From: a virus
DNA length: 64,000 nucleotides
IMG/VR virus record: IMGVR_UViG_3300005573_000058
Span: 64,001-128,000 of that record
Strand: one strand, 5' to 3'
Both the position numbers and the translations under genes were made by a program. The notes under the pieces were generated by a model that did no database searches, was not told the origin of the DNA, and saw only the letters and a list, made by a program, of their open reading frames with translations. Numbering within the stretch: the first letter of the stretch is position 1; the number at the start of each line of letters is the position of its first letter. Positions 1-64,000 of this stretch are shown here, piece by piece.

Positions 1-23
1 TTCGTAGAATGGCGGCGGCGACA

Positions 24-683
24 TTATATTTCTTCCCCCCTCTGCCATATCTTTTTAATCTCACTAGTAGCAGGATAGCTAGTTAATATATTATACATTA
101 GATGAGCAGGACTGACAACACTATCAACTGCCAATCTCACGCCAGCATATTCATAAGATAGAGCAGCTAACTCACTACAGAAGTAAGCAAAATCAACTTG
201 ATTAAGATATCTAGCTATTATAGTATCTTTAACTAAATACTTTATAATAGGTATCTTTAACAAAAACGACAGCACGCCAGGTAGATCATACAACGTGCCA
301 ACCTTACTCAATGCAAATCTACATATCTTCTCTCTTTTATCTGAATCTAATATAGATAAATCTAACGTATATACTGTTTCAAAATCAGTGAAATGTCTAT
401 TCAACTTAGTTACTTTCACGCCAGTGAAATCAGCAGATACACACTCCCCATCGCCAATATACACTTCTACATGAGATGGCAGTGTGTCTATTTTATCATG
501 AAAATTTATATCTTCTATACTCTCATACCATGCTATAAGTTTTGACCATATACTCTTATGATCTCTAACAAATATGAGTGTACCTGGTAGTATATAATCA
601 ATATCATTAGTATCATCTGTTATATCATACAAAAGTTCTTTTCTTTTGTTTTTTAACTGTATATATTTTTTAATATTCAACAT
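24..683 (-). CDS. Permuted papain-like (NlpC/P60, YaeF/YiiX-type) amidase/peptidase
   Basis: 219-aa ORF with His motif SHVEVYIG preceding Cys motif YFCSEL, the permuted order; AGGAGG SD on the - strand. Confidence 0.75.
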   Translation of the reverse strand: MLNIKKYIQLKNKRKELLYDITDDTNDIDYILPGTLIFVRDHKSIWSKLIAWYESIEDINFHDKIDTLPSHVEVYIGDGECVSADFTGVKVTKLNRHFTDFETVYTLDLSILDSDKREKICRFALSKVGTLYDLPGVLSFLLKIPIIKYLVKDTIIARYLNQVDFAYFCSELAALSYEYAGVRLAVDSVVSPAHLMYNILTSYPATSEIKKIWQRGEEI

Positions 684-702
684 AGTTTAACCTCCTGTTA
701 TA

Positions 703-790
703 ACATTACTACATCAGTAGCAGTCGCCGTTTTAACATTACTACATCAGCGGCAGTCGCTATTGTAACATTTACAACATCAGTGGCAGTC
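703..790. repeat. Three tandem ~32-33-bp repeats (ACATTACTACATCAGYRGCAGTCG core)
   Basis: Directly visible; related in reverse complement to the CGACTGCCACTG repeats at 15537-15600. Confidence 0.8.
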
Positions 791-1104
791 GTTCTTTTAT
801 AGTCATTCTTACACATCGTAGATAGTATAGCATATAACTGTTCTAAACAATGATATATTTTAAAATATAGATCAAGTAACGATTGTTACTTGATCATATA
901 ACTGTTCTAAGTAGTGAATGTTATTGTTCTAATAACTGCTGTTATCTGTTTTTTAACTGTATAAGATAGATGAAATAGATGTATAAGAATGATGATAAAG
1001 ATGTAATAAACAAGATATAGGCTGCGAAAGTAAATATAAGAATGATAGTAGAACATATAGAAATATATAAAACAGATATAGAAAGCATAAAAATGAATAT
1101 AACA

Positions 1105-1430
1105 ATGTAGCAGCAGTTAATGAGCAGGTATAAGAGCAGTATAAGAGCAGAATAGAGCAAGATAAGGGCAGTATAAGAGCAATATAAGAGCAAATAAATG
1201 GAACGACAGTTAATAGAGCAATGTAATGTAGAGCTGATGTAAGAGCAGATATAAGAGCAAGTAGAAGGCGGTGCGGTTTATAGAACAATAACGGCGACAT
1301 AACTTATAGAGCAGGTATAGGAACAGTATAGAGCTGTTATTAGAGCAAAGAAAAAAGAGCGGTGTAAGAACAGGTATAGGAACAATAGAAGAACAATGTA
1401 GAGCAGGTATAAGAACGGCTGAAGCAGGTG
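1105..1430. repeat. Degenerate short repeats, ATAAGAGCAG/ATAGAGCAG-like, ~10-12-bp period
   Basis: More than 15 imperfect copies in a non-coding, purine-skewed stretch. Confidence 0.7.
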
Positions 1431-1471
1431 TGTAGCTATCTGAAAGTCATACTATTATCACGAGTGGTAAG

Positions 1472-1611
1472 TGGTTGTTTTTGATGGTATAGGGCTGTTC
1501 CGAGCCCTAGCCATCAAAAACGACCAAATGAAGCCTATCAACCTGGGCTGCAGGGGTTGATAGGATAGGGCACTGTAGCAACTTTCTCCCATAGCTGCCG
1601 CCCTATGGGAG
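1472..1611 (+). promoter_or_regulatory. Structured GC-rich leader (three hairpins) upstream of the first early operon
   Basis: Inverted repeats at 1472-1526, 1534-1564 and about 1586-1611. Confidence 0.6.
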
Positions 1612-1650
1612 GAGGGAAAAAAGAAAATGGCGGCAAAAAGGGAGGTAGGT

Positions 1651-2808
1651 ATGTATAAAAAAGAAGAACAAAGGCAGCCAGGTGACACTCCGGCTGCTAA
1701 CGACAATAATAGGAGTGTCAACAAGCAGGGTAATGGAACAGGGACAGAACATAAAAAAGGAGGTAATATGAACATAGTAAATACATTCATACATAATATG
1801 AAAAAGAATATGACTACAGAAAATGCAAAAGACTTTGCGCAGATCATGACACTGACAGATGCAAAAGCTCTATGGGACAGCTATAAGAACTTCAAGATGA
1901 TAGAGACAGAGGATAACAACAAGAAGATGGAACAGATACTGATGAAACAGTTGATGAAAGAAGCTGTTGAGGCATTCATAAATAGATATAATGGAACAGA
2001 AATGAGTACTGTAGCTATGACTCCAGAAGAGATAGATACAGCTCTTACAAATATTGAAAGAACAGAAGAAGAGATTGAAAAGAAGATTAAAATGATCATG
2101 AGTAAGATAAATACTGATGATATGATGAAAGTCACAAAGAATTCTATATATGAATTTGTTACAGAAGTTGTAAAAATGAAGAATCCAACAACTGCAGATA
2201 TACTGAAACTTGCTATGAATATGAAAGTATCTACAATGACATCAGATACATTCGGTATTAAATTTGAGAAAGCATTTGCAGAAGCAGTAGCTGCTGTCGA
2301 CAAGATTGCTGGAAAGGAAGCTGTAAAGATAGAAATTGAAAATACAGAAGAATCTAAGATGGTTTCTATCCTTGATGGTGTGTTTAAAGTTGATATACTG
2401 AAGATATTCACAGATGTCATCCACATGATGCAAGTGAAGATGGTCAGAAAGTATAGTGATAGAAAATATAATATAGATCAGATGTTGACAGAAAAAACAG
2501 AAGCTATCAAAATGATGAATATTCTTGAGATGATAATAGAAGAGTTTGCGACAGATGGTAAGATAGATGATAAGACAGATGATAAAAAGATTACATTTAA
2601 AAATAATGTAATATTCTTCGAGAACATAGTGATGGATACAATAATAAACAGTCCACGCAGAAATGAATATGCAGAAGAGATAATTAGATATATTAATAAA
2701 ACAGATATAAAGGACAATGAAATCCTTGTTATTACATATGCCGAGATAAATAGTATTACAAGAGAAGCAGAAGTTACATTTAGAACATTGAAAAAGGAGA
2801 CAGTGTGA
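1651..2808 (+). CDS. Hypothetical helical protein; second in-frame SD+ATG at 1768
   Basis: Long ORF; GGAGG precedes both ATG 1651 and ATG 1768. Confidence 0.8.
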   Translation: MYKKEEQRQPGDTPAANDNNRSVNKQGNGTGTEHKKGGNMNIVNTFIHNMKKNMTTENAKDFAQIMTLTDAKALWDSYKNFKMIETEDNNKKMEQILMKQLMKEAVEAFINRYNGTEMSTVAMTPEEIDTALTNIERTEEEIEKKIKMIMSKINTDDMMKVTKNSIYEFVTEVVKMKNPTTADILKLAMNMKVSTMTSDTFGIKFEKAFAEAVAAVDKIAGKEAVKIEIENTEESKMVSILDGVFKVDILKIFTDVIHMMQVKMVRKYSDRKYNIDQMLTEKTEAIKMMNILEMIIEEFATDGKIDDKTDDKKITFKNNVIFFENIVMDTIINSPRRNEYAEEIIRYINKTDIKDNEILVITYAEINSITREAEVTFRTLKKETV

Positions 2809-5396
2809 ACAATAATAAAAATAACAAAATAAATAATAATATGAATACAAATATGAATAACAGAGTGATAATAGCATATACAGACGGATCTTGGACATCT
2901 AACAATCCAAATGTTGCTGGATTTGGTATCGTGATTACAGATATAAATAGAAATGTTGTCTATACAGAGACTGGTGAATTGACAGGTAATATTGTGAAGA
3001 TGAGACAAGTAGCAGGAGAGATGAAAGCTGCTATGAAAGCTGTATATTATGCAATAAACAACAGATATAATGAAATTGTTATCAGATATGACTATGAAGG
3101 CGTCGAAAAATGGGCCACTGGAGCATGGAAAGCAAAGAATGAATGGACTAAGAAATATGCAGAATGGATGAATAACGCGATGAAGAGAATAAGGATCAGA
3201 TTTGAGAAGATTAATGCAGCAGATAATATAGCAGACATGATAGCAAGAGAATCTACTGGAGCAAAGGATGCACATAACAGTGAAAGCAGATTAAAAGGAA
3301 TGTTCAATATGACAATGAAAAAAGATAATAATATGAATAATAACAAAAATAACGATACAGAAAAAGTAAGTCCTATGATTAGAGCAGTAGCGACAGAGGT
3401 AAATAAGATGCTCAATAATGACAACAGAATTAAGAAGATTAACAATGAGTATTGCACAATCGATCTGATTGTTGTAGCAAAGAGAGAAAATTCAGACATC
3501 GTGTCTGTAGCAGCTGAAGCAAGACAAGGCGTGATCAGTATAGAGAATGCAGAGATATATTATAAGAATATGATTAAATTTAAAGGATTCATTCCAACAG
3601 AAGCTGAAATTAAAGCGATAATTGGTGATAGAGAATTCATTTATGTAACTTCCAGTGGTCAAGGTCAGACAGATCCAATTATTATGATAGTTGCAAATGA
3701 TAGAATTAGAGAGGACAGAGAGCTTCTCAAGCTTGTAACGAATAATAAGAAGAAACTGCAAAGAATCAAGCTGCTCATCAGATCTCGTAAGTTCATGTTT
3801 GGTAATATAGGTATTACAGACGTTAAGTTCCTCGAAGATCCTGCTGACAACGATTATAGAACAGATGGTGTTATTTATCTAAATACAGATTTCGTAAGAG
3901 ACTTCAATAAGAAGAACGGTATAGATCTTGTTGGTGCAGAAGTGAAAGGTCTTGTGAAAGGTACTATAATGATGAGAGCAGATATACCATATAATGCTAT
4001 TGGTGTCCCAGTCGAAAATGCTCTCAAGTTCGACACAAGGGATAAGAATCTCATTCTTACACGTTCTGGTATAGCAGAATTTGCTGATTTCAGAATGACT
4101 CATACAAGAGGTCTGCCAATAGAACTTATACATCTTGTGAACAAGAAACTTACAAAGGATGAAAAGATTACAACTGCAGATCTTAAGATCAAGATACATG
4201 ATTCTAAACTCTTACACTATGTGTGGAAGATACCAGAGCTCAGAACAAAGATGATAGTTGAAAAGATCATGGATGAATTCAAAGCTGCTATTGTGAAAGC
4301 ATTCAAGACAGATATAAGGAAAGCTGGTGCTGTAATTGAACCTAAACTTGATCTTGACTATGACGAAGTAGTTGTACCACGCAAGATAGCAGAATGGATG
4401 AATATTAAAGTTGGTGACAAGGTTGCTCTATTCAGATCTCCAATTCCAACTCTGTTCAATCTTGCACAACTTAAAGTTGTAGCAACTACAGAACATAATG
4501 TGATCATGCTCAATCCAGATGTTGTGAAGTTTATACTTCTTGGTGATTATGATGGTGATACTGCCTTTATTATAACAGAACCAAGAATTGTTAAAGTTGC
4601 AACACCACCATCTACAATTATAGATGAAGCAAAGAGACTTGTAACTGAGTATGCAGAGAAAGTAGAAGAAAGGGCAGCTAATGTTGGTGATCTTGATGAG
4701 TATGAAATATGGAATCTGTCTTATAAGAACGCACAGCAGATTGGTAGAGCAACTTATAATCATTGGAGCTATATTGAGAAACATTATACATTCAGAGAAC
4801 AGATGAAGAGCTGGCTCTATAGAGTTCAGATGATCATAGATGCAACTAAATATGGAATCAATATTGGAGAAGTACAGAGCGATCTCGAAAATGAAATATA
4901 TGAAAATATGCTTGTTTCTGGTAAGTTTAGTGCAGAAAGTACCATAGAACTAGTAAATAAGAAGATTAATAGAACAGAAATATTTGGTATCCAAATGACA
5001 GAAGCATTTAAACTTGCATTTAAGAAGATGATTGAATATATGAATAAAGATGTTGATACAGCTGATATGAATAGAATTAGAAAGTTTACTAACGATGCAA
5101 TAGAACTGATTAAGAAACAAGGAAAGACAAAGATCTTAGATGAATATCTACTTACACTTTATAGAGATAAGAAATTTAATACTATAAAAACTATGATAGA
5201 AACAGATACTGAAAATAAGATCGATAGATTTATACTTGCTATTGCTGCACTCAGAGTATGGAACTATCCATGGAATGTTGGTATAGCAGAATTTGTGAAT
5301 CCAGATCTTATTGAAAAGCTTTATAATATAGAACATGCTAATTTCGAAGATGAAGAGCCAGAAATAGGAATAGATATTGATCAGGAGGAGATATGA
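2805..5396 (+). CDS. RNase HI domain fused to a single-subunit two-barrel (YonO/cellular RdRP-like) RNA polymerase
   Basis: N-terminal YTDGSW, RQVAGEM, YDYEG, NIAD (RNase H); then TDGVIY, KGLVKG, LFRSP, LGDYDGD, IDATKYG (two-barrel polymerase motifs). Confidence 0.8.
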   Translation: MNNNKNNKINNNMNTNMNNRVIIAYTDGSWTSNNPNVAGFGIVITDINRNVVYTETGELTGNIVKMRQVAGEMKAAMKAVYYAINNRYNEIVIRYDYEGVEKWATGAWKAKNEWTKKYAEWMNNAMKRIRIRFEKINAADNIADMIARESTGAKDAHNSESRLKGMFNMTMKKDNNMNNNKNNDTEKVSPMIRAVATEVNKMLNNDNRIKKINNEYCTIDLIVVAKRENSDIVSVAAEARQGVISIENAEIYYKNMIKFKGFIPTEAEIKAIIGDREFIYVTSSGQGQTDPIIMIVANDRIREDRELLKLVTNNKKKLQRIKLLIRSRKFMFGNIGITDVKFLEDPADNDYRTDGVIYLNTDFVRDFNKKNGIDLVGAEVKGLVKGTIMMRADIPYNAIGVPVENALKFDTRDKNLILTRSGIAEFADFRMTHTRGLPIELIHLVNKKLTKDEKITTADLKIKIHDSKLLHYVWKIPELRTKMIVEKIMDEFKAAIVKAFKTDIRKAGAVIEPKLDLDYDEVVVPRKIAEWMNIKVGDKVALFRSPIPTLFNLAQLKVVATTEHNVIMLNPDVVKFILLGDYDGDTAFIITEPRIVKVATPPSTIIDEAKRLVTEYAEKVEERAANVGDLDEYEIWNLSYKNAQQIGRATYNHWSYIEKHYTFREQMKSWLYRVQMIIDATKYGINIGEVQSDLENEIYENMLVSGKFSAESTIELVNKKINRTEIFGIQMTEAFKLAFKKMIEYMNKDVDTADMNRIRKFTNDAIELIKKQGKTKILDEYLLTLYRDKKFNTIKTMIETDTENKIDRFILAIAALRVWNYPWNVGIAEFVNPDLIEKLYNIEHANFEDEEPEIGIDIDQEEI

Positions 5397-5722
5397 TCGA
5401 CAATAAAATAATTAATATGATATTTTATAAAGTTGTTGTCAGAGGAACTAACAGCGGACCATGGTCAATTAATATGACAGAGAAAGAGAAAGCTACATCC
5501 AAATATGTATTCTTTGCAGATGAAAGAAACATTAATATATGGATCAGAGAGGCAGTAAGAACTTATGGCGACAGATATGAATTTGATCTTGTTTGCTATA
5601 GAGTTAAAGTAAATAATATTGATAATGTTATATATGAACCTAATCAGATTGTTATCAGAAAAGATGCAATTATATCTGTAACAGAGAAGATGAGAGTAAA
5701 GATCAACAAGGAGGCAGTGTGA
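5393..5722 (+). CDS. Hypothetical protein
   Basis: ORF with SD, overlapping the upstream stop. Confidence 0.75.
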   Translation: MIDNKIINMIFYKVVVRGTNSGPWSINMTEKEKATSKYVFFADERNINIWIREAVRTYGDRYEFDLVCYRVKVNNIDNVIYEPNQIVIRKDAIISVTEKMRVKINKEAV

Positions 5723-6420
5723 ACAATAATATTAATATAACTATGAAGAATCTTATGAAACAGATCCATGAATATATGAAGCAGATTCATGAACATAATA
5801 GCAGAATAAGTCATGAACAGAAGTTACAGAGAGAGATAAAAGATAATAGAAAGTTGATAATCAGATGGCTACAAGCATATGAAGTTGTTGATAAGACATA
5901 CGATGAAATATTTGAATATGAATTCAGTACAGCAGATAAGATAGAGAAAGCAGCAGAGGTAGTGATAAATAAGAAACATATGGATCATGTAAAAGTCGGA
6001 TTATTGTTCAATCATAAAGCTGTAAGAAGAACATTCAAAGGAGATGTATTTTCAATGTCAGGAGAACAGTTGAAAGATCTATTGAACAGATATGTGAGAG
6101 CGATGAAAGATGAAAACAATAGTGAGGATAGTTTAACAGAACAGTTCTTTAAGATGCATCATCTGAATGTACATACTGTTGAACAGATAGATGACAACAG
6201 ATTATATAAAACACAGAAAGCAGGTGGAGTTGTTCGTGAGTGCTGGGTCAGAGGTAGAATAATAGGTATAGTACTTAGAGATAGAATAAATCATATTTAC
6301 AACGAAAAAGAAGGACAGTTAATTATAGATGTATTAAGAACAGCGTTAGAATATGCGAAAAAGAACAATATACCAGTTTACATAATAGATGATAGGCAGC
6401 AGAGAGTATATATGGCATAA
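5719..6420 (+). CDS. Hypothetical protein
   Basis: 233-aa ORF, GTG start after GGAGG, translationally coupled. Confidence 0.75.
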   Translation: MNNNINITMKNLMKQIHEYMKQIHEHNSRISHEQKLQREIKDNRKLIIRWLQAYEVVDKTYDEIFEYEFSTADKIEKAAEVVINKKHMDHVKVGLLFNHKAVRRTFKGDVFSMSGEQLKDLLNRYVRAMKDENNSEDSLTEQFFKMHHLNVHTVEQIDDNRLYKTQKAGGVVRECWVRGRIIGIVLRDRINHIYNEKEGQLIIDVLRTALEYAKKNNIPVYIIDDRQQRVYMA

Positions 6421-6430
6421 CAATTTAAAA

Positions 6431-6820
6431 AAGCATCAGATATACATACTAGACGCATGCACTGTCGTGCACTGTAAGTGCATATGCATGTGTTACCTTT
6501 CTTAAGGTAACATGTGCATGGTGCATGTTGTTAGTATCTATATCTGATGCTTGGGTGTTGGCCTCACCCTTAAAAAAGGCCCGTTAGTTCAGGTGAGGTT
6601 CCGGACGAGAACATAGGAACCCCGGGGGCAGTAGCCCTGACATCGACAGCGGGCACTAATGTGCACCACGCTGTCGATTTTTTTCTTCCTGGCAGTCCTT
6701 AAGCTGCAGGAGGACATAAGTCCAGGAAGAGAAAATGGTAACTGCAGCAAAAAACAAGAGCGATGGCATGGTGCCATCGCTCTAAACTTTGCTGCCTTTT
6801 ATGGCGGCAGAAGGAGGAGG
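6431..6820 (+). ncRNA. Candidate structured RNA or long 5' leader
   Basis: ~120-nt hairpin at 6431-6552, GC-rich multibranch element at 6553-6645, hairpins at 6642-6678 and 6681-6735; GC far above background. Confidence 0.45.
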
Positions 6821-6821
6821 T

Positions 6822-7199
6822 ATGTCTTTGTTGAAATTTGATGTCAAAAAAGTTATTATCACAAAAAATGAGATAAAAGTTGAAAAAAATGTTGTTGAAG
6901 CGATTAAAAAAGTTGCGGATATATCTTATAAGATGTATCCGCTTAAGAAAATTGTATGGATAAAGATTGACGATTTATGCGTTATAAGTCAAAATCCTAA
7001 AGGTAGAAGTATATATGCTAAGTTAGTAAGTAAAAACATAATAGGAATATATAGAGTAGGATGGATTGTTAAAGATAAAAAGGGTAAAAGAGAGTGGGTA
7101 GCAAAATATTTTTTGCGACCTAATCGAGAAAAAAATATATTTGAACTGGAAATCTACAAGCCAGGTTCGAAGATACCTGGCTTAGATGACAGGAAGTAA
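6822..7199 (+). CDS. Hypothetical cassette protein, paralog of 12565-12996
   Basis: Shared SQNPKG.S.YA.LVS.N.IG.YR.GW and AKYFLR.NR...DDRK. Confidence 0.85.
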   Translation: MSLLKFDVKKVIITKNEIKVEKNVVEAIKKVADISYKMYPLKKIVWIKIDDLCVISQNPKGRSIYAKLVSKNIIGIYRVGWIVKDKKGKREWVAKYFLRPNREKNIFELEIYKPGSKIPGLDDRK

Positions 7200-7420
7200 A
7201 ATAAATATGGTGGGTGGATAGGTTTGTTATTCTATCCCCCCCACCATATTCCCTCCAGGGAGAGTAGCGATTATGTATTGTTGCTACTCTCACTATGGGG
7301 AAGGAATAAACACACAGGCAACTGAAAATATGGTTGCCTGTGTTAATGGTTTTTAAAAAATTTGATAGGAACAGTGAGGTTCTATTCCTTCTGTTCCTAT
7401 CATAAAAATAAGGAGGTATT

Positions 7421-7756
7421 ATGTTAATTGTGTGTAACAGTTTTAGCACAAATATGTTAAATTCTTTTAATGATGAATCAGTTATCAGTTTCCGAAAAAT
7501 TTCCTTGCAAGAAGCAAGGAAATTCGTAGAAGACGCTGAGAGCGTCTCATCAGCTGTCGGCCATGCGCCGACTGCAGAAGTATTCTCTAAGTTGTTGGGA
7601 ATTAGAATAGAAACGAACAGGACCGAGATAAAACTCGGTCCTGAAACTGTCTTACTAATAGGTAGCCTCGGAACGAGGCTACCTGAAGGAAGAATCCTGT
7701 CCAAGGAAGAGCTTGAAGCTCTTCCAATTATTTGGTGGGTCGCCTCATTGGTTTAG
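7421..7756 (+). CDS. acrIII-1: DUF1874 (STIV B116-like) protein, AcrIII-1-type cyclic oligoadenylate ring nuclease
   Basis: Motifs NSFSTNML, SAVGHAPTA (catalytic GH), NRTEIKL and RLPEGRILS..EL. Confidence 0.8.
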   Translation: MLIVCNSFSTNMLNSFNDESVISFRKISLQEARKFVEDAESVSSAVGHAPTAEVFSKLLGIRIETNRTEIKLGPETVLLIGSLGTRLPEGRILSKEELEALPIIWWVASLV

Positions 7757-7768
7757 GCAACCCACCAA

Positions 7769-7798
7769 AGAGAAGCCCCTTTCAGGGCTTCTCTTTTT
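7769..7798 (+). terminator. Rho-independent terminator
   Basis: AGAGAAGCCC/GGGCTTCTCT stem followed by a T run; similar ones at about 8157, 8903, 9530, 10982, 11354, 13002 and 13690. Confidence 0.75.
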
Positions 7799-7991
7799 GC
7801 CCCCCGCCATAGAGTTCCACAGTAGCCTGCGGGGGGCTTGTTCATACTACAGATGTAACATATGTAACAGTTGTATGAACAGAAGATTTCATTACTGTTC
7901 ATACAACTGTTGTATCTGCTTAAAACGGTTTTTAAAAAATAGAAATAGCAGGTTCTACTCCTGCTACTTCTATTATAAAAAAGGAGGTTGT
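7799..7991 (+). repeat. Cassette leader module, copy 1 (GC hairpin, long hairpin, GGTTTTTAAAAAA, leader hairpin type Y, SD)
   Basis: One of eight full copies. Confidence 0.9.
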
Positions 7992-8171
7992 ATGAAAAAA
8001 GAAGGAAAAATAGTAGTTAGGTTTGGAAGGTCTGATCCTGATGGAATAAGCTACTACTGTTTTCAAGAAGATAAAACTTATTACTCAGGATACTTTGATA
8101 TCATAGAAATAGAATTAAGTATAGAAGAGTGGAAAAAACTGAAAAGTCAATTAAAAACCCACAGCTGCTAA
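7992..8171 (+). CDS. Small hypothetical cassette protein (59 aa)
   Basis: AAGGAGG before ATG 7992; stop lies inside a terminator hairpin. Confidence 0.75.
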   Translation: MKKEGKIVVRFGRSDPDGISYYCFQEDKTYYSGYFDIIEIELSIEEWKKLKSQLKTHSC

Positions 8172-8191
8172 ACTGTGGGTTTTTTCTTTTT

Positions 8192-8383
8192 GCCCCCCGC
8201 CCTAGCCAATCCAAAGTAGCTGGCGGGGGGCTTGTTCATATTAAAGATGTAACAGAAGTATGAACAGAAGTTTTATTACTGTTCATACAACTGTTGCATC
8301 AATAGAGGTTTTTAAAAAAAGAGCAATGACAATGGTGTCATTGCTCTAAACAGCTGCCTTACGGCAGCAAAAAGGAGGTTTTT
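8192..8383 (+). repeat. Cassette leader module, copy 2 (leader hairpin type X)
   Basis: Same architecture as copy 1. Confidence 0.9.
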
Positions 8384-8920
8384 ATGATAAAAGAAGTTCA
8401 TGTAAACATATATGAAGTAATCATAAGAAAACTGGATACACCTTCTGACATATCTAAAGATGAAGCTATGATATACTTACAACTTGCGAAAGATAACGAT
8501 AATTATTACAGAAACGCAAAAAGAATTTATGAAAAGTTCAAAGATGATCCTGAGATAAGAAAAGAACTGCTCGAAAATGGTTTTACAGATCCTAAATTCT
8601 TATGGTCGTTAAGCGAAGACGAAATTAAAAATGCAAGAAAAGATTACAGATTTGCATTGGAAATAGTGTATAATATGACAGCGAAGGAAATCAGAGATGT
8701 TATACAAAGATGGAAGAAGGAAGAGGAAGAAATAGAAAGAAAGAGGAAAGAAGAAGAAAAAGAAGAAGCAAAAAGAATTGCTGAAGAGCTAGAAATTACA
8801 AAAGAAGATATAATAAGCAAGCCAGTAGAAGTAATCAAAAGGATAAGAATTATGAAAAATGCATATTTAAAAGAAGCAAAAGAAGTATTTGATAAAATAA
8901 AGAAAGTCCTCCTTGAGTGA
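8384..8920 (+). CDS. Hypothetical charged, helical cassette protein
   Basis: ORF with SD and terminator. Confidence 0.8.
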   Translation: MIKEVHVNIYEVIIRKLDTPSDISKDEAMIYLQLAKDNDNYYRNAKRIYEKFKDDPEIRKELLENGFTDPKFLWSLSEDEIKNARKDYRFALEIVYNMTAKEIRDVIQRWKKEEEEIERKRKEEEKEEAKRIAEELEITKEDIISKPVEVIKRIRIMKNAYLKEAKEVFDKIKKVLLE

Positions 8921-8948
8921 GGACTTTCTTTTTTTGTTACAGTAATCA

Positions 8949-9144
8949 GCCCGCCGCCACAGAATTTCAAAGCAGCCTGCGGCGGGCTTGTTTTTAAAGA
9001 TGCAACAGATGTATAGACAGAAGATTTTAATATAGTTCATACATCTGTTGCATCTGCTTAAAACGGTTTTTTAAAAAACAAGAGCGATGGCATGGTGCCA
9101 TCGCTCTAAACCTTGCCATCATATTGATGGCAAAAGGAGGTAAT
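8949..9144 (+). repeat. Cassette leader module, copy 3 (type X)
   Basis: GCCCGCCGC/GCGGCGGGC compensatory variant of the GC hairpin. Confidence 0.9.
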
Positions 9145-9546
9145 ATGAAGAAGTATGATGCTATTTGTTTGTTAAAGAAAATTGGAACAACCAAAGAAAA
9201 CTTTGAACAAATGCCAAAAGAAGAAATAGTAGAAAAAATTTATAAGGAACTGAATACATATAGTTTACAAACTGCGAATGATTTATATAAAGAGATAAAG
9301 GAATCTGTTCACAAAGAAGTTGATATAAAAGAAGCTTTAACTGATTTCTCAAATAAAGTTGAAGCTGCTGATAAAAATGCTTACGATATAGAGTTTATTT
9401 ACGACATGTTGGATGCTGTTATAGAATTGCTACAAGACTTAGGATATGAAATTGACAAAGATATATCCAAAAGATTATGGAGAACGTTAGGTGAAATGAA
9501 GATCATTTGTGAAAAATATGAAAGTAAAAAGAACGCTCTCAACTGA
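9145..9546 (+). CDS. Hypothetical cassette protein
   Basis: SD at 9134-9140; terminator overlaps the stop. Confidence 0.8.
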   Translation: MKKYDAICLLKKIGTTKENFEQMPKEEIVEKIYKELNTYSLQTANDLYKEIKESVHKEVDIKEALTDFSNKVEAADKNAYDIEFIYDMLDAVIELLQDLGYEIDKDISKRLWRTLGEMKIICEKYESKKNALN

Positions 9547-9573
9547 GAGCGTTCTTTTTTGTTACAGTAATCC

Positions 9574-9763
9574 GCCCGCCGCCCCAGCTTATCCAAAGCA
9601 GCCTGCGGCGGGCTGTTCATATTACAGATGCAACAGATGTATGAATAGAAGATTTTAATACAGTTCATACATCTGTTGTATCAACAGAGGTTTTTAAAAA
9701 AATCGGTAGGAACAGTAAGGTTCTATTCCTTCTGTTCCTATCTGTAAATAAAAGGAGGTATTT
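9574..9763 (+). repeat. Cassette leader module, copy 4 (type Y)
   Basis: Same architecture. Confidence 0.9.
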
Positions 9764-10510
9764 ATGAACCTAAAAGAATTTTATTTTAAAGAAGGAAATA
9801 AAGTAACAGTAAGCAGAGAAGTACTAAATGATTATGATAAATACAATGTTAGTTACAACGGAAAAACATGGACATTTGATATAGGTGAGGATGTGAATGG
9901 TCTAGAAGAAATACTAAATAAGACAGATCTTGCAGAAGACGAAAAACTTGCTCTACAACTGTCCATAGAAAAAACATCACTGTTAAGAGAGATGTTTCCA
10001 GATATAAAAATGATAAAAGAGATGATAAAAGAGACAAAAGAAAACGAAAGTAGAAAAGAGAGAGTAAGATCAAGAGTAACAGTTGTAGAAGAAAAAGTAT
10101 ACGAAGAAATAAAAGATCTAAGAGAAGAGAAGAAAGAAAGGTTAGAGCAGATGAAAGAAGAAGCGGAAGAAAAATACAATGAAATAAGGAAAGAAATGAA
10201 AGAAGATGAAATGATAAAAGAAGAACATGAATGCTCATTTGGCAATATAATTATCACAAAGAATATCAAAAGAGAGATAAGTCCAGTTGACTACGCAGAA
10301 GAAATTTCAGTGCTCAAAGAGCATGAAATATACATCAGAGATCCTGAAAAAGGACCGCTACTCCAAAGGATAACTGATGTATCTGACACGTACGCTTACT
10401 ACTACTTCGATATAAAGACAGAAACGAAAACGACTATAAATATAGAATTTAAAGCTGATATACCTGATCACATAATTAATGATATTAAAAAATACTTAAA
10501 AATAAAATAG
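9764..10510 (+). CDS. Hypothetical cassette protein with a central coiled coil
   Basis: 248-aa ORF with SD. Confidence 0.8.
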   Translation: MNLKEFYFKEGNKVTVSREVLNDYDKYNVSYNGKTWTFDIGEDVNGLEEILNKTDLAEDEKLALQLSIEKTSLLREMFPDIKMIKEMIKETKENESRKERVRSRVTVVEEKVYEEIKDLREEKKERLEQMKEEAEEKYNEIRKEMKEDEMIKEEHECSFGNIIITKNIKREISPVDYAEEISVLKEHEIYIRDPEKGPLLQRITDVSDTYAYYYFDIKTETKTTINIEFKADIPDHIINDIKKYLKIK

Positions 10511-10581
10511 GTTTTAAAAAAAATGATAGGAGCAAACAGGTTCTACTCCTGTTGCTCCTATCAAAAAATAAAGGAGGTTGT

Positions 10582-10983
10582 ATGGACGAGAAGATTTATA
10601 ATACGTACTTTTGGTGGAAGGGGTATATACTTGCCCCTTCAATGGTGAGGGAATTAAAGAGTTTCCTTCCCAGTATTCAAGAATACTGGGAAGCTCTGAA
10701 AAGGAACTCCAGATACATTCTAACTGATTTACAAAGAGATGGATTAGATAGAAGAAAGGAGGTAGTGGAGAAAATTTACAGGAGAGCTGTAAAGAAATGG
10801 ATAAATCTCTTTACAGATCCGAATCTTGATATGACTTCAGACGAGGATTTTATAATCTTCTTAAAGATGCTAGTTGACTGTCTGAAACCATACAGCAAAT
10901 ATGTTGGCGAGCGAAAAGATCGCCAATACATTAAAAAGATCTTGACGAAGATAATAGAAGAATACTACGAAGAAAATAAATAA
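10582..10983 (+). CDS. Hypothetical cassette protein, preceded by a truncated module (10510-10581)
   Basis: GGTTTTAAAAAA, type Y hairpin and SD upstream. Confidence 0.8.
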   Translation: MDEKIYNTYFWWKGYILAPSMVRELKSFLPSIQEYWEALKRNSRYILTDLQRDGLDRRKEVVEKIYRRAVKKWINLFTDPNLDMTSDEDFIIFLKMLVDCLKPYSKYVGERKDRQYIKKILTKIIEEYYEENK

Positions 10984-11010
10984 GAAGCCCCTTTCGGGGC
11001 TTCTTATTCC

Positions 11011-11196
11011 GCCCCCCGCCACAGCCTACTCACAGTAGCCGGCGGGGGGCTGTTCATATTACAGATGTAACAGAAGTATGAACAGAAGTACCATCATTGT
11101 TCATACTCCTGTTGCATCAATAAAAGGTCTTCAAAAAAGATAAGAACAAGAAAGGTTCCACTCCTTCTGTTCTTATCTGTAAAATAGGAGGCATAT
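11011..11196 (+). repeat. Cassette leader module, copy 5 (type Y)
   Basis: Same architecture. Confidence 0.9.
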
Positions 11197-11352
11197 ATGA
11201 AAAATAAAGACTAAAAAAGAAAAGAAAAACTTGAAAGAATAAAAGAACTAAGAAGATACAATGGCAAAATACCTGCTGAGAAGATTTTCATAAAAAGAAG
11301 TACCAAGCATGACAATGACTGGAAATATGAAACATATGAAACTGATGAATAA
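11197..11352 (+). pseudogene. Cassette gene with in-frame TAA at codon 6; paralog of the C-terminal part of 19616-19831
   Basis: Reads MKNKD*KRKEKLERIKELRRYNGKIPAEKIFIKRSTKHDNDWKY; compare KIKRIKSMSRSRIPSVKIMHRSKRHENDWKY. Confidence 0.65.
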
Positions 11353-11387
11353 AAAGAAACCTTTATGGTTTCTTTTTTACTGCAGCA

Positions 11388-11590
11388 GCCCCCCGCCTCA
11401 GCCTACTCACAGTAGCCGGCGGGGGGCTTGTTCTTATTACAGATGTAACAGGTGTATAGACAGAAGATCTTATATCATCTGTTTATACACCTGTTATATC
11501 TGTTGATGGGTTTTTAAAAAATAATAAAGAGCAGTTGCATGGTGCAACTGCTCTAAACTGCAGCTATATGCTGCAAGAAAGGAGGATGTT
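11388..11590 (+). repeat. Cassette leader module, copy 6 (type X)
   Basis: Same architecture. Confidence 0.9.
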
Positions 11591-12055
11591 ATGATAGTAT
11601 TCATAGGAAAAAGCTACAAATTAGATAACGGAGACTTACTGATATCATCGTATGGCAAGTATGAGCCAGACATGCTGATACTAGTTCCAAAAAACCATGT
11701 GCAAATTTCAAAGATAGTCGACGAAGAAAGATACTACGTTGACATAGAAGTAAAAGAAAACGAAAATATAAAATTTAGTGCGAACTGTGTAAAGATCGTC
11801 CCAGGAACATTTGGAAAGACGAAAAAAGGAGCTGATATTTTTAAGATTGATATAAATGGTCCTCATCTACTTATAGAAGTCCAATGGGGCGGAAGCTTCA
11901 GGACGACCGATGGCAGGTTAGAATCTCCCATAGACGAAACGAAGATAATAAAGAAGATCAGGAAAAGTTCGCATGGAGGTGGATTAGGAAATACGTATTA
12001 TATATTCGACAGGAAGTACTATGAGAGTTATACACCAAATATAGATGATTTTTGA
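11591..12055 (+). CDS. Hypothetical cassette protein (beta-rich, SSHGGGLG motif)
   Basis: ORF with SD. Confidence 0.8.
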   Translation: MIVFIGKSYKLDNGDLLISSYGKYEPDMLILVPKNHVQISKIVDEERYYVDIEVKENENIKFSANCVKIVPGTFGKTKKGADIFKIDINGPHLLIEVQWGGSFRTTDGRLESPIDETKIIKKIRKSSHGGGLGNTYYIFDRKYYESYTPNIDDF

Positions 12056-12062
12056 TATATCC

Positions 12063-12210
12063 ACCCCGCCGCATCAGCCATTCATAGTAGCAGGCGGCGG
12101 GGTTTGCTCTTTAAAAGTGCAACAGATGTATATATAGAAGATCTTATATCTGTTTATACATCTGTTGCATTTGTTGATCGGTTTTTTAAAAAATAAAAAA
12201 GGAGGTATAT
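12063..12210 (+). repeat. Cassette leader module, copy 7 (no leader hairpin)
   Basis: GC hairpin, long hairpin, GGTTTTTTAAAAAA and SD. Confidence 0.85.
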
Positions 12211-12384
12211 ATGAAACATGTTACAAAAGTTGTATTGTTTGTAGCTTTTGGTGCAATTGTTGTAGCCTTGTTCTGCAGCAAATGGTTATTGAAAGGCCTT
12301 GTATGGACTAACAGAAAGTTAAATCAATTGATAAATAAAAACAAGGCCTACACCAAAAGTTATAAAAATAATAATCAGCCTTAG
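12211..12384 (+). CDS. Small membrane protein (57 aa, below the ORF track cutoff)
   Basis: MKHVTKVVLFVAFGAIVVALFCSKWLL..., strong SD. Confidence 0.7.
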   Translation: MKHVTKVVLFVAFGAIVVALFCSKWLLKGLVWTNRKLNQLINKNKAYTKSYKNNNQP

Positions 12385-12391
12385 CAACAAC

Positions 12392-12564
12392 GCCCGCCGC
12401 CATAGAGTTTCACAGTAGCAGGCGGCGGGCTGTTACTGAGCATTAAAAAGGCTGATTGCTACAGTTATGTAGCTGTTTGTGTATCGGTTTTTAAAAAATA
12501 AAGAGCAGTAACATGGTGTTACTGCTCTAAACCTGCAGCTATATGCTGCAAAAAAGGAGGTTGT
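12392..12564 (+). repeat. Cassette leader module, copy 8 (type X, divergent middle hairpin)
   Basis: GC hairpin and downstream elements conserved. Confidence 0.85.
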
Positions 12565-12996
12565 ATGAATTTTAATTTTAATTTTAACAAGTTATTTAAG
12601 AAATTTACTGGATCGAAAGCTACAAGAATAAAATTCGATCCAGAGAAAGTTGTTGTTTCTGTAAATGAAGTTAATGCAGATAAGAAGACTGTTGCTACAA
12701 TAATAGAGGTAGCAACTGAAACGTACAAGCAATTTCCAGCAAAGGATGTTGTAACAAAGAAAACCGGTGATCTATATATATCCAGCCAGAATCCAAAAGG
12801 AAAAAGCTCATATGCTGATCTTGTTAGCAGAAATGTAATAGGTGCATATAGATTAGGATGGATATATGCGAAAGATGGTAAAAATATAATCTGGAAGGCA
12901 AAGTACTTCCTTCGCGCAAATCGGAAGGAAGGTAATTTCCAACTCGAGATCTATCAACCGAATTCTATGATAAAAGGTATCGACGACAGGAAGTGA
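12565..12996 (+). CDS. Hypothetical cassette protein, paralog of 6822-7199
   Basis: Clear full-length similarity. Confidence 0.85.
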   Translation: MNFNFNFNKLFKKFTGSKATRIKFDPEKVVVSVNEVNADKKTVATIIEVATETYKQFPAKDVVTKKTGDLYISSQNPKGKSSYADLVSRNVIGAYRLGWIYAKDGKNIIWKAKYFLRANRKEGNFQLEIYQPNSMIKGIDDRK

Positions 12997-13213
12997 GCAT
13001 AAGAGCCCCACAGTAGTGGGGCTCTCTTTTTTTAGAACAGAAGAATAAAAGAACAGAAAAACAGAAATAGAACAGAAGTGAAACCCCACAAAAGCAGTTA
13101 AAATTGAACATTTTTCAACTTCTTTCACCACTCATCCCCACTTAACTGCTCTATTTTTAACTTTTTCTACTGCTTTTGTGGGGTTTCAAAAAATCAAAAA
13201 ATTAAAAAATTAT

Positions 13214-13288
13214 GGCCTCGTCGTCTAAATGGTTTAGGACTCCAGCTTTTCAAGCTGGAAATGGTGGGTTCAAGTCCCCCCGAGGCTA
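13214..13288 (+). tRNA. tRNA-Glu (anticodon TTC), CCA not encoded
   Basis: Acceptor GGCCTCG/CGAGGCT; anticodon arm CCAGC-TTTTCAA-GCTGG; T loop GGTTCAAGTCC. Confidence 0.9.
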
Positions 13289-13310
13289 TAATAAAAGAAA
13301 AGGAGGTAAT

Positions 13311-13502
13311 ATGTTAATAGAAAAAAAGAAGTTTTTTATATATTTGACAAAAAATCAAATAGGAGCCGGCACAAACAACGGCTCCATAAGCATGCACTGG
13401 TATAGAAAATGGATAGGAATAAGAACATATAAAGGCATAGATACAGAGGAAATAAATTTAGGTTATATATGGATAGTTATAGCAAAAATAAAGGAGGAAT
13501 AG
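13311..13502 (+). CDS. Small hypothetical protein
   Basis: AGGAGG before ATG 13311. Confidence 0.7.
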   Translation: MLIEKKKFFIYLTKNQIGAGTNNGSISMHWYRKWIGIRTYKGIDTEEINLGYIWIVIAKIKEE

Positions 13503-13703
13503 ATGAAGAAAATGAAAAAAGTAATGAAAGGTATAATTTATACAACGATAGACATAGCCATGATAGTAAGCTTCAATGTTATGTGCATAGCAATATTGAA
13601 TAGCTTACATGTAAATAAGTCATGGCTAGTTATACCTTTCATAGGTTCAATAGCTGCCATAGAAGGCAGCTTAGAACAGAACATAAAAGATAGCCTCTCA
13701 TAA
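13503..13703 (+). CDS. Small membrane protein
   Basis: Two hydrophobic segments, SD and terminator. Confidence 0.7.
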   Translation: MKKMKKVMKGIIYTTIDIAMIVSFNVMCIAILNSLHVNKSWLVIPFIGSIAAIEGSLEQNIKDSLS

Positions 13704-13822
13704 GAGAGGTTATCTTTTTTCTTTAGCGTTTTTCGGTTGTTTATAGCTATTTCGCTATAGCAAGTAGCGAAGTAGCTATAGCAAGAAGAACATGCGAAAG
13801 AGGATACAGAAAAAAATTTTAG

Positions 13823-14150
13823 CTAGAGATACGAACTGAAGATCTAATAGATGAAGGCGGAGGTGGAATATTTACACGTCAATGTCTAGAATATATACAA
13901 GAAAATGAGAATGAGACACCTGATAGAATCATCGTATTCTCAGATAGCCAAGACTGCGGACTGGCCAGACAAAAGAATCCCAAAGCCATTCGGAATTAGA
14001 AATTATATCATCGATGTTGCAGCACATACTCACGGAATTAATTACAAAGGGGTATGGACAGCAGAAATCAGCGGATGGAGCGAAAGATTCCTAGACTATA
14101 TATTTGCTTTCGAAGGTATAGAAGTAGGTCAAGAAGAAGAAACAGAATAG
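13823..14150 (+). pseudogene. Frameshifted C-terminal fragment of a TROVE/vWA-type protein
   Basis: GGGGIFTRQCLEYI...DRIIVFSDSQDC joins DWPDKRIPKPFG...EISGWSE when one G at about 13958 is removed; no start codon or SD. Confidence 0.55.
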
Positions 14151-14251
14151 TAAAAAAGAGGCTGTCCAGTGTATTGGACAGCCTCTTACTGCTCATACAA
14201 CTGATATAAAAGAGATATATGAACTATGATGTTACTCTATTAATTGTTTTC

Positions 14252-14320
14252 TTATATATATACTACTACTATATATATATTATTATTAATATATATATAT
14301 AGTAGTAGTAATAGGTATAA
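14252..14320. promoter_or_regulatory. AT-rich inverted repeat (DUE-like)
   Basis: TACTACTACTATATATATAT...ATATATATATAGTAGTAGTA next to the DnaA boxes. Confidence 0.65.
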
Positions 14321-14355
14321 AATTTTTATAAGCTGTTGAAAATCAATCATCGTTA

Positions 14356-14457
14356 TGTGGAAAAAATGTGGAAAAGATGTGGATAAAATGTGGATAAAAA
14401 TTTTTATCAACAGGTTTTCCACAGGTTTTCCACATAGTTATCCACAGGTTTTCCACA
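14356..14457. promoter_or_regulatory. Cluster of nine DnaA boxes (oriC-like)
   Basis: TGTGGA(A/T)AA at 14356, 14367, 14378, 14389; TT(A/T)TC(A/C)ACA at 14404, 14415, 14426, 14438, 14449; 11-12-bp period. Confidence 0.85.
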
Positions 14458-14552
14458 TAAGTTGTATGAACAGACAGAAGTATAATTTTACTGATTACTA
14501 TCTGATATAAAAGGCGGGGCGTCGTAAGACGACGTCACCGCCGCCATAAAAA

Positions 14553-14630
14553 AACAGTTAATAGAACAATGTCGCTGTAGTAACAGTTGTTAGAACGACA
14601 CTGCTATAGTAACAGTTGTTAGAGCAAACA
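14553..14630. repeat. Three ~29-bp tandem repeats (AACAGTTRWTAGARC core)
   Basis: Core is the reverse complement of the 16032-16227 repeat core. Confidence 0.7.
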
Positions 14631-14975
14631 TAGAATAAAATAAAGTAACAGTTACTGCTACAGCTATAGCAGTATTAAGCAACTGCCACTGTTACAGTTA
14701 TAATTTTATTAGCGTCTTGTGACATTTTATTAGAAATGTCAAAAAAATAAGAACAGTTGTTATAGCAACAAATGATATGGTAATATCAAGATCTAATCTA
14801 TCAGCAATTGCTGATAGATTAACATAGAACCAATCAAAAAGTACTCAGAAAGGGGAAGACGTGTAAAACTGCTTACTTCTGTAAGAATAAAAGTTAAGTT
14901 TAGACATAATAAACATGTTAGATATCAGTTACTTGCAACAAGTTATTAAACTGATACTTCAACGTCAATTGATTT

Positions 14976-15074
14976 CAATTGCAACTGCCACTGTTCATAT
15001 AACTGCTACAATTGCAACTGCCATTGTTCATATATCTGCTACAATTGCAACTGCCATTGTTCACCTATCTGCTA
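14976..15074. repeat. Three 33-bp tandem repeats, CAATTGCAACTGCCAYTGTTCATATAWCTGCTA
   Basis: Directly visible. Confidence 0.9.
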
Positions 15075-15660
15075 CAAGTGAATATAAGATATAGAATATC
15101 TAGATATCTGTCTATCCGCTCGATAGCGGATAGACAGCTGAAGAACGACTATAGGCGTTTTGCTCACTTCAAGTGAGATAATAATGTAAGTTTAGATATA
15201 AGAATATATAGCTATAGAATAGCAAATAGAGCAAATTGCTACTGCCAAGAGTAAAGTAGCAATTTGCGCAGTTATGAAAAAAACTGCGAAAATAAAGTTA
15301 AGTTAAGTTATATATATATTAAGATGTCATCAGCAACAAGAACATTGCAATGCTAAATAATATAAATAAATAAAATAAAAGTCATAATGATGTAATTAAT
15401 GTAATAATGTAACTGTTATTGCTACAGTAACTGTCATAAAGAATAGTAAAACAAAAGAAAAAAAATAATAATAAATGCTACTGCCGTAGTATCTGTTATA
15501 AAGAGCAACTGTTATGCTGTAATATCTATTATAAAAGGCGACTGCCACTGTAGTAATATCTGCTATAAAAGGCGACTGCCACTGCTGTAATATCTGCTAT
15601 AAAAGGCAGGCGTCATACTGCTGTAAAACATAATAAATATTGTCAGTAGGAGGTAAAAAT

Positions 15661-15876
15661 ATGATATTATATCAGCTGTTTGTTAATTTGAACTTGTATT
15701 CTATCTGTAGTAAATGTGTATTTACTGGGTGTGCATTATATGAAAACAACTGTTTTAGGAATAAATCAAAGTTAAATAACGTTAGTATACGTTTATATCA
15801 GGAATATTATAACATTGTACGTGTAAAAACGATGGATGAATATATAGCAGTAGATGGTACATCGCAACTTATTTGA
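15661..15876 (+). CDS. Small Cys-rich protein (paralog family)
   Basis: SD AGGAGG; CSKC motif. Confidence 0.7.
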   Translation: MILYQLFVNLNLYSICSKCVFTGCALYENNCFRNKSKLNNVSIRLYQEYYNIVRVKTMDEYIAVDGTSQLI

Positions 15877-16031
15877 TATTTTAGCTGTAACTATGATAAA
15901 AGATAGCAAATGTCCGTTGTAACAGTAGTAAGAGCGGCTTGTGGCAGTTGTAAGAGCAGCTTATAGCTACTGTATGTAGCTGTAACTATTATAAAAGCAG
16001 TTTACAACAGCAGCACGAGCAGCCAGTTGTT

Positions 16032-16227
16032 GCTCATATAACTGCTACAAGGAGAAATTGTTCTAATAACTGTTACAAAGAGATATTGTTCATATAACTG
16101 TTACAAAGAGATACTGTTCTTATAACTGCTGTATAGATACATTGCTCTTATAATTGCTACAAAGAGATATTGCTCTAATAACTGCTACAAAGAAATACTG
16201 TTCATATAACTGCTGTATAGATATCGT
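16032..16227. repeat. Seven 28-bp tandem repeats (G(C/T)TCWWATAACTG(C/T)T... consensus)
   Basis: Units start at 16032, 16060, 16088, 16116, 16144, 16172 and 16200. Confidence 0.9.
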
Positions 16228-16282
16228 TTTATGATTTTTGTTCAAACTGTCAAAAAAAATTGATATAAAAGGCAGGTGTAAT

Positions 16283-16465
16283 ATGAAAATAAATGTAGAA
16301 TTGTTAAATATTCAAATGAAACTATTTTGTCAGCATTGTTACTATGATATTACATCTAGATGTTATCAATATGAAAGAATAGATGGTAAGATAAATTTAA
16401 TATGTACATTATTAAATATTGTAGAACATAGTATTAGTAAATTGTCTAAAATACAGGAGGTATAA
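16283..16465 (+). CDS. Small Cys-rich protein (paralog family)
   Basis: CQHC motif; first of four tandem genes. Confidence 0.65.
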   Translation: MKINVELLNIQMKLFCQHCYYDITSRCYQYERIDGKINLICTLLNIVEHSISKLSKIQEV

Positions 16466-16466
16466 T

Positions 16467-16655
16467 ATGAGAGTACAAGTTCAGATTTGTTTTTATGATA
16501 TAAACATAGATGGTACAAACTGCTACTTTAGAGAATGTAAGTATATGTATGATGATTCTTGTAAACTGAAATTGAATAGAAAAATGAAAAGTTTTCAATA
16601 TCTATGTGATATATTATATCAGTTTAAGAGGATTATGTTAGAAATAGTGAGGTAA
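16467..16655 (+). CDS. Small Cys-rich protein (paralog family)
   Basis: SD; VQICFYDINI resembles the next gene. Confidence 0.7.
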   Translation: MRVQVQICFYDINIDGTNCYFRECKYMYDDSCKLKLNRKMKSFQYLCDILYQFKRIMLEIVR

Positions 16656-16657
16656 AT

Positions 16658-16945
16658 GTGAAGATATCTGTTCAATATTGTTATTATGATTTAAATATAA
16701 GTTCATCTCATTGGTGTAGAAACTGTAGATATTCATATACGTTGTCTTCGAAAGTAAATCATGATATATCAGAAATTTGTCGTTGTAGTATAAATGTAAA
16801 GCGTGAGCGATTAGATGATATAAGTATATATAACAGGTATAACACTTTGAAATATTATATTTACTTTTTATATAGCTATTTATGTTCTACATTGTTGTTA
16901 AGTAGAAAAGAGCTGATAAAGATAGTTGAAGAGATAACTGTATAA
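16658..16945 (+). CDS. Small Cys-rich protein (paralog family)
   Basis: VQYCYYDLNI and CRNC. Confidence 0.7.
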   Translation: MKISVQYCYYDLNISSSHWCRNCRYSYTLSSKVNHDISEICRCSINVKRERLDDISIYNRYNTLKYYIYFLYSYLCSTLLLSRKELIKIVEEITV

Positions 16946-16972
16946 AACTGTTGTATAAAGAGGAGGAAAGAT

Positions 16973-17209
16973 ATGTTGATTAGATTACAACTTCTGTTTA
17001 TTGATGTAAATGTAGACATAAGAGAAGTAACAGCTTATTGTAATCGTTGTGTAACTGATAAATCTGTATGTGCATTACTGTTAAAAAGTCATTATAAGAC
17101 TGTATTTCACTACGATAAAACGACTATTGAATATAATAGTTGTACTGTATGTAGTATATTATTTGATACTAGTAAGAGTTTGTTATTTAGTTTAACAGCT
17201 GATAAATAA
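16973..17209 (+). CDS. Small Cys-rich protein (paralog family)
   Basis: CNRC and CTVC; SD. Confidence 0.7.
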   Translation: MLIRLQLLFIDVNVDIREVTAYCNRCVTDKSVCALLLKSHYKTVFHYDKTTIEYNSCTVCSILFDTSKSLLFSLTADK

Positions 17210-17358
17210 GTGAGGTTTACGCATATCAACCTCCTTCTGTTGTAGATAGGTAGCATATGTATCAGTTTTATCTGCTTTCCTCCTATAGGTAAATAAAGTT
17301 GATTCAAGTACATATGCTACCTATCGTTATTTATAAATAGTTAAAGAAAGGAGGAACA

Positions 17359-17850
17359 ATGAAAGATCAATTTGTTAAAGTTGTAAAGATTGGCTCGAAA
17401 AGGACGCCAGGTGGTAGATGGTATTATGTATATTGTAAAATAATTCTTTACAAAAAAGAAGACAAGATCATGTTAAGTATATCAGGAGTAGAAGGACCGC
17501 TGAGTTCAGGTAATGCTCTAGGTAGTACAGGTCAGATAAATCCTGTTCAAGTAGAAAGATATGCTGAAGAATGGAACGAAGATATGTTGCGAAGATTCAA
17601 TGAGATATGGTCAGAATATCATCTTAATGATATGCATTTAGGAACAATTGTTCAAGAAAGAATATTAGAACAGTTTAATTGTACAAGTCTTGGCGATCCA
17701 AGAGTTAAACAAATTCTGAAAGAGTTCAATGTATTAGAACATTGTGGATCAGTATATGGCACTGAATTTAAGACAAGAAAGATATCTGAAGAAATAATCA
17801 GATTCTTGTATAATCTACCGACAGCAAATAAGATGCCAGCGTGGGTATAA
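17359..17850 (+). CDS. Phage hypothetical protein
   Basis: SD; GQI and W..YHLNDM motifs of a kind seen in phage hypotheticals. Confidence 0.8.
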   Translation: MKDQFVKVVKIGSKRTPGGRWYYVYCKIILYKKEDKIMLSISGVEGPLSSGNALGSTGQINPVQVERYAEEWNEDMLRRFNEIWSEYHLNDMHLGTIVQERILEQFNCTSLGDPRVKQILKEFNVLEHCGSVYGTEFKTRKISEEIIRFLYNLPTANKMPAWV

Positions 17851-18027
17851 AAATGTTCTGCTTGCCTCATCTAACTTCTTGTGCTTCTGTAGTTTTAGCT
17901 GTTCTGTTTGATGGTTTTTAAAAAATGTTTTTAAAAATTTTAAAATGGGAGGTTAATCAGAATAGCTAAAGAGATTGGGTATATTAATTAAAAAATAAGA
18001 AAAAAAATAAAAAAAAAGGAGGTAAAT

Positions 18028-18291
18028 ATGGTCAGTTTAGCACAAAGGAAGGTATTGGCCAAGAAAGGGTTAGTGTTAGATGTTGATAACCTCAAATGGC
18101 CAATACAAGATATTACAAGAGCAAAGGCCGCAAAAGTATACTCAGCCAAGTTATATAAGCAGCATATGATAAGTAAGGCTGAGTATGCCAAGATTCAGCA
18201 TGCCGCCAATGCTGCAATAAAAATTTATAAAAGCGGCGGCAGCCAAGCAGATGTTGCTAGATATATCGACCGTTATAATTTATATGTTTAA
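18028..18291 (+). CDS. Small basic, Ala-rich protein (possible DNA-binding)
   Basis: Strong SD; KWPIQD..RAKAA motif. Confidence 0.75.
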   Translation: MVSLAQRKVLAKKGLVLDVDNLKWPIQDITRAKAAKVYSAKLYKQHMISKAEYAKIQHAANAAIKIYKSGGSQADVARYIDRYNLYV

Positions 18292-18529
18292 TAAATAATG
18301 AATAAGGCAGGTAGCTAATGTTGAAATAGAGCGGAAAGCCACCTGCCTTGTTCTGTTAAAAAGGGAGGTTGTAATGATAGTTTTAGAGTATTTAGCAAGT
18401 ATTACATTCTTTATTGTTACTTTTAGATTCGTCGATGGTATGATAAACAAAGTAAATAGAAAGTTTGGTAATATGAAGAATGTCAAAAAGATAGATATAA
18501 GAAAATTAATATAAAAAAAGGAGGATAAA

Positions 18530-18703
18530 ATGTATAAAAGTCATAGTAAAAAGACTAAAATAGGTAAATGTTGTATATGTGGTAAAACAGTGTATCATGA
18601 GGACTTAGCAAAAGACTGTGTAAAGTTTGCTGAGTTTTATATGACTGGCTTGTGCAGCGAATGTCAAGATTTTGTATTTAAAGAACAGGCAGAAGAAGAA
18701 TGA
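18530..18703 (+). CDS. Small Zn-finger protein (57 aa, not in ORF track)
   Basis: CCICGK...EFYMTGLCSECQD; SD. Confidence 0.7.
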   Translation: MYKSHSKKTKIGKCCICGKTVYHEDLAKDCVKFAEFYMTGLCSECQDFVFKEQAEEE

Positions 18704-18714
18704 AAGGAGGATAT

Positions 18715-18915
18715 ATGTTTGCTAAAATCGAGAAGGAATGTATTATTGAAAGATTTTTTATTGTATGTCCTCATTGTGGTGAAGTTATTGAAGGGTCTTC
18801 AAGAGAACAAGTATGGAGAGAAGCACTAGAGAAGGGTTGGAGATATGATGAGGGAGAGGGTACAATATGTTGTAAAAATTGTTGTTCTTATTATCAAAAA
18901 ATAAAGGAGGTATAA
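18715..18915 (+). CDS. Small Zn-finger protein
   Basis: CPHCG...GW...CKNC. Confidence 0.75.
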   Translation: MFAKIEKECIIERFFIVCPHCGEVIEGSSREQVWREALEKGWRYDEGEGTICCKNCCSYYQKIKEV

Positions 18916-18916
18916 T

Positions 18917-19225
18917 ATGTCGTTATTTTTTATAATTTTTGCTATAGTAAATGTTGCAGCTTGTATAGTTGCATGGTTTCTTGAATCGAAGAAAGGTATA
19001 TATTACATTAAATATGTTAAAGATAATATGAACAAATGGAAGACAGTAATGGTGCCATTCTATGTAGCAAAAGCTATTTTCTTAATGTTTCCATTATTTG
19101 TTGATATAGCAGTAACTATGGGACTGATAGCTATCTTCAACTTTGGTGGTTGGTATGGAGGAGTATTAGGATTGTTTGCTTCTAATTTGATATCGTTGTT
19201 GATAATTAGAACGTTAGTAATGTAA
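18917..19225 (+). CDS. Membrane protein
   Basis: Three hydrophobic segments. Confidence 0.75.
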   Translation: MSLFFIIFAIVNVAACIVAWFLESKKGIYYIKYVKDNMNKWKTVMVPFYVAKAIFLMFPLFVDIAVTMGLIAIFNFGGWYGGVLGLFASNLISLLIIRTLVM

Positions 19226-19280
19226 TTATAAAAAAACAAGGCACCACTGTTATCAGTGGTGCCTTAAAAAAGGAGGTTAT

Positions 19281-19598
19281 ATGTTAAATTTTTTAGCAGT
19301 TATAAAAAGAAGTGTAAGTGAAAGAAAGGCTGTCTTAGAGTTAAGACAGCTCAAGCATGAGTTATATGATAATCTGATAAATATTGGCAGAGGAGAACAT
19401 AATGTTGAAGTTGTTAAGAAGATCATTAGAATAATTGATCATATATCTGATAAATATAAAGATGAATTTGAAGATCTTGATAGTGTAACATTATATTTAT
19501 GTTGCTATTCAAGATTTAAACTATTCATGTTAAAAATAAGAGCATTATTTAGCAGAGAAAGTCTTGACAAATTGATAAAAAATGTTATATTTAAATAG
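19281..19598 (+). CDS. Hypothetical protein
   Basis: ORF with SD. Confidence 0.7.
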   Translation: MLNFLAVIKRSVSERKAVLELRQLKHELYDNLINIGRGEHNVEVVKKIIRIIDHISDKYKDEFEDLDSVTLYLCCYSRFKLFMLKIRALFSRESLDKLIKNVIFK

Positions 19599-19615
19599 GA
19601 GAGAAGGAGGTATAT

Positions 19616-19831
19616 ATGAAACTGAGTGAAGATCTATGTAAAGATATTGACTTATATAGAGTATATTATGCTCAAAAGAAAAAAAGAAGAAAGAAGAAAA
19701 TGTTAGATAAGATTGATAAGATTAAGAGAATAAAAAGTATGAGTAGGTCTAGAATACCTTCAGTAAAGATAATGCATCGTTCAAAAAGACATGAAAATGA
19801 TTGGAAGTATAGAGTAAACGATGAGGAGTAA
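19616..19831 (+). CDS. Small basic protein; paralog of pseudogene 11197-11352
   Basis: RIK...IP..KI...H.NDWKY. Confidence 0.75.
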   Translation: MKLSEDLCKDIDLYRVYYAQKKKRRKKKMLDKIDKIKRIKSMSRSRIPSVKIMHRSKRHENDWKYRVNDEE

Positions 19832-19874
19832 TTTACTCCTCATCGTTTTTTGATTTTAAAAAGAAGGAGGTAAA

Positions 19875-20933
19875 ATGTTAGTAGTTCATTCGTTAAATAA
19901 AGTAAATATGCTTGATATAAAGAGAATTGTAGAAAGATATCTGCAGCAATTTGGTGTTGCAACTTTGAATGTAACGAATGATACATTTGATCTAGGAGAT
20001 GATATAAAGATTATTGAGTCTAGAGTGACATTTCTGCCAAGAAATCAAACTGCTGCTAATAAATATGCATTTGTTGAGAAGGAGACATATGGAGAGGTCT
20101 TCCTTCAAGGTAGGAATATTTTTAATATTTCTACTGATGATAAAGTTCAGAAGCAGATGTATAGAATGTTATTTGAAACAGAAGAAGGTGATCTATCATT
20201 ATTGTTCATATTAAGAGCATTATATAAACAGAATAAAATGAAGATCATAATGTTAGAAAATGTTGGTAAAGAATATTTTAAGACTGGTCAGATTGGAATT
20301 GAGATTACTGATAATTGTAACGATCTGACTTTTAGAAAGTTATTAGATATGACAATAGAAGATGTAAAGAAAGAGAAGATGGTACAAAAAGAATATAATT
20401 TGAAAGATAAAAAGTATGTTGAAAGAACATTAGAATATCTTCCAGCATATTTAATATATCCTCTAGCATTGAATGTTAGAACACATTCAGTAGGTATAGC
20501 AAGAGAAAATAATGTTATCTTTCAGAACGATAGAATAGTATCATTGCCATATATGCTACCATTGCCAGTTTATTATATTGATAAAAGTAGGATACAAGTA
20601 ACTGAAAATCAGAAAGAGTATGTTAAAATGGAAATTGATGTGGATGAGAGTATTATAACAAAAGGTTCAGTTGATATCGACTTAGATATGAAGAGTGAAA
20701 CTTCAGCTATTGTTTCTAAGAGCAATTATCTGTTTACTAGTAAGAACAAGTTTACAAAGTTTTATAAGGAGAAGGATATTTTAAAGAAGTTGAACATTGC
20801 AAATGAGATAGAGAAAGATCTTGAATATGTTGATTTACAGGAGATTATACGTAGAAATATTAGCGATATAGAACAGATGAAAACAATGCAATTTGATCTT
20901 CCAGAGACAAAGCTTATAGCATGTTACAAATAG
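19875..20933 (+). CDS. Hypothetical protein, paralog of 39142-40386
   Basis: Shared RVTF.PRN....KYA..E...G, LPY.L and E..I..K...ANEI. Confidence 0.8.
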   Translation: MLVVHSLNKVNMLDIKRIVERYLQQFGVATLNVTNDTFDLGDDIKIIESRVTFLPRNQTAANKYAFVEKETYGEVFLQGRNIFNISTDDKVQKQMYRMLFETEEGDLSLLFILRALYKQNKMKIIMLENVGKEYFKTGQIGIEITDNCNDLTFRKLLDMTIEDVKKEKMVQKEYNLKDKKYVERTLEYLPAYLIYPLALNVRTHSVGIARENNVIFQNDRIVSLPYMLPLPVYYIDKSRIQVTENQKEYVKMEIDVDESIITKGSVDIDLDMKSETSAIVSKSNYLFTSKNKFTKFYKEKDILKKLNIANEIEKDLEYVDLQEIIRRNISDIEQMKTMQFDLPETKLIACYK

Positions 20934-20941
20934 GAAGAGAT

Positions 20942-21091
20942 ATGAAAGTAAACATATATCAACTTAACTTAAATCTTAAATCTGATTGCGACGCCTGTAA
21001 GTTTGAATATTGTTTCTCATCATGTAAAAAGGTTAATATAGGTGATGCTACAATCAGGTTAAATTCGTATATAGCAAAGGAAACACTTTAG
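20942..21091 (+). CDS. Small Cys-rich protein (49 aa, paralog family, not in ORF track)
   Basis: MKVNIYQLNLNLKSDCDACKFEYC resembles 15661 (YQLFVNLNLYSICSKCVFTGC). Confidence 0.6.
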   Translation: MKVNIYQLNLNLKSDCDACKFEYCFSSCKKVNIGDATIRLNSYIAKETL

Positions 21092-21200
21092 CAAAGTGAC
21101 GATGACATGTACATTAGTCACCTCTACAACTATAATTAGTATAGCCTTCGGCTGATTATCAGCGGAGGCTATACTAATATTTAATTAGGAGGAAGTTAAT

Positions 21201-21395
21201 ATGCTTTATATTCAATTAGACAAAAATGTAAAGGGTGTATTTAATATTTATTGCAAATCGTGTTCTTTTAGTAGCATCCCAAATTGTAGACTTCTTGTTT
21301 TTAGGAGAGGTGAGACTGAACAAGCATGTAAAGTATTTGAGTCTACTTGTGTCAGGACATGGTCACTTGTATATATAAAAGAAGATAATATTTAG
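21201..21395 (+). CDS. Small Cys-rich protein (paralog family)
   Basis: YIQL and CKSC; SD. Confidence 0.65.
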   Translation: MLYIQLDKNVKGVFNIYCKSCSFSSIPNCRLLVFRRGETEQACKVFESTCVRTWSLVYIKEDNI

Positions 21396-21435
21396 CGTTT
21401 TATGTTTAATTTTTTTTAAAAAAAGGAGGAAAATT

Positions 21436-23523
21436 ATGAAAAATAAAAAGCAAGTTTTAAAAGCTGCCCCGATAAAATTGGTAAAGGGGCAGAGATTTGT
21501 AATGCTTAGACATATAGTAGTTAAGAAAGATGGTACATTTGAAATAACAGATGGTAAGTATGTTAACATCGATGTAGGACAGAATAAATTAGCATTGAAT
21601 ATGTGGAGATATATGGCTAAATTTGTTGATGAAAAAGGTAAGAATATTGTACCATCAAAAGATGTATTAAAAAAGTTAGAAGATCAATATGAAATTACAT
21701 ATATTCATACTGGTCATAGAGGAACTGAGGCTAGAGTATTGTTAAAGAAGTTCAACAAAGTTGAAAGATATCTGAAAGGATTACCTGTTGAAAAGAAAAT
21801 AGCAAGAAGAAAGCTGTTTTTAAGAAGAAAGATAGACGACTTCAGATCATATGGTATAGATAAAATAAGAATAATAAATGTTCCAAAAGAGTATGAAAAA
21901 TATGTAGATGGTGTAATATTCTATAAAGGCAAAGAGATTATGAAAGGTGATAAGAACAGAAGAAACTTAGAAGGAGCAGAAGTGAAAGGATTTGCAAAAG
22001 GATCATTGATGAATGTTAATAAGTCAAAGTTCTTTAAGAAGTTAATAGGAGATGTACAAGAAGATGAATTAGTTATACCATCTTGTAACGTTAAAATGAG
22101 GAAAGATTTAAAATATACAATAGATGATATATGGATAGCTGAATATGCAAAGACAAGAGCTGTTGTTAAAGATGAATTAGAATATGGTATAGCAGCGATG
22201 ATAAAAAATGTAAAACCTATTGATGTACCTGAATGGACATTAGAAAGGATATATGAACTTGTAAAGTTGACTGATAATGATAACATGGCAAGTGCATTGT
22301 TAAAGGCAGGTGTACCATTGAATGATCAGTATTTTGTTCAATCAGCAGAACCTATTATATCTGCTGAGATAAGTAGAATATTTAGAATCGGATATGGATT
22401 AACAGGATTTGCTGTTGCTCTGCCAAAGGCAGGTAAGGTTGATGAAATTGTCGTTGGTAAAAGAATTGCAAAGTGGTTGAATATAAAGAAAGGAGGAACT
22501 GTTGTTCTTACAAGAAATCCAATTCCAGGTATATTAGGACTACTGAGAGTAAAAGTTAAAAAGATTGTAGATAAAGATGTTATTTATGTTCATCCAGATA
22601 TATGGACAGGTGTATTGAAAGGAGACTATGATGGTGATCTGTGTCAGTTGATTGTTGATTATCCAGAGCTTAAAGAACATGCATTTGAGCCAGCTCATGC
22701 TCTAAAGCTAGTTGAAAAAGCAAATAAGATGATAGAGAAAGAAGATAGTACAGAAGAAAATCTGCAGCAAACAGAACTTGATGTATATCATGCTATTGTA
22801 TCAAATGCAGCTGCTGTAGGTATATTGACGATGGAATGGTTAGAAAGGATGAATGAATATCATAAGATGTCAAAAGATAAAAGAGCTGTTCAAATGTATG
22901 TTGATTTTGAAGACATTCAAAAGAGTATAGATGGAATGAAACATGATGCATATAAGAATGCTGTTAAGCTTGCTGATAGAATTAAGAATATTATGAGAAC
23001 GAGACAAGTAAATAGCTATTTAAGAGCTATAAGGAATGTTAATATATCTTATGAGAATAGAATAGAAGTTATAAGAAGTGCAAATTATACATCAGATGAT
23101 ATTTATGAAAAGATTGTATGTAGAAGAAGAAATGCTATAAAGGGATTAGATAGTATTGGTAGTCAAACAGTTGAATATGATTATAGAAGTGCAGCAAAGA
23201 AGATGTTAAAAGAGGTTAATATCGACTCTGAAAGATTACAGAAAGCAAGACAGATGGTGATTAAGTTTCATAGTAAAAATGGATATTCGGAAATGGCTAC
23301 TATTGAGTTAGCTAAGAAGTTGTACAAAACGCTGAAGCTTAAAAAGAATATAGTAGCATTGCTAGAAGCAAGTACATATCCAAGAGGAGTTGGAAGAGCA
23401 GCAATGTTGAGTCTGCCAACTGCAAAAAAGATAGTGAAACTAGCAATTCAAGATATGAACGATGTTAAAGAAATAATAGAACAAGATATAAAAGAAGTTA
23501 AGAAGATAATAAATCAGCCATGA
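21436..23523 (+). CDS. Second single-subunit two-barrel (YonO/RdRP-like) RNA polymerase
   Basis: VDGVIF, GAEVKGFAKG, VLTRNP, KGDYDGD, SIDGMKH; colinear with the polymerase part of 2805-5396. Confidence 0.8.
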   Translation: MKNKKQVLKAAPIKLVKGQRFVMLRHIVVKKDGTFEITDGKYVNIDVGQNKLALNMWRYMAKFVDEKGKNIVPSKDVLKKLEDQYEITYIHTGHRGTEARVLLKKFNKVERYLKGLPVEKKIARRKLFLRRKIDDFRSYGIDKIRIINVPKEYEKYVDGVIFYKGKEIMKGDKNRRNLEGAEVKGFAKGSLMNVNKSKFFKKLIGDVQEDELVIPSCNVKMRKDLKYTIDDIWIAEYAKTRAVVKDELEYGIAAMIKNVKPIDVPEWTLERIYELVKLTDNDNMASALLKAGVPLNDQYFVQSAEPIISAEISRIFRIGYGLTGFAVALPKAGKVDEIVVGKRIAKWLNIKKGGTVVLTRNPIPGILGLLRVKVKKIVDKDVIYVHPDIWTGVLKGDYDGDLCQLIVDYPELKEHAFEPAHALKLVEKANKMIEKEDSTEENLQQTELDVYHAIVSNAAAVGILTMEWLERMNEYHKMSKDKRAVQMYVDFEDIQKSIDGMKHDAYKNAVKLADRIKNIMRTRQVNSYLRAIRNVNISYENRIEVIRSANYTSDDIYEKIVCRRRNAIKGLDSIGSQTVEYDYRSAAKKMLKEVNIDSERLQKARQMVIKFHSKNGYSEMATIELAKKLYKTLKLKKNIVALLEASTYPRGVGRAAMLSLPTAKKIVKLAIQDMNDVKEIIEQDIKEVKKIINQP

Positions 23524-23535
23524 GCAAAAGTTACA

Positions 23536-23571
23536 AGAAGACCATAGACTCGTTCTATGGTCTTCTTTTTT
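23536..23571 (+). terminator. Rho-independent terminator
   Basis: AGAAGACCATAGA/TCTATGGTCTTCT stem plus T run. Confidence 0.8.
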
Positions 23572-23593
23572 GATAAGTATAAATAATTGTATA

Positions 23594-23830
23594 TCAATGG
23601 AAATTGATAAGCTATATGATGCCAAATTAAGCATTAACTACATTTACATTCCGTTAATGCTTTCACTGGCATCATATATGCAGAAGTGAATAACTTCTGA
23701 AAAAAAATTTTTAAATTGAGATACAAGATTCAATGGAAATTGAAAGTTATCGAAACAGTTTATTTTATTCCGCACATTTCATGTGCTTGTAAAATAAACT
23801 GTTTCAGAAGTGAACAGCTTCTGAAAAAAA
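23594..23830 (+). repeat. Two-unit structured repeat (constant hairpin, variable long hairpin, constant hairpin)
   Basis: TCAATGGAAATTGA at 23594 and 23730; CAGAAGTGAAYARCTTCTG plus A tract at 23681 and 23805. Confidence 0.75.
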
Positions 23831-23856
23831 TGTATATTTATTAAAAGGAGGTATAT

Positions 23857-24099
23857 ATGAAAGGAGACATGAAGAAGTCTGTATATGTAGATTATGATGA
23901 AGAAGCTAAAATGTATTATATCAGGGTCGTACATAGTTATAAAATAGAGCGTCCTCAGGAAAGACTAGGTAAGAAGATCAATAAGCCTGATTGGAGACAG
24001 ATAAATAAGATTGTAAAAGTTATGCAAGAATTTTGGAACGTACAGCAGTATTTAGCTGATATTTATAAAAGTAAAGAAAAATGTACAGGGGAGGAATAA
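23857..24099 (+). CDS. Hypothetical protein
   Basis: ORF with SD. Confidence 0.7.
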   Translation: MKGDMKKSVYVDYDEEAKMYYIRVVHSYKIERPQERLGKKINKPDWRQINKIVKVMQEFWNVQQYLADIYKSKEKCTGEE

Positions 24100-24163
24100 T
24101 GGATAATAAAGAGAAGTTAAATAGTTTATTTTTTTTAAAAAAAAATAACAAAAAGGAGGTTAA

Positions 24164-25321
24164 ATGAGTAATAAAACAATTCAAAGTAATGATTTATTAG
24201 TTTTGTCGCCAAAAGGTATAAAAGAGTTGGTAAGTTATTTTGTAAAGGCTGATATTCCTATATTGATCTGGGGTCAAACAGGAGTTGGTAAAACTCAGAT
24301 AGTAAAACAGATCGCACAAGAGAATGGTTATGATATGTTAGCGTTGTATCTAAATCAAGCTGATACATTAGGTGATTTATTAGGATTGCCGTATGTGAAT
24401 GCTGAAAAAGGTATAACTGAATTTTTACCGCCGCCAATAATTAAAGCAGCTGAACATGCTGAAAAGCCAACTATTTTATTCTTAGATGAGATAAACAGAT
24501 GTAGGAAAGAATTTAGAAATGCTATATATAGGTTAGTTCAGGAGAGAGTATTAGATCAGAGGAAGTTAAATGTCAGAATAGTAGCTGCTGCGAATCCATC
24601 GACAGATAAATATTTTGATACAGAAGAATTTGATGAAGCATTTCTAAATAGATTTGCACATGTTGGTATGAAATCTGATCTAACTGATTGGAAAGAATTT
24701 GCACATAGGAGAGGAGTCCATCCAACTGTTATTTCTTTTGCAAGTGAGTCAACAGCTTTTAGCAACGATCCTATAACATTTTCTAAGATAGTAACGCCAA
24801 GAGATCTTATTGAGAGTTTATCTAAGATTGTAAACATTATAGAAAATGATAAAGAACTTACTGAAGACGATAAATATAGGTTAATCGAGGAATCAGCAAA
24901 AGCGATATTAGGAATAGGTAAAGGTATTGCTTATACAAAAATGTATAAAGATTTGGAAAAGCCAATTCAGCCAGATGAATGGTTGCTGTCATCTAAAGAG
25001 AATCTTTCTAATAAGCTGAATGAACTTATCAGCAAAGGTCAAACTGATATAGTTATTAGTTCAGTCTATAATATTGCAAGAATTGATGCAAAGAAGATAA
25101 ATGATACATCAGCTAAGAAGATAATTAATGTATTATTAGAACAAACAGCTGAGATTATTGTTAATGCTATTATGATTTTGCCAGAAGTTGGACAAGATGT
25201 ATATCAGAAGATTTTAGAGTTAGCTCCAAATGAAGCAAGAAAGTTAGTAAGTGTTTATACGGAAAAAATGGATTTATTTAATAAACAAACTAAGAATGCG
25301 AATGGGAAAAGTAAAAGTTAA
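24164..25321 (+). CDS. MoxR-like AAA+ ATPase
   Basis: WGQTGVGKT, LFLDEINR, AANP, AFLNRF. Confidence 0.9.
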   Translation: MSNKTIQSNDLLVLSPKGIKELVSYFVKADIPILIWGQTGVGKTQIVKQIAQENGYDMLALYLNQADTLGDLLGLPYVNAEKGITEFLPPPIIKAAEHAEKPTILFLDEINRCRKEFRNAIYRLVQERVLDQRKLNVRIVAAANPSTDKYFDTEEFDEAFLNRFAHVGMKSDLTDWKEFAHRRGVHPTVISFASESTAFSNDPITFSKIVTPRDLIESLSKIVNIIENDKELTEDDKYRLIEESAKAILGIGKGIAYTKMYKDLEKPIQPDEWLLSSKENLSNKLNELISKGQTDIVISSVYNIARIDAKKINDTSAKKIINVLLEQTAEIIVNAIMILPEVGQDVYQKILELAPNEARKLVSVYTEKMDLFNKQTKNANGKSKS

Positions 25322-25546
25322 AAGGAGGTAATATGAAAGATGTAAGAAATATTATTAAATTTTTAAAGGATGAAATAAGATGTATAAGACAGGAATATGA
25401 TGTAGATTTATGGGATCAGACAGATATTTCATCGCTTGATAGTACAGAAGCATTTAATAGAGGTGTCTATAGAGCATATGTACAGATATTAGAGATGCTT
25501 GACAGTATTATTAAAAAAGAAGGTAAAGAAAATCATAGGAGGTTAA

Positions 25547-27487
25547 ATGAGTCTAAAAGATGAACTCCAAAGAGTAAGAATGGCATCATTGTCAGATGAA
25601 GATTGGTTAGGAATATTCATATTAGAGTTTGCAAAAAGATATGAGTTTTATGGACATCTTGTGTATCAGTTTAGAAGAAGATTAGTTGATCAGAAGATAT
25701 CATATATGGGTACGCCGTTGTTTATGCAGATTGAGATGCCACTTGGAAGTTCAACATTGATAGATAGAAAATTTGTTGATGCAACTTTAGTATCATGTAT
25801 TGAAAATATGAAAACACTGCCTTTTAATCAGGTGATTGGAATTTTGCATCATGAGATATTACATTTTACTAATATGCATTCAATAAGAGGGTTAAATATT
25901 GCGAAACAAATAGCAAAAGAGGTAGGAGTATTAGATCCAAAAGAGTTATATGATAATCCTGTATTTACAGCAATTTTGAATATTGCTGCAGATGCATCTA
26001 TTAATGAATATGTTAGGGAATTTGACGAATACAGAGATGGTATAGTTACGATATCTTCTATCAACAAAGAATATAAACTGAAGTTAAGTCCTGGAGCATC
26101 TTTTGAAGAGATATTCTTCTCTTTATATAAATTTGAAAAAGATAAGATAAAGAAAGCGCAGAAAAGTATTCATGAAATAAGGAAAGTTATACAACAGATT
26201 AATCAGAAGATACAGCAAGCATCTCAGAATAGAAATAAGCAGATAAAGCAGATAACAGAGAAGCTAAAGAAAGAAGCAGGTGAGTATAATAGTAAAGCTA
26301 ATAGCCAACAGAGTCAACAGTTGAAAGATCAGGCAGATAGTATAGATCAGAAATCTGATGAGATGAAAGATGCTGAGAGTAAAGGAGATAATAGAAAGCA
26401 GCAGCAAGTAGAAGATGAAATGAAGAAAATGGCAGGTCAAATGAAAGAGCAGATAGATGAAACAGAACAACAACAGCAGGAAGAAGAAGGAAAAGATAAC
26501 CTCAATAGAATGAAAGATTTAATTAAACAGTTAGAAGACATGTTAAATGGTCAGCAACAAAATCAACAGCAAAATCAGCAACAAAATCAACAACATGAAC
26601 AGGAAGAAGGTAACGATGAAGATCAAAGTGATCAACAGAATAATAGCAGTTTAAAAGATTTGATAAATCAGCTGGAGAAAAACTTTAGCAATCAGCTGAA
26701 AGAGTTAAGAAAGCTATTATCAACACCAATAGCTTTAGCTGATGAGAAAGATAAAGATAATATAGAACAGATGACAAAAGCAAAGATATATAATGCATAT
26801 AAACAGACATCAGATAAAGGTAGAGGATCTATTCCATCGGACGTGTTAGAGATCATAGAAAGTATTGAAAAGCCAGTAAGTATACCTCTTCATCAGTTCT
26901 TAAGAAGAATAGCAAATAGTTATGCTAAACAGAATAGGACATTGTCGTTCAGGAGATATGATAAAAGATATGGTACAGTGCCTGGTGATATAGTTAGTAA
27001 TAAAGAGACTGTCGCATTTATATTAGATGTATCTGGTTCAATGTCAAATGAATTGTTAGCAGAGGGTGTTGCATTTTTGAATACTATATCGAAAGATTAT
27101 GAAACTATTATGTGTCAGATTGATACTGAACTAAAATTAGATCGGATAAAAATACTAAATAGAAGAGTAGATAAACTAGAAGTCGAAGGCAGAGGCGGAA
27201 CAGATTTTAACGATTTATTCAGATTAATGAAAGGTGAAGAACTGGAACAACATGAGATAAAGTATTATAAGTTGTTGAAAAGAGCTGCAACTGTGTTCAT
27301 ATTTACTGATACAAATGCTAGTATAGATACTAGAAGATATAATCAAAAAGAGATAAAACAATCTGTTGTATTTATAACTGATAGTAAATATATATACAAT
27401 GAAGTATTAGATTTTGGTGGTGTAGTTATAAAATATGATAAAAATAATAAGATATATGAAGTAATAAGAGGAGGCATATATGAATAA
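25547..27487 (+). CDS. Metallopeptidase-like (HEXXH) plus vWA domain protein, MoxR partner
   Basis: HHEILH, NIAADASIN, Q/N-rich linker, DVSGS MIDAS motif, GRGGTDF. Confidence 0.85.
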   Translation: MSLKDELQRVRMASLSDEDWLGIFILEFAKRYEFYGHLVYQFRRRLVDQKISYMGTPLFMQIEMPLGSSTLIDRKFVDATLVSCIENMKTLPFNQVIGILHHEILHFTNMHSIRGLNIAKQIAKEVGVLDPKELYDNPVFTAILNIAADASINEYVREFDEYRDGIVTISSINKEYKLKLSPGASFEEIFFSLYKFEKDKIKKAQKSIHEIRKVIQQINQKIQQASQNRNKQIKQITEKLKKEAGEYNSKANSQQSQQLKDQADSIDQKSDEMKDAESKGDNRKQQQVEDEMKKMAGQMKEQIDETEQQQQEEEGKDNLNRMKDLIKQLEDMLNGQQQNQQQNQQQNQQHEQEEGNDEDQSDQQNNSSLKDLINQLEKNFSNQLKELRKLLSTPIALADEKDKDNIEQMTKAKIYNAYKQTSDKGRGSIPSDVLEIIESIEKPVSIPLHQFLRRIANSYAKQNRTLSFRRYDKRYGTVPGDIVSNKETVAFILDVSGSMSNELLAEGVAFLNTISKDYETIMCQIDTELKLDRIKILNRRVDKLEVEGRGGTDFNDLFRLMKGEELEQHEIKYYKLLKRAATVFIFTDTNASIDTRRYNQKEIKQSVVFITDSKYIYNEVLDFGGVVIKYDKNNKIYEVIRGGIYE

Positions 27488-27944
27488 AAATGTAATAATT
27501 GCCTATGTAGATGGATCTTGGTCATCTAAAAATCCTGATATATCAGGATATGGTGTTGTCATTACTGATGTCAATAACAATGTAATTTATGTAGATAAAG
27601 GTTATATTACAGGAGATGCTACAGTAATGAGACAAGTAGCTGGGGAAGTAGAATCAGTTGTAAGAGCTGTTGATTATGCAATAAAGAATAAATATAGTAA
27701 GATTGTTATTAAGTATGATTATGAAGGAGTAAGAAGTTGGGTTACAGGTGACTGGGAAACAAGGAATGAGTGGACAAGAAGATATTCAGAATGGATGGAT
27801 GATGCGAAGAAAAAAGTGCTGATCAAATTTGAAAAAATAGAATCAAAAGATAATGTAGCAGATATAATGGCAAGAGCATATACGAAAGCAGGAGATGTTC
27901 ATAATAGTGAGAGTAAGTTAAAGAAGGAATTTGATTTAAGATAA
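27480..27944 (+). CDS. Ribonuclease HI (stand-alone paralog of the N-terminal domain of 2805-5396)
   Basis: YVDGSW, RQVAGE, YDYEG, NVAD, HNSES. Confidence 0.9.
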   Translation: MNKNVIIAYVDGSWSSKNPDISGYGVVITDVNNNVIYVDKGYITGDATVMRQVAGEVESVVRAVDYAIKNKYSKIVIKYDYEGVRSWVTGDWETRNEWTRRYSEWMDDAKKKVLIKFEKIESKDNVADIMARAYTKAGDVHNSESKLKKEFDLR

Positions 27945-27982
27945 AGACAGTTATTATAGAAAGAGTAAAAAAGGAGGTAAAT

Positions 27983-28471
27983 ATGAATAGATTTCCAGTT
28001 TGTGCTGCTTTTTATTATGTTATAGCTAAAAGATTAGGATATAAAGAAGATGAAGCGAAGAGTTTAGGATTAGCAAGAGCAATATTTTTTGCAGCAGCAA
28101 AGACAGGATTTAAAAAAGGAACAGGGAAAGTTACAGGTTATGTTAGTTCAGATAAAAAGACAACGAAATCTAATATTGTACCAAAACAGATCATGTTTGC
28201 AGGTCTTTATACGACAGTAGTAGAAAAGAACGGCGAGTTAAGAGCTGTTGTAGGAAAAGTTATTGATCCTAAGCAGTTTGATAGATCAGTTATAAAGTCA
28301 AAGTTTAATCTTATATCACCTAAATCATTTGACTATTTTTGTGCAAAGGTAAATGATCTTATATCAGACTATACAAATGAAGAGTTGAATAATAGTAAGT
28401 TAGCTTATAGTTTATATCAGAGGATAAGAGATGAATACAGAAGTGATGAGTTTTACAAAGAGGTAAAATGA
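27983..28471 (+). CDS. Hypothetical protein
   Basis: ORF with SD. Confidence 0.8.
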   Translation: MNRFPVCAAFYYVIAKRLGYKEDEAKSLGLARAIFFAAAKTGFKKGTGKVTGYVSSDKKTTKSNIVPKQIMFAGLYTTVVEKNGELRAVVGKVIDPKQFDRSVIKSKFNLISPKSFDYFCAKVNDLISDYTNEELNNSKLAYSLYQRIRDEYRSDEFYKEVK

Positions 28472-29028
28472 TATATCCAATGAGTCCTGTTCCATTACTA
28501 AATCCTAAACTATTAGGCGATGTAAGAAGATATTGGCTGAACTATAAATATGATGGCTGGAGATTAATAGTAGATAAAGGTAAATTTTTTTCTAGAAGGG
28601 GGAACGAGCTGAAAGGATGGATAGGACTTGATAGATTTAAAGATCTAGGTTATGAATATCCTCTTGATTGTGAGCTCATGACGTTGGATATGAAAAGAAC
28701 ATCTATACCATCTGTTAAAAATCAAGATGTAGCTGTTCTTATTATATTGGATGTAATAGTAGAAGATGTTCCTATAGAAGATAGAATATCATTATTTCCA
28801 TCTATCTATAATAACTGTAGATATAAACATTGTGAATTTTATAGTATTGAAAATGTGGACGATATAAATAGGTATTTAGAACAGGCTATAAGAACAGGAT
28901 ACTGTGATGGCATTGTATTAAAAAAGAAAAACAGCTTATATTATCCTGGAAGGGAAGAGCAGATTATGAGCGTTGATTGGATAAAGGTAAAAGAGAGAAT
29001 AAAAGAAAATAAAAAGGAGGTCATATGA
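28468..29028 (+). CDS. ATP-dependent ligase, adenylation domain only
   Basis: KYDGWR (motif I), DCEL, DGIVLK, WIKVK; ends with no OB domain. Confidence 0.8.
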   Translation: MIYPMSPVPLLNPKLLGDVRRYWLNYKYDGWRLIVDKGKFFSRRGNELKGWIGLDRFKDLGYEYPLDCELMTLDMKRTSIPSVKNQDVAVLIILDVIVEDVPIEDRISLFPSIYNNCRYKHCEFYSIENVDDINRYLEQAIRTGYCDGIVLKKKNSLYYPGREEQIMSVDWIKVKERIKENKKEVI

Positions 29029-29393
29029 ATGGTGATATATTATTGTCAACTTTAACAAACGTAGCTGTTAAAAGGATATCTGATGAAATGTATGAAGTTA
29101 TAGTTGATGAGTTAGATAGACATAATGATAAAATAGCTGTATATGTGAAGTTTGTATATGGTAAGATAATATTAACAGACGACGAATATTATTATTATGA
29201 TATAATATCATGTCACGATTCATTTGATGTTCGACAGGAGGTTTTATCTATAATAAGTAAATATAATGTAAAATTAATTAGGAATGAACTGGTTATGGAG
29301 ACAAATGAGAAGAACTTAAAAGAAGATTTTATAAACTATGTAAAAGCAATAAAAGCGTTGAATACTTATTTTGATACATATAAGAAAGTATAA
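29025..29393 (+). CDS. DUF1828-like protein
   Basis: LDRHND.I.VYV...ILTDD pattern. Confidence 0.55.
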   Translation: MNGDILLSTLTNVAVKRISDEMYEVIVDELDRHNDKIAVYVKFVYGKIILTDDEYYYYDIISCHDSFDVRQEVLSIISKYNVKLIRNELVMETNEKNLKEDFINYVKAIKALNTYFDTYKKV

Positions 29394-29413
29394 ATTTAGA
29401 AAAGGAGGTAATT

Positions 29414-29725
29414 ATGAATAAGCAACAATTAAAAGAAGAACTTAAAGATGTTAAAATATTATATTTTGTTTCCAAAAATTCAACTTATACGAATTGGAAT
29501 GTGTATTATGTAAAGGATAATAGATTACATCAGATATGGATCGACACAGATGAAAAAGATATTCCAACGTTTTGGATACCTGAACATATAACGAAAAAAG
29601 GAAATCGAATAGGTGGATATTTTCAGAATACTGTACTAGGTAGTAGTAGAGTATTTGAGATAGCATTAAGTCTTAGTAGATGGCTATATAATGGTGAGCA
29701 TGAATTTGATTATGTGATTTTATAG
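29414..29725 (+). CDS. Hypothetical protein
   Basis: ORF with SD immediately upstream of the RT. Confidence 0.75.
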   Translation: MNKQQLKEELKDVKILYFVSKNSTYTNWNVYYVKDNRLHQIWIDTDEKDIPTFWIPEHITKKGNRIGGYFQNTVLGSSRVFEIALSLSRWLYNGEHEFDYVIL

Positions 29726-29739
29726 AAAGGAGGTTGAAA

Positions 29740-31899
29740 ATGGATAAAAGTATTTTAGCAACATATGTATATACGTTATATACATCGTTGAAAAACTCTA
29801 TAGAAAAATTATATAGTAGTAGTCCGCAAATTAAAAAAGATATTCTTACAAATAGATATTTTATGCCAGATTACAAAAATGAGTATGTTAAAGAATTTAT
29901 AAAAAAGAAAAGGACAGGTGGTATAAGAAGAATATATGAGCCATCAGGAGAGTTGAAAGAAGTTTTAGTTAATTTTGATTTATTTATGAAGTCTATATGG
30001 CTGTTTGATAATAATTATAATTATGTTATAATGAGGAAGGACGATGAAGAAGATGATGTAACAAGTTATATAGAGAAGTACAAGTATATTAAATATAAAA
30101 ATAATACAGCATTTATATTATCAACAAGAGGATCTAGTGTAGCAGGATTTGAAAAGATGATAGAAGATTACTTTTTATCTAAAAATCCAGATGATTATTT
30201 GATCATTAAAACAGATGTGAAAGATTTTTTTACATCTGTAAGATATGATGTGATGGCAAATATATTCAAAACAGTATATAGTGATTTATATAATAATTTT
30301 AGTGAGTTGACAGCTCAAATAGGTATTACGCCTTTAGAAGATTTCTTAAGTGTAATATCAGATGCTTTGGCATTATCGTTTTATAAAGGATCGTTACCGC
30401 AAGGTTTTCCGACATCTCCGTTGTTATCATATTATTATATAATAGGTAATAAGCTTTTATGTAGTGAAACTTTTTCTTTAAAACTGGCAAAGCTTTCTGC
30501 TAGAGATAAAGATAAATATAACAGAGATGACAGTTTTTATATCTGCAATAAAATACCTATTAGTTTGACAACAAGACAAAAGTTAGACTATATAATAGAT
30601 ACTATCTGTACTAAAAAGGCTGATCTGAACAAAGAGATAATAAAGGTAAGAATAGAAGATATAGTTACAAGATATGCATCTGATATATTTTTAAATGTAA
30701 TATTACAATATCCAATAAATAAGTTAGTTCATTTAAAAAAGGATCCTAAAGCAGATACTAATAGACTTAGTTGTACATTTTCTATAGTAAACTATGTCGA
30801 TGATGTTCTATTTATTATGAATAATGTGTTGATTAGAGAAGTCAGAAAATGGCAATCAAGAAAGGAATATATGAAAGCGCTTTCAGGAGATATAAAGAAT
30901 AGTATTGGTATAGGATTAGATAGAGATTTAGTTAATATGGTATATAGTGCAATTATGTATAAATTAACTGATGTATTAATGTATTTCTATTTTAATCCTG
31001 TAGATGTCCTGAATAAGAAATCTCTATCTAGACCTATGGTAATAAATAGTTATAAAATAAATGCAACAGTAAATGTCTTGTCATATCCTGAGATAGCAGA
31101 TTTGTTTTTAAAATGTTTTGTTAAGGTAAAAGAGAAATATGATAATACAACTGATACGAATGAGAAGAATGTATATCTAAGTCTTTTGTATAGATTCTTG
31201 TTGATAGATGAACTTTATGTCAGCTTATATGATGCAGAAAGTATACTGCAAGAATATAATTTCTTAAAATATAGCGATTTATATAAGCAATATAAAGAGA
31301 AGTATTTAGCACTATCTGATTTTTATCCTGAGTTGGACAAGTCGATATATTTAGATAAGTCTACTGGAACAGTAGAAAAATTAGCAAAAGAGCTGGAGGA
31401 TATGCTTTATAAAGATGATATAGATGCATATATGATTAGAATAATTGGACTGGATAAGATTGGACAGGTTATTAAGTTATATGGTAATTCATATGTAAAA
31501 GAAGAAAATGGAATATTGTATTATGATGGTGTACCAGCATTCAGTCATAGAAAAACTAGAGTTATGTTCTTTAAAACGTTGAAGAAAGTATTAGGTATGA
31601 TATGGATGAAGAATGGTAAATTATCTCCAGCAAAGTATAAATCGTACAGAGAGCAGATATTTCAGATTTTGAAAAAAATTAAAGAAAAGCCCTTGACAAA
31701 ACAGGAAATTAATATTATAATTAAGATGGACGTAAAAGATTATATAAAACAGATAGATGGTTATTTTTCTTATGCAGAAGAGTTGAAATCAGTAAGTGAT
31801 AGGAGAGCGTTTAAGGAATTTAAAGATATGTATAACAAATTCAAAGAATATGTTGCTAGTTTAGAAGAAGTAGAACAAAAACAAGGAGGTAGTATATGA
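29740..31899 (+). CDS. Reverse transcriptase, retron-like core with two large insertions
   Basis: KKRTGGIRRIYEP, KTDVKDFFTSV, LPQGFPTSPLLS, YVDD, KTR...VLG. Confidence 0.88.
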   Translation: MDKSILATYVYTLYTSLKNSIEKLYSSSPQIKKDILTNRYFMPDYKNEYVKEFIKKKRTGGIRRIYEPSGELKEVLVNFDLFMKSIWLFDNNYNYVIMRKDDEEDDVTSYIEKYKYIKYKNNTAFILSTRGSSVAGFEKMIEDYFLSKNPDDYLIIKTDVKDFFTSVRYDVMANIFKTVYSDLYNNFSELTAQIGITPLEDFLSVISDALALSFYKGSLPQGFPTSPLLSYYYIIGNKLLCSETFSLKLAKLSARDKDKYNRDDSFYICNKIPISLTTRQKLDYIIDTICTKKADLNKEIIKVRIEDIVTRYASDIFLNVILQYPINKLVHLKKDPKADTNRLSCTFSIVNYVDDVLFIMNNVLIREVRKWQSRKEYMKALSGDIKNSIGIGLDRDLVNMVYSAIMYKLTDVLMYFYFNPVDVLNKKSLSRPMVINSYKINATVNVLSYPEIADLFLKCFVKVKEKYDNTTDTNEKNVYLSLLYRFLLIDELYVSLYDAESILQEYNFLKYSDLYKQYKEKYLALSDFYPELDKSIYLDKSTGTVEKLAKELEDMLYKDDIDAYMIRIIGLDKIGQVIKLYGNSYVKEENGILYYDGVPAFSHRKTRVMFFKTLKKVLGMIWMKNGKLSPAKYKSYREQIFQILKKIKEKPLTKQEINIIIKMDVKDYIKQIDGYFSYAEELKSVSDRRAFKEFKDMYNKFKEYVASLEEVEQKQGGSI
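31693..31721 (+). promoter_or_regulatory. Consensus sigma70-type promoter inside the RT 3' end
   Basis: TTGACA-N17-TATAAT. Confidence 0.7.
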
Positions 31900-32120
31900 A
31901 AAAGCTGCCAAATGAGTTATGGTCGCCTAATAAAGTTAAAATATTTGGTAAAGGTCAGTTATCAGATAACGAGTTTACAAGGCTAGTTATAGCTATTGAT
32001 AATCTTATGTCAAGTATCGCTGAATATGATAGTGAATATTATTCAAATGGTGAGATGAATTTACATTATAAGTGCGGCAATTGGAATATAATGATAACTA
32101 TTAATGATGAGGAAGTTTAA
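31896..32120 (+). CDS. Hypothetical protein
   Basis: Coupled to the RT stop; SD. Confidence 0.7.
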   Translation: MKKLPNELWSPNKVKIFGKGQLSDNEFTRLVIAIDNLMSSIAEYDSEYYSNGEMNLHYKCGNWNIMITINDEEV

Positions 32121-32269
32121 TACTATTCAAAAAGGAGGTAGTAATGGTTAATGTAATAGTATATTTTGTAACAATTATTGTTGTTATTGCTGCTGATTAT
32201 ATGTTGCAGAGATATATGGAATATAGAAGAAATAGATTTGTTATTAATGAGCCATAGTTAGGAGTTGTT

Positions 32270-33139
32270 ATGCCTAATTGGTGCGAAGATTATTTGACAA
32301 TAATAACAGAGAGAAAAAATAAAGAAAGAGTAGATGATATTTTTAGAAGTATATATAATCTGGAAGAAGTATTTGAAGGAACAAAAGATATATCAGATGT
32401 GTTAAAATTGCAGAAGTTTAAATTGCTGAATAAAAAGCGGCTGAGAAGTATCAGATCATCTATATTGAACGAAAGAGTTGTTATAGATAAAAATATATTA
32501 ACTGAAGATAAATGGATACGGATCAATTATGATAATATCAGAGATGAGATCTTTAGTTTTGTTGGTAGTATAAGAAGTAAAGAATATAAGAATTATCTTA
32601 ATGTAAATGCTACAGAAAGTAATGTGAAAGAAGTGTACGAGGTAAAAGGAGTTTCGTATATAGGTATGAAAATTACGATAGCAGTTGATAGAAAATTAGA
32701 AAACTTTTATAAAGAAATTGACGATCCGATATCAGCAACTGTAACCTTTCAATCGGCATGGTCAGCACCAACTAGTTTTTTCAGTCATATTTGTGATATA
32801 TTTAAACGTCATAAGAAAAATGCTCATATTATACTTCGAACGTTTGAGCCTGGAATGGGATTTTCTGAAAGGTTAGATGTACGCTTATCTACTAATATGT
32901 CAGTTATATATGTTTCGACATTGTTGGAAGCAACAGAATGTCCTTCCTGTCATGAAATGTTTTCTAAACTTACTACAATGGTAACAGGATATTTGGAAGT
33001 TTTAGATAGGTGTCCAAGATGTGGCTGTCCACTTGATAATTTCTCATTTGATTATAATGATACTGTTTTGTCGAAACTGTTAAATAGAATAGATAATTAT
33101 ATAAGTATGAAATATGAAATAAAAAGAGGTGGAAAATGA
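32270..33139 (+). CDS. DUF1281/YubB-like protein with C-terminal Zn ribbon
   Basis: MPNWC.., F.SAWS.P, EPGMGF; CPSC and CPRC. Confidence 0.65.
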   Translation: MPNWCEDYLTIITERKNKERVDDIFRSIYNLEEVFEGTKDISDVLKLQKFKLLNKKRLRSIRSSILNERVVIDKNILTEDKWIRINYDNIRDEIFSFVGSIRSKEYKNYLNVNATESNVKEVYEVKGVSYIGMKITIAVDRKLENFYKEIDDPISATVTFQSAWSAPTSFFSHICDIFKRHKKNAHIILRTFEPGMGFSERLDVRLSTNMSVIYVSTLLEATECPSCHEMFSKLTTMVTGYLEVLDRCPRCGCPLDNFSFDYNDTVLSKLLNRIDNYISMKYEIKRGGK

Positions 33140-34131
33140 AAATAGCATTGTATTCAGATGTACATTTGAAACTTGATGTTGGTAAGCAATATGTTGAAAG
33201 GTTAGAAGAGTTAGAGCAGTTTTATAAATATTTAGAGAAGAACGATGTTAAAAAGATATTCTTTTTAGGCGATTTGTTTCAAAGAAAGTATATATTAGAA
33301 GATGTTTTGATCCATTATGTATCTAAGTTTTTTGCATCTAAGAATATAGAGACTTACTTCTTGGTAGGTAATCATGATAAAGGTATAAATGATATAAATT
33401 TAATGTCGTTTTTGATATTAAAAGATATATATCATATAATTGATGAATATCAGTATGTTGATATTGATAATGTTAGATTACATCTACTACCATGGAAGAG
33501 AGAATTTCCTGATCTAGGTATGGTAGAAATGTCGAATTCTAAAAAGAATTTTCTGTTAATGCATTTTTATCCAAGATGTGTAGTAGAATATGATAATATA
33601 AAGTATGTTATCAGTTCGTCTAAAAAAGATAGTTTTGATATGAATGCTGTTAAAGATTTTGATAAAGTTGTAACAGGTCATCTACATTATCCGTTTATAA
33701 AAGATAATTTGATTGTAGTAGGTTGTTTATTTCCAACATCTTTCGCTGAGACATTTGATACAAAATTTATTGTAATGGATACTGAGACTGTAACTGTTGA
33801 GAATGTATCAACATCATCAGTTGTTGATTATCCAAAGTACGTAACGCTAGATGTAAAAGATGTTGATATAAATAATATAAAAGAAAGTAAAAACTATTAT
33901 AGAATAATATACAATGATGTAAAAGATATTGAAAGAATAAGGTCGAAAGTGAATATTGACAGAATACAGTTCGTCTATGAAAAAGTGAGAAGATATGATG
34001 ATAATAATGAACTTGTGTCTTTCGATCTTGATCTATTATCATTGTTTAAAACGTTCATTGACGATAAAGTGGAAGATAGTGAGAAAGAGAAGATGATAGA
34101 AAGATTTAAAGATTTTGAAAAAAGGAGGTAA
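33136..34131 (+). CDS. sbcD: SbcD/Mre11-like metallophosphoesterase nuclease
   Basis: SDVH, GDLF, GNHD, GHLH. Confidence 0.85.
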   Translation: MKIALYSDVHLKLDVGKQYVERLEELEQFYKYLEKNDVKKIFFLGDLFQRKYILEDVLIHYVSKFFASKNIETYFLVGNHDKGINDINLMSFLILKDIYHIIDEYQYVDIDNVRLHLLPWKREFPDLGMVEMSNSKKNFLLMHFYPRCVVEYDNIKYVISSSKKDSFDMNAVKDFDKVVTGHLHYPFIKDNLIVVGCLFPTSFAETFDTKFIVMDTETVTVENVSTSSVVDYPKYVTLDVKDVDINNIKESKNYYRIIYNDVKDIERIRSKVNIDRIQFVYEKVRRYDDNNELVSFDLDLLSLFKTFIDDKVEDSEKEKMIERFKDFEKRR

Positions 34132-34502
34132 AGATGAAAAAAGTAAAAATAGTAGAAGTTGGTGAAAAAGATATTGAAATTGATGGTAAAAAAGTAGAAG
34201 AAACAAGAATAGATTTAATATTGAAAAATCTAATAGAAGAAGGTTATAAGTTAATGTTTGTAAAAAAGGAGGTGTATCATGAAAGATAAGAAAGGAGAAA
34301 AAGTAAAAGTTGGAATTTCTGTTAATGAAAATGGTTTGTATGAAATTGAAGAGTTTGTGGAAGATGATGATAGAGATTATGATGTTATAATAGAACTCGA
34401 TAAAGAAAAATCTGATAGATGGTTCAAGATATTTGTAGATTTTTGGAAATTACAGTTTGAATTAGAAGATATTTGTAAAGTGTATAAAAGGAGGAGGTAG
34501 TT

Positions 34503-35768
34503 ATGGAATTGAATGATTTGCTATCAGGTCTAATAGATAAGATCTCATTATATTTAGGTAGTAAGTTTACGATCGAATACGAAGGTGCAGAAGAAGGTGT
34601 AATTAATGTTGATAAAACATATCTTCAATTCAGCATGCCATATAACGAGTTACCAAGATTTGTAAAGAGGAAGATAGAAGGTGATTACGATAAGAAGAAA
34701 GTATACATTTATACAACTAATAATGTTGGTTCTATAACGAGTGGTATAGATGATATTCGGAAACAAATGATAATATTACAGTTGAATATTATGCTGTCTA
34801 ATTTAGAGATAGGTAAAAAATATGGAGTATGGTATATATCTAGGTCAGCGCTTGATAATTTATTTTCACGTATAAAAGAATCAAGACACTATATTACTCG
34901 GCTTCTTAATATAGGTCGTTATAAAAAGACACATGTTGAAGATATAATGAAATTTGCATTTAACAATGTTACATTGAATCCAGATAGAAAATATACAGAT
35001 TTTAGAATAAAAGAAGATCACATTTTTAAAGACTATTTGTCAGCTGAAGTATCTCGTATGTTAATTGATACATATCTACAAACGTATAATGGTAATCTAA
35101 AGAATATAGTATTTTCGTTAGATTTATTTAAAGATATAGAATATGGCAGGTATACGAGTAAGCTTCGTGAAGGCAAACAATCTGTGTTTAGGGGCAAAAA
35201 AGGAAAACCTATTAATCTGGTAAGAGTTGAAAACGGTGAGCTACTAATGAGTTTATCAGGAAAAAAAGAAAAGAAGGATAACGATGAAGTAAAACGGCTT
35301 GGTCTAAAAACGTTGTTAAATGTTATTATGTATGTTAAGAAGGTAATTACTGAACATAATCTTTCAAGCTATATGCATTTTGAAATTAGTCAGTATAATA
35401 ATGATAGCCGTTACGTGGCAGCGTATAAACTTATAGAGCAAGGATTGTTATTGTTTAAAGTTCAGAGAGATGAGGAAGATGCATTTAGAACTGTGCCGTT
35501 AGAAAATATATTAGTAATGGTTGATGAAGATGGTAAAATGATAGATACAATGCAGGAGTTATCCATTTATATGCCGATATTAAAACCAGCAGTGAACAAG
35601 TATAAAAACGCAATTAAATATGATGAATTATTTGGAACTGATACTTGCGATTTTAGTTTATTTGCTAATATGTTAGAAGATGCAAGGAATAATTCTGAGA
35701 TAACTGAAGGTAGTTACACAAGAAATGATTTATACTATGTTCCGTTGTTTGAAATTAAACATAAATAA
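34503..35768 (+). CDS. Hypothetical protein
   Basis: 421-aa ORF with SD. Confidence 0.8.
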   Translation: MELNDLLSGLIDKISLYLGSKFTIEYEGAEEGVINVDKTYLQFSMPYNELPRFVKRKIEGDYDKKKVYIYTTNNVGSITSGIDDIRKQMIILQLNIMLSNLEIGKKYGVWYISRSALDNLFSRIKESRHYITRLLNIGRYKKTHVEDIMKFAFNNVTLNPDRKYTDFRIKEDHIFKDYLSAEVSRMLIDTYLQTYNGNLKNIVFSLDLFKDIEYGRYTSKLREGKQSVFRGKKGKPINLVRVENGELLMSLSGKKEKKDNDEVKRLGLKTLLNVIMYVKKVITEHNLSSYMHFEISQYNNDSRYVAAYKLIEQGLLLFKVQRDEEDAFRTVPLENILVMVDEDGKMIDTMQELSIYMPILKPAVNKYKNAIKYDELFGTDTCDFSLFANMLEDARNNSEITEGSYTRNDLYYVPLFEIKHK

Positions 35769-35998
35769 AAGGAGGTGAATATGAACGCATTTGAAAAGTA
35801 TATAAATGATCAAATAGAAGCAACAGGAAATTGCAATCCAGATGATTATTCTAAATTAGAACGTACAATGATGAGTATAATTAACAAGTTTTTTGTCATG
35901 ATTAAAGAGGAATATGATAAATTAGACGATGCAGAGAAAACAAGACCAGATGCAAAAGATGTAAAAATGAAACCATTATTTTAAAAAGGAGGTGTGTT

Positions 35999-36640
35999 AT
36001 GAGTATAAAAGAGTTAGAAAAAGAGTTGAAAATAGAAACAAAAGAGGAAAAGATAGCTACAGGATATATAACTTTAGAGTATGACGAAATAACATATAAA
36101 GACTATAAATTGACTGTGAAACCAGTATATGATAGTGAAGTATATGATATCTTGTATGATGGCTTAAAGGAAAACTACGATTGCATTTTGGTTAATTATC
36201 ATAGGGATTTTCATGTCACAAGTGATATAATTGATGAAGAGACAGTAAGAGGGTTATATACAGGTGAAATAGATTGGGATAAAAAAGAGAAAGAATTAAG
36301 ATATTGGATATTTTATTTGAGTTGCCTAATTCATGGCGAAGTTTGGTTAAAATTAGGTTATACTGGTTTTAGTAGTGATCCTGGTGGATGGGATACATCA
36401 CATGTTGGTTTAGTTCTGGTTAGGAAAGATATATATAAAACTAGAAAGGAAGCAGAACAGGCTGCAGTAAATTATGTTGGAATCTGGAATAAGGTATTGA
36501 GTGGTGACGTCTATGATGTGAAGGTATATAAGAATGAAGAAGAAATAGATAATTTTGTTGCTGTTGGTAAAGACGAAGTATATGAGTATATAAATAATAT
36601 TGAGAACAATAATAACAAAGGAGGTAACTATGAAAATTAA
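35999..36640 (+). CDS. Phage hypothetical protein (WD...VG and LSGDVY motifs)
   Basis: ORF with SD. Confidence 0.75.
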   Translation: MSIKELEKELKIETKEEKIATGYITLEYDEITYKDYKLTVKPVYDSEVYDILYDGLKENYDCILVNYHRDFHVTSDIIDEETVRGLYTGEIDWDKKEKELRYWIFYLSCLIHGEVWLKLGYTGFSSDPGGWDTSHVGLVLVRKDIYKTRKEAEQAAVNYVGIWNKVLSGDVYDVKVYKNEEEIDNFVAVGKDEVYEYINNIENNNNKGGNYEN

Positions 36641-37118
36641 GTTACTTAATGTAAGGAAAGGTATAGGTAAAGTAGTAAGTTTCGTAGATGTTGGATTTTT
36701 TGGTAAAGATGAAAGTACACCATTAATTACGTATAGGAGTATTCCTATATTAAAAGGTGGCAATTCGTTATATGCAATTGTTGATGTTCCAGCAAGAAAT
36801 GGTGAAGGAAAAGTTCAGAGAAGATCTAAAGATCAAAAACCGTTTATTCAAGTATATTTTTCTCAACAGGTTAAAGATAAGATAATAGAACTGTATAGTA
36901 GTTATGCGAATAGTGATCCATCTGTTATAAATAATGTTAATACTTCAGGTAAGTCGAGTGGTATGAAATCACCGAAGAAAGTGTATAGTGGCGGAAATAA
37001 ATATAGTCCAAAAGCTAAATATACTCCAACAGAAGATGATATAGATCCAAATGTTAATACGAACGATGATGAATTTGAACTTGATGAGCCAGGTAATAAT
37101 GATGAAGAAGAAATATAA
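36630..37118 (+). CDS. SpoVG-like nucleic-acid-binding protein with acidic tail (possible SSB)
   Basis: N-terminal pattern resembles SpoVG; very acidic C-terminus. Confidence 0.5.
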   Translation: MKIKLLNVRKGIGKVVSFVDVGFFGKDESTPLITYRSIPILKGGNSLYAIVDVPARNGEGKVQRRSKDQKPFIQVYFSQQVKDKIIELYSSYANSDPSVINNVNTSGKSSGMKSPKKVYSGGNKYSPKAKYTPTEDDIDPNVNTNDDEFELDEPGNNDEEEI

Positions 37119-37143
37119 CAAATGAATGAAAAAGGAGGTATAT

Positions 37144-37554
37144 ATGGAGTTACAATTATTAAGAGTAAGACAGCCTAATGAGGCATTAAAGAAGACAGGA
37201 ACTGTAGCATTATTAGATGTTATGTTATTGGAGAAAAAAGATAGTATAACAATTCCTATAATGCGATTAAATTCGGTTATAGTAAAGCAATCGTTGAAAC
37301 GGCCAGGAACATATTATGTTTCGGATGGAGTATTAATGAGAGGTAAAGGTGGAGTATTGAAAAGTAAACAGGGTAGTAATTTATATTCAGTTAAATTTTT
37401 CAGATACTTTACAAACAGTATACTTAAGCTATATGGAGAATATTTAAAAGTATATAATTTATCACCAGAAGAACCTAAAATATTAGATTCTAATAAAGGT
37501 ATTATAACAGTATCAACAGAAGAAGATGAAGTAAAAGAGAGCAGAGCAAAATGA
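37144..37554 (+). CDS. Probable paralog of the preceding SpoVG-like protein
   Basis: M...LL.VR....V...DV...P....; F......I..LY. Confidence 0.45.
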   Translation: MELQLLRVRQPNEALKKTGTVALLDVMLLEKKDSITIPIMRLNSVIVKQSLKRPGTYYVSDGVLMRGKGGVLKSKQGSNLYSVKFFRYFTNSILKLYGEYLKVYNLSPEEPKILDSNKGIITVSTEEDEVKESRAK

Positions 37555-39128
37555 AAATAAAATCAATATCTGCTAGTAATTTCTCTTGTTTAAGTAAAGT
37601 AATGATACAACTAGAACATTTACCAGAAGTATTACTGATTGTTGGTAAAAACGGAACAGGAAAATCAAGTCTATTCGATATAATCTATTTTACATTAACT
37701 GGAAGATCTCTGAAGACAGTTAATATAGATAAGCTTGTTAAAAGAGGTACAAATGAAATGGAGACCGAAATTGAATTTGAGTATAACAAGAGAGTCTATA
37801 AGATAAAACGTATAAGAAAGAACAAGAAAACTGAATTGGATCTTTCAATTGATGGTAAGAATGTTGAAGCAGACATTAACAAGATGCAACAAATAATAGC
37901 TGATATTATAGATGCATTCATGATAGAGACATTTATGATATATTCAGGCAGGTCGAAAATGTTCTTCGACCTGCCTGAAAGGAGTCAAAAATTAGCATTA
38001 ACAAAATTATTTGCAAAAGATTTAGATATAGATGATGTATATGCTAAAGTGTCGTCTATATCTAACGATGTTCAAACTAAGATAAGTGAGATCCAAGCAT
38101 CTATATCTGAGATAAATAGAAGTCTTGTTGATACTAAAAATTTAAAGAATACTAGAGTAAAGTATAATTTAGAAGAGTTAAATGAATATGAAGAAGAATA
38201 TAACAGTAGAAAGAAAGAATTACAACAGAAAGTAGATAAAATAGAAGGAGATATAGATAATATCAGAGTAACTATAGCAAGTAATAATAACGAGATTAAA
38301 ATGCTGAAAGATAGAATAAAAATTTATAGTGAATTGATAAAACAAGGTAGATGCTATGTATGCAAATCGAAGATAGGTGATGTTACAAAAGATAAATTAC
38401 AGAAAGATATCTTAGAGTTAACATCTAAAGTTACAATCATGCAAAAAGATGTTGAAAAGCTGAATAAGAGATTGCAAAAATTGCAACAGGTGCTAAATGA
38501 TACAGAAGCTAAAATAGGTGGTATTGAAAAGAAGTTAAGTAAAATATCGGAATATAAAACTATTATAAAATCTGATATATCCGATAAATTAATTGCTAAT
38601 CTTATCAATAAAAAAAGAAATCTTGAACAACAATTAGAACGTTATAATGAAGATATGAAATTTTTCCTATTGTTAAAACAGTTCTATTCAAGTAAAGGTC
38701 TATTATCTATGTTAAGTAACATGTTCTATGATGCATTGAATGTGTATGCTAAAAAGTATATAAATTATATTAATATTGATCTTGAAATAAAAGATAACAT
38801 ACAAGTTTTATATAATGGATTAGAATATAATATGTTATCGTCAGGTGAAAAAAGAATAGTTGATTTTATAATAATGTTAGCATGTGCTGATATAGCACAT
38901 GCTAGATTAGGGATGAATGTACTTGTATTAGATGAAATATTTGATGCATTAGACTTTATGAATGTTGAAAAAGTGTATAATATGTTACTATTATGTAATG
39001 TTCCAAAAAAGATACTTGTTACTCATCATAGTGTAAATATAAATGCTCCTAATATATTTGATATGAATAGTTTAAGTCTGAACAGCATAGATAGTTCGTT
39101 TTCTGATTATATAAAAGTTGAAAAATAA
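37551..39128 (+). CDS. sbcC: SbcC/Rad50-like ATPase
   Basis: GKNGTGKSS, coiled coil with CYVC hook, LSSGE, LDEIFD. Confidence 0.9.
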   Translation: MKIKSISASNFSCLSKVMIQLEHLPEVLLIVGKNGTGKSSLFDIIYFTLTGRSLKTVNIDKLVKRGTNEMETEIEFEYNKRVYKIKRIRKNKKTELDLSIDGKNVEADINKMQQIIADIIDAFMIETFMIYSGRSKMFFDLPERSQKLALTKLFAKDLDIDDVYAKVSSISNDVQTKISEIQASISEINRSLVDTKNLKNTRVKYNLEELNEYEEEYNSRKKELQQKVDKIEGDIDNIRVTIASNNNEIKMLKDRIKIYSELIKQGRCYVCKSKIGDVTKDKLQKDILELTSKVTIMQKDVEKLNKRLQKLQQVLNDTEAKIGGIEKKLSKISEYKTIIKSDISDKLIANLINKKRNLEQQLERYNEDMKFFLLLKQFYSSKGLLSMLSNMFYDALNVYAKKYINYINIDLEIKDNIQVLYNGLEYNMLSSGEKRIVDFIIMLACADIAHARLGMNVLVLDEIFDALDFMNVEKVYNMLLLCNVPKKILVTHHSVNINAPNIFDMNSLSLNSIDSSFSDYIKVEK

Positions 39129-39141
39129 AAAAGGAGGTTAT

Positions 39142-40386
39142 ATGATAATTGTTAGTATAAATGATAAAAAAGTTAAAGAAGATCCGTTATTATTTGTAGG
39201 AAAAGTATTTAAAGAGTATTGTTATTATACTGGTTCGAAATTGATGAATATATCTGATTTGACATCTAGAGATGTGTATTATTTAGGAAGGGATGCAAGT
39301 AAAATCGTTATAGATAGTGTTAGAGTCACCTTTATACCAAGAAATTCAAGTATATTAAAGAAATATGCATCTATAGAAGAGAATTCATTTGGTTCATACT
39401 TAAATACTGGTCTTAATTTGATTAAATTACATGGTATAAGTGACGCTGATAGAAATTTATTTAAAATGTTATTGTCTACTGAGAAACATGATCTATATCA
39501 AGTATTGAAGATAACAGGTTATTTTAGAGTAAAAGATTCAATTGAAGATGCTTCGAAATTTATAGTTATGTTTATAGCAGGTATGACAGATACAAGTTGG
39601 AAATATTTTAATGTTGATGAATATAGTTATGCATTTAAATTTGGGTATACAAATGCAGGTGAAATTCCAGATAGATATGAGATTGTTGTAGACACAAGTT
39701 CACTTATATCTTATATGTGTAGTTTAAAAAGCAGTATTTGTAAGAGGCAGTTGACTTTTAAATTGTACAATTCGAAGACAGGAGCATTTAAAACTGTACA
39801 AAACAAGCATATATTGTACAATCCTAATAATGAGTATGATATGATGAATGTTATTTCACCTATGGCAATAAATTTAGATGAAAACGTATTAGAGTGTAAT
39901 ATAGATCCAAGTTATAATAGAATTAATAAGATTGAGATGCTTCCTTACGAATTATTGAAGATATGTGAAGACGATAATGTGGAAATTGATAGTTCATCTC
40001 GTTCTGTGCAGTTAAAGTTAAAAAATAAAATTGAGAAAGGTGAAGATTATTTAGAAGATCCTATCAAATTTTTAACATATGATACATATAATAATATTGT
40101 AGTATCTGATATAAATGCTGTTATGTCATATGTAAAACATTATTTTGTTCCTGTTAGCAAGTATAGAAGTTTTGTAAAAGAAAATAATATAAAGAATAAA
40201 ATAAAGTTGGCAAACGAGATAAGAAGTAAATATGATAAAACAGTAGACGGAATAGGACTTATAAATGATGAAATAGATAAGATAAAGAACAACAACAAAC
40301 CGCCACTTGTAATAAATGTTAACGCTGTAGATGGAGAGCCATCAGTAGAAGTTGACAGGAATAAGTATATTGTTTACTATGTATAA
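39142..40386 (+). CDS. Hypothetical protein, paralog of 19875-20933
   Basis: Shared motifs. Confidence 0.8.
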   Translation: MIIVSINDKKVKEDPLLFVGKVFKEYCYYTGSKLMNISDLTSRDVYYLGRDASKIVIDSVRVTFIPRNSSILKKYASIEENSFGSYLNTGLNLIKLHGISDADRNLFKMLLSTEKHDLYQVLKITGYFRVKDSIEDASKFIVMFIAGMTDTSWKYFNVDEYSYAFKFGYTNAGEIPDRYEIVVDTSSLISYMCSLKSSICKRQLTFKLYNSKTGAFKTVQNKHILYNPNNEYDMMNVISPMAINLDENVLECNIDPSYNRINKIEMLPYELLKICEDDNVEIDSSSRSVQLKLKNKIEKGEDYLEDPIKFLTYDTYNNIVVSDINAVMSYVKHYFVPVSKYRSFVKENNIKNKIKLANEIRSKYDKTVDGIGLINDEIDKIKNNNKPPLVINVNAVDGEPSVEVDRNKYIVYYV

Positions 40387-40411
40387 ACAAAAAATAAGAA
40401 AGGAGAATTGT

Positions 40412-40747
40412 ATGAGAAATAAAACATTAGAAGAAAATTCAATTGATTTGAAAATTTCTGTTTATATATATGAACCTGAAGAAATGCGAGTTTATTGTAA
40501 ACATTGTAAAGAGTTATTGACTTCAGTTGCATATAGTGTATTAGTAACTGAATATGGAGTTATATATAGAGGTAATAATGGAGATACAAATTGGGATTCG
40601 TCAGATTATGAAACGCAAAGTGATACATATGTATATAGTTGTGAAAATTGTGACGAAGAATTAGGAATAAGTCTTATAGAAGTAGAAAATCTGTTAAAAT
40701 TATCTTCAATAGAGAGGCGTAATTTGAGAATATTTGATCTAAGTTAG
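40412..40747 (+). CDS. Zn-ribbon protein
   Basis: CKHC and CENC. Confidence 0.7.
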   Translation: MRNKTLEENSIDLKISVYIYEPEEMRVYCKHCKELLTSVAYSVLVTEYGVIYRGNNGDTNWDSSDYETQSDTYVYSCENCDEELGISLIEVENLLKLSSIERRNLRIFDLS

Positions 40748-40755
40748 GAGGTCAA

Positions 40756-41175
40756 ATGAGTGTCAGAGCATATTTGGTAAGGAGACGTTACATTGATGGA
40801 GGATATGTAGATACAGTTAAGTATAAAGATGAATTGTTTAGTTTATGGAACGACGGACTTTTAGTTGGTTACTTAGAAGAATATCTGCCACCAGTAATGG
40901 ATATTTCATGTTCATTTGTATGTGAAATACATATCGATAATTTAAAGAATATATATGATACAATAAAGAAAGATTATGACGAGTATAAAATTGAAAAAGT
41001 AGATAAACAAAAGGAGTTAGCTTTGTCTATATCTTCAGGTAGAAAAGAAGATGAAGCAGTAAAAATTCTAGAAAAAAGAGAATCAGAATTTCAAGAAGCA
41101 ATAAAAATAGTGAAGAGAATGATAGATTTAGCATTAAAGACGGAAGATAAATATTTGAGAATGACGTTTTTCTAA
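40756..41175 (+). CDS. Hypothetical protein
   Basis: ORF with SD. Confidence 0.7.
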   Translation: MSVRAYLVRRRYIDGGYVDTVKYKDELFSLWNDGLLVGYLEEYLPPVMDISCSFVCEIHIDNLKNIYDTIKKDYDEYKIEKVDKQKELALSISSGRKEDEAVKILEKRESEFQEAIKIVKRMIDLALKTEDKYLRMTFF

Positions 41176-41435
41176 AGGAGGAATTGATGGAAACAAAGAT
41201 AGTAGAAACAATATTATATCATCTTGAACTTGCAAGGAAGAAGAAAGATAATGATGTAGAAGTAGCATATGAGTTAGTAGCTCTGCTCCATGATATTACA
41301 AAGATAGTGGAACATGAAATACCTAAATATTTAATATCTAAACTATATAATATAATAGATGAATATAAAAAAGTGAAACAGTTAAAAGAATGTATAAAGG
41401 AATTGTTAGATGAAAAGTAAGAACGGAGGTGTTAA

Positions 41436-42023
41436 TTGAGAAATAAGGATAATAGAATACCATTATTTAATAGTCTCATAGAGCCAGAAAACTTAGAGGA
41501 ATTAATAGAAATATCGAAAAACTGTAAAAACTGTGACTTATACAAAGAAAGAAAACAGGTTGTGATAGGAAAAGGAAATATTCATAGTAGGATATTATTT
41601 GTAGGACAGAATCCTGGAGCAGAAGAAGATAAAATAGGTCAGCCATTTGTAGGTTTATGTGGAAGAATATTACATGAATGCATCGATGAAATAGGATTGG
41701 CAATAGATGAATATTATATATCAAATGCAGTTTGGTGCAAAACTCCATTTAACAGACCGCCATCAACAAGTGAGATGAACAGTTGTAAGTGGATATTTAA
41801 ATTAATTAAGATTATGAAGCCAGAGCTGATTATAACTGTTGGTAAAACAGCAACTGTTCAAATATTAAAAACAGAGATAGCAATGAAAGAAGCAGTTAAA
41901 AATGTATATGAACTGCCTGAATATACAGTTATACCTGTATATCATCCATCAGTTGTTTTACGAAATGTAATATCTGAAGCTGAATATAGAAGAGTATTTA
42001 GAAGAATAAAAGAATATAAGTAA
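41436..42023 (+). CDS. Uracil-DNA glycosylase, family 4 (Fe-S)
   Basis: CKNC, GQNPG.EED..G.PFVG, NAVWC, HPS. Confidence 0.9.
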   Translation: MRNKDNRIPLFNSLIEPENLEELIEISKNCKNCDLYKERKQVVIGKGNIHSRILFVGQNPGAEEDKIGQPFVGLCGRILHECIDEIGLAIDEYYISNAVWCKTPFNRPPSTSEMNSCKWIFKLIKIMKPELIITVGKTATVQILKTEIAMKEAVKNVYELPEYTVIPVYHPSVVLRNVISEAEYRRVFRRIKEYK

Positions 42024-42254
42024 TAAGAACAGATAATTAACAAAGAAGTTAACTATCTGTTCTTATAAAAAATTTACAGAGTAAAAAAATTTATAGTTGG
42101 ATACGAACTAGTTTCTAAGATGTGAACTTTTTGTTTCATTAATATGAACTAATTTAAAAAATACAGAGGTAGAAAATTTAAATCAGGTATGAACTTTTTG
42201 TTTTTTATAATATGCATATACTAGTTAAAAATTTTATTTTTTTTTAAAAAATAC

Positions 42255-42283
42255 TTGACAAAATGAAAAAATATTATTATATG
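42255..42283 (+). promoter_or_regulatory. Sigma70-type promoter; near-duplicate at 51302-51330
   Basis: TTGACA-N17-TATAT(G/A), followed in both copies by TAAACAAGGGAGGT. Confidence 0.65.
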
Positions 42284-42391
42284 TATATTACTAAACAAGG
42301 GAGGTAATTATGGTTGAAAAATTAGTAGTAAAAAAAGATGTTGGTTATAATTGGTTACGGTATTGCAATCTTACTTATAAGGAGTTACTTA

Positions 42392-45300
42392 ATGGATAGA
42401 ATGGTAAAAAAACGTAATGGTCATATAGTTCAATTTGAAAGATCTAAAATTTTTACAACTATTAAAAACGCATTTGCAAGTATAAATCATCCTATATCAG
42501 ATGATAAAATAGATGAAATTGTAAATAATATTGAAATTGAATTACATAAAAGATTTTTTAAAAAAGGTAGTATACCATCAGTTGAAGAAATACAAGATAT
42601 AGTAGAACATATATTAATGAAAAAGAACTATACTGATGTTGCAAAGTCTTATATTTTATATAGACAACAACGAAAGGAGAATAGAGAATTAAAGAACTTA
42701 TTTAAAGGAGTTGAAAATATTGTAGATGATTATATATCAGAAAGTGATTGGAAAGTTAAAGAAAATGCAAATATAATATTCTCAGTTCAAGGACTTAATA
42801 ATTATATATCGTCTGCTATAGCATCTAAGTATTGGTTGAACAAAATATATCCTGAAGAAATAAAAGAAGCTCATGAAAATGGTGATATATATATTCATGA
42901 TCTTGGAACTATCGGATCATATACGTTCTTTGGAAAAGAAGTAGTAATAGCCAAGTTAAATGGAGATATTAAACTCCTTTCTCTTGAGGATCTTTATGAA
43001 GAAATTCCAGAGCCTGAAATTCTTCTAAATGAAAAAGATGAAGCTTTTGCAAAATATCCGAAAGAGTTTTTTGTTTTGGATAGAAACGAATGGACGAAAG
43101 TTTTGAGAATGGTAAGAAAGAGAAAAGATAGAGAAATGAGATTTATTAAATCAGAGCAGGGTCAAGGTGTAATTGTTACTGATAATCATCCTTTTATTGT
43201 TAAAGAAAAACCTGATGCATTAGAAAGAGAAATTGAGGCAAAAGGAGTTCAAGTAAAAAATCATTTAATTTTGAGTTGTCATATTCCTTCTCTTTTAGTT
43301 AGTGAAAAATTATTTTTCAAAAAACATATTTACTTAGCAGAAGAGCTTTTAAAAAGAAATTATGAAAACTTTTTTCTCGAAGGGTTCTATTGGAAAGATT
43401 TTATGGAAAATTGGGGAGGATCTTTAAGAGTTGAAGGAACTTTCAGCACTTCAAATAGCGCTAATAGCTTAGACAATAAATTAGAACTTACTGAAGATCT
43501 TGGATATTTAGTTGGATTTTTTATAGCTGAAGGTAATTACGATAGCTGGAAATTAAATATTACTAATAGTGAAGAAGAGATAATTGAAAAAATTCAAAGA
43601 ATCTGTGCCCGCTTAGGAATAAGAACTTATGTGAGAGAAAAGGAAGGTAAAACAAAGACTATTTCAATTAATTCGAGTACTTTAAAGATTGTTTTTGAAA
43701 AAATTTTTCAAATAAAACCATTAAGTAAAAATAAAAATTTACCTTACGATATTTTAACTTATAATTCCGATTTTATAAAAGGGTTGATTGCAGGAATTAT
43801 TGATGGGGATGGAAGTATTAGTGGAGAAACTCAAATTATAATTCGAGTAGCTTCTAGAACGATGCTTGAGCAGATTGCAATTTTACTCCAATTTTTGGGA
43901 ATTGTTCCTCGAACTGGAGTTTCCATCAAAGATATAGGAAAGAAAAGAAATTTTAGGGGAAAAGAAATTGTTCAAAATTATCCTCTTTATAGGCTTACTT
44001 TTTCTAAAAAAGAAAACGTGGATTTTCCATCTTTGAAATATCAAAAAGCAAAACCTGCTAAAACACATTGGAGATCAGAAAATTACGGATGGAATAGAGT
44101 ATTAAATAACGAAGCTACAACTATTCCTGACAAGTTTATTTACGACATTACTACTGAATCTAATACATTTTTATGTAATTCCATTTTAGTTCACAATTGT
44201 ACAGGATGGGATCTTGAAGATTTACTAAGAAAAGGATTTGGAGGAGTTCAAGGTAAAATATCATCTGCTCCTCCTAAGCATTTTAGAACTGCTCTAGGTC
44301 AGTTAGTAAATTTTTTATTTTCTGTTCAGATGGAAGTAGCAGGAGCTGTTGCTGTATCTAATTTTAATACATTGTTAGCTCCTTTTATAAAATATGATAA
44401 GTTAGATAGAGTTCAAGTGAAACAAGCATTACAAGAATTTGTATATAATATGAATGTATCTACTAGATCAGGTGGACAATCTCCTTTTTCTAATGTCACA
44501 TTAGATCTTGAAATACCTGAACATTTTAAAGGTAAAAAAGTTATTATAGCTGGTAAGGAACAAGATGCTACATATGATGAATTTGAAAATGAAATGAACT
44601 TATTTATTGATGTTTTTACAGAGGTTTTAACTGAAGGTGATTACAATAAAAGAATATTTACTTTTCCTATACCTACTATAGCAATAACAAAAACTCTTAA
44701 CTGGAATAATCCAGCATATGAAAATATATGGAAAGCAACAGCTAAATATGGTTATTTTTATTTTGCTAATTATGTAAATTCAGATATGAAACCAGAAGAT
44801 ATACGTTCGATGTGTTTTACAGCTGATACTCGATTAATTTATAAGGAGGGAAAGCACAGTCGATATCAAAGGACAACAATTAGAAATTTGGTAAATAATT
44901 GGAATCCAAAAAAGGAATTTTATCTTCTAATAAATGGGAAGTGGGTAAAAATTATCGATGCATTCAAATTAAAAAATAATTCAGGGAAGATTATCAAAGT
45001 TGAGTTAAGGAATGGAGAAATAATTAAAATGACACCTGACCATCCAGCAATGATAATTGAAAATGGAAAATTGAAACAAGTTTTAGCAAAAAATTTAAAA
45101 GTGGGAGATTTTATTCCAATAGCCAAAAATACTTATGAGGGTAGATTGGGAGATTTTGAACTGGGAAGGTGGTTAGGTTTATATGTTTCCGAAGGAGGGA
45201 TTAATAAAAATGAGATCTATTTTTCCTTTAATAAAAATGAAAAGGAATTACAAGAATTTGTAAAAAAAGTAGCCGAAGAGAGATTTGCTTTTCCAGTAAG

Positions 45301-46837
45301 AGTTACGAAAGATCCAAGGTGGGATACAATTCAGGTTTGGGTAAAAAGTAAATCGGCAGTTGAATGGGTAAGAAAATTCTGTTCTGGAGAAAAAGCTCCA
45401 CGAAAAAGATTGTTAGCCTCTTTATATGGAATGTCAAAAGATTTTAGATTAGGAGTTTTAGTAGGAATATACCAAGGTGACGGCTATGAAAGGGATGTAG
45501 AATTTCATACCACAAATAGGAAATTGAGAGATGATGTCGCAGATTTGGCTAGAAGCATAGGAATTAACTACACGAAAAGAATTAACCCGAATAACACTAA
45601 AGGTGAAAAAAATTACACTTCTTATGTATTAAGACTTTGCCGAGATAGCCTAAAAGAGTTAGCGCCTTATTTTAAAAATATAAAAATATCAAATTCTTCA
45701 ATTTTCAGAGATTTTGGTGATTTTTATGGAATAAAAATTAAATCAATTAAAGTTCAAAATTACTATGCTTCTGTTTATGATTTCGAAGTAGACTCAAAAG
45801 AGCATCTTTTTCAACTATCTAATGGGGTTATTACCCATAATTGTTGTAGATTATCATTGAATATGAAAGAGTTACGTAAGAGGACTGGAGGAGTTTTTGG
45901 AGCAGGAAATTTAAGTGGAAGTTGCGGGATTGTTACAATTAATTTACCAAGATTAGGCTATGTTTCAAAAGATGAGAATGAATTTTTCTCCAGATTGGAT
46001 CATTTACTTGAACTAGCTAAAACATCATTAGAAATAAAAAGAAAAACTGTTGAACAGCTAACTGAAAAGAATTTTTATCCTTATTGTAAAGTTTATCTTG
46101 AACCTGTTAAACAAACAACTAATCGATATTGGTCTAATCATTTTTCAACTATAGGAATCATAGGGTTAAATGAATGTTCTCTTAACTTTTTGGGCGTAGG
46201 TATTGAACAGAAAGAAGGTCATGATTTCGCCCAAAAAGTATTATTGCATATAAGAGAAAAAATAGCACAATTTCAAGAAGAAACTGGAAATTTATACAAT
46301 CTTGAGGCTGTTCCTGGTGAAGGTTCTTCTTATTCATTAGCTTTAAAGGATAAAAAACGCTTTCCAAGAATAAAAACACAAGGTACAGATACTGCTCCAT
46401 ATTATACGAATGGAACAGGACCTGCTCTTTCAACCAATCTAGACATATTTGATTATGTTAGAATTCAAGATGACTTGATATCATTATTGACAGGTGGAGG
46501 TGTTGTTCATCTATTTTTAGGTGAAAATATAAATGATTGGCAAATGGCAAAGGAATTAGTTAAAAAAGTTACATCAATGTTCAAAGTTCCATATTTAAGT
46601 ATTACTCCTAGTTTCTCAATATGCCCAGTTCATGGTTATATACCAGGTGTTCACAAGTATTGTCCTTATCCACATACGGAGGAAGATATTAGTAAATATG
46701 GTATTGAAATAGAAGTTACAAAGAATGATTTATCTGGTATGCCTGGAGGTAGTTATGCTATAATAAATAAAGATGAACAAAGTAATAAAGAACAGGAGAA
46801 AAAGATAGATTTGAAATTGTTTAAAAAGGAGGTATGA
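42392..46837 (+). CDS. nrdD: Class III anaerobic ribonucleotide reductase (ATP cone, two inteins, no glycyl-radical C-terminus)
   Basis: KKRNG ATP cone, IHDL..SY|CTGW, RSM|CCRL, NLPR, EAVPGE, FSICPVHG. Confidence 0.92.
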   Translation: MDRMVKKRNGHIVQFERSKIFTTIKNAFASINHPISDDKIDEIVNNIEIELHKRFFKKGSIPSVEEIQDIVEHILMKKNYTDVAKSYILYRQQRKENRELKNLFKGVENIVDDYISESDWKVKENANIIFSVQGLNNYISSAIASKYWLNKIYPEEIKEAHENGDIYIHDLGTIGSYTFFGKEVVIAKLNGDIKLLSLEDLYEEIPEPEILLNEKDEAFAKYPKEFFVLDRNEWTKVLRMVRKRKDREMRFIKSEQGQGVIVTDNHPFIVKEKPDALEREIEAKGVQVKNHLILSCHIPSLLVSEKLFFKKHIYLAEELLKRNYENFFLEGFYWKDFMENWGGSLRVEGTFSTSNSANSLDNKLELTEDLGYLVGFFIAEGNYDSWKLNITNSEEEIIEKIQRICARLGIRTYVREKEGKTKTISINSSTLKIVFEKIFQIKPLSKNKNLPYDILTYNSDFIKGLIAGIIDGDGSISGETQIIIRVASRTMLEQIAILLQFLGIVPRTGVSIKDIGKKRNFRGKEIVQNYPLYRLTFSKKENVDFPSLKYQKAKPAKTHWRSENYGWNRVLNNEATTIPDKFIYDITTESNTFLCNSILVHNCTGWDLEDLLRKGFGGVQGKISSAPPKHFRTALGQLVNFLFSVQMEVAGAVAVSNFNTLLAPFIKYDKLDRVQVKQALQEFVYNMNVSTRSGGQSPFSNVTLDLEIPEHFKGKKVIIAGKEQDATYDEFENEMNLFIDVFTEVLTEGDYNKRIFTFPIPTIAITKTLNWNNPAYENIWKATAKYGYFYFANYVNSDMKPEDIRSMCFTADTRLIYKEGKHSRYQRTTIRNLVNNWNPKKEFYLLINGKWVKIIDAFKLKNNSGKIIKVELRNGEIIKMTPDHPAMIIENGKLKQVLAKNLKVGDFIPIAKNTYEGRLGDFELGRWLGLYVSEGGINKNEIYFSFNKNEKELQEFVKKVAEERFAFPVRVTKDPRWDTIQVWVKSKSAVEWVRKFCSGEKAPRKRLLASLYGMSKDFRLGVLVGIYQGDGYERDVEFHTTNRKLRDDVADLARSIGINYTKRINPNNTKGEKNYTSYVLRLCRDSLKELAPYFKNIKISNSSIFRDFGDFYGIKIKSIKVQNYYASVYDFEVDSKEHLFQLSNGVITHNCCRLSLNMKELRKRTGGVFGAGNLSGSCGIVTINLPRLGYVSKDENEFFSRLDHLLELAKTSLEIKRKTVEQLTEKNFYPYCKVYLEPVKQTTNRYWSNHFSTIGIIGLNECSLNFLGVGIEQKEGHDFAQKVLLHIREKIAQFQEETGNLYNLEAVPGEGSSYSLALKDKKRFPRIKTQGTDTAPYYTNGTGPALSTNLDIFDYVRIQDDLISLLTGGGVVHLFLGENINDWQMAKELVKKVTSMFKVPYLSITPSFSICPVHGYIPGVHKYCPYPHTEEDISKYGIEIEVTKNDLSGMPGGSYAIINKDEQSNKEQEKKIDLKLFKKEV
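42923..44197 (+). mobile_element. Intein 1 (425 aa) with LAGLIDADG homing endonuclease; first residue Thr
   Basis: TFFGKE start, TDNH block B, GFFIAEG and GIIDGDG, LVHN|C end. Confidence 0.88.
44813..45841 (+). mobile_element. Intein 2 (343 aa) with LAGLIDADG homing endonuclease
   Basis: CFTADT start, TPDH, GLYVSEG and GIYQGDG, ITHN|C end. Confidence 0.92.
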
Positions 46838-47353
46838 ATGAAAACTAAAACTTTAAAAAAAGATTCTAAAGAACAGAATAATAATAAGTTAGATGCTGTA
46901 TGTGTTTTTATAACATCGTTATCATCAAAAGTTGTTTTAACTAATGAACATATGAAAAATATAAAAGAATCTTATTTAGATATTTATAAGAATAGCAAGT
47001 TTAAAAAAGATAAAATGAATACTGGAACAGATTTATCATTGTTTTTAAAATTATTTAGTGCTGTACCTGAAGAATGTAGTAGCGGTGAGATGTATATATG
47101 TTCTAATAAGGAAGGTGAAGCTATATTAAATAAACGATATTTATTAAAAGATAACAATAATATTGTACATTTAGAGAAAGACATAAATGCACCTTTAATC
47201 AGGATTTATAGTGGTAAAATAACATTATTTACAACAATTATAAAAATAGATAGCAAAGATATAAATACAAAGCAGAAGATATTACAGTTGTATGGAGAAG
47301 AAGATAGAAGAAAAAATGATACATATGAGACGATAAAATGTATCTTAATATAA
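46838..47353 (+). CDS. Hypothetical protein
   Basis: ORF with SD. Confidence 0.7.
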   Translation: MKTKTLKKDSKEQNNNKLDAVCVFITSLSSKVVLTNEHMKNIKESYLDIYKNSKFKKDKMNTGTDLSLFLKLFSAVPEECSSGEMYICSNKEGEAILNKRYLLKDNNNIVHLEKDINAPLIRIYSGKITLFTTIIKIDSKDINTKQKILQLYGEEDRRKNDTYETIKCILI

Positions 47354-47369
47354 TAAAAAGGAGGTCATT

Positions 47370-47657
47370 ATGTGTTTATGTAATTGTACAATGGAAGTAA
47401 TAAAAGAGATACCTATAAAATGTCCAGTATGTAATGGTACAGGTGAATATAAAGGAAAAGAGTGTAAGGCATGTAATGGTAAAGGAATAGTAGTAATGAT
47501 TGAAAAAGATTATTATAAAGATAATAGTATATTAGAACCTTACATAACATATACTGCAACTATAGATCCAGATTTTATACTTACTTGGTATTCTACTGAT
47601 ATAATATATGATAATCAGGAGTTGAATGATGAAAAAAATGAGAAAAAAGCAGATTAA
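47370..47657 (+). CDS. DnaJ-type CxxCxGxG Zn-finger protein
   Basis: CPVCNGTG and CKACNGKG. Confidence 0.75.
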   Translation: MCLCNCTMEVIKEIPIKCPVCNGTGEYKGKECKACNGKGIVVMIEKDYYKDNSILEPYITYTATIDPDFILTWYSTDIIYDNQELNDEKNEKKAD

Positions 47658-48093
47658 AACAGTTAAAAATACACCACCTTGTAAACAAAAATCAGTTCTT
47701 CCTGAATGGATGGAACAGGAAAATGTAGCTCTTCATCTTAGGTATAATTATCCAACAACTGAGATACTATGGTCGGCATCAGCATCTGGAATGAGAACTA
47801 CAATAGGAGTTGCAAGAAAAATGAAAAGAATGGGTCTTAATAGGGGTGTTCCAGATATTATGATATTTAAGCCTAAATATGATGAAAAGAACAATGTTAT
47901 ATATTTTGGTTTATTTATTGAAATGAAAACTGAAATAGGTATCTTATCAGAAGAACAAAAACATTGGATCGATAAATTAAATAAGGAAGGTTATTTAGCT
48001 GTTGTGTGTAGATCTTCTAATGAAGCTATTAATGTTATTGACAATTATATGAAACTATCTGATGTAAATATTCAAAAAGGAAAGGTAAAATAG
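47626..48093 (+). CDS. VRR-NUC (PD-(D/E)XK) nuclease
   Basis: GVPD, IEMK, LSEEQ..W...L...G. Confidence 0.85.
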   Translation: MMKKMRKKQIKTVKNTPPCKQKSVLPEWMEQENVALHLRYNYPTTEILWSASASGMRTTIGVARKMKRMGLNRGVPDIMIFKPKYDEKNNVIYFGLFIEMKTEIGILSEEQKHWIDKLNKEGYLAVVCRSSNEAINVIDNYMKLSDVNIQKGKVK

Positions 48094-48137
48094 TTATAAA
48101 TACTGTTATTGGAAAGATAATTCTTCTCACTTATTAT

Positions 48138-49982
48138 ATGTTTAATAAGCCTTCTTATGAATGTTTTTTATATACTTTATGTAAGTTATATGAAGATACC
48201 AAAAAATTCCTAAATATAGATAAATTAGAACAACTCATTGCTAGTAAAAAAAGACATGATTTTGATGATATTAAGATATCAGAAATACAATATATTTATA
48301 ATAAATCTGTTGAAGATACAGATATATATAAAGAATACAAAAATAGTAGGTATGTATATAGTACAACAGAAGGTATGTCGTTTTTTATCTATCTTATAGA
48401 TTGTATTATTAAACAAAACGAAGATGTTTTTAAAGATGTTAATTCATTGTTATCTTATATGAAACTTATTACAAATGATTTAATAACAGATAAATCTAAT
48501 ATTTATATAAATGAAGCTAAACGTAAGAGTATAAGAGAATATGCAACAGATATTACATCAATGAAAGGTTTTCCTGTTCTTAATAGAGATAAAGAAATAG
48601 ATGCTATTTTGTCTATATTACTTAGAAAGAGAAAAAATAATGTTTTATTAGTTGCTGATCCTGGTATAGGTAAGACAAGCATAGTATATGAAATAGCAAG
48701 AAGACTAAAAGAAATGCCGTTCTTTCAAGATAAAATAATATGGAGTGTTGATTTATCATCAACTGATGTAGAAGATGTTACTAATAAAGCAAAAGTATTA
48801 TATGATATATCTGATATAGGAGATATTATTTTTATAGACGAATTACACTCTGCTGTTATACCATCAATGTATAAACAACCTATTATACAAGCAATAAAAG
48901 TAATATCTAATAAAAGTTCAAGAATTATTGCTACAACAACACCATCTGATTATAATGAATTACATAAAGATAAAGCATTATGTAGAAGATTTCATATATT
49001 TAATATATCAGAGTTAACACCATCTGCTGTACTAGATATATTAAAGAATTTATCAAGTTATTATAGATATAATGATAACATCCATTTTACTCAGGATGCT
49101 CTAGAAACTATAATTTATATTGCTGATAAATATATTACATCAGGTAGATTTCCAGATAAAGCAATAGATCTTTTAGAAAGTATTGTAGCAAAAATAAAAT
49201 ATGATATATCACCGTTGAAAATACATGAAACATTTAATATGTATAAATATAAAGGATATCCAGGTGAAATAGATGTTGATAAAAGAACAGTTATAGATAT
49301 GTTTGAAAAAATATATAATACTAAAGTTGAAATTAGTATTGATGTATCTGTATTTTCTCAATTTAAATCAAAGTTAACATCAGAAATTGTTAATTATATA
49401 CAACAAGATGATAAAAAATGTGTTGTTATTGTAACAGATAAACAACATTATAGTGTAGATGTTATAAATAATATGTTAGATGACATGAGAAATATACTAG
49501 TTAACAAGGTAAAATTATATCAAGATATATTGAAGATCGATGGCGCTTTATATGATAGTTCTTTTACTATAACAAATTTAATAGGTAGTCCAGCAGGATA
49601 TGTAGGATATGATGATCCTTCTGTTCTTGATGTATTATTTACTAAAAATAAAATTGTAATATATATTGATGTTGAAAATATGCATCAGTCTATATTACAG
49701 TTCTTTATAAATTGTTATACGAATGGTCAATATACAACAAGGAAAGGTGTACTTAATTTTAGAAATTGTTTATTTATCTTCGCTATCCCTAAGAGTATGA
49801 TCAATGAAGAAAAAATGGTTGGATTTATGACGGATAAGGATTTTGTATCTGGACAAGGTAAATATAATGCAGAAATAAAAAGAATTGTTGATATGGTTTC
49901 TAGAATATTTTATGTAGAAAATGGAAATGTAAAATTTTTAGAGAAAGGAGGAAAATATGAACGAAACAAAAGTAAAAATTGA
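48138..49982 (+). CDS. ClpA/ClpB-like ATPase with a degenerate second AAA module
   Basis: DPGIGKT, FIDELH, ALCRRF, PDKAIDL; LIGSPAGYVGY without a second Walker A. Confidence 0.85.
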   Translation: MFNKPSYECFLYTLCKLYEDTKKFLNIDKLEQLIASKKRHDFDDIKISEIQYIYNKSVEDTDIYKEYKNSRYVYSTTEGMSFFIYLIDCIIKQNEDVFKDVNSLLSYMKLITNDLITDKSNIYINEAKRKSIREYATDITSMKGFPVLNRDKEIDAILSILLRKRKNNVLLVADPGIGKTSIVYEIARRLKEMPFFQDKIIWSVDLSSTDVEDVTNKAKVLYDISDIGDIIFIDELHSAVIPSMYKQPIIQAIKVISNKSSRIIATTTPSDYNELHKDKALCRRFHIFNISELTPSAVLDILKNLSSYYRYNDNIHFTQDALETIIYIADKYITSGRFPDKAIDLLESIVAKIKYDISPLKIHETFNMYKYKGYPGEIDVDKRTVIDMFEKIYNTKVEISIDVSVFSQFKSKLTSEIVNYIQQDDKKCVVIVTDKQHYSVDVINNMLDDMRNILVNKVKLYQDILKIDGALYDSSFTITNLIGSPAGYVGYDDPSVLDVLFTKNKIVIYIDVENMHQSILQFFINCYTNGQYTTRKGVLNFRNCLFIFAIPKSMINEEKMVGFMTDKDFVSGQGKYNAEIKRIVDMVSRIFYVENGNVKFLEKGGKYERNKSKN

Positions 49983-50535
49983 TAGTTCTAATATTATTGA
50001 TGTTACATTCAATTTGTTTTTTACTAATAATAATTTATTACGTAAGATTATTTCAGATATAGTAGAGAATAAAGTACATATAGATACATTGAATACTGAA
50101 ATAAGTCATAGTGATTATGGTAAAATAAAAATAGAAATTCCACAATCTTTTTTTGATAGTATTGTTGGTATGTCACGATTGTACATGGAAGGATCGGTAA
50201 TTGAGAATATAATTGAAGATATTAAATCTGATTTTTCAGATTTTACTCCTGAAAAGATTAATATTCTTATAAACATAATATCTCAAAATTTTATGTATGT
50301 TATAATTGATTGTGTACTTCTTGGTTATATGTTATGTTCATCTTCTATTTTTTATCATTTTAAGACTGAAGCTAAAAAATCATTCTTCGATCTGTGGTTA
50401 GAAGGATATTTACCGAATGAATATTATGATTACGATATTAATAAAATTAGAGATAATGTAAAAGTTGTTTTTATTACAGCAAAACAGAACTTCGAAAAGA
50501 AAAACAAAAAGAGTAAAAAGAAGGAGGTAAAATGA
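49957..50535 (+). CDS. Hypothetical protein
   Basis: ORF with SD. Confidence 0.7.
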   Translation: MNETKVKIDSSNIIDVTFNLFFTNNNLLRKIISDIVENKVHIDTLNTEISHSDYGKIKIEIPQSFFDSIVGMSRLYMEGSVIENIIEDIKSDFSDFTPEKINILINIISQNFMYVIIDCVLLGYMLCSSSIFYHFKTEAKKSFFDLWLEGYLPNEYYDYDINKIRDNVKVVFITAKQNFEKKNKKSKKKEVK

Positions 50536-50984
50536 AACAAATAACAGCAAAGGGCGATTTGCCATCTTCTTTAAGATGTCTTGTAGATATCGTTTTAAAT
50601 ATGAAAAGGAAAATTTATGTATTTGAACTTAGAAGTGGTAATAAGAGAGATAGAATTAAACAATTATCAATAGAAATGGATCTTGTTAGAGAAGTAAGCA
50701 TTGATAATAAAACAGGAAGATATTATTATATTGCTTTTGGTTCTCCTTTAATTGTTGATCATGAGAAGATGGAAATAAGAGAATCAAGAGACTATATTTT
50801 GTATTTTTATGAAATGAAAGTTGATGAATATCTATCTATAAAACGTATTCAAGATAGAATAGAAACGGAAGAAAGAGATAGATTAGAGTATATACAGAGT
50901 TTAGTTGAAAAAGGATATAAAGTTAAATATTCTGATATCGTGAATATCAAAAAAGAATTTACAGATGCAAAGCCTATTGATTAA
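50532..50984 (+). CDS. Hypothetical protein
   Basis: ORF with SD. Confidence 0.7.
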   Translation: MKQITAKGDLPSSLRCLVDIVLNMKRKIYVFELRSGNKRDRIKQLSIEMDLVREVSIDNKTGRYYYIAFGSPLIVDHEKMEIRESRDYILYFYEMKVDEYLSIKRIQDRIETEERDRLEYIQSLVEKGYKVKYSDIVNIKKEFTDAKPID

Positions 50985-51353
50985 AAGGAGGTTTCAATAA
51001 TGGATTTAGTTGATTTTGTTCTTTTATATATTGCTGATATCATTTATCCTAATACAAGAGTTGTAGAGATATTATCTAAAAGTGATATAACAGATGAGGA
51101 TAGAGAATATATTGAAAAATGTAGAAATGAGACCAAGATTGATTATGCTCATTATAAGAAAATAATAAGGACTATTAAAAATATTTCTAAAGAATATGGT
51201 ATAAAAGAATCAATGTTATGGGAATATGTGAATATTATTATGCCTAAAAATGTTGAAAAACAATTAACTACAGAAGAGTTATGAAATTTAAAAAAAAATG
51301 CTTGACAAATTTGAAAAATATTGTTATATATATTAATAAACAAGGGAGGTACT

Positions 51354-51872
51354 ATGACAGAACAGAAAGTGTCAGATGTTGTAAGTGAATTGTTAAAAAT
51401 TGACTATAGTAATGCTAAACAAGTAAAGTACATACAAGATACATATCTGCATAGTATTATGGATGTAGACACTGGAAGTATAACAGAGTTAAAAGATAAA
51501 AATATAAAACTTCTGTATTTTTATCAAATTGCTTTTGATTGTTACAGAATATCTCAAGCAAGATATAAATACTGGTCAGCTAAATTTGAAATGAGATATA
51601 GGGCATTATCTAAATCTATGCTTGATATAGAATCGTCATCACATAAAGTAGAAACAAAAGCAAAGGCTGATGCGTCTAATGAATATGGTGAAAAGGTGTT
51701 AGAGTGGGAACTCAAATATAGATTTTGGCAATCTGTTATAGATGAAATGGATAGAATTGCAAAGAGGATAGATTCAAGTACTATATTGCTTGGTATAGAA
51801 AGAAAAATATATCAGGCTGGTTTTGATAATATAGAACAAGATGAAGGGGAAACAGTAAAAAATGATAGATGA
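51354..51872 (+). CDS. Helical hypothetical protein
   Basis: Follows the promoter at 51302; SD. Confidence 0.7.
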   Translation: MTEQKVSDVVSELLKIDYSNAKQVKYIQDTYLHSIMDVDTGSITELKDKNIKLLYFYQIAFDCYRISQARYKYWSAKFEMRYRALSKSMLDIESSSHKVETKAKADASNEYGEKVLEWELKYRFWQSVIDEMDRIAKRIDSSTILLGIERKIYQAGFDNIEQDEGETVKNDR

Positions 51873-52953
51873 ACATGAAAATATATACATTGAGTATATA
51901 GTAGAGTTATATAGGTCAGGTGGATCTATTGTTTTTTCTCCAGAAGAAGAGAAACAAAAATTTATAGAATTGGATGATTGTAGGAAGCAATTTATTGAAG
52001 CTGTGATAAACAAATCTGAATATCTAGAATATTATTTATCTATACTTAATAACATTATAGTCGAAAAAGATTTATTTCAGAAATATTTTGTTAGTGTTCA
52101 TCATAATAGAATAAAGAATATTGGGTATGTTAATCTGATTCATAGTTTTCTTTCTCAACATTTAGAAGAGATTAAGCAAGCAGTTAAAAATAATGATATT
52201 AAAAAAATTAAAAAATTATTGTATATATTAAAACCATCAACTAAGTTAATATATGATTTTGCCAAAAAGTTTAGTGAATTACAATTTATATATGATAAAT
52301 ATAAAAATATCTTTGATTCAATTGTTATACATAATTTAAAACTTGTATTAACTCAGATAAAATCATATGATAGCGGTTCTTTACAAATGAATGATTTAAT
52401 ACAAGAAGGTAATATTGGTCTTATTAAAGCTGTTGAAAAATTTGATATTAAGAAGGAAACTAAATTTTCTACATATGCTAGTTGGTGGATAAAATTTTAT
52501 ATACTACGTTCTCTTGCAAATAAAAAAGATATTATTAGAATACCTGTTTATCTTTATACTGTTTTAAATGTATTGTATAACAATGTAGGAATAATAGATG
52601 ACATAAAAGACATTGATAAAGAGACATTAAAAGAAATATCTAAGAAATATAACATAGTATTAGAGCATTTAATGCAAGCTATTTCATGTTTAGATGTTAA
52701 AGTAATTTCAGATAATTTGTTTATAAGTGAACAATATAGTAATGAAAATATAGAATATTTATATTTCTATCAGCTTTTTGATAAAAAGATAATAAATATT
52801 TTAACAAATAAAGAACTTGCTTTGTTATTTGATGTTTTGATTTTCAATAAAACAGCAAACATAAATGAAAATAGTTTTATTAACATAATTAAAAAATTAA
52901 AACAAAAAACAAAAGGAGGTACGTATGGAAGAAAAACTAGAAGTAATAACTAA
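51862..52953 (+). CDS. Sigma-70 family factor (regions 2-3 clear, region 4 degenerate)
   Basis: DLIQEGNIGLIKAVEKFD, KFSTYASWWI, IRIPV. Confidence 0.88.
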   Translation: MIDEHENIYIEYIVELYRSGGSIVFSPEEEKQKFIELDDCRKQFIEAVINKSEYLEYYLSILNNIIVEKDLFQKYFVSVHHNRIKNIGYVNLIHSFLSQHLEEIKQAVKNNDIKKIKKLLYILKPSTKLIYDFAKKFSELQFIYDKYKNIFDSIVIHNLKLVLTQIKSYDSGSLQMNDLIQEGNIGLIKAVEKFDIKKETKFSTYASWWIKFYILRSLANKKDIIRIPVYLYTVLNVLYNNVGIIDDIKDIDKETLKEISKKYNIVLEHLMQAISCLDVKVISDNLFISEQYSNENIEYLYFYQLFDKKIINILTNKELALLFDVLIFNKTANINENSFINIIKKLKQKTKGGTYGRKTRSNN

Positions 52954-53477
52954 AGATGTTGAAGATTTAAAATCTTCGGTAAAGTTTTTACAAGATGTAA
53001 TTGCATCTTTTCAGAAAAATGTAGCTAATGATCAAGAAAAAATGACACAACTTATTACTCAATCATTAATGACTCTTGAAATACTGTTAAGGATACTTCT
53101 TAAAAAAGAAGTTTTGAACATGACTGATGTAGAAGAAGAGCAACAAAAGTATATGGAAGAATTGAATAATGTGATGAATCAACAAAAGAATATTCAAGGT
53201 ACATCAAATAAAAAGAAATGAAATTTCCGATATCCGAAAAGACTGCTATGTCATATGGAATATGTCCTGTGTGCTCTAATGAACTGAAAGTACCAGTAAG
53301 ACTAAAATTAATGTCGATTGTTGATAAGATAGGCGAAGATAAAGTAACACTATTTTTTGGATGTTTTAATTGTAAATCTATGTTTTACAGCATAGAAATA
53401 TCTAGAGAAACTTATAATAAACTAGCAGAGCAGGCATTAGTTGTTTTTAAGAAAATGGAAGGGGTAGAACAGAAAAA

Positions 53478-55832
53478 ATGAAATGTAATGTTCCATTAAT
53501 TGTTAATTTCGGAAAGACGAAGTTGAAAATATGGAGTAATGGTAAGGTCAATATTTTACCCCTTCCATTTAACCCTTTTATTATTAAGAAAGATGAGAAA
53601 GGTGATTTGATAGTAAATTCTTATACTGAGAAAAATGTAAGAGTACGAAAAATTCAGTATAATAATATTCTAGATTTTAAAGAAGTTTATAAATATTTAC
53701 CTGAGTCTGAAAGTAAAGATTTATTTTATACATCGCTCAAGATAATGTATTACACTTTTGCCAAAGATTTGATAATGAAATATAAACAAACTGATGATTT
53801 AAAGATATTAATTCTTGACATTGAAGCAATTACTGATTCTAAACTAACAACTTCTGGTGAAAATCCTATTACATCTATTGCTGCTAAATTTAATGATAAT
53901 GATATTATTTGTTTTTCTGACTTTAGAAAAACATTAAAATATCCTGATTTGTATATTATTAAAGAATTTACAAGTTATTTTCAACAGGTAGATCCTGATA
54001 TTATTGTCTCATATACACCATTTGATATTATTGTATTACAAAACAGGATAAATAAGATGAAAGGAACTGTAGATGTTTTAGCATATCATAGAGAATTTGG
54101 TCATTCATCTAGAGCTACAGTTGATGAATATAAGTTTGCATCTAAAAAGCCAGATGGTACTTATTATATTAGTTTTAACGGTAGGATATATATAGATTTA
54201 TATCAGTTAGTTAAAAAAGATACAAGTTTAACAGGTATTACAGATAGAAAATTAAAAACATTAGCTAAGTTTTATAATTTAGATTATATTGAACTAACAA
54301 AAGATCAAATGAATGATATGATCAATATAGTCAATACACCTATACTAACAGAATATAATAAATCAGATGTTAATATTACATCTTATATTTTTTACAGAAA
54401 TTACATAAATAGTTTAATTTCTTTAGCTGAACAATTAGAAATAGCATTAGAAGATTCTTATGATTTTTTACTGAGGAAATCTAATATAGCTGAGTTATTA
54501 CTTTTTAGAGAAATGTCGTCTAAAAATATTTATCCTTTTGGTACTAATGCTCAAAGATATCCGGATATTGTAAAAGATGTGAATATAAATGGTAAAATAG
54601 AAAAAAGGTTCAAATATGAGGGAGCATATGTTGATATATGTAAAACAGGTGTTATATCGCCTGTGTGGAAGTATGATTTTAGTAGTTTTTATCCATCTGC
54701 TGCACTAACTTTTAATATATCGCCTGAAACAACGACTATTTATGCAAAAAATCAGTATACTGGACAATTTAAATTCTGGAGACAGGAAGGATACTTATAT
54801 ATATCTTGTCCTGATTCTAATTTAAATTTGGATGTTGTTATAAGAATTGCTCTACCTAAAGAAGGACAAGAAGGTATAGTTAGAAAAATGATACAAGAAA
54901 TGTGGAAAAAGAAAGATGAAATTAAGAAGCAACTTAAAAAAGATCCTAATAACTTATCATTACAAAGTCAATACAATAATATCAAGGTTATTATTAATGC
55001 ATTTTCTTATGGAGCATCAGGTCTTGCTTATAGCAGATGCGGCGATTTGGCATCAGCTTTTGCTATATCATCTATATGTAGGTATATATCAAAAAGAATT
55101 GTAACAGATGTATTTAAAGAACATACAGTAGAAGTAGATACTGATGGTATATATGTAGATAAGAAATTCGATCTTAATGTATTACAACAATGGATCAATG
55201 ATCTAATTAAGAATGAATTTCATCTGAAAAGTTATTTTAAGATAGATGAGGAAGAATATCAATCATCATTTTTCTATAAAATGAAAAATTATATTTTAAA
55301 AACTTATGACAATAAAACAATTATACATGGAGCAGCATTTAAATCTAGTAGTAAATGTAAGTTATTTGCTCATGTATTACATAATATGATTGATTATATA
55401 TTAAATAACCCTAAGACAACATTAAAAGATATGATAAATTATAAACTCAAATTAAGTGATTTGTCTCAGTATAAGTGGCCAGATGATTTTGTTTTGTCTT
55501 TTAGAGTATCAAGAGATAAAGATGAATATATTTCAAAGACATCTCTATCATATAAAATGATTGAGCAATATGAACAAAAAACAGAAACAAGAGTTAGAAC
55601 AGATGATACAATATTTTATGTTGTTACGAAAGGAATGAATTATAAGATCCTTGATAACTTATCCCCGAATGATATATATAGTGAGCAATATTATCGGGAA
55701 TTAATTGACAATTTTTGTGAAGAAGTATTTGGTATCCCAATCAATAATTCTGTCAGTTTATTTCATGGTATGTTAAAAGAAGAAAAGAAAGAAATTACAG
55801 AAGAAGAGAATGTAGAAGAAGATGAAATTTAA
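53478..55832 (+). CDS. polB: Family B DNA polymerase
   Basis: Exo I LDIE; YDFSSFYPS; KVIINAFSYG; DTDG. Confidence 0.92.
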   Translation: MKCNVPLIVNFGKTKLKIWSNGKVNILPLPFNPFIIKKDEKGDLIVNSYTEKNVRVRKIQYNNILDFKEVYKYLPESESKDLFYTSLKIMYYTFAKDLIMKYKQTDDLKILILDIEAITDSKLTTSGENPITSIAAKFNDNDIICFSDFRKTLKYPDLYIIKEFTSYFQQVDPDIIVSYTPFDIIVLQNRINKMKGTVDVLAYHREFGHSSRATVDEYKFASKKPDGTYYISFNGRIYIDLYQLVKKDTSLTGITDRKLKTLAKFYNLDYIELTKDQMNDMINIVNTPILTEYNKSDVNITSYIFYRNYINSLISLAEQLEIALEDSYDFLLRKSNIAELLLFREMSSKNIYPFGTNAQRYPDIVKDVNINGKIEKRFKYEGAYVDICKTGVISPVWKYDFSSFYPSAALTFNISPETTTIYAKNQYTGQFKFWRQEGYLYISCPDSNLNLDVVIRIALPKEGQEGIVRKMIQEMWKKKDEIKKQLKKDPNNLSLQSQYNNIKVIINAFSYGASGLAYSRCGDLASAFAISSICRYISKRIVTDVFKEHTVEVDTDGIYVDKKFDLNVLQQWINDLIKNEFHLKSYFKIDEEEYQSSFFYKMKNYILKTYDNKTIIHGAAFKSSSKCKLFAHVLHNMIDYILNNPKTTLKDMINYKLKLSDLSQYKWPDDFVLSFRVSRDKDEYISKTSLSYKMIEQYEQKTETRVRTDDTIFYVVTKGMNYKILDNLSPNDIYSEQYYRELIDNFCEEVFGIPINNSVSLFHGMLKEEKKEITEEENVEEDEI

Positions 55833-55846
55833 GCAAAGGAGGTATT

Positions 55847-56887
55847 ATGTTTGGTAAATCAAAAGTAAAGGTTGGTAGTTTGCTTGAAAAAACGAAAATT
55901 CTTACAGATGATGGTATTCAAAATCTGACTGCTGGTTCTTTTAAAATTAAAAATCAGGTTGTTACAGCAGAAATATCGGAAAATACGGGTAATCAGGATA
56001 TATACAAAGTAAAAATTGAAAATGGTAAAGTATACTATCTTGTTGCAGATCATCCTGTAGTTGTATTTGGAACAGAAAGGACTTGTGAAACAAAGCTGGT
56101 TGCTGATATTATAAAGGATGATAAGCTTTGTTTTACTAAAGTTGATAAACTAGGTTATGGTAAAGAGGGTTCATTCGAAGCTGGTTATTTTGTAGGAACA
56201 ATTATTACTAGATCTTCTTATAGTTTTGTTGATAACAAGATTTTATTTAATGTAGTATTTAAGAAAGATGAAACAAAATATATGTGTTGTGATATGTTTT
56301 ACTATTTTTTGTTAAAGAATAAAATTGATAAAATAGGTAATAATTATGTAGTAGATTCTGATTTATATGTTGACAATATGACAGCAAGTTTATATGATGT
56401 TCTTAAACAATTTTTAAAACAGAAAAGTGTTGTTTTTATGAATCCTTTTTTATATGTAAATGCATCAGAAGAATTTCGTAGAGGCCTTGTTAGTGCTTTA
56501 TTTTCAACAGATAGTTATATACTTGAAGATAATGGTATTGTATTTTATTCAAAATTTAAGAGTTTTATTTATGATCTATCTGATTTTATCGGATTTTATG
56601 GTATAAAACATTTTATATCTTATAAAACAAATCTGTATAAAATAATTATACCTAAATCACAATTATCACATTTTGATAAGATATTTGTTATTCAACATAG
56701 AAAGAAAAAAGATATATTAGAATCTTTATCTAATAGTGTTGTTAGTATTTATGATGATAATTTCTATAATATTCATACTATACGGAATATTCAACAAATA
56801 AATGAAAACTTGAAGACTATAGATTTATATGTAAATAATACGCCATTTACTTATAAATTATCACATATATCAGGAGGTGTATTATGA
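55847..56887 (+). CDS. Free-standing degenerate intein-like protein (HINT plus LAGLIDADG)
   Basis: SLLEKTKILT, ADHP, GYFVG, EEFRRGLVSALFSTDS; no exteins and no terminal HN. Confidence 0.7.
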   Translation: MFGKSKVKVGSLLEKTKILTDDGIQNLTAGSFKIKNQVVTAEISENTGNQDIYKVKIENGKVYYLVADHPVVVFGTERTCETKLVADIIKDDKLCFTKVDKLGYGKEGSFEAGYFVGTIITRSSYSFVDNKILFNVVFKKDETKYMCCDMFYYFLLKNKIDKIGNNYVVDSDLYVDNMTASLYDVLKQFLKQKSVVFMNPFLYVNASEEFRRGLVSALFSTDSYILEDNGIVFYSKFKSFIYDLSDFIGFYGIKHFISYKTNLYKIIIPKSQLSHFDKIFVIQHRKKKDILESLSNSVVSIYDDNFYNIHTIRNIQQINENLKTIDLYVNNTPFTYKLSHISGGVL

Positions 56888-57147
56888 GAGAAAAATTGAT
56901 GATTTTTTATAGTGAGAATTGTCCTGTTTGTATGGAAGTTTTATCATTTACATGGTTAGATGATGTTGAATTTTATTGTTTAGAGAATCAAGAACATAAA
57001 CATTTGTTTAAAAAGTTCGATATAAAGAAAGTACCCTTCTTTATTATTAAAACAAAATATGATTATGGTGAAGAATATATTGTTGTTGGAAGTGGTTTAA
57101 AAACATTAGGAGATGATAGAGTTTCAAAATATCTTAAAAAGGAGTAG
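56884..57147 (+). CDS. Thioredoxin/glutaredoxin-like protein
   Basis: CPVC and cis-Pro motif KVPF. Confidence 0.8.
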   Translation: MREKLMIFYSENCPVCMEVLSFTWLDDVEFYCLENQEHKHLFKKFDIKKVPFFIIKTKYDYGEEYIVVGSGLKTLGDDRVSKYLKKE

Positions 57148-57152
57148 TAGAT

Positions 57153-59582
57153 ATGCCCAAGATGCAAGAAGTTATTGAAATATTAAAAACTAAACTACCA
57201 GAATATCTTATGTTTCATGGTAGGGATTATAAAAAAGGAAATTTTCAATGTTTGCAGCCAGAGAAACATGCTAATAATGATAGAAGAGCATCAATGGGTC
57301 TTGTTCCTCAAACAGGAAATACGGTAGCACATTGTTTTACTTGTTCGTTAAATGTTAATATATTTGGTGCGGCACATATTTTAGAAGGCTTACCCATAAA
57401 TGGTCAAGAATTCTTTACTGTAACAGTTCCTACTTTGGCAAAAAGATTTGGAATAGACATAGAAGAAAATACATTAACAGAGGAAGAACAGTTTATTTTA
57501 ACATTATACGAAGCATATAAAGATATGGAACGCTATTGTATTGATAATTTAACTAATAATCAGTATGCAATAGAAGAAATAACAAGAAGAGGTTGGAAAG
57601 TTGAAATATGTAAACAACTTGGTTGTGTTGGTGCTGTTAAAAGTTATGATGATTATATAAATTATATGGAAAATCTTGGATGGTCAAAAGATTTTTTAAA
57701 AAGAACAGATGTTGACTTGTTTAGACAATCATTATTTAATGATAATAAATTAATATTTCTTGTAAAAGATGAGTTTAATAGAACTGTTGGTGTTGCATCA
57801 AGAATAATAGGAGATAAAAGAGATGATAGTAATGTAGAAAAATATGTTAATACAAGAACAACTCCTATTTATAAAAAACATGAAATCTTATTTAATCTTT
57901 ATAATATTGTAAAAGGTTCTTCTATTTATGTATTCGAAGGATATGCAGATGTTTTAACAGCAATGCACTATGGAATATATAACTGTGTTGCAACAGGGGG
58001 TGTTGCTTTTACAGAAGAACATATAAAAGCGTTAGAAAGAAAAAATGTATCAGAAATAATACTAGCATTTGATAATGATAGTGGCGGAAGGAAAGGTTCT
58101 AGATCTGTAATTAATTTGTTTAATAGTGTAAAAACTAATATTAATTTACTATTAATAGATTATAAAACAGTTCCAGAAAAATATACAGATGTAACAACAG
58201 ATGATATTCAATCACTTGATGATCCTGATAAGATAATAAGTAAGTATGGTGGTGAGTTTTTTACTTCTTTTCGTTCTATACAACCATTTGAATGGCTATT
58301 GATGAATATACCATATAACTATGAAAAACCCAAGATTATAAAAGAGATGATAGATTTAATAATGCAAAATAGGAGTCCATTAGAACGAGCCAATATGGCT
58401 AGAATTTTATCTCAACATACTGGTGAACCTCTTAATATTATAATGGAAGAAATAAGATATAGAGAAAACTTGTTAAATGCACAATATCAAGAAGAAGTTA
58501 GGAGTATAGCAATGGAAACTATAAACAATCTAAGAAAAGGTGCAAACGCTGTTATAACCATATTAACAGCTGCTGATAAAATTAAACGTCTTAACTTAGA
58601 TGAAACGAAAAATTTCAATGAAAAGTATACAAAGGATATTAAAGAAGTATATGATAAAATTGTTTCTAAAAAAGATTTAACAGGCTTTAAACTGGGATCT
58701 TTAGATATATTAGAATCTAAAATGGATGGATTTACAAAAGATGGTGCATTAATTCTTTTAGGTGCTGAACCTCATTTTGGAAAAACAAGTTTTTTAAGAT
58801 ATTTATCATATCAGCTTGTAATATCTAATCCTAATGTTTGTGTAGTTTATTTTTCTCTTGAGGATAATAAGTTTAAAATGATACCAGCATTTATATCAAT
58901 AATTAATAAGTTTCGCCTTAGAGATGTAATGAACCCAAATAAATATCTAGACAATGAACAATTAGCAAGATTTAAAGCAGGTTTTGATTTAATAACAAAA
59001 TTAAAAGAAGAGAAGAGGTTATATATATTAGATGCACAATATGGAACAACATTTCGAGCAATGGAGTCTATAATTGATGATATAAAGCGTCTTTCAAATA
59101 GGGATATTGTAGTTATAATTGATCATTTTTATAAAATAACAGACAATTCTAATCTTGGAATGAGAGAAAAAATAATTCATAATATTGAGAGATTACAATT
59201 AATGGCCTCTATATATAATGTACCGATATTTTCTGTTGTTGAATTAAATAAATTACCACCAGGAGCTAGACCTGATATTACAAATATAACAGAAACAGGA
59301 AGAATTGCATATGAAGCAGATGTTGTTATGTTGATGTATAATGAACTACTATCGTTAAGAAACAATATAAGTAGTGTACAATTAAAATGGTTCGATGAAA
59401 ATACTCTTGCATATAAACCTATTATAGAATTATCTATTGTAAAGAATAAATTAACTGGATGGTCAGGTCCATTATACTATAAATATGACAATGAATATAA
59501 TATATTTGAGCAACTTGATAATATAGAGATAGAAAAATTACAAGAAACAGAGGATAGCGAATATGAAACGGCAGAATTCTAG
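57153..59582 (+). CDS. DnaG-type primase fused to a DnaB-like helicase
   Basis: CHC2 Zn finger, KYVN, EGYAD and DND (TOPRIM), GAEPHFGKT, EADVV, KNK. Confidence 0.9.
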   Translation: MPKMQEVIEILKTKLPEYLMFHGRDYKKGNFQCLQPEKHANNDRRASMGLVPQTGNTVAHCFTCSLNVNIFGAAHILEGLPINGQEFFTVTVPTLAKRFGIDIEENTLTEEEQFILTLYEAYKDMERYCIDNLTNNQYAIEEITRRGWKVEICKQLGCVGAVKSYDDYINYMENLGWSKDFLKRTDVDLFRQSLFNDNKLIFLVKDEFNRTVGVASRIIGDKRDDSNVEKYVNTRTTPIYKKHEILFNLYNIVKGSSIYVFEGYADVLTAMHYGIYNCVATGGVAFTEEHIKALERKNVSEIILAFDNDSGGRKGSRSVINLFNSVKTNINLLLIDYKTVPEKYTDVTTDDIQSLDDPDKIISKYGGEFFTSFRSIQPFEWLLMNIPYNYEKPKIIKEMIDLIMQNRSPLERANMARILSQHTGEPLNIIMEEIRYRENLLNAQYQEEVRSIAMETINNLRKGANAVITILTAADKIKRLNLDETKNFNEKYTKDIKEVYDKIVSKKDLTGFKLGSLDILESKMDGFTKDGALILLGAEPHFGKTSFLRYLSYQLVISNPNVCVVYFSLEDNKFKMIPAFISIINKFRLRDVMNPNKYLDNEQLARFKAGFDLITKLKEEKRLYILDAQYGTTFRAMESIIDDIKRLSNRDIVVIIDHFYKITDNSNLGMREKIIHNIERLQLMASIYNVPIFSVVELNKLPPGARPDITNITETGRIAYEADVVMLMYNELLSLRNNISSVQLKWFDENTLAYKPIIELSIVKNKLTGWSGPLYYKYDNEYNIFEQLDNIEIEKLQETEDSEYETAEF

Positions 59583-59862
59583 TTTATATAGTATTATTCA
59601 GATAGAGTTAGATTTTAATAAATTGCCACAATATGTTATTGATGGTATGTATGACGTACTAGATAATGTTAATAGTTTTGAATTTATAATTATATGGTTG
59701 TGTGTATTTAAACATATGAGCTATATAGAGATAACTAAAAGATTATGTGCAGCAGGATTTCAAATATCTAGTGAAAGTATAAGACTTATATTAAAACGAT
59801 TTTATAAAAATGTTGAAAATTATGTTTTAAAATCTAGAAATGAAAAGAAGGAGGTAAAATGA
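59563..59862 (+). CDS. Small HTH protein resembling sigma region 4
   Basis: E..II.L....MSY.EI...L...IS.ESIR pattern. Confidence 0.5.
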   Translation: MKRQNSSLYSIIQIELDFNKLPQYVIDGMYDVLDNVNSFEFIIIWLCVFKHMSYIEITKRLCAAGFQISSESIRLILKRFYKNVENYVLKSRNEKKEVK

Positions 59863-60091
59863 GTTTATTAAAAAAATTCTTGTCTAAGATTTTTAGTATT
59901 TTTACAGGAAAAAAGAAGAAAAACGTTGTTTGTGTATATGTTAATCATGTATATTATAATAATGAAGATGTGATGAATGCATTAGATAAAGATTTAAAAA
60001 ATGTATTTAGAGAAACGGATTATGATATTATATATGTCCCAGATAACGTTGTTATTAAAATAAATTCAATTAATTAAACAAGGAGGTAGAC

Positions 60092-60514
60092 ATGTTTCAT
60101 AGAAGAGCAAAAGTTATAATAAAACCTGCCAATGTTATCGGCGGTAGAAGACCCCCATCAAATGTCAGGCAAACATCATCAACAGAAGCAACAAAAGCAG
60201 AGGAAGAACTTACTAAAAAACCGGAAGAAGATGTTAAAAAACTAGAAGAAAAAACTGTTGAAGAGGAAAAGGATATTAAAGTTATCATTGACAAAAATGA
60301 TATTAAACAAGAAGAACAACCAGATGCTGAACAACCAACTATGGAACAATCTGATGTTACTACGGTTTCTTCTGAAGAATCATTAGATCAGGTTGAATCA
60401 CAGAAGAACGAACAAAACGAACAAGAAGAAAATAAACAATTTGAAACAACGCAGAAAAAGAAGAAAAAGAAAAAAGATAAAAAATATGATATAAATAACA
60501 GTAATATAGTTTAA
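60092..60514 (+). CDS. Low-complexity charged protein
   Basis: E/Q/K-rich ORF with SD. Confidence 0.7.
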   Translation: MFHRRAKVIIKPANVIGGRRPPSNVRQTSSTEATKAEEELTKKPEEDVKKLEEKTVEEEKDIKVIIDKNDIKQEEQPDAEQPTMEQSDVTTVSSEESLDQVESQKNEQNEQEENKQFETTQKKKKKKKDKKYDINNSNIV

Positions 60515-60528
60515 TATGTGGAGGTGAT

Positions 60529-61647
60529 ATGGAAAAAAAGAAAATATTAATAGTAGCGGATGATCCGTTTACGAAGTCAGGTTTTGGCAATGTGATGTAT
60601 AATTTACTAAAAAATGAAAGATTTACTACATCTTTTGATATAACGTATATTACTAAGAATAGTCCTCTTGAGCGACAGCTTGAAAATGTTACATTTATAC
60701 CGAATAAATTAGGAGGATGGATTGGCGAACGAATATTGGAAAAAACTCTTAGTGAAAACGACAATTATGATTTGATCTTTATATATGATGATATAGATGT
60801 AATACTATTACATTATTTTGGATCATCGATATATCATTTTCAGGGTAATGAAAAATTGTTTGATAAAAAAGTATTAGCATATGTGCCTGTAGATACTTAT
60901 AGATTACATCCAACATGGATAACACAGCTAAAGAAAATACCTAATTTATCTTTACTCGCAATGAATAAATATGGTTATAACTTATTGAATGATGCTGATA
61001 TAAGTTGTATTGATTATTTATATCATACTATAGATTTTGATTTATTTCAACCACCTGAAGATGATACAAAAAGAGATGGTTTTTTATATATTGGTAGATT
61101 GGATGTAAGAAAAAATGCTGAAATGTTATTAGAACTTGCCAACTTTCTAACATTTAATAATCAAAAGGTAACACTGAGAATTATGCTAGATCAATATTCG
61201 TCTTATTTATTACAGTCTAAACTCAAACAAAATGATAATTTAAATGTTATTACAACGCCAATTAAAACAGAAGATATAGTAAATCTTTATAGAACACATA
61301 AATATTTTATAACCATGACACATTTTGAGGGATTTGGATTACCATTTTTAGAATCTGCTAGATGTAAATTACCTGTTATAGCATTTGAAAATCCAGTAAC
61401 AGATGAAATAATGGGAGGTAATTATTTCAGGATACCTGTTATGAACCATACTTATGAAAGAAGTTACAATATGCGTATATTTAAAGAATGGCATATTGAG
61501 GATGTTAAACATTATATTGAAACAATAAACGAACGCGAAACGGAATACAAGATTATACAGCAAGGAGCATATGATTATTCCAATATATTTAGACCTGAAA
61601 ATGTATATGACAAATTTATGTCTATATTAAACAAAGTTTTTGAATGA
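60529..61647 (+). CDS. GT4-family (GT-B) glycosyltransferase
   Basis: GRLDVRKN and EGFGLPFLE. Confidence 0.88.
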   Translation: MEKKKILIVADDPFTKSGFGNVMYNLLKNERFTTSFDITYITKNSPLERQLENVTFIPNKLGGWIGERILEKTLSENDNYDLIFIYDDIDVILLHYFGSSIYHFQGNEKLFDKKVLAYVPVDTYRLHPTWITQLKKIPNLSLLAMNKYGYNLLNDADISCIDYLYHTIDFDLFQPPEDDTKRDGFLYIGRLDVRKNAEMLLELANFLTFNNQKVTLRIMLDQYSSYLLQSKLKQNDNLNVITTPIKTEDIVNLYRTHKYFITMTHFEGFGLPFLESARCKLPVIAFENPVTDEIMGGNYFRIPVMNHTYERSYNMRIFKEWHIEDVKHYIETINERETEYKIIQQGAYDYSNIFRPENVYDKFMSILNKVFE

Positions 61648-61661
61648 AAGAGAGGTGAAGT

Positions 61662-62981
61662 ATGTATAGACAGAAAAAAATTCTCTTTATTGGAGATAGC
61701 AGTTTGCTAGTAACAGGTTATGCAACTGTAATTAGAAATTTATTGAAGTATTTAGAATTTTTACATCCTGAAAATTCTTATTCACATTTAGGTTGGTATC
61801 ATCCTATGAATGTATTTAATAGTAATTTACTTCTTGATGGCGATATGTATTTTAATTATATACCTGTAATTCCAACAGAACAAGATAAAATAGGTGTAAT
61901 AACGCTTCCAAAAGTAATAAATGAATATAAGCCTGATATTGTTGTTGTTGTGAATGATCCATGGTTTATTGATGTTGTACCATCAGTTATTTCATCTTCT
62001 ACTAAAAATTTCTTTCTTATTAATTATATGGCTATTGATTCTAAACCTATGATAACTAAATATTATAAATCTGTTAATAACAAAGGAATTATTCAGGATA
62101 TAGAAAGTTCGTTAAAAACAGCAGATATGATCATATTGTTTACAGAATTTGCTAAAGAAGTATTTCTAGAATGTTTACCTGATTATGATAAAGAAAAAAT
62201 AAAAGTAATTCCACATGGTGTAGATCCATTTATTTATTATCCTCTTAACAAAGAACATGCTATCCAGGTTATATATCGTCATCTTGGTATTGATTTATCT
62301 GATAAATATGTATTTGGTTTTGTATCAGCAAATCAACCAAGAAAAAATATACCACAGTTAATACATGCCTTTTCTAAAGTTGTAAATAAATGGAAGCATC
62401 AACTTAAAGAAAACTATAATAAGACTATACAATGCCGTAAACCATTCTTATTTTTGTATACATCAGATACCACATTTGGATGGAACATTTATGAACTATT
62501 AAAAGAGTATAATGTTCAAAATTTCTCTTACGTTTTTACAAGTGGACCATTAGGTACTGGCAAAGAATCGTCATTTATGAATGTTGTATATAATGCTTTC
62601 GATGTATTAGTTATGCCTAGTAATAGAGAAGGATGGGGTTTACCAGCATTAGAAGCATTAGCTACAGGAACTCCTATTATAGTGACGAAATGGGGACCTC
62701 TATATGATTGGTCAAAGGATGTTGCTATACCTATTGATACTAAATATTTTACAAGAGCATTTGGTACTAATTATTTAGAAGCACATGTTGATATTGATGA
62801 TTTATATGCTAAAATGTTTATGATGTATAATAAATATAAAAGTAATAAAGGTTATAGAGATGATAAATGTATAGAATTTGCTCATAAATTCTCTTGGGAT
62901 AAGGTTGCTGATATGTGGGCAGAGGTTTTTTCTCAAATTCCTGTTAAAAATAAAACAAATGATACAGGATTAACAATTTAA
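61662..62981 (+). CDS. GT4-family (GT-B) glycosyltransferase
   Basis: IPHGVD, NQPRKN, EGWGLPALEA. Confidence 0.9.
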   Translation: MYRQKKILFIGDSSLLVTGYATVIRNLLKYLEFLHPENSYSHLGWYHPMNVFNSNLLLDGDMYFNYIPVIPTEQDKIGVITLPKVINEYKPDIVVVVNDPWFIDVVPSVISSSTKNFFLINYMAIDSKPMITKYYKSVNNKGIIQDIESSLKTADMIILFTEFAKEVFLECLPDYDKEKIKVIPHGVDPFIYYPLNKEHAIQVIYRHLGIDLSDKYVFGFVSANQPRKNIPQLIHAFSKVVNKWKHQLKENYNKTIQCRKPFLFLYTSDTTFGWNIYELLKEYNVQNFSYVFTSGPLGTGKESSFMNVVYNAFDVLVMPSNREGWGLPALEALATGTPIIVTKWGPLYDWSKDVAIPIDTKYFTRAFGTNYLEAHVDIDDLYAKMFMMYNKYKSNKGYRDDKCIEFAHKFSWDKVADMWAEVFSQIPVKNKTNDTGLTI

Positions 62982-63432
62982 TAAGGAGGTAATATGGCTG
63001 CAAAAGACTTATTTGAAAGATTATTTGGATTTGTTAAAGCTAAAAAGACAGTTAAAACAGAAGGATTAACCAAATCGAAAACACAAACAAAAATTACATC
63101 TGCTGATATTTCTGAATCACAAAATACTGATAATGAATCTATAAAATCTAAACATAAATCTAAGAAAAATAAAACAAATACGGAACTAAAGTAAAAGGAG
63201 GATAGAATGGGTACAAAAGATATATTTGGAAAAATATTTAAGTTAATCAGACCCCAGGGTTATATTGCAGGAAATATTCTTTTTAAAAAAATGTTTAAAT
63301 TGATCAGTAAAGAAAATGATAATTCTCAATCCGGATCCGGAGGAGGAGGTGGCGGCGGAGGTGGAGGAATAATTGAACCTAGACCAAAGGGTAGATAATA
63401 ATATAATATTAACTTTAAAATGGAGGCAATAT

Positions 63433-63594
63433 ATGGATGAAAGTAAAAAAATAAAAATAAAAGTTATAAAACCAGAAATTTATTCAAGAGTTGTTGGTTA
63501 TTTTAGACCTGTTCAAAATTGGAACACAGGAAAACAACAAGAATTTAAGGAAAGACATGTACATTATGTTAATGAACATAAGACTACTGAATAA
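63433..63594 (+). CDS. Stand-alone NrdD glycyl-radical domain (53 aa)
   Basis: EIYSRVVGYFRPVQNWNTGKQQEF; GGAGG before ATG 63433. Confidence 0.88.
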   Translation: MDESKKIKIKVIKPEIYSRVVGYFRPVQNWNTGKQQEFKERHVHYVNEHKTTE

Positions 63595-63623
63595 AAAGAA
63601 TAACATTTAACAAAGGAGGTTCT

Positions 63624-64000
63624 ATGAAAAAGGTTTACATAATAGCACCAGTTACATCTAAAGTAGGTCTCAAAACATATGGTATTAATTATTATAAGAT
63701 GCTAAAAAATAACAAGTCATTATCTGTTTATCTGGTTGATGAAAAAAGAACAACTGACAACACAACAGATGTTATTAGTCAACTTCCAGATTTAACGTTA
63801 TTTCCATCATTTGAATATATTATGACTATATTAGATGATAAATCTATTGTTATTGATGCTAGTTATAAAATTGACAACAGAATTAAAAATATCATATCTA
63901 GTACTAAGTGTTCTTATTATAAGTTTATTGATCTAGATATTGATAGACAAGCAACAAATATTGCTTCTTTCTTATATGATCTTGATATACCTGCTATATT
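63624..64000 (+). CDS. Partial ORF running off the window, possibly a third glycosyltransferase
   Basis: SD; MKKVYIIAP...G...YG N-terminus resembles GT-B proteins. Confidence 0.5.
   Translation, partial: MKKVYIIAPVTSKVGLKTYGINYYKMLKNNKSLSVYLVDEKRTTDNTTDVISQLPDLTLFPSFEYIMTILDDKSIVIDASYKIDNRIKNIISSTKCSYYKFIDLDIDRQATNIASFLYDLDIPAI

Follow-up and report, generated by a model that had tools for sequence, protein, structure and literature searches.

An RNase H domain and a predicted two-barrel RNA polymerase in one polypeptide of a contractile-tailed phage

Covalent linkage of a polymerase to a type-1 RNase H is familiar from retroelement reverse transcriptases, in which the nuclease cuts the polymerase's own hybrid. 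Single-chain two-barrel RNA polymerases raise the question of how such enzymes cope without the accessory elements of large ones. YonO of the Bacillus prophage SPbeta, placed among the phage relatives of eukaryotic RNA-dependent RNA polymerases (RdRPs), is described as a strictly DNA-dependent polymerase that transcribes the SPbeta late genes, and its RNase H-resistant transcripts are reported to be displaced from the template (PMC5467207). The gp64 protein of Thermus phage P23-45, which is described as thermophilic, is a non-virion transcriptase as reported from experiment (bioRxiv 10.1101/2022.12.01.518664). Outside phages, QDE-1 and RDR2, which are about 1,000-1,400 residues long, act in eukaryotic silencing, and QDE-1-type enzymes are reported to produce RNA:DNA hybrids on single-stranded DNA (PMC9508822). 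An RNase H that serves a phage polymerase is described in the chimalliviruses, where the catalytic Asp of the Goslar RNase H-clamp protein (Rhc) is required for nvRNAP-dependent late transcription and where R-loop removal has been proposed by the authors (PMC13648698).

The locus described here lies in a window of 64,000 nucleotides, the whole stretch of DNA analysed, from the record of a contractile-tailed phage of about 139 kb. The source runs are labelled hot springs metagenome, which parallels the thermophily described for P23-45. As in YonO (compared by its published description) and in P23-45 gp64 and P74-26 gp62 (about 600 residues), the polymerase is phage-encoded and forms a single chain, and, as described for P23-45, it is one of two phage polymerases per genome. 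In contrast to these systems, it is joined to an RNase H: gp64 has no such domain, and YonO is described with no nuclease domain and as displacing its own RNA. The second P23-45 polymerase forms a fusion with the tape measure protein, whereas the second one here is a free paralogue. QDE-1 and RDR2 also carry both barrels in one chain and in the same order (Foldseek E 2e-10) but share only about 12-14% identity with the phage polymerase, and no RNase H was named in the structure entries of this type that were matched. Rhc likewise pairs a phage RNase H with a phage two-barrel RNA polymerase, although its RNase H is described as fused to a clamp-like DNA-binding domain, Rhc is also a DNA polymerase subunit and the RNA polymerase is multisubunit. 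The likeness to retroelement reverse transcriptases extends to a Pfam RVT_3 match of the fused domain, but there the polymerase has a right-hand DNA polymerase fold and the RNase H is C-terminal, whereas here the polymerase is two-barrelled and the RNase H N-terminal.

The fused gene and its domains

The following features, all on the + strand, make up the fused gene and its immediate surroundings.

1627..2808, +, upstream gene, 393 aa, its stop codon overlapping the start of the fused gene
2805..5396, +, fused gene (P0001), a single uninterrupted open reading frame of 863 codons plus stop
2805..2861, +, Asn-rich N-terminal leader, residues 1-19, of low model confidence
2862..3272, +, type-1 RNase H domain, residues 20-156, with profile, PDB sequence and structure matches
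3273..3374, +, Asn-rich linker, residues 157-190, running up to M191
3375..5393, +, predicted single-chain RNA polymerase of the two-barrel type, residues 191-863, in clade A of a small phage family
3819..4109, +, first of the two barrels (DPBB-B-like), residues about 339-435, boundaries inferred, with D354-G and K381/K385 (EVKGLVKG)
4302..4574, +, second of the two barrels (DPBB-A-like), residues about 500-590, carrying R544-S-P546 and G580-DYDGD-585
4542-4559, +, metal-binding G580-DYDGD-585, inside the second barrel
4869..5393, +, C-terminal helical region, residues 689-863, of low model confidence
5393..5722, +, downstream gene, 109 aa, overlapping the stop of the fused gene

RNase H and two-barrel polymerase occur in one polypeptide, and the architecture proposed in an earlier note on this DNA (RNase H, Asn-rich linker, two-barrel polymerase) was borne out by the reading frame, the profiles and the structure model. 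The GTG start overlaps the upstream stop by 4 nt and is preceded, 5 nt upstream, by AAAGGAG, the customary ribosome-binding site in this phage genome. Continuity across 3290-3370, where the earlier note wanted reads checked, was supported by contigs from two runs, at depths of 11 and 15, which span 2700-5500 with 0 differing letters and 0 gaps. The identical 863-aa protein is also present in JGI, ENA and Logan assemblies, which possibly all derive from the source samples and are thus not independent of the window.

The RNase H assignment draws on several lines of evidence. Pfam RVT_3 (PF13456) matched residues 26-138 (E 2.7e-6; 27.8 bits, cut-off 21.6), PHROG 531 'Rnase H' matched at E 1.5e-15 and PDB entry 2kq2 matched across residues 24-157 (E 3.7e-13); PF00075 was unlisted for the fused protein, and the homologue at one related locus (L004) scores 47.6 bits. 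In the structure model (pLDDT 74-93 for residues 21-150), residues 19-154 matched 4e19 at Z 17.9 (rmsd 2.6 A, 130 aligned residues) and the domain matched 3hst at Z 17.7. All four catalytic carboxylates (D27, E72, D96 and D144, a D-E-D-D set), claimed earlier to be intact, are present in columns invariant in 5/5 sequences of the RNase H alignment, and D96 pairs with the Asp that is Asn in the substrate complex 4h8k. A 5-residue deletion has removed the 'HSGNK' that is kept by the homologues at L002-L004, a segment which, judged by spacing, would hold the equivalent of E. coli His124. Some active archaeal RNase H enzymes also lack this residue. The domain thus has a type-1 RNase H fold and, judged by its motifs, is catalytically equipped, with cleavage of hybrids predicted.

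Residues 191-863 belong, by modelled fold and by motifs, to the two-barrel RNA polymerase superfamily, and RNA synthesis is predicted. The RdRP profile PF05183 matched residues 580-691 with 27.1 bits (cut-off 23.8; 29.4 bits in the search of the genome itself), a match spanning only positions 434-543 of the 582 in the profile. The motif set listed in the earlier note is complete and invariant in family alignments: D354-G355, K381-G/K385-G, R544-x-P546, G580-DYDGD-585 and IIDATKYG at 677-684. R544-S-P546 and D581-Y-D583-G-D585 are invariant in 9/9 family members, and the R-x-P and DxDGD residues are among eight invariant residues described in PMC2919709. The beta-like barrel of the superfamily is marked by one invariant Asp and a pair of Lys (D837, K979 and K987 in Rpb2), for which the first barrel here has candidate counterparts: D354, K381 and K385 are family-invariant and lie within the range superposed on gp64 and QDE-1. 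The double-psi barrels expected of the predicted structure correspond to two blocks of at least six strands with helices (about 339-435 and 500-590) and to the gp64 and QDE-1 fold matches, and the C-terminal helical region carries a conserved YPWNVG (821-826).

The earlier comparison with YonO and QDE-1 holds in part, as QDE-1 is a clear structural match (Z 17.6) but gp64 and gp62 are closer. The best match was P23-45 gp64 (8f72; Z 20.7, 387 residues aligned), followed by P74-26 gp62 (8f5m; Z 20.2, 383 residues), with RDR2 at Z 17.3 and Rpb1 at about Z 14.5 (Foldseek E-values of these matches 2e-10 to 1e-6). In sequence, the family profile matched the P23-45 gp96 RNA polymerase over R-x-P...DFDGD (fRNPV...DFDGD; E 5e-4), then QDE-1 and then also beta-prime-type subunits; gp64 and gp62 were absent from phmmer and from family-profile matches at E up to 10. 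As modelled, the likeness to gp64 and gp62 is structural only.

The start of the linker, to about F167, resembles the C-terminal tail of a stand-alone RNase H paralogue, while M191 aligns with the start of unfused polymerase homologues. Inspection of the linker for ribosome-binding sites found no GGAG-like site before M191, in keeping with the earlier statement that an internal Shine-Dalgarno sequence is lacking, but there is a weak AAAGGA 9 nt ahead of M169; together these would make an internal translation start in the linker unlikely. The flexible stretch joining the two domains comprises about 90 residues in the model and linker pLDDT is below 50, so that the modelled placement of the domains relative to each other is not backed by confidence.

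Relatives, paralogues and genomic setting

The polymerase family is tiny, with 7 matches among 1.84 billion representative proteins, and RNase H is absent from all six other members in that set. The earlier note knew of no described fusion of this kind, and no described or sampled RNase H–two-barrel polymerase fusion was found elsewhere in literature or sequence searches. When P0001 was compared by tblastn with 50,697 phage records (the presence of SPbeta among them was not established), 0/77 matching records covered at least 80% of the query, and all 30 matches listed covered residues 20/24-135, the RNase H part only. In these searches the fusion is a singleton, seen in one phage.

The pairing is wider. 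At clade-A loci with downstream sequence, a separate same-strand RNase H gene follows the polymerase in 3/3 cases, at distances of 21 bp (L004), 0.76 kb (L002) and 1.8 kb (L003). Separate genes, which the earlier note would have counted against a fusion, are thus found in relatives, but the fusion stands in this phage and appears lineage-specific. Gene order is reversed, with RNase H first here and after the polymerase in relatives, so read-through of neighbouring genes cannot explain the fusion. The downstream 109-aa gene has homologues (34-36% identity) at L002, L003 and L005, in each case two genes upstream of the clade-A polymerase. For the upstream 393-aa gene, the family search gave no match, with weak leads to restriction-endonuclease-like folds only.

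Elsewhere in the window, three further genes concern the same functions.

21436..23523, +, unfused two-barrel paralogue of the polymerase (P0005), 695 aa, clade B, with GDYDGD present
27480..27944, +, stand-alone RNase H paralogue, 154 aa, sharing 56% identity with the fused domain
28468..29028, +, small ATP-dependent DNA ligase (PF01068, E 7.6e-13), one gene after the stand-alone RNase H

P0005 has no Pfam match, and outside the two paralogues no DxDGD signature occurs in open reading frames of more than 150 codons in the record. Branch length is 1.87 for the fused polymerase versus 0.62 for the unfused paralogue, and so long a branch may reflect a changed function. The two RNase H copies are mutual closest relatives and share the unique 5-residue deletion, which points to a lineage-specific duplication. 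The phage also encodes a primase-helicase fusion (DnaG-type and DnaB-type), a DNA polymerase and a sigma-like factor, and so adds to a small, almost unsampled polymerase family a genome that has two paralogues as well as such a factor. The paralogous polymerase, the stand-alone RNase H near the ligase and the primase-helicase had escaped the earlier note, and all bear on function; the first two, together with the RNase H beside the relatives' polymerases, are new here.

The coding strands are 56-60% purine with a GC skew of 0.23-0.37, at 29% GC. Stable RNA:DNA hybrids are favoured by G-rich and purine-rich transcripts. The operon of the fused gene starts 200 bp downstream of a 943-bp non-coding stretch, in which there are a 32-nt repeat (2.9 copies) and an 11-nt-periodic array (1112-1192, 7.4 copies, with more as far as about 1420). 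Repeat arrays are also present at L002 and L003, where they precede the clade-A polymerase by about 2 kb. The richest repeat and AT region is at 14.2-16.2 kb, away from the fused gene.

Possible functions of the fusion

The best reading, which we hold tentatively, is that the polymerase transcribes phage DNA and has a nuclease tethered to it that deals with RNA:DNA hybrids and R-loops. The mechanisms offered in the earlier note, hybrid clearing or primer processing, are likewise proposals. On the precedent of gp64 and YonO, the polymerase would be one of the phage's two non-virion transcriptases, acting on a DNA template, and the tethered RNase H, if active, would cut RNA that remains or becomes paired with the template behind it (co-transcriptional R-loops or extended hybrids), freeing AT-rich, purine-loaded phage DNA for more transcription and for replication. 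The primase-helicase, the DNA polymerase and a second RNase H near the ligase already take care of priming, so the fused RNase H is spare and could specialise. The covalent link and the adjoining RNase H genes of relatives suggest that hybrids either pose a genuine difficulty for this polymerase family or are put to use by it. They also form an independent counterpart to the recent Rhc finding that a phage RNase H supports transcription by phage polymerases. Several points count against this reading. The earlier note had supposed that a minimal polymerase lacks the means to displace RNA, a premise that is not general: YonO, as described (PMC5467207), frees its RNA unaided, so that hybrids are not a necessary product of a minimal polymerase. 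The His124 equivalent is missing from both RNase H copies and activity may be reduced, the stand-alone copy alone could clear R-loops, cutting nascent RNA within an R-loop truncates the message, and the fusion is seen once, on a long branch that perhaps marks a changed function.

The main rival, which we consider unlikely, is a replication starter: a transcript made at an origin-like region would remain paired as an R-loop, and cutting by the fused RNase H would leave a primer whose 3'-OH the phage DNA polymerase could extend, the logic of ColE1 or of the T7 origin within one polypeptide. ColE1-type priming needs RNA polymerase and RNase H, and both are predicted activities of the fused protein. 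The nearby non-coding stretch with its 11-nt array and 32-nt repeat, the arrays upstream of clade-A polymerases at L002 and L003, the hybrids reported for QDE-1-type enzymes on single-stranded DNA (PMC9508822) and the long branch, which suits a change of role, also favour such an enzyme. However, the phage already has a primase-helicase, a better origin candidate lies at 14.2-16.2 kb rather than beside the gene, repeat arrays upstream of early operons could equally be regulatory, and no link between the enzyme and a site is apparent. A self-contained R-loop primer synthase, which would transcribe origin-like repeats and make the replication primer with its own RNase H, seems a distinctly unlikely role for the fusion; in relatives, the polymerase and the unfused RNase H beside it would then amount to the same device in two proteins. 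If true, it would be a new way of starting viral DNA replication, by a replication-initiation enzyme with a dedicated two-barrel RNA polymerase, a kind of enzyme undescribed for any virus.

It is also improbable that the fusion carries no special coupling, a duplicated RNase H gene having lost its stop beside the polymerase gene, with the domain serving ordinary hybrid or primer removal or being partly disabled, and with much of the polymerase perhaps made from an internal start. Confinement to one phage, the lineage-specific duplication with its unique deletion, a polymerase part that starts exactly where unfused homologues start, the weak AAAGGA before M169 and the missing His124 equivalent are all consistent with such an origin. 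Against this, the four carboxylates have been retained while the copies diverged to 54-56% identity, a separate RNase H lies near the orthologous polymerase in 3/3 informative relatives, and it is the GTG of the fused frame, rather than an internal codon, that has the strong ribosome-binding site.

A true RdRP that turns RNA into double-stranded RNA in the manner of QDE-1 or RDR2, with the RNase H acting on DNA-made hybrids, is very unlikely: PF05183 scores above its cut-off and QDE-1 and RDR2 are strong structural matches, but the top matches are DNA-dependent phage enzymes, YonO is described as strictly DNA-dependent despite its kinship to eukaryotic RdRPs, and RNA copying has no known use for a double-stranded DNA phage. 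An assembly or gene-calling artefact, conceivable in a metagenomic record whose relatives have separate genes, is extremely improbable given 863 codons with no stop, letter-for-letter agreement of the two-run contigs over 2700-5500 and the same protein from three assembly sources.

A single gene for an RNase H and a two-barrel polymerase

The RNase H and the polymerase are encoded as one gene, as the earlier note had proposed, in an uninterrupted open reading frame of 863 codons at window 2805-5396 (+). The frame opens with a GTG, 5 nt past AAAGGAG. At this end it has a 4-nt overlap with the stop of the preceding 393-codon gene, and at the other its stop codon overlaps the start of the gene that follows. 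Across 2700-5500, a span that includes the linker at which two separate genes might have met, contigs from two public runs, both labelled hot springs metagenome, cover the locus at depths of 11 and 15 with 0 differing letters, gaps or joints, and the identical 863-aa protein is present in JGI, ENA and Logan assemblies. This agreement means that the frame is not the error of one assembly and does not imply occurrence elsewhere; the assemblies and run contigs are possibly those of the source samples. The runs listed for this stretch include no RNA run. The flanking genes are:

1627-2808: 393-aa protein, translationally coupled to the fused gene
5393-5722: 109-aa protein without known family, its start overlapping the stop of the fused gene (homologue at L002:1540-1863)

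Searches of Pfam, PHROG and PDB sequences gave no match for the 393-aa protein or for most of the neighbours, and the Atlas search gave the 393-aa protein weak leads to restriction-endonuclease-like folds (Mrr, NERD, PD-(D/E)XK) and nothing else.

Residues about 20-157 of the fused protein match Pfam RVT_3 (27.8 bits versus a cut-off of 21.6), PHROG 531 (E 1.5e-15) and PDB 2kq2 (E 3.7e-13). An AlphaFold model of the fused protein, built with 18 aligned sequences, gives block-mean pLDDT values of 74-93 over residues 21-150, and its RNase H part matches archaeal and bacterial RNases H on superposition (Z 17-18, rmsd 2.0-2.8 A over ~130 residues). The columns of D27, E72, D96 and D144 are invariant in a five-member RNase H alignment, and D96 pairs with the position at which the substrate complex 4h8k has Asn in place of Asp. 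Fold and residues together confirm an RNase HI domain with intact acidic catalytic residues. A 5-residue segment, 'HSGNK' in the homologues from metagenomic loci L002-L004, is absent from both RNase H copies of the phage and, by its spacing, is presumably the site of the E. coli His124 equivalent.

The polymerase occupies residues 191-863, beginning where its unfused homologues begin. The match to Pfam RdRP exceeds its cut-off but is confined to the DYDGD barrel. The family profile matches gp96 of Thermus phage P23-45, an RNAP joined to the tape measure, across the R-x-P to DxDGD segment 'fRsPi...GDfDGD' (E 5e-4) and, more weakly, the cellular RdRP QDE-1 and beta-prime-type subunits of Pol IV, Pol V, plastid or bacterial enzymes. 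The model is confident at residues 250-688, excepting 460-500. Foldseek ranked QDE-1 first (2e-10), followed by the cellular RdRP RDR2, gp96 and gp64, and a second structural aligner placed gp64 of P23-45 (8f72; Z 20.7, 387 residues) and gp62 of P74-26 (8f5m; Z 20.2) above QDE-1 (17.6), RDR2 (17.3) and Rpb1 (about 14.5). The two-barrel fold and the likeness to QDE-1 put forward earlier therefore hold, but the closest solved structures are gp64 and gp62, both non-virion RNAPs. The motifs named in the earlier note (DG, KG, R-x-P, DYDGD) are likewise upheld, as the positions D354, K381/K385, R544/P546 and D581/D583/D585 do not vary among nine family members. These residues are consistent with the set that PMC2919709 describes as invariant in two-barrel polymerases, the residue-by-residue alignment to known enzymes covering the R-x-P/DxDGD half.

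An exhaustive HMMER search of 1.84 billion representative proteins returned seven hits at E <=0.001, the fused protein and six others, and no RNase H domain was found in the six (best RNase H-profile score 1.2 bits). Matches in 50,697 phage records were to the RNase H part only. Homologue searches with the whole protein and with the family alignment, each scoring the 8,000 best word-sharing candidates, recovered only the protein's own cluster, as did a search with the RNase H region against proteins of 474-1511 aa (102 candidates); all three are weak negatives. Viral contigs searched for related loci with the protein and with the family alignment yielded 0 relatives, as did genome contigs. The Atlas search gave phage 'RdRP' clusters only (score 0.80), a lead and nothing firmer, and the 50 fold matches listed from BFVD were viral polymerase-only and RNase H-only proteins, with aligned ranges not given and a fused target possible among them. 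No covalent pairing of an RNase H with a two-barrel polymerase was reported in the literature searched or seen in the protein and fold searches, some of them weak negatives, in agreement with the earlier statement that no such fusion had been described. The component parts are of known kinds, and what appears new is their covalent pairing. We conclude that the fusion is genuine and so far unique, within a polymerase family that is barely sampled and in which RNase H and polymerase genes are linked as neighbours more widely than they are fused.

Paralogues, relatives and history of the fusion

Both halves of the fused protein have a second copy in the window:

21436-23523: unfused two-barrel polymerase P0005, 695 aa, GDYDGD present
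27480-27944: stand-alone RNase H (RVT_3), 54-56% identical to the fused domain
27480-29393: in order, the stand-alone RNase H, a 162-aa protein without known family, an ATP-dependent DNA ligase (PF01068) and a DUF1828 protein

P0005 is one of the six family hits, and its presence in this window gives the phage two paralogous polymerases. It is 28% identical to the fused polymerase, has no Pfam hit, and has orthologues in L006-L010 (40-46% identity). No third polymerase was found, with the DxDGD signature occurring in the two paralogues only (ORFs >150 codons) and the family profile likewise finding just two. The stand-alone RNase H is the nearest homologue of the fused domain (others 29-42%) and shares with it the 5-residue deletion and a C-terminal 'HNSES.LK' tail. 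Ligase is the usual partner of RNase H in Okazaki fragment maturation, and 27480-29393 looks like a module of this kind.

Relatives of the polymerase are encoded by nine metagenomic loci. The tree, which took in partial rows and left out P0004, P0007, P0008 and L010, divides the family into two clades (support 100/100): clade A, with the fused enzyme, P0003 of L004 and the tandem pairs of L002, L003 and L005, and clade B, with P0005 and the L006-L010 type. The branch length is 1.87 for the fused copy versus 0.62 for its paralogue. The tandem clade-A genes (770 and 745 aa, both GDFDGD) lie at:

L002:2495-7044
L003:2615-7164
L005:3355-7010

A separate RNase H gene follows the polymerase on the same strand in 3/3 clade-A loci with downstream sequence, at 21 bp (L004), 0.76 kb (L002) and 1.8 kb (L003), the L005 sequence stopping within the polymerase gene. 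L002 and L003 have near-identical polymerases but RNase H genes of 73% identity, so this adjacency represents at most three semi-independent cases. No RNase H was found within 2 kb in the clade-B loci; at longer range, a fragment lies 7.2 kb downstream in L009 and the window's own copy 4 kb downstream. The gene order of the fusion is reversed relative to these relatives, so read-through from one neighbouring gene into the next does not account for the fusion, and its history likely involved a lineage-specific duplication of the RNase H and the joining of one copy in front of a clade-A polymerase. The predicted complex of P0003 with the adjoining L004 RNase H scored 0.00, which weighs neither for nor against binding. 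Homologues of the 109-aa protein (34-36% identity) occur two genes 5' of clade-A polymerases in L002, L003 and L005, and this protein may be an accessory factor.

Genome organisation of the phage

The virus record is 138,661 bp long, with an estimated completeness of ~80%, and the window covers its bases 64001-128000. In a minus-strand block (record 1-64.7 kb) are the genes for the large terminase, the portal and major head proteins, a tail sheath and a baseplate wedge protein, together with those for giant proteins (2,662 and 2,196 aa). The large terminase is nearest to that of Moorella phage MTATph1 (29.7% identity, E 5e-60), with Bacillus phage 0305phi8-36 next. The operon of the fused gene is the first in the plus-strand block. 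Further products of this block are a DNA polymerase (53478-55832), a fusion of a DnaG-type primase with a DnaB-type helicase, nucleases resembling SbcC and SbcD, an NrdD-like reductase, a small ATP-dependent ligase and glycosyltransferases. Two further features are:

42338-46837: NrdD-like anaerobic ribonucleotide reductase, 1,499 aa, profile match split in two with weak helicase-like matches between
51862-52953 (plus-strand block): 363-aa protein with sigma-70 region 2 (E 3.7e-15)

The reductase probably contains an inserted element (e.g. an intein), and with its sigma-70 region 2 protein the phage probably steers the RNA polymerase of the host as well. In addition, a 721-aa protein (29734-31899) matches PHROG 2825 'polymerase' (4e-6) over residues 157-234, with 0 matches in Pfam and in the PDB sequence search.

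Possible roles of the fused protein

Our tentative reading of the fused protein is that of a transcriptase to which a nuclease for hybrids is tethered, since the closest solved enzymes are transcriptases and the phage is already supplied with a primase-helicase as well as another RNase H that lies near a ligase. The tether is long and of low confidence (residues 156-248, pLDDT <50 in the model), so the nuclease could reach RNA re-annealed behind the polymerase. Transcripts rich in G or in purines form stable hybrids. Strand asymmetry across the whole record, which has 29% GC, is strong and tracks transcription, with coding strands of 56-60% purine and a GC skew of ~-0.23 in the minus-strand block and ~+0.27 in the plus-strand block (coding-strand range 0.23-0.37), and the genome therefore looks prone to RNA re-annealing. 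Similarly to the role proposed here, a phage RNase H serves transcription by a phage polymerase in Goslar, where, according to a preprint, the RNase H activity of the RNase H-clamp protein Rhc is required for late transcription by the phage's own polymerase and R-loop removal is proposed (PMC13648698). Counting against a tethered nuclease, the RNAP YonO of phage SPbeta displaces RNA without help, as stated in PMC5467207. The stand-alone RNase H might also be enough, and the fused domain, whose activity is predicted from sequence, appears to lack the His124 equivalent.

An RNA polymerase and an RNase H are together the recipe for the ColE1 origin primer, and the main alternative, which is less likely, is that the fused protein would make and process an origin primer in that fashion. 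The repeats that bear on this reading are:

697-1420: non-coding, between the divergent gene blocks, with repeat arrays
697-791: 32-nt repeat, 2.9 copies
1112-1192, with further copies to about 1420: 11-nt-periodic array of TATAAGAGCAG-like units
14250-16220: ~2 kb, almost ORF-free, with many arrays; the richest repeat and AT region

The first three fit an origin primer, as the operon of the fused gene starts 200 bp past the 943-bp non-coding stretch that carries the 11-nt-periodic array and the 32-nt repeats, and L002 and L003 also have repeat arrays upstream. However, 697-1420 could be either an origin or a regulatory array, and the richest region lies elsewhere, at 14.2-16.2 kb. There, a (TA) run of 24 units and two 11-nt arrays accompany repeats of 33 nt (3.1 copies), 34 nt (3.9) and 28 nt (6.6), some units resembling reverse complements of those at 697-1420, and this region is itself a candidate origin or early-region boundary.

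Three other possibilities, namely that the two polymerase paralogues form a heterodimer and that the protein acts in anti-defence or as a DNA polymerase (PolD-like), were also considered, and no supporting evidence was found for them.

Promoter-like elements were sought around the fused gene. A sigma-70-type promoter scan of 600-7000 was uninformative (35 sites versus 31.7 expected), and a k-mer search found neither GGTTTTTAAA nor GCTCTAAAC upstream of the fused gene. The same search found seven copies of GGTTTTTAAA, all on the + strand at 6779-17913, and all five copies of GCTCTAAAC in the genome lie on the + strand inside that range. Small-gene cassettes fill 6757-17913, with a repeated layout between them that in some copies comprises GGTTTTTAAA, an AGAGC...GCTCTAAAC hairpin, a second hairpin and AAAGGAGG, the most frequent non-homopolymer word 5' of genes in this genome. 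These elements may be a promoter, terminator or leader for a phage polymerase.

Follow-up and report, generated by a model that had tools for sequence, protein, structure and literature searches.

A repeated multi-hairpin module separates the small-gene cassettes of an uncultured hot-spring phage

In an uncultured phage whose DNA comes from hot-spring metagenomes, positions 6749–13032 of the window (the whole 64,000-nucleotide stretch analysed, part of a record of 138,661 bp that is 80% complete) hold 11 single-gene cassettes, separated by eight full copies, one diverged full copy and two partial copies of one module. With a probability of about 0.55, we interpret these modules as composite cassettes combining a terminator, a non-sigma70 promoter and a structured leader. 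The 5′ part would end and insulate the upstream transcript, by an intrinsic terminator where present and by a very stable GC hairpin (H1), and the middle and 3′ parts would start and equip the next transcript. The modules are thus most likely transcription-unit boundaries.

Architecture and confinement of the array

The module, 150–230 bases long and directly repeated about ten times, consists of an optional terminator, H1 with its 20–22-nt loop, a TGTTCATATTAC-type spacer, a second hairpin of 20–29 bp (H2), the A/T tract GGTTTTTAAAAAA, one of two kinds of leader hairpin (type A or type B) and, last, a strong ribosome-binding site. An earlier reading of the DNA, made from the sequence alone (the sequence-only reading), had given this order, which we found in the sequence, and had counted eight full and three partial copies. 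A repeat search upheld this count: it recovered the 40-nt GC hairpin eight times (at 7799, 8192/8193, 8949, 9574/9575, 11011/11012, 11388/11389, 12063/12064 and 12392), as well as the long-hairpin family and the leader families, and the partial copies are real. The features are as follows; bit scores refer to a covariance model of the module (R1).

6749..6821, +, partial module before cassette 1: A-run, type-B leader and ribosome-binding site only; the leader comprises a 12-bp hairpin (6757-6783), CTCTAAAC and a second hairpin (6788-6814)
6822..7199, +, cassette 1 gene, 125 aa, paralog of cassette 11
7200..7420, +, diverged full module, weakly matched by the model (E 8.6e-4, 24 bits): order unchanged but all three hairpins unrelated (GC-rich, 7205-7250; CATATT; 22-bp with four G.U pairs, 7250-7307; a further one, 7310-7345), GGTTTTTAAAAAA 7348-7360, type-A leader 7363-7401
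7421..7756, +, cassette 2 gene, 111 aa, AcrIII-1/DUF1874 (PF08960, STIV B116-like) family
7757..7991, +, full module, 128.6 bits: terminator hairpin and T-run about 7768-7797, H1 7799-7838, H2 7846-7918, A/T tract 7927-7939, type-A leader 7940-7975
7992..8171, +, cassette 3 gene, 59 aa, orphan
8172..8383, +, full module, 138.9 bits: terminator 8153-8184 and T-run, H1 8192-8232, H2 8243-8300, A/T tract 8307-8319, type-B leader 8320-8372
8384..8920, +, cassette 4 gene, 178 aa, orphan, Lys/Glu-rich
8921..9144, +, full module, 130.6 bits: terminator 8899-8931 and T-run, H1 8949-8988, H2 8996-9056, A/T tract 9065-9078, type-B leader 9081-9137
9145..9546, +, cassette 5 gene, 133 aa, orphan
9547..9763, +, full module, 145.2 bits: terminator 9526-9559 and T-run, H1 9574-9614, H2 9624-9682, A/T tract 9689-9701, type-A leader 9703-9742
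9764..10510, +, cassette 6 gene, 248 aa, orphan
10511..10581, +, minimal junction: A/T tract 10510-10522, type-A leader 10523-10563 and ribosome-binding site, with no terminator, H1 or H2
10582..10983, +, cassette 7 gene, 133 aa, orphan
10984..11195, +, full module, 132 bits: weak terminator, H1 11011-11051, H2 11061-11119, degenerate A/T tract GGTCTTCAAAAAA 11126-11138, type-A leader 11139-11178
11196..11351, +, cassette 8, a 51-codon frame with one in-frame TAA at codon 6, probably a pseudogene
11352..11590, +, full module, 133.8 bits: terminator, H1 11388-11428, H2 11436-11504 (29 pairs), A/T tract 11509-11521, type-B leader 11528-11580
11591..12055, +, cassette 9 gene, 154 aa, orphan
12056..12210, +, full module without leader hairpin, 132.5 bits: H1 12063-12103 (end pair changed from G-C to A-T, insertion compensated), H2 12113-12175, A/T tract 12180-12193, ribosome-binding site 7 nt after the tract
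12211..12384, +, cassette 10 gene, 57 aa, hydrophobic N-terminus, basic overall, orphan
12385..12564, +, full module whose second hairpin differs, 71.7 bits: H1 12392-12431, short unrelated hairpin about 12450-12480, A/T tract 12486-12498, type-B leader 12502-12555
12565..12996, +, cassette 11 gene, 143 aa, paralog of cassette 1
13002..13032, +, intrinsic terminator that closes the array: 10-bp stem, ACAGTAG in the loop, T7 run after

The covariance model detected the eight full copies in the whole record, all on the + strand (71.7–145.2 bits), and nothing outside the array with E <0.05. When one module was compared with the whole record by BLAST, 13 of the 14 matches fell within 71345–76568 (record coordinates). 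The window contains 45 occurrences of GGTTTTTAAAAAA with at most two mismatches, against 10.8 expected (0/100 shuffles reach 45), and six of its seven exact matches lie inside the array. All copies share one orientation and are confined to one small-gene region, which adjoins a phage RNA polymerase gene.

Paired structure, covariation and strand

In H1 and H2 together, 94.1% of alignment cells are paired, against 33–48% with the partner slid; the covariation score is 0.196, compared with 0.140 when shuffled (0/500), and double changes occur in six pairs (6/500). The type-B leader hairpin is 100% paired, with double changes in 4/11 pairs, and the type-A leader 94.9% paired, with double changes in 8/16 pairs (0/500), the sample for all of these values being five to eight paralogous copies of common ancestry in one genome. 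The covariation asserted by the sequence-only reading therefore exceeds the shuffled and slid controls in all stems, and both stem variant pairs that it quoted are present. Intergenic regions of the array fold with a median z of −10.7 relative to shuffles, whereas 19 intergenic regions from elsewhere on this strand of the genome have a median of −2.1 (Mann-Whitney p 6e-5), and all module hairpins are still stable at 70 °C. The structure of the module stems is under selection.

The same reading took G.T mismatches as evidence for top-strand structure. This stands for H2, in which G.U pairs number 15/172 on the + strand against 2/155 on the − strand; its alignment has 17 G.U cells at eight pair positions, against three A.C or C.A cells, and the + fold is the more stable in 8/8 copies at 37 °C and in 6/8 at 70 °C. 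Because the G.U pairs are almost only on the + strand, we take H2 to act as sense-strand RNA. H1 (8/8 copies) and the first type-B hairpin (5/5), by contrast, are perfect Watson-Crick palindromes without wobble and carry no strand information. Compensation in palindromes could be mimicked by intrastrand template switching.

Wobble-free palindromes are what DNA hairpins need, and for H1 and the first type-B hairpin a DNA-level role fits as well as an RNA role. The palindromes might then be binding sites or extruded hairpins, an explanation that we consider rather improbable. They could be operators, 'stoperator'-like sites or iterons for a phage DNA-binding protein. Alternatively, as in phage N4, a polymerase could recognise a promoter hairpin, here either H1 or the type-B hairpin with its 12-bp stem and 3-nt loop. 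The phage encodes polymerases of its own, and the type-B hairpin has an invariant top, CATGGTG, with an invariant CTCTAAAC just after. Consistent with such a role, too, the spacer motif TG[CT]TC[AT]TA[AT][AT]AC occurs exactly 13 times, against 0.9 expected, and recurs in tandem repeats at 14992 and 16031–16199, near a DnaA-box cluster. However, the stem sequences vary freely while complementarity is kept, whereas protein-binding sites would keep their sequence, and in both H2 and the 7250–7307 hairpin only one of the strands tolerates G.T. A 20–22-nt loop also disfavours cruciform extrusion and takes H1 outside the geometry of N4 promoter hairpins, which have 5–7-bp stems and 3-nt loops. Searches of Pfam and of PDB sequences gave no support for reading a 2662-aa protein as a virion polymerase. 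A search for a T7-like polymerase gave no match, but its control likewise gave none.

Transcription signals in the module

By eye, six of the 11 cassettes end in a canonical terminator, a hairpin plus T-run, and one in a weak terminator, so that the statement that cassettes usually end in their own terminator is right in kind and slightly generous in 'usually'. The region contains 23 terminator-like sites, against 4.2 expected. Since the six canonical terminators and the weak one are placed directly 5′ of H1, the downstream gene needs a new start.

A scan of 6300–13400 returned 21 sigma70-type sites, against 22.4 expected, with none in the core from H1 to the A/T tract; three touch module flanks or leaders (10479-10508 on the + strand; 7427-7399 and 9542-9513/9515 on the − strand). 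The claim that no sigma70 promoter is present thus holds for the module core. Because no module element resembles a characterised promoter, any placement is a guess. Under the composite reading, a non-sigma70 promoter would lie somewhere in the stretch that runs from CA-N-AG-Y-AGC, the conserved 3′ half of the H1 loop, to the GGTTTTTAAAAAA tract; we prefer to place it at the H1-loop motif together with the TGTTCATATT spacer. H2 would in that case be a 5′-terminal mRNA structure that could stabilise the transcript or undergo RNase III-type processing, and would be followed by an A/U-rich single-stranded tract, the type A or B leader hairpin and the strong ribosome-binding site. An obligatory promoter in the spacer is made less likely by the spacer motif, which three copies (8949, 12063 and 12392) have only in degenerate form and the minimal junction lacks; the 7 nt between A/T tract and ribosome-binding site in copy 12063 argue against a start downstream of the tract. 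H1 itself is a poor intrinsic terminator because of its large loop and the lack of a proper U-run.

The phage encodes two paralogous two-barrel (QDE-1/YonO-like) RNA polymerases, which may transcribe the array; the gene for one lies 1.4 kb upstream of it (27.1 bits to PF05183, whose cut-off is 23.8). A sigma region-2 protein is also encoded, so that a host-core polymerase may be used instead. Read on the − strand, the leader hairpins, which are preceded by an A-run, are canonical terminators at seven sites; the composite-module model leaves these unexplained.

A core lacking a recognisable promoter would also suit a T7-style processing array, which we think unlikely. Here a terminator-insensitive phage polymerase would make one long transcript from a promoter in 6421–6821 or further upstream, the modules being promoter-free; RNase III would cut H2, with H1 and the terminator hairpin protecting the 3′ end and the leader hairpin the 5′ end. 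H2 would be a suitable substrate, as a near-perfect duplex of sense-strand bias flanked on both sides by stable hairpins, and cassette 1 must be expressed even though the module before it is without the T-run and the GG that belong to the A/T tract. To our knowledge, YonO has no flap. According to the YonO paper, the flap is needed for hairpin-dependent pausing and termination, and the Discussion proposes that domains conserved in multisubunit polymerases, including the flap, evolved for regulation (PMC5467207). What tells against a processing array is that six or seven of the 11 cassettes end in hairpin plus T-run terminators and that the 138.7-kb record contains no RNase III gene.

A distant relative and known analogues

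No close relative was found among the collections searched, and the one distant relative found is an IMG/VR contig of 31,267 bp (G001). Its polymerase shares 36% identity with a polymerase of this phage over 470 aa (E 2e-68), and 12 of its 41 called ORFs match this genome in conserved order. It has the same architecture: a two-barrel RNA polymerase gene precedes an array of small genes between which lie structured modules that are repeated, though unrelated in sequence to ours. Terminators in its small-gene region are followed by structured intergenic regions of 100–250 nt, with two families of repeated modules; one family has a GC hairpin with a 25–31-nt loop and an AT-rich palindrome directly 5′ of the ribosome-binding site. 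This layout marks operon boundaries, tightly packed genes being without such regions, which argues further against the processing array.

The sequence-only reading named PeSLs, T7 RNase III sites and N4 hairpins, which are apt as analogies, but membership fails for each. We know of no terminators between the genes of the T7 early region; T7-type RNase III sites lie in terminator-free polycistrons, unlike the terminated cassettes here. PeSLs require a sigma70 consensus promoter, which the module core lacks. The T4-type PeSL is a promoter, a polyG/polyC stem-loop terminator, sitting between or over the promoter boxes, and a ribosome-binding site, placed before ORFans, and PeSLs are recombination points (PMC2839356, PMC4122927). 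In Thermus phage P23-45, the gene for the non-virion polymerase belongs to a pre-early region of 9 kb, in which one conserved AT-rich motif precedes 14 start sites and a conserved motif of 26 nt is found at seven termination sites (PMC10770324). On inspection, the intergenic DNA of P23-45 showed repeated hairpin-plus-T and pre-ATG motifs. We regard the modules as analogous to T4-type PeSLs and to these pre-early motifs.

Mosaic copies and cassette genes

The module copies are mosaics, in which the nearest neighbour changes from segment to segment. Copies 11011 and 11388 are 98% identical in H1 and 72% in spacer plus H2, and carry leaders A and B, respectively; copies 8949 and 9574 are 82%, 88% and 87% identical in terminator, H1 and H2, but the first has a type-B and the second a type-A leader. 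The A/T tract is the point at which one leader type is exchanged for the other. On the composite reading, the directly repeated module would supply homology, and recombination would reassort module segments and, we infer, genes. The proposal of a shufflable array with the module as recombination handle is thus supported indirectly, by the mosaic copies, the leader exchange and the finding that only one of 18 small genes called in the distant relative, representing one gene family, is common to both arrays.

Mosaic copies would also fit mobile DNA, in which a dedicated recombinase or transposase moved the gene cassettes and the modules were their ends or recombination sites, comparable to the attC sites of integrons or to MITE-, REP- or IS200/IS605-derived elements. 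An array of one-gene cassettes with unrelated content fits this, as do structured imperfect palindromes conserved more in structure than in sequence. We nevertheless consider it very improbable. The 138.7-kb record (80% complete) has no tyrosine recombinase (PF00589) or Y1 transposase (PF01797), copies keep to one region and one orientation with none elsewhere in the record, and attC-type core sites were not seen by eye. The module also runs directly into the ribosome-binding site and is therefore an expression signal. Scans with the module pattern gave no match in public viral contigs and three in metagenome contigs, all without any other module motif; the H1-hairpin pattern alone gave 82 single matches in 185,579 species genomes, mostly in high-GC taxa, with no convincing copy.

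The small genes are mostly unrelated, as had been noted: in an all-pairs comparison within the array, cassettes 1 and 11, the first and last, share 51% identity (E 1e-42), and no other pair is related at E <0.1. The cassette 1 protein has no Pfam family and has distant homologs elsewhere. The genes may be early or anti-defence, but the description of the whole as an anti-defence array was not borne out, a family being assignable in only one of the 11 cassettes. That one is the anti-CRISPR of the sequence-only reading, the AcrIII-1-family gene of cassette 2, whose product scores 69.9 bits against the PF08960 profile (cut-off 26) and matches PDB 2j6b, 2x4i, 6scf and 2j85. It retains the catalytic His, which aligns with a position occupied by His in 2x4i and by Ala in 6scf.

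A repeated multi-hairpin module precedes the small genes

The region 6400-13400 holds 11 short genes on the + strand, each behind a strong AAGGAGG site, and a repeated module occupies the intervals between them. This module, noted in the sequence-only reading, was borne out by a repeat search, which recovered eight copies of a 40-nt GC hairpin together with long-hairpin and leader families; we name the copies by the position at which the GC hairpin starts. In order, the module consists of a terminator (in some copies), the GC hairpin (H1), a spacer, a long hairpin (H2), a short variable junction, an A/T tract (GGTTTTTAAAAAA), one leader and the ribosome-binding site. The genes had been said usually to end in their own terminators; this stands for six of the 11 cassettes, in which a canonical hairpin and T-run is present, and weakly for one more.

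H1 has a polyC/polyG stem of 9-10 bp (-20 to -29 kcal/mol) and a loop of 20-22 nt, the 3′ half of which reads CA-N-AG-Y-AGC; it has no U-run and is followed by a spacer of the TTGTTCATATTACAG type. A pseudoknot between loop and spacer was rejected, as its pairing, judged by eye, was inconsistent among the copies. H2 comprises 20-29 pairs in seven of the eight full copies and 11 pairs in copy 12392, and GGTTTTTAAAAAA or a near variant occurs at 10 of the 11 junctions. The leaders are of two types, each with five copies. Type A is a bulged 15-bp hairpin with a 7-nt loop lying within an invariant GGTTCYAYTCC, which resembles a tRNA T-loop; neither Rfam nor ARAGORN called this leader tRNA-like. 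Type B is a perfect 12-bp hairpin with a 3-4-nt loop and a CATGGTG top, followed by an invariant CTCTAAAC and then by a second hairpin that keeps its structure but not its sequence. Departures from the full order are as follows.

Copy 12063, + strand: no leader hairpin
Junction 10511-10581, + strand: A/T tract and type-A leader only
Junction 6749-6821, + strand: A-run and type-B leader only
Junction 7200-7420, + strand: diverged full copy, its three hairpins unrelated in sequence and arranged as in the module, with CATATT separating the first from the second

A covariance model (R1) scored the eight copies at 71.7-145.2 bits and the diverged junction 7200-7420 at 24 bits (E 8.6e-4), and found nothing below E 0.05 outside the array. 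When one module was compared with the whole record by BLAST, 13 of the 14 matches fell inside the array. The A/T tract matched 45 times in the window against 10.8 expected, a count reached in none of 100 shuffles. The spacer motif family TG[CT]TC[AT]TA[AT][AT]AC, which the module spacer has in common with tandem repeats downstream, gave 13 exact matches against 0.9 expected. By a test using crude gene calls and mononucleotide shuffles, the intergenic regions of the array had a median folding z of -10.7, compared with -2.1 for 19 other intergenic regions on the same strand (p 6e-5). In Rfam, tRNA alone reached the gathering score; at E up to 5 the remaining matches were all sub-threshold, mostly to microRNA precursors, small RNAs and leader elements.

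The hairpins covary, and H2 is strand-biased

The stems had been described as covarying, and the alignments agree. Across H1 and H2, 94.1% of the cells were paired, compared with 33-48% when the partners were slid; the covariation score lay above all 500 shuffles, and double changes occurred at six pairs. In all eight copies the H1 stem is perfect, although it has undergone three compensated changes: four copies have G-C in place of C-G at one pair, and copy 12063 has both a paired insertion and an A-T where the end pair is otherwise G-C. Every one of the 55 cells of the first type-B hairpin was paired, with double changes at four of 11 pairs, and the type-A hairpin was 94.9% paired, with double changes at eight of 16 pairs (0 of 500 shuffles). 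Because the comparison involves five to eight paralogous copies within one genome, the covariation events are few and shared by descent.

G.T mismatches on the + strand had been taken as a sign that top-strand structure is under selection. This held for H2; H1 and the first type-B hairpin are perfectly symmetric and give no strand information. When folded as the + strand, H2 contained 15 G.U among 172 pairs, compared with two among 155 on the - strand, and its alignment showed 17 G.U cells at eight pair positions against three A.C or C.A cells. The + strand fold was the more stable in eight of eight copies at 37 °C and in six of eight at 70 °C. The diverged long hairpin at 7250-7307 likewise had four G.U pairs on the + strand and one on the - strand. 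This bias indicates that at least H2 is selected as sense RNA or as sense single-stranded DNA. Folding calculations found every module hairpin stable at 70 °C.

Module copies are mosaics

We compared the copies segment by segment and found that nearest neighbours differed for the terminator, H1, the spacer plus H2, and the leader. Copies 11011 and 11388 are 98% identical in H1 and 72% in the spacer plus H2, and carry leaders A and B, respectively; copies 8949 and 9574 are 82-88% identical in terminator, H1 and H2, and carry leaders B and A, respectively. Copy 7799 is closest to 12392 in H1, to 8192 in H2 and to 11011 in its leader. Such a mosaic is what recombination or gene conversion among the copies would be expected to produce, with the A/T tract as the obvious candidate for the exchange point between the module halves. 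No close relative for a comparison of gene order was found in DNA, pattern or protein searches of the collections.

We conclude that the module is a regulatory cassette present in repeated copies, which probably also provide homology for recombination; the earlier interpretation, an expression signal doubling as a recombination handle, was right in kind and wrong in details. Repeated regulatory cassettes that double as recombination handles are known in T4-like phages. The present case would extend this idea to an unrelated phage, whose cassette consists mostly of RNA structure.

The architecture recurs in a distant relative

A second phage contig in IMG/VR (G001, also L209; 31,267 bp, 15% complete) was found only by means of an alignment of six sequences of the protein family encoded by cassettes 1 and 11; a search with a polymerase alignment returned the same contig again. 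Its 745-aa ORF is 36% identical over 470 aa (E 2e-68) to the two-barrel RNA polymerase encoded beside the array. The G001 polymerase is without an RNase H domain, and RNase H is instead a separate 135-aa gene downstream (L209:4055-4462). Twelve of the 41 called ORFs match this genome, with the same order and the same strand switch. Downstream of the G001 polymerase lie 18 called small ORFs, one of which matches an array gene (it is a homolog of cassettes 1 and 11) and another the RNase H domain.

Tightly packed G001 genes have no spacer. Operon boundaries, by comparison, carry a terminator of hairpin and T-run, 100-250 nt of strongly folded sequence and a ribosome-binding site. Two pairs of these structured regions are repeats of each other. 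In one pair, a GC hairpin with a C/A-rich loop of 25-31 nt has a stem that differs between the copies yet stays complementary, and an AT-rich palindrome stands directly before the ribosome-binding site; a pattern control for this GC hairpin gave 0 matches. A second member of the lineage, deeply diverged from this one, thus shows the same architecture built from unrelated sequences. In both phages, a small-gene array behind a polymerase gene combines terminators, GC hairpins with a large loop, additional hairpins, an A/T palindrome and ribosome-binding sites. No other observation argues as strongly for functional structures and against a recent repeat expansion.

Within the small-gene region of G001, a tRNA-like sequence with a GGTTCGATTCC T-arm was seen by eye at L209:7737-7836.

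The phage belongs to a lineage without cultured members

The source record is a linear IMG/VR virus of 138,661 bp, estimated to be 80% complete, of which the window covers bases 64001-128000. The stretch is carried almost word for word by two DNA runs from hot-spring metagenomes, and no RNA run was among the carriers listed. Their contigs are broken at repeats, and short-sided joints of 20-25 letters were not trusted. GC content is 24-38%, and beyond position 3300 all ORFs of at least 150 aa lie on the + strand. The DNA polymerase B of the phage had best matches of 28-29% identity among 5.8 billion protein clusters and, among GenBank phages, a best match of 23% to cyanophage gp43. By sequence, this is an orphan lineage, unrelated to T4.

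Searches for the module elsewhere gave a consistent picture. The region 6400-13400 had no blastn match in 50,697 phage records. Two specific module patterns matched no stretch each in viral contigs and three stretches in metagenome contigs, all of them lacking every other module motif. Among 185,579 species genomes the H1 pattern turned up 82 times, always as a single copy and mainly in taxa of high GC content; we read these matches as chance. The pattern ATGGTG-N6-CTCTAAAC was too unspecific, with at least 120 stretches in viral contigs; one stretch with two matches (L066) proved to be a tail-fibre repeat and not a module.

Among proteins, cassette 11 and the RNA polymerase matched only themselves in a word-indexed search, and the polymerase, paralog-alignment and P0007 queries had no match in viral contigs. 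A tblastn search of phage records with the polymerase matched 326 other records, only through the RNase H domain; P23-45 was not among the organism groups named for these matches. We also observed that cassette 11 is carried by three further contigs.

The array encodes an AcrIII-1-family protein and orphans

The anti-CRISPR gene reported for the array is indeed present. Cassette 2 (7421-7756) scored 69.9 bits against PF08960 (cut-off 26) and E 2e-27 against phrog_5063, and it matches the solved AcrIII-1-family proteins 2j6b, 2x4i, 6scf and 2j85. Its GH aligns with the GH of 2x4i and with the GA of 6scf, a His-to-Ala variant. Cassette 2 thus keeps the catalytic histidine of AcrIII-1 (His47 in SIRV1 gp29), and the ring-nuclease activity of the family, degradation of cyclic tetra-adenylate and with it inhibition of type III CRISPR, is predicted.

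The genes at the two ends of the array, cassettes 1 and 11, are paralogs with 51% identity. A full HMMER search of 1.84 billion representatives found eight proteins of this family at E up to 0.001, one of them cassette 1 itself and the rest distant; their alignment has the common core Q-x-P-x-G-[KR]-S-x-Y-A. No relatedness was detected among other cassette pairs, and nothing in Pfam or PHROGs exceeded threshold for cassettes other than 2, leaving 10 of the 11 genes without a family. The ESM Atlas gave no usable match for cassettes 11 and 9 (best feature score 0.78, TM <0.5). Cassette 8 (11196-11351) spans 51 codons in a frame that one TAA interrupts at codon 6; in one run, the depth of the Logan contig over it is 4.4, compared with about 10-14, which might reflect polymorphism.

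The putative character of an anti-defence array therefore comes from one of 11 genes. The compact accessory region combines a gene of the AcrIII-1 family with an orphan family present twice and eight other orphans, and counter-defence or takeover genes of this deep, uncultured hot-spring lineage may concentrate in it.

Transcription signals and polymerases

The following features of the window bear on how the array may be transcribed and on what lies beside it.

2805-5396: N-terminal RNase H fused to a two-barrel polymerase region (PF05183, QDE-1/YonO type)
21436-23523, 695 aa: second polymerase paralog, no Pfam match
27480-27944: RNase H-like paralog
51862-52953: protein with sigma70 region 2 (58.9 bits, cut-off 24)
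13213-13289: tRNA-Glu (anticodon TTC), directly after the array
14250-16260: repeat-rich, mostly non-coding region, about 0.7 kb past the array, with the tRNA and two small genes in between

The polymerase ORF at 2805-5396 ends about 1.4 kb before cassette 1. The protein of 21436-23523 shares 25% identity with it over 456 aa (E 3e-25) and 29% with the G001 polymerase, and GDYDGD occurs in both proteins of this genome. In the 51862-52953 protein, sigma70 region 4 was not detected; since a sigma region-2 protein is encoded, the host core polymerase may serve at least part of the phage transcription. A search for T7-like polymerase (PF00940) gave no match, but its control likewise matched nowhere. 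No phage RNase III gene and no Y1 transposase gene was found in the 138.7-kb record.

An obvious sigma70 -35/-10 promoter had been reported missing, and the counts support this: 6300-13400 contains 21 sigma70-type sites against 22.4 expected, none of them in the core from H1 to the A/T tract, while three touch module flanks or leaders. Terminator-like sites, numbering 23 against 4.2 expected, include the + strand terminators at gene ends. Seven leader hairpins also read as - strand terminators, the T-run being the complement of the A-run, a look for which this model has no good explanation. Whether H1 acts as a terminator is uncertain because of its 20-22-nt loop and absent U-run.

Read most simply, each module marks a boundary between transcription units. 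Since terminators stand before most modules, a new start is needed downstream. The terminators, the lack of a sigma70 promoter in the core, the phage's own polymerases and sigma protein, and the probable presence of H2 in RNA together favour a promoter at the H1 loop and spacer. Such a promoter would comprise the spacer of the CATATT type and the loop's conserved 3′ half. The stem of H1 would at the same time terminate or insulate, much as in those PeSL classes in which stem-loop and promoter box overlap, and H2 would become the 5′-terminal hairpin of the message.

Other promoter candidates were rejected. Against the A/T tract as an archaeal TATA box were the DnaA boxes, the intrinsic terminators and a helicase-primase of the DnaB/DnaG type; the motif of a Bacteroidetes-type promoter was not seen by eye.

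Comparison with known systems

The module belongs to none of the PeSLs, T7 RNase III sites, N4 promoters or integron attC sites. PeSLs are known from T4-type phages (Arbiol et al. 2010, PMC2839356; Comeau et al. 2014, PMC4122927). Like them, the module is a short, repeated intergenic cassette before small ORFan genes in plastic regions, has a polyG/polyC-type stem-loop, contains G-T pairs in its stems and ends in a ribosome-binding site (AAGGAGG) and start codon. In PeSLs the stem-loop acts as a terminator or attenuator next to or over a promoter, and the cassettes are points of homologous exchange; the module may resemble them in both respects. In PMC2839356 a consensus sigma70 -35/-10 promoter is part of the PeSL definition, and some classes have their stem-loop over a promoter box. 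For PeSLs, mini-circles and exchange among close relatives have been shown. Unlike PeSLs, with their sigma70 promoter and one stem-loop, the module has a core without a sigma70-type promoter, extends over 150-230 nt and contains three to four hairpins and two interchangeable leader types.

The Thermus phage P23-45 is likewise thermophilic, with two-barrel RNA polymerases of its own and a block of small, function-unassigned genes adjoining a polymerase gene (the non-virion one in P23-45). According to Chaban et al. (2024, PMC10770324), many of its small pre-early genes have their own copies of one promoter and one terminator motif, the start and end sites of which were mapped experimentally. 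We read these motifs from the P23-45 DNA: the intergenic stretches are 30-77 nt long, with a single hairpin and T-run and the motif directly before the ATG. Many genes here, too, have a terminator and their own AT-rich conserved motif, which in P23-45 is a promoter. An alternative reading places the promoter of our phage in the A/T tract; it explains some features of the module and fails on others. A virion RNA polymerase fused to a tail protein, as in P23-45, gained no support here from Pfam and PDB sequence searches with a 2662-aa protein of the phage. The modules differ from the P23-45 signals in being several times longer and multi-hairpin and in giving mRNAs with a ribosome-binding site, and the motifs of the two phages have no sequence similarity.

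The RNase III sites of the T7 early region are sense-strand RNA hairpins with internal loops, located between small genes. That region is transcribed by the host polymerase as one terminator-free polycistron, and cleavage leaves a 3′ hairpin on the upstream message. H2 resembles these sites in providing about 20 bp or more of sense-strand double-stranded RNA between genes in seven of the eight full copies, and it could be that the module contains no promoter and RNase III cuts H2. Such processing, again, covers some of the features and not others. Most genes here end in terminators, unlike the T7 early genes, and H2 is a nearly perfect duplex. Of the three readings we moderately favour the promoter at the H1 loop and spacer.

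Promoters of the N4 virion RNA polymerase, three per genome, consist of a 5-7-bp stem and a 3-nt loop and are recognized on the template strand. The module resembles them in having a small GC-containing hairpin with conserved loop bases, which in N4 is used by a phage polymerase for early genes. It is unlike them in its dimensions (H1, 9-10-bp stem and 20-22-nt loop; type-B hairpin, 12 bp and 3-4-nt loop), and the two polymerase paralogs here are two-barrel enzymes and not T7-like ones. A bolder proposal, which we consider unlikely (roughly 15%), is that the module is a structure-dependent start signal, the first promoter architecture for the small two-barrel (QDE-1/YonO-like) polymerases of phages, with an N4-like logic that evolved independently in a polymerase family unrelated to that of N4. 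H1 or the 12-bp, 3-nt-loop type-B hairpin would then be read by one of the two paralogous polymerases, and the long hairpin would form the 5′ end of each message. If true, the signal would be conserved as architecture, not as sequence, across a deep, uncultured lineage of thermophilic phages. To our knowledge, promoters of YonO/QDE-like single-chain phage RNA polymerases have not been reported. The YonO paper (PMC5467207) leaves the YonO promoter undetermined. The array provides about ten natural variants of one candidate signal, complete with compensatory mutations and located beside a polymerase gene, and so is a ready set of templates, from a lineage without a cultured member, on which transcription and processing could be assayed in vitro at high temperature.

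In mycobacteriophages, SAS/ESAS (Cluster K) and stoperators (Cluster A) are sequence-conserved motifs of 13-17 bp, the stoperators being repressor sites. They share with the module repetition across a block of phage genes, a tie to gene starts or stops and orientation with transcription; unlike in these motifs, mostly structure is conserved here, with covariation. Integron attC arrays differ in that no adjacent tyrosine recombinase (IntI) is present: PF00589 had 0 matches in the 138.7-kb record (80% complete), whereas the control matched in 14 of 14 genomes.

Structured and repeat-rich regions near the array

The mostly non-coding, repeat-rich region downstream of the array and tRNA amounts to 2.5 kb, and its part at 14250-16260 looks like a replication origin. 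An AT-rich stretch (14250-14320) opens this part and leads to nine DnaA-box-like sites at 14356-14457 with 11-nt spacing, three of them exact (TTATCCACA) and six with one mismatch, four on the - and five on the + strand. Beyond them come tandem arrays with periods of 29, 33, 34 and 28 nt; the 28-nt repeat has a TGTTCATATAAC-type motif in common with the module spacer.

Upstream, the first cassette is preceded by a highly structured 401-nt leader region (6421-6748; z -12.5). An imperfect palindrome of ~120 nt (6432-6552), dense in GTGCA/TGCAC repeats, lies in it together with other hairpins and a terminator (hairpin and T7 run) near 6653-6700. The intergenic region 23524-23856, directly after the second polymerase paralog, is also exceptionally structured (z -12.3), with internal repeats of its own: two copies of CAATGGAAATTGA and two of a CAGAAGTGAA..CTTCTG hairpin with its A-run.

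Two further regions, window 700-1430 and genome 61.8-62.45 kb (window -2200 to -1560), are non-coding and dense in short repeats. Near the strand-switch point, one of them contains 32-nt units and an 11-nt unit, AGCAGTATAAG; the other contains AACTGTT at 12-13-nt spacing; the repeat motifs resemble the H2 arms and the module spacer.

Elsewhere in the record, a 2662-aa protein (L207:117-8105, - strand; genome 18416-26404) had no sequence match in Pfam or the PDB. An anaerobic ribonucleotide reductase NrdD (42338-46837; 513 bits) carries an intein and LAGLIDADG homing-endonuclease domains.

Follow-up and report, generated by a model that had tools for sequence, protein, structure and literature searches.

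Does a reverse transcriptase (RT) gene placed among the replication genes of a large phage encode a working polymerase, and does it belong to any of the RT systems so far described? Phage RTs are known to switch tropism (DGRs), to mobilise introns and to provide prophage-borne defence. The question is raised by a 64,000-nt stretch of viral DNA (positions 64,001 to 128,000 of IMG/VR record IMGVR_UViG_3300005573_000058; below, this whole stretch is called the window), in which an RT with two large insertions and no adjacent template RNA had been predicted. The source record comprises 138,661 bp, with a CheckV completeness of 80%. DNA of the window is present in two sequencing runs, both labelled hot springs metagenome (listed contig joints with sides of just 21-25 nt were ignored). 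The RT region is identical between contigs of both DNA runs and therefore offers no variation for a selection test; no RNA sequencing runs containing the RT locus are listed.

The RT gene (29740..31899, + strand) occupies an ORF extending over 29734..31899 (+). The ATG at 29740, which the RBS AAAGGAGG (29727-29734) precedes by 5 nt, is the probable start codon. Only 14 nt lie between the stop of the upstream ORF (29725) and this ATG, the stop codon of the RT gene overlaps the ATG of the next ORF, and the GC content is the same as that of the neighbouring genes. The gene is thus real, as seen from its strong RBS and the stop/start overlap with the following ORF. The translated product, identical to the protein recorded as P0002, has a length of 719 aa, compared with about 300-430 aa for retron RTs.

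A search of 1.84 billion representative proteins, with the P0002 sequence alone as the query, matched 2 clusters, i.e. one besides that of P0002 itself. The sister protein P0003 (621 aa), encoded on three metagenome contigs (L002-L004), was the only homologue found. Nothing but P0002 itself came from word-based searches across 5.8 billion proteins, GenBank phage records contained neither a protein nor a DNA match to the RT, a core-region search among shorter proteins gave nothing, and IMG/VR scans with the family alignment, P0003 or the motif-B pattern detected no relative. A contig scan for LPQGFPTSPL revealed 5 loci, with one RT, an ordinary retron-type gene of a Saccharibacteria MAG. The family is scarcely represented in public data (2 clusters among 1.84 billion representative proteins) and has therefore probably escaped RT surveys; no description of such an RT was found in the literature, whose supplementary files might list related RT groups.

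P0003 resembles P0002 in motif order, in having YVDD, in the positions of both its inserts, and in synteny. However, the two proteins are only 26% identical overall, and the inserts of P0003 (about 130 and about 115 aa) cannot be aligned in sequence with those of P0002. Identity within the alignable RT parts is 26-31%, and the central 300-370 residues are not alignable. The sister RT gene, including its inserts, is under purifying selection (dN/dS of 0.12 for the gene and 0.10-0.13 for the inserts).

P0002 has recognisable RT motifs 1-4 and 6-7, and its thumb is retron-like; all of the retron-like motifs named in the original prediction could be located. Motifs 1-2 (KKKRTGGIRRIYEP; 29902..29943, +; residues 55-68), within the segment covered by our own retron HMM (residues 36-78), include R63, which is nearly invariant across aligned retron-type RTs; the KK.GG signature proposed for this region is present, but its true spacing in KKKRTGGIRRIYEP is KK..GG. 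Motif A (LIIKTDVKDFFTS; 30199..30237, +; residues 154-166) contains the string TDVKDFFTS, with the DFF box and the catalytic D159, which is invariant in 72/72 aligned RTs. Motif B (YKGSLPQGFPTSPLLSYY; 30382..30435, +; residues 215-232) is the longest identical run common to P0002 and P0003, and the PQG at residues 220-222 is contained in LPQGFPTSPLLS. Motifs 6/7 (SHRKTRVMFFKTLKKVLGMIW; 31543..31605, +; residues 602-622) comprise the conserved K605 and the pattern RKTR...VLG (residues 604-619). At residues 617-619 P0002 has VLG and the sister FLG, whereas retrons have VTG, which a passage of PMC8632793 gives as the retron signature of RT motif 7. The thumb and C-terminal helical region (31606..31896, +; residues 623-719) align to the retron HMM up to its position 312 and to positions 219-297 of PADLOC RT_II-A.

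The two large insertions were borne out by comparison of motif spacings. In P0002, 132 aa separate PQG from YVDD and 253 aa separate YVDD from KT, as against about 35 and 36 aa in retron-type RTs: 13 retron-type RTs encoded by IMG/VR phages range over 35-61 aa (median 35) for the first distance and over 35-49 aa (median 36) for the second, and 28 bacterial retron-type RTs have medians of 35 and 35.5 aa in a regex count that includes outliers. Relative to retron RTs, P0002 carries about 95 extra aa between motifs B and C, about 220 aa between motif C and motifs 6/7, and 40 aa before motif A. The last of these (30010..30129, +; residues about 91-130; about 40 aa), placed between motif 2 and motif A and modelled with low pLDDT, is lineage-specific and absent from the sister protein. 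No family or fold was detected for insert 1, which separates motif B from motif C (30445..30774, +; residues about 236-345), and the sister's insert could not be aligned with it. Insert 2, which separates motif C from motifs 6/7 (30853..31494, +; residues about 372-585), has no family match and is predicted to be helical, mostly at low confidence (residues 451-480 reach a pLDDT of 67-82). ESM Atlas look-ups with the whole protein and with the inserts gave either RTs as the leading matches or scores below 0.9 and TM below 0.5.

Our retron HMM, for which 27 retron-type RTs were used, matches three segments of P0002 in colinear order (residues 36-78, 154-232 and 602-703; E 3.5e-20), and when hhalign compared the family with 39 retron-type RTs, the probability was 98.5% (E 2.5e-15). 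Retron RTs also came first among the PADLOC, NCBIfam and PDB-sequence matches, the non-retron ones being one CRISPR-linked RT model, one generic RT model and, for the sister, one group II match. The best HMM, PDB-sequence and fold matches of P0002 are the RTs of Eco2/Ec67, Ec83, Eco7/Ec78 and Ec86, with which it shares the motifs DxxDFFxS, LPQGxPTSP and KT...G and a thumb alignable to the end of the retron model. Scores on every curated model fall well short of the cut-off: 41.4 bits on NF038233 retron_St85_RT (cut-off 235) and at most 38 bits on the PADLOC retron RT models. P0002 has no Pfam RVT_1 match at E<=1 (15.4 bits in a six-frame search), P0003 reaches 22.3 bits on RVT_1 (cut-off 29.6), and hmmalign did not place the C-terminal half of P0002.

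In an IQ-TREE phylogeny of 72 RTs, a quick tree with long branches and no DGR, Abi or class 1 UG sequences, P0002 and P0003 were nested among 51 retron-type rows forming one clade (SH-aLRT 96), with group II RTs apart (SH-aLRT 99) and DRT2 as a separate outgroup clade. After the sister, the nearest row to P0002 by path is L093, one of the phage retron-type RTs of IMG/VR (L082-L103). Like P0002, these are phage-encoded, in some cases by phages of 178-195 kb, and have LPQGxPTSPL, but they measure 308-426 aa, show canonical spacing and match the retron HMM at 1e-37 to 1e-83, compared with 3.5e-20 for P0002. The core of an AlphaFold model, itself seeded with retron sequences, matched the retron Eco2 RT with a Z of 17.6 (313 residues, rmsd 4.3); fold matches to DRT2 (Z 13.1), AbiA (Z 12.1) and DRT9 (Z 11.9) were weaker.

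Judged by its motifs and profile matches, P0002 belongs to the RT superfamily, with YVDD as the predicted palm motif C. The suggestion that it represents a possibly new RT class is supported in part: P0002 falls in no characterised RT clade sharing its inserts, but all significant HMM, PDB-sequence and fold matches, and the quick tree, return the retron type, so that a class without a place among known RTs is not supported. RTs of the UG/Abi/DRT groups (AbiK, DRT2, DRT9) form no classical retroelement, and some are untemplated or protein-primed, protein priming being a mode also suggested for P0002 in the original prediction. Drt and Abi models of PADLOC and NCBIfam gave no match for P0002 or P0003 at E<=1; a control retron-type RT does reach the Drt2 and Drt5 models.

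That the RT comes from a DGR, a group II intron or a CRISPR-associated system, its partner elements having been overlooked, would be consistent with two weak matches, one to a PADLOC model of CRISPR-acquisition RTs (1.5e-5) and one, by the sister, to a group II model (16.7 bits, cut-off 300), but we regard this origin as highly improbable. Self-BLAST of the whole record revealed no TR/VR-like repeat near the RT (29-32 kb), Rfam detected tRNA-Glu only and no group II intron RNA over the 138.7-kb record, and Cas1, a tyrosine integrase and a second RVT_1 match were all missing from the 138,661 bp. The GIIM domain is absent from P0002 in Pfam, TIGR04416 does not match the protein, and the tree splits P0002 from group II RTs (SH-aLRT 99 and 96). 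The predicted lack of a group II intron, TR/VR pair and cas1 was thus confirmed for the 138,661-bp record. The accompanying description of the phage as lytic has as its sole basis that no integrase was found, in a record that is 80% complete.

Whether the RT is predicted to be active depends on which site is taken as motif C. The string TRYASDIF (30667..30690, +; residues 310-317), put forward earlier as a second catalytic-like motif, is indeed present, but this degenerate look-alike of the retron consensus is specific to P0002 and missing from the sister, and YVDD (30793..30804, +; residues 352-355) makes the better motif C. YVDD is the sole YxDD or catalytic-type motif common to P0002 and P0003, and in both lineages it has hydrophobic flanks followed by REV/KEV. 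In each of the two proteins it ranked first among the windows scored with a retron motif-C PSSM (6.6 and 3.4 bits, exceeding the 99th and 95th percentiles of shuffle maxima, respectively), compared with 0.2 bits for TRYASD. In addition, hhalign matches YVDD to the retron YADD, and E-INS-i puts the sister's YVDD, not its FSAS, onto the DD column. YVDD at residues 352-355 is therefore likely to be a displaced motif C; as the palm is split by two large inserts, the catalytic hairpin would be formed by this displaced YVDD. Against this assignment, the local alignment around YVDD between P0002 and P0003 reaches only weak significance (15/500 shuffles were as good). TRYASD and YVDD as an internal duplication of the motif-C hairpin was rejected (187/1000 shuffles scored equally).

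A different assignment is obtained with MAFFT, which sets TRYASD in the canonical YADD column with 28, 43 and 72 sequences. The sister has no TRYASD, but its SKFSAS sits at the canonical distance of 34 aa past PQG, and this site varies between FSAS and FSAN among close sister relatives. If TRYASD were motif C, the first catalytic Asp would be replaced by Ser, with FSAS/FSAN in the sister, which would mean a dead active site. P0002 would then be an RT-fold protein with a decayed motif C and a non-catalytic YVDD, binding nucleic acid or scaffolding the replication-recombination machinery. AlphaFold, suggested originally as a means of finding the motif that occupies the palm, gave a pLDDT of 38 with 5 family sequences. 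When seeded with retron sequences, it produced a confident core (pTM 0.60), in which TRYASD forms the palm hairpin (strands 303-312 and 315-322; pLDDT about 83) and YVDD lies within a helix (pLDDT about 30). This placement follows the input alignment and was therefore not counted as independent evidence. The exact retention of YVDD across proteins of 26% identity, with the best motif-C block score, argues against a dead enzyme, as does the fact that no stretches are better conserved than the nucleotide-binding motifs A and B, a pattern suggestive of retained catalysis. We consider loss of activity unlikely.

The genes around the RT point to DNA metabolism. Upstream, on the same (+) strand, lie genes for a MoxR-type AAA ATPase (24164-25321) and a DUF2201 metallopeptidase-vWA protein (25547-27487), both syntenic with the sister lineage (a MoxR ATPase and vWA-peptidase pair is described in PMC7824862), followed in the same operon by RNase H (27480-27944), an ORF of no assigned function (27983-28471) and a minimal ATP-dependent DNA ligase (28468-29028). 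Downstream, an apparent gap of 150 nt (32121-32269) contains, as read from the sequence, an RBS-led ORF of 37 aa; an SbcD-like nuclease (33136..34131, +), which directly adjoins the RT in the sister lineage, and an SbcC-like ATPase (37551..39128, +), syntenic in both lineages, lie farther on. The gene order common to both lineages comprises the MoxR ATPase, vWA-peptidase, SbcD, RT and SbcC, the neighbours of the RT in this order showing 25-48% identity between lineages. Sister contigs L002 and L004 yielded no homologue of RNase H or the ligase, and none of the 16 other SbcD-bearing IMG/VR loci carries an RT. A terminator (23535-23567) heads the operon, after which there is one weak terminator-like site on the + strand, at 36322; a sigma-70 promoter scan was uninformative (96 sites compared with 92.8 expected). 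The 421-aa ORF following SbcD and the 610-aa ORF following the sister RT were compared as possible counterparts and had no detectable relation.

It is because of this genomic context alone that the RT is linked to replication, and its setting differs from that of retron RTs, which are found in defence islands. The nearest relatives of P0002 are nevertheless retron RTs, which act in defence, and a further 13-16 IMG/VR contigs, several with lengths of 178-195 kb, carry RTs of the retron type. The gene might accordingly belong to a phage-borne, retron-like conflict system for superinfection exclusion or counter-defence, producing a small cDNA, its position among replication genes being incidental. 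The RNA of such a system would overlap coding sequence or lie elsewhere. Consistent with it, the sister RT is directly preceded by a structured leader of 124 nt (10-bp closing stem, G after the 5' arm, fold z -2.2), which differs by about 7% where the synonymous-site dS is 0.35, and a DUF1828 protein near P0002 matches the PADLOC candidate PDC-M24B (7e-14). On the other hand, PADLOC detected no known retron effector among 9 scanned neighbours, a covariance model of the sister leader gave no hit when run over the 138.7-kb record (best E 0.8), and P0002 lacks VTG. Moreover, the RT diverges in step with the syntenic core genes, unlike a mobile accessory gene. Since only 14 nt precede the RT gene and the next ORF overlaps it, there is no room for an msr-msd beside it, and Rfam was blank for retron RNA throughout the 138.7-kb record; the claim that no template RNA is adjacent to the gene, whose flanks are coding, was thus upheld. 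A conflict system is, in our opinion, an improbable explanation.

Two structured segments were examined as RNA partners and rejected. A putative embedded RNA in the RT ORF had been suggested by a 27-nt inverted repeat, matched by 2/100 shuffles, and a 158-nt fold (30895-31052; z -3.46), but the fold was not exceptional: 2/243 scanning windows had an equal or lower z (-4.25 and -3.49), and others approached -3. For a two-unit hairpin region at 23570-23857, no link to the RT was shown; its GNRA hairpin motif has exact copies there only (n=2).

We favour the reading, with a probability of about 0.5, that P0002 is a real, vertically inherited and strongly derived retron-type RT of a replication-recombination operon, with YVDD as motif C and predicted to be active. 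The RT of this rare clade of large AT-rich phages has kept the fingers, motif A (D159, DFF), motif B (LPQGFPTSP), KT...VLG and the retron-like thumb, its palm being split by two large, lineage-variable and mostly helical inserts and TRYASD being a non-conserved look-alike. Such an enzyme may polymerise DNA actively and be produced during infection along with the MoxR/vWA proteins, RNase H, ligase and SbcCD. It may copy into DNA an RNA not encoded beside it (a phage transcript or another template supplied in trans), and the resulting DNA might serve phage replication or recombination, and not a classical retron of msDNA and effector.

An RT has thus been kept by descent in the replication-recombination operon of a large phage, with no integrase found and no cis template visible. 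Its retention in the operon, the lack of a cis template and the split palm together suggest either a new use of an RT in phage DNA metabolism or a new pseudo-polymerase. A bolder proposal, which we view as rather doubtful, is that in a clade of dsDNA phages seen in hot-spring runs, a retron-derived RT has become a standing part of the replication-recombination machinery, its inserts docking SbcCD/MoxR or a trans RNA; once docked, the RT would convert RNA into DNA used to initiate replication, repair breaks or maintain ends. RTs would thereby gain a new biological role in tailed phages, from which a heat-stable RT might be obtained: since the source runs are labelled hot springs metagenome, the enzyme, if active, could be a useful thermostable RT.

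Repeats were detected elsewhere in the record, namely a 499-bp pair of RNase H paralogues (71% identity) and tandem arrays, and self-BLAST also revealed copies of an intergenic cassette at 7-12.6 kb of the window.

The RT gene P0002 (29740-31899, + strand) is a single open frame of 719 aa, preceded by a strong ribosome-binding site (AAAGGAGG, 5 nt ahead of the ATG). It starts 14 nt past the stop codon of the upstream ORF and its own stop codon overlaps the ATG of the next ORF, which confirmed the tightly packed operon of the original prediction. All of the motifs named there were also detected, i.e. TRYASDIF (30667-30690), YVDD (30793-30804), PQG (residues 220-222) and KT (residues 605-606). 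The GC content is 0.27-0.29 throughout the gene and its neighbours. The operon begins past a strong terminator (23535-23567), and no clear + strand terminator was found in it until about 36.3 kb. As read from the sequence, what appears to be a gap downstream of the RT's operon partner is occupied by a small, RBS-led ORF (32145-32258) encoding 37 aa with a hydrophobic N-terminus. A perfect sigma-70 consensus (TTGACA, 17 nt, TATAAT) is present within the 3' end of the RT gene (31693-31721); promoter-like sites in the RT region were not more frequent than in shuffles.

P0002 is nearly unique in public data. A phmmer search of 1.84 billion cluster representatives retrieved P0002 itself and one other cluster, the sister protein P0003 (621 aa, E 1.3e-16), and word-based searches of 5.8 billion proteins, GenBank phages and IMG/VR yielded no further relatives. 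Scanning of JGI metagenome contigs with a motif-B pattern revealed P0003-like genes on three contigs (L002-L004). These share with the window a conserved gene order within a phage replication-recombination operon: MoxR-type AAA ATPase, DUF2201 metallopeptidase-vWA, SbcD, RT, two small ORFs, SbcC, Clp-like ATPase and two more genes. MoxR and the vWA-peptidase are described as a phage chaperone pair in a section of PMC7824862. The syntenic genes are 25-48% identical between the window and the sister contigs, and the alignable RT parts 26-31%. Because of the shared gene order and the matching divergence, the RT looks to have been inherited together with the module rather than newly acquired. No RT-like ORF was present at any of the 16 loci of other SbcD relatives in IMG/VR. 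The dN/dS ratio among the sister RT variants was low overall (0.12) and inside the inserts (0.10-0.13), so the whole protein is constrained. The phage is remote from isolates, with only 23% identity to cyanophage gp43 in the family B DNA polymerase of the IMG/VR record (138,661 bp, completeness rating 80%; the window is its bases 64001-128000). The locus occurs, with an identical RT, in two DNA runs that carry the label hot springs metagenome, one of which may have supplied the DNA studied here.

Pfam gave no RVT_1 match for P0002 at E<=1, and in a six-frame search of the record it was the sole RVT_1 match, at 15.4 bits (below the cut-off). Its top PADLOC matches were retron RT models (RT_III-A, 3e-10; RT_XIII, 1e-9; RT_II-A, 4e-9, the last spanning residues 604-700 against the model end). 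No Drt or Abi model of PADLOC or NCBIfam matched at E<=1. It scored 41 bits against NCBIfam retron_St85_RT (cut-off 235) and matched a PHROG 'polymerase' family at 4e-6. Among PDB sequences, the family profile recovered retron RTs only, all weakly (Kva2, 3.5e-4; Ec86, about 2e-3; Ec78, 0.06). Our own retron HMM, built from 27 retron-type RTs of Bacteroidota and Patescibacteria genomes, matched P0002 in three colinear pieces (residues 36-78, 154-232 and 602-703; total E 3.5e-20), and hhalign of the family with 39 retron-type RTs gave a probability of 98.5%. In a quick IQ-TREE phylogeny (72 RTs, 318 columns; DGR, Abi and class 1 UG RTs left out) P0002 and its sister joined (SH-aLRT 94), each on a long branch, and the pair fell, without a resolved position, within the retron-type clade (96), separate from group II RTs (99) and the DRT2 outgroup. 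Where retrons carry the VTG signature, as stated in part of PMC8632793, P0002 has VLG. Judged by these comparisons, P0002 is an RT of retron type, distant from every model; the atypical character noted originally was borne out, but not the possible new class.

The P0002 palm carries large inserts. According to the retron consensus, about 35 aa are expected between motifs B and C and about 36 aa between motif C and KT; the medians were 35 (range 35-61) and 36 (35-49) in 13 phage retron-type RTs, and 35 and 35.5 in 28 bacterial ones. The corresponding spacings are 132 and 253 aa in P0002, as oversized as originally noted, and 170 and 148 aa in P0003. An insert of about 40 aa ahead of motif A is private to P0002, and the stretch from motif A to motif B is longer by about 20 residues in P0002 and P0003 alike. 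Their central regions showed no significant likeness (Smith-Waterman score 53 vs 44 +/- 8 for shuffles), and the inserts had no family match in Pfam, PHROG or Atlas. AlphaFold predicted them as mainly helical with low confidence, except for a helical pair around residues 451-480.

Evidence on motif C was mixed. In three MAFFT alignments TRYASD (Y312-A313-S314-D315) fell on the retron YADD column, and in the AlphaFold model (pTM 0.60, mean pLDDT 62) it formed the palm hairpin, with YVDD in a helix (pLDDT about 30); this placement follows the input, a single MAFFT alignment of 43 sequences. The core fold matched retron Eco2 RT first (Z 17.6, 313 residues, rmsd 4.3), followed by Ec83, Eco7, Ec78 and then group II RTs, which is partly circular since retron sequences seeded the model. 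On the side of YVDD, P0003 has SKFSAS/SKFSAN and no YxDD at the motif C position of two of the three MAFFT alignments. YVDD, its hydrophobic flanks and the following (R/K)EV are common to both lineages, E-INS-i placed the YVDD of P0003 on the DD column, and hhalign paired YVDD with YADD. With a retron motif-C block PSSM, the YVDD window ranked first in both P0002 (6.6 bits, >99th percentile of shuffle maxima) and P0003 (3.4 bits, >95th), as against 0.2 bits for TRYASD. We read YVDD as the probable motif C and TRYASD, previously considered a second catalytic-like motif, as a lineage-specific look-alike. A dead RT-fold scaffold seems unlikely to us. Tandem duplication of the motif-C hairpin was not supported.

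No partner elements were detected in cis. Rfam identified only a tRNA-Glu in the whole record, no TR/VR-like repeat was found near the RT, and the record contained no Cas1, tyrosine integrase or second RT, in agreement with the predicted lack of a group II intron, TR/VR pair or cas1. Directly upstream of the sister RT there is a 124-nt non-coding leader (L004:1109-1232; also in L002 and L003), about 7% divergent vs a dS of 0.35 at synonymous sites. It folds into a 10-bp closing stem followed by G and small inner hairpins (z -2.2; 3/200 shuffles fold as well), a layout presumably reminiscent of the retron a1/a2 stem, and might function in regulation or as a template RNA. Within insert 2 of P0002, a 158-nt stretch (30895-31052) forms a long stem (-38.5 kcal/mol, z -3.46), with such z values seen in about 1% of nearby windows. 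That P0002 belongs to a retron-like conflict system whose RNA is hidden, as the sister leader might suggest, is improbable: the covariance model of that leader gave no match across the genome that contains the window (best E 0.8), and none of the 9 neighbours scanned was a retron effector. Our preferred proposal, with a probability of about 0.5, is that P0002 would be an active polymerase using YVDD and a template supplied in trans, and would serve phage DNA metabolism. The gene is unusual enough to warrant expression and activity tests.

RNase H and ligase genes lie upstream of the RT in the window, and no homologues were found on L002 and L004. Their adjacency was discounted as evidence of a 'retro-copying toolkit', being expected of a replication module. 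The lowest folding z in a scan of 24-33.7 kb (-4.25; 28600-28760) was inside the ligase gene. The RNase H gene (27435-27930) is a 71%-identical nucleotide paralogue, over 499 bp, of 2812-3301, the 5' part of an 863-aa ORF (2805-5396) whose first 200 residues match the PHROG RNase H family. A DUF1828 protein encoded two genes upstream of the RT (29025-29393) has matches to PHROG 5059 and, at E 7e-14, to PDC-M24B, a candidate defence component in PADLOC.

In a 1499-aa NrdD-like anaerobic ribonucleotide reductase ORF (42338-46837) the family matches cover residues 22-815 and 1169-1434, a split suggestive of an intein or some other large insertion. Between small genes at 7000-12600 there are numerous copies of intergenic cassette sequences, 70-85% identical, and a tandem repeat array lies near the record end, outside the window (genome positions 132550-133040). 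Other viral contigs of IMG/VR (L082-L103), several of them 178-195 kb long, carry at least 13 retron-type RT genes of canonical size; in one of these loci (L095) the RT is preceded by a stretch of about 1.9 kb that lacks any long ORF.
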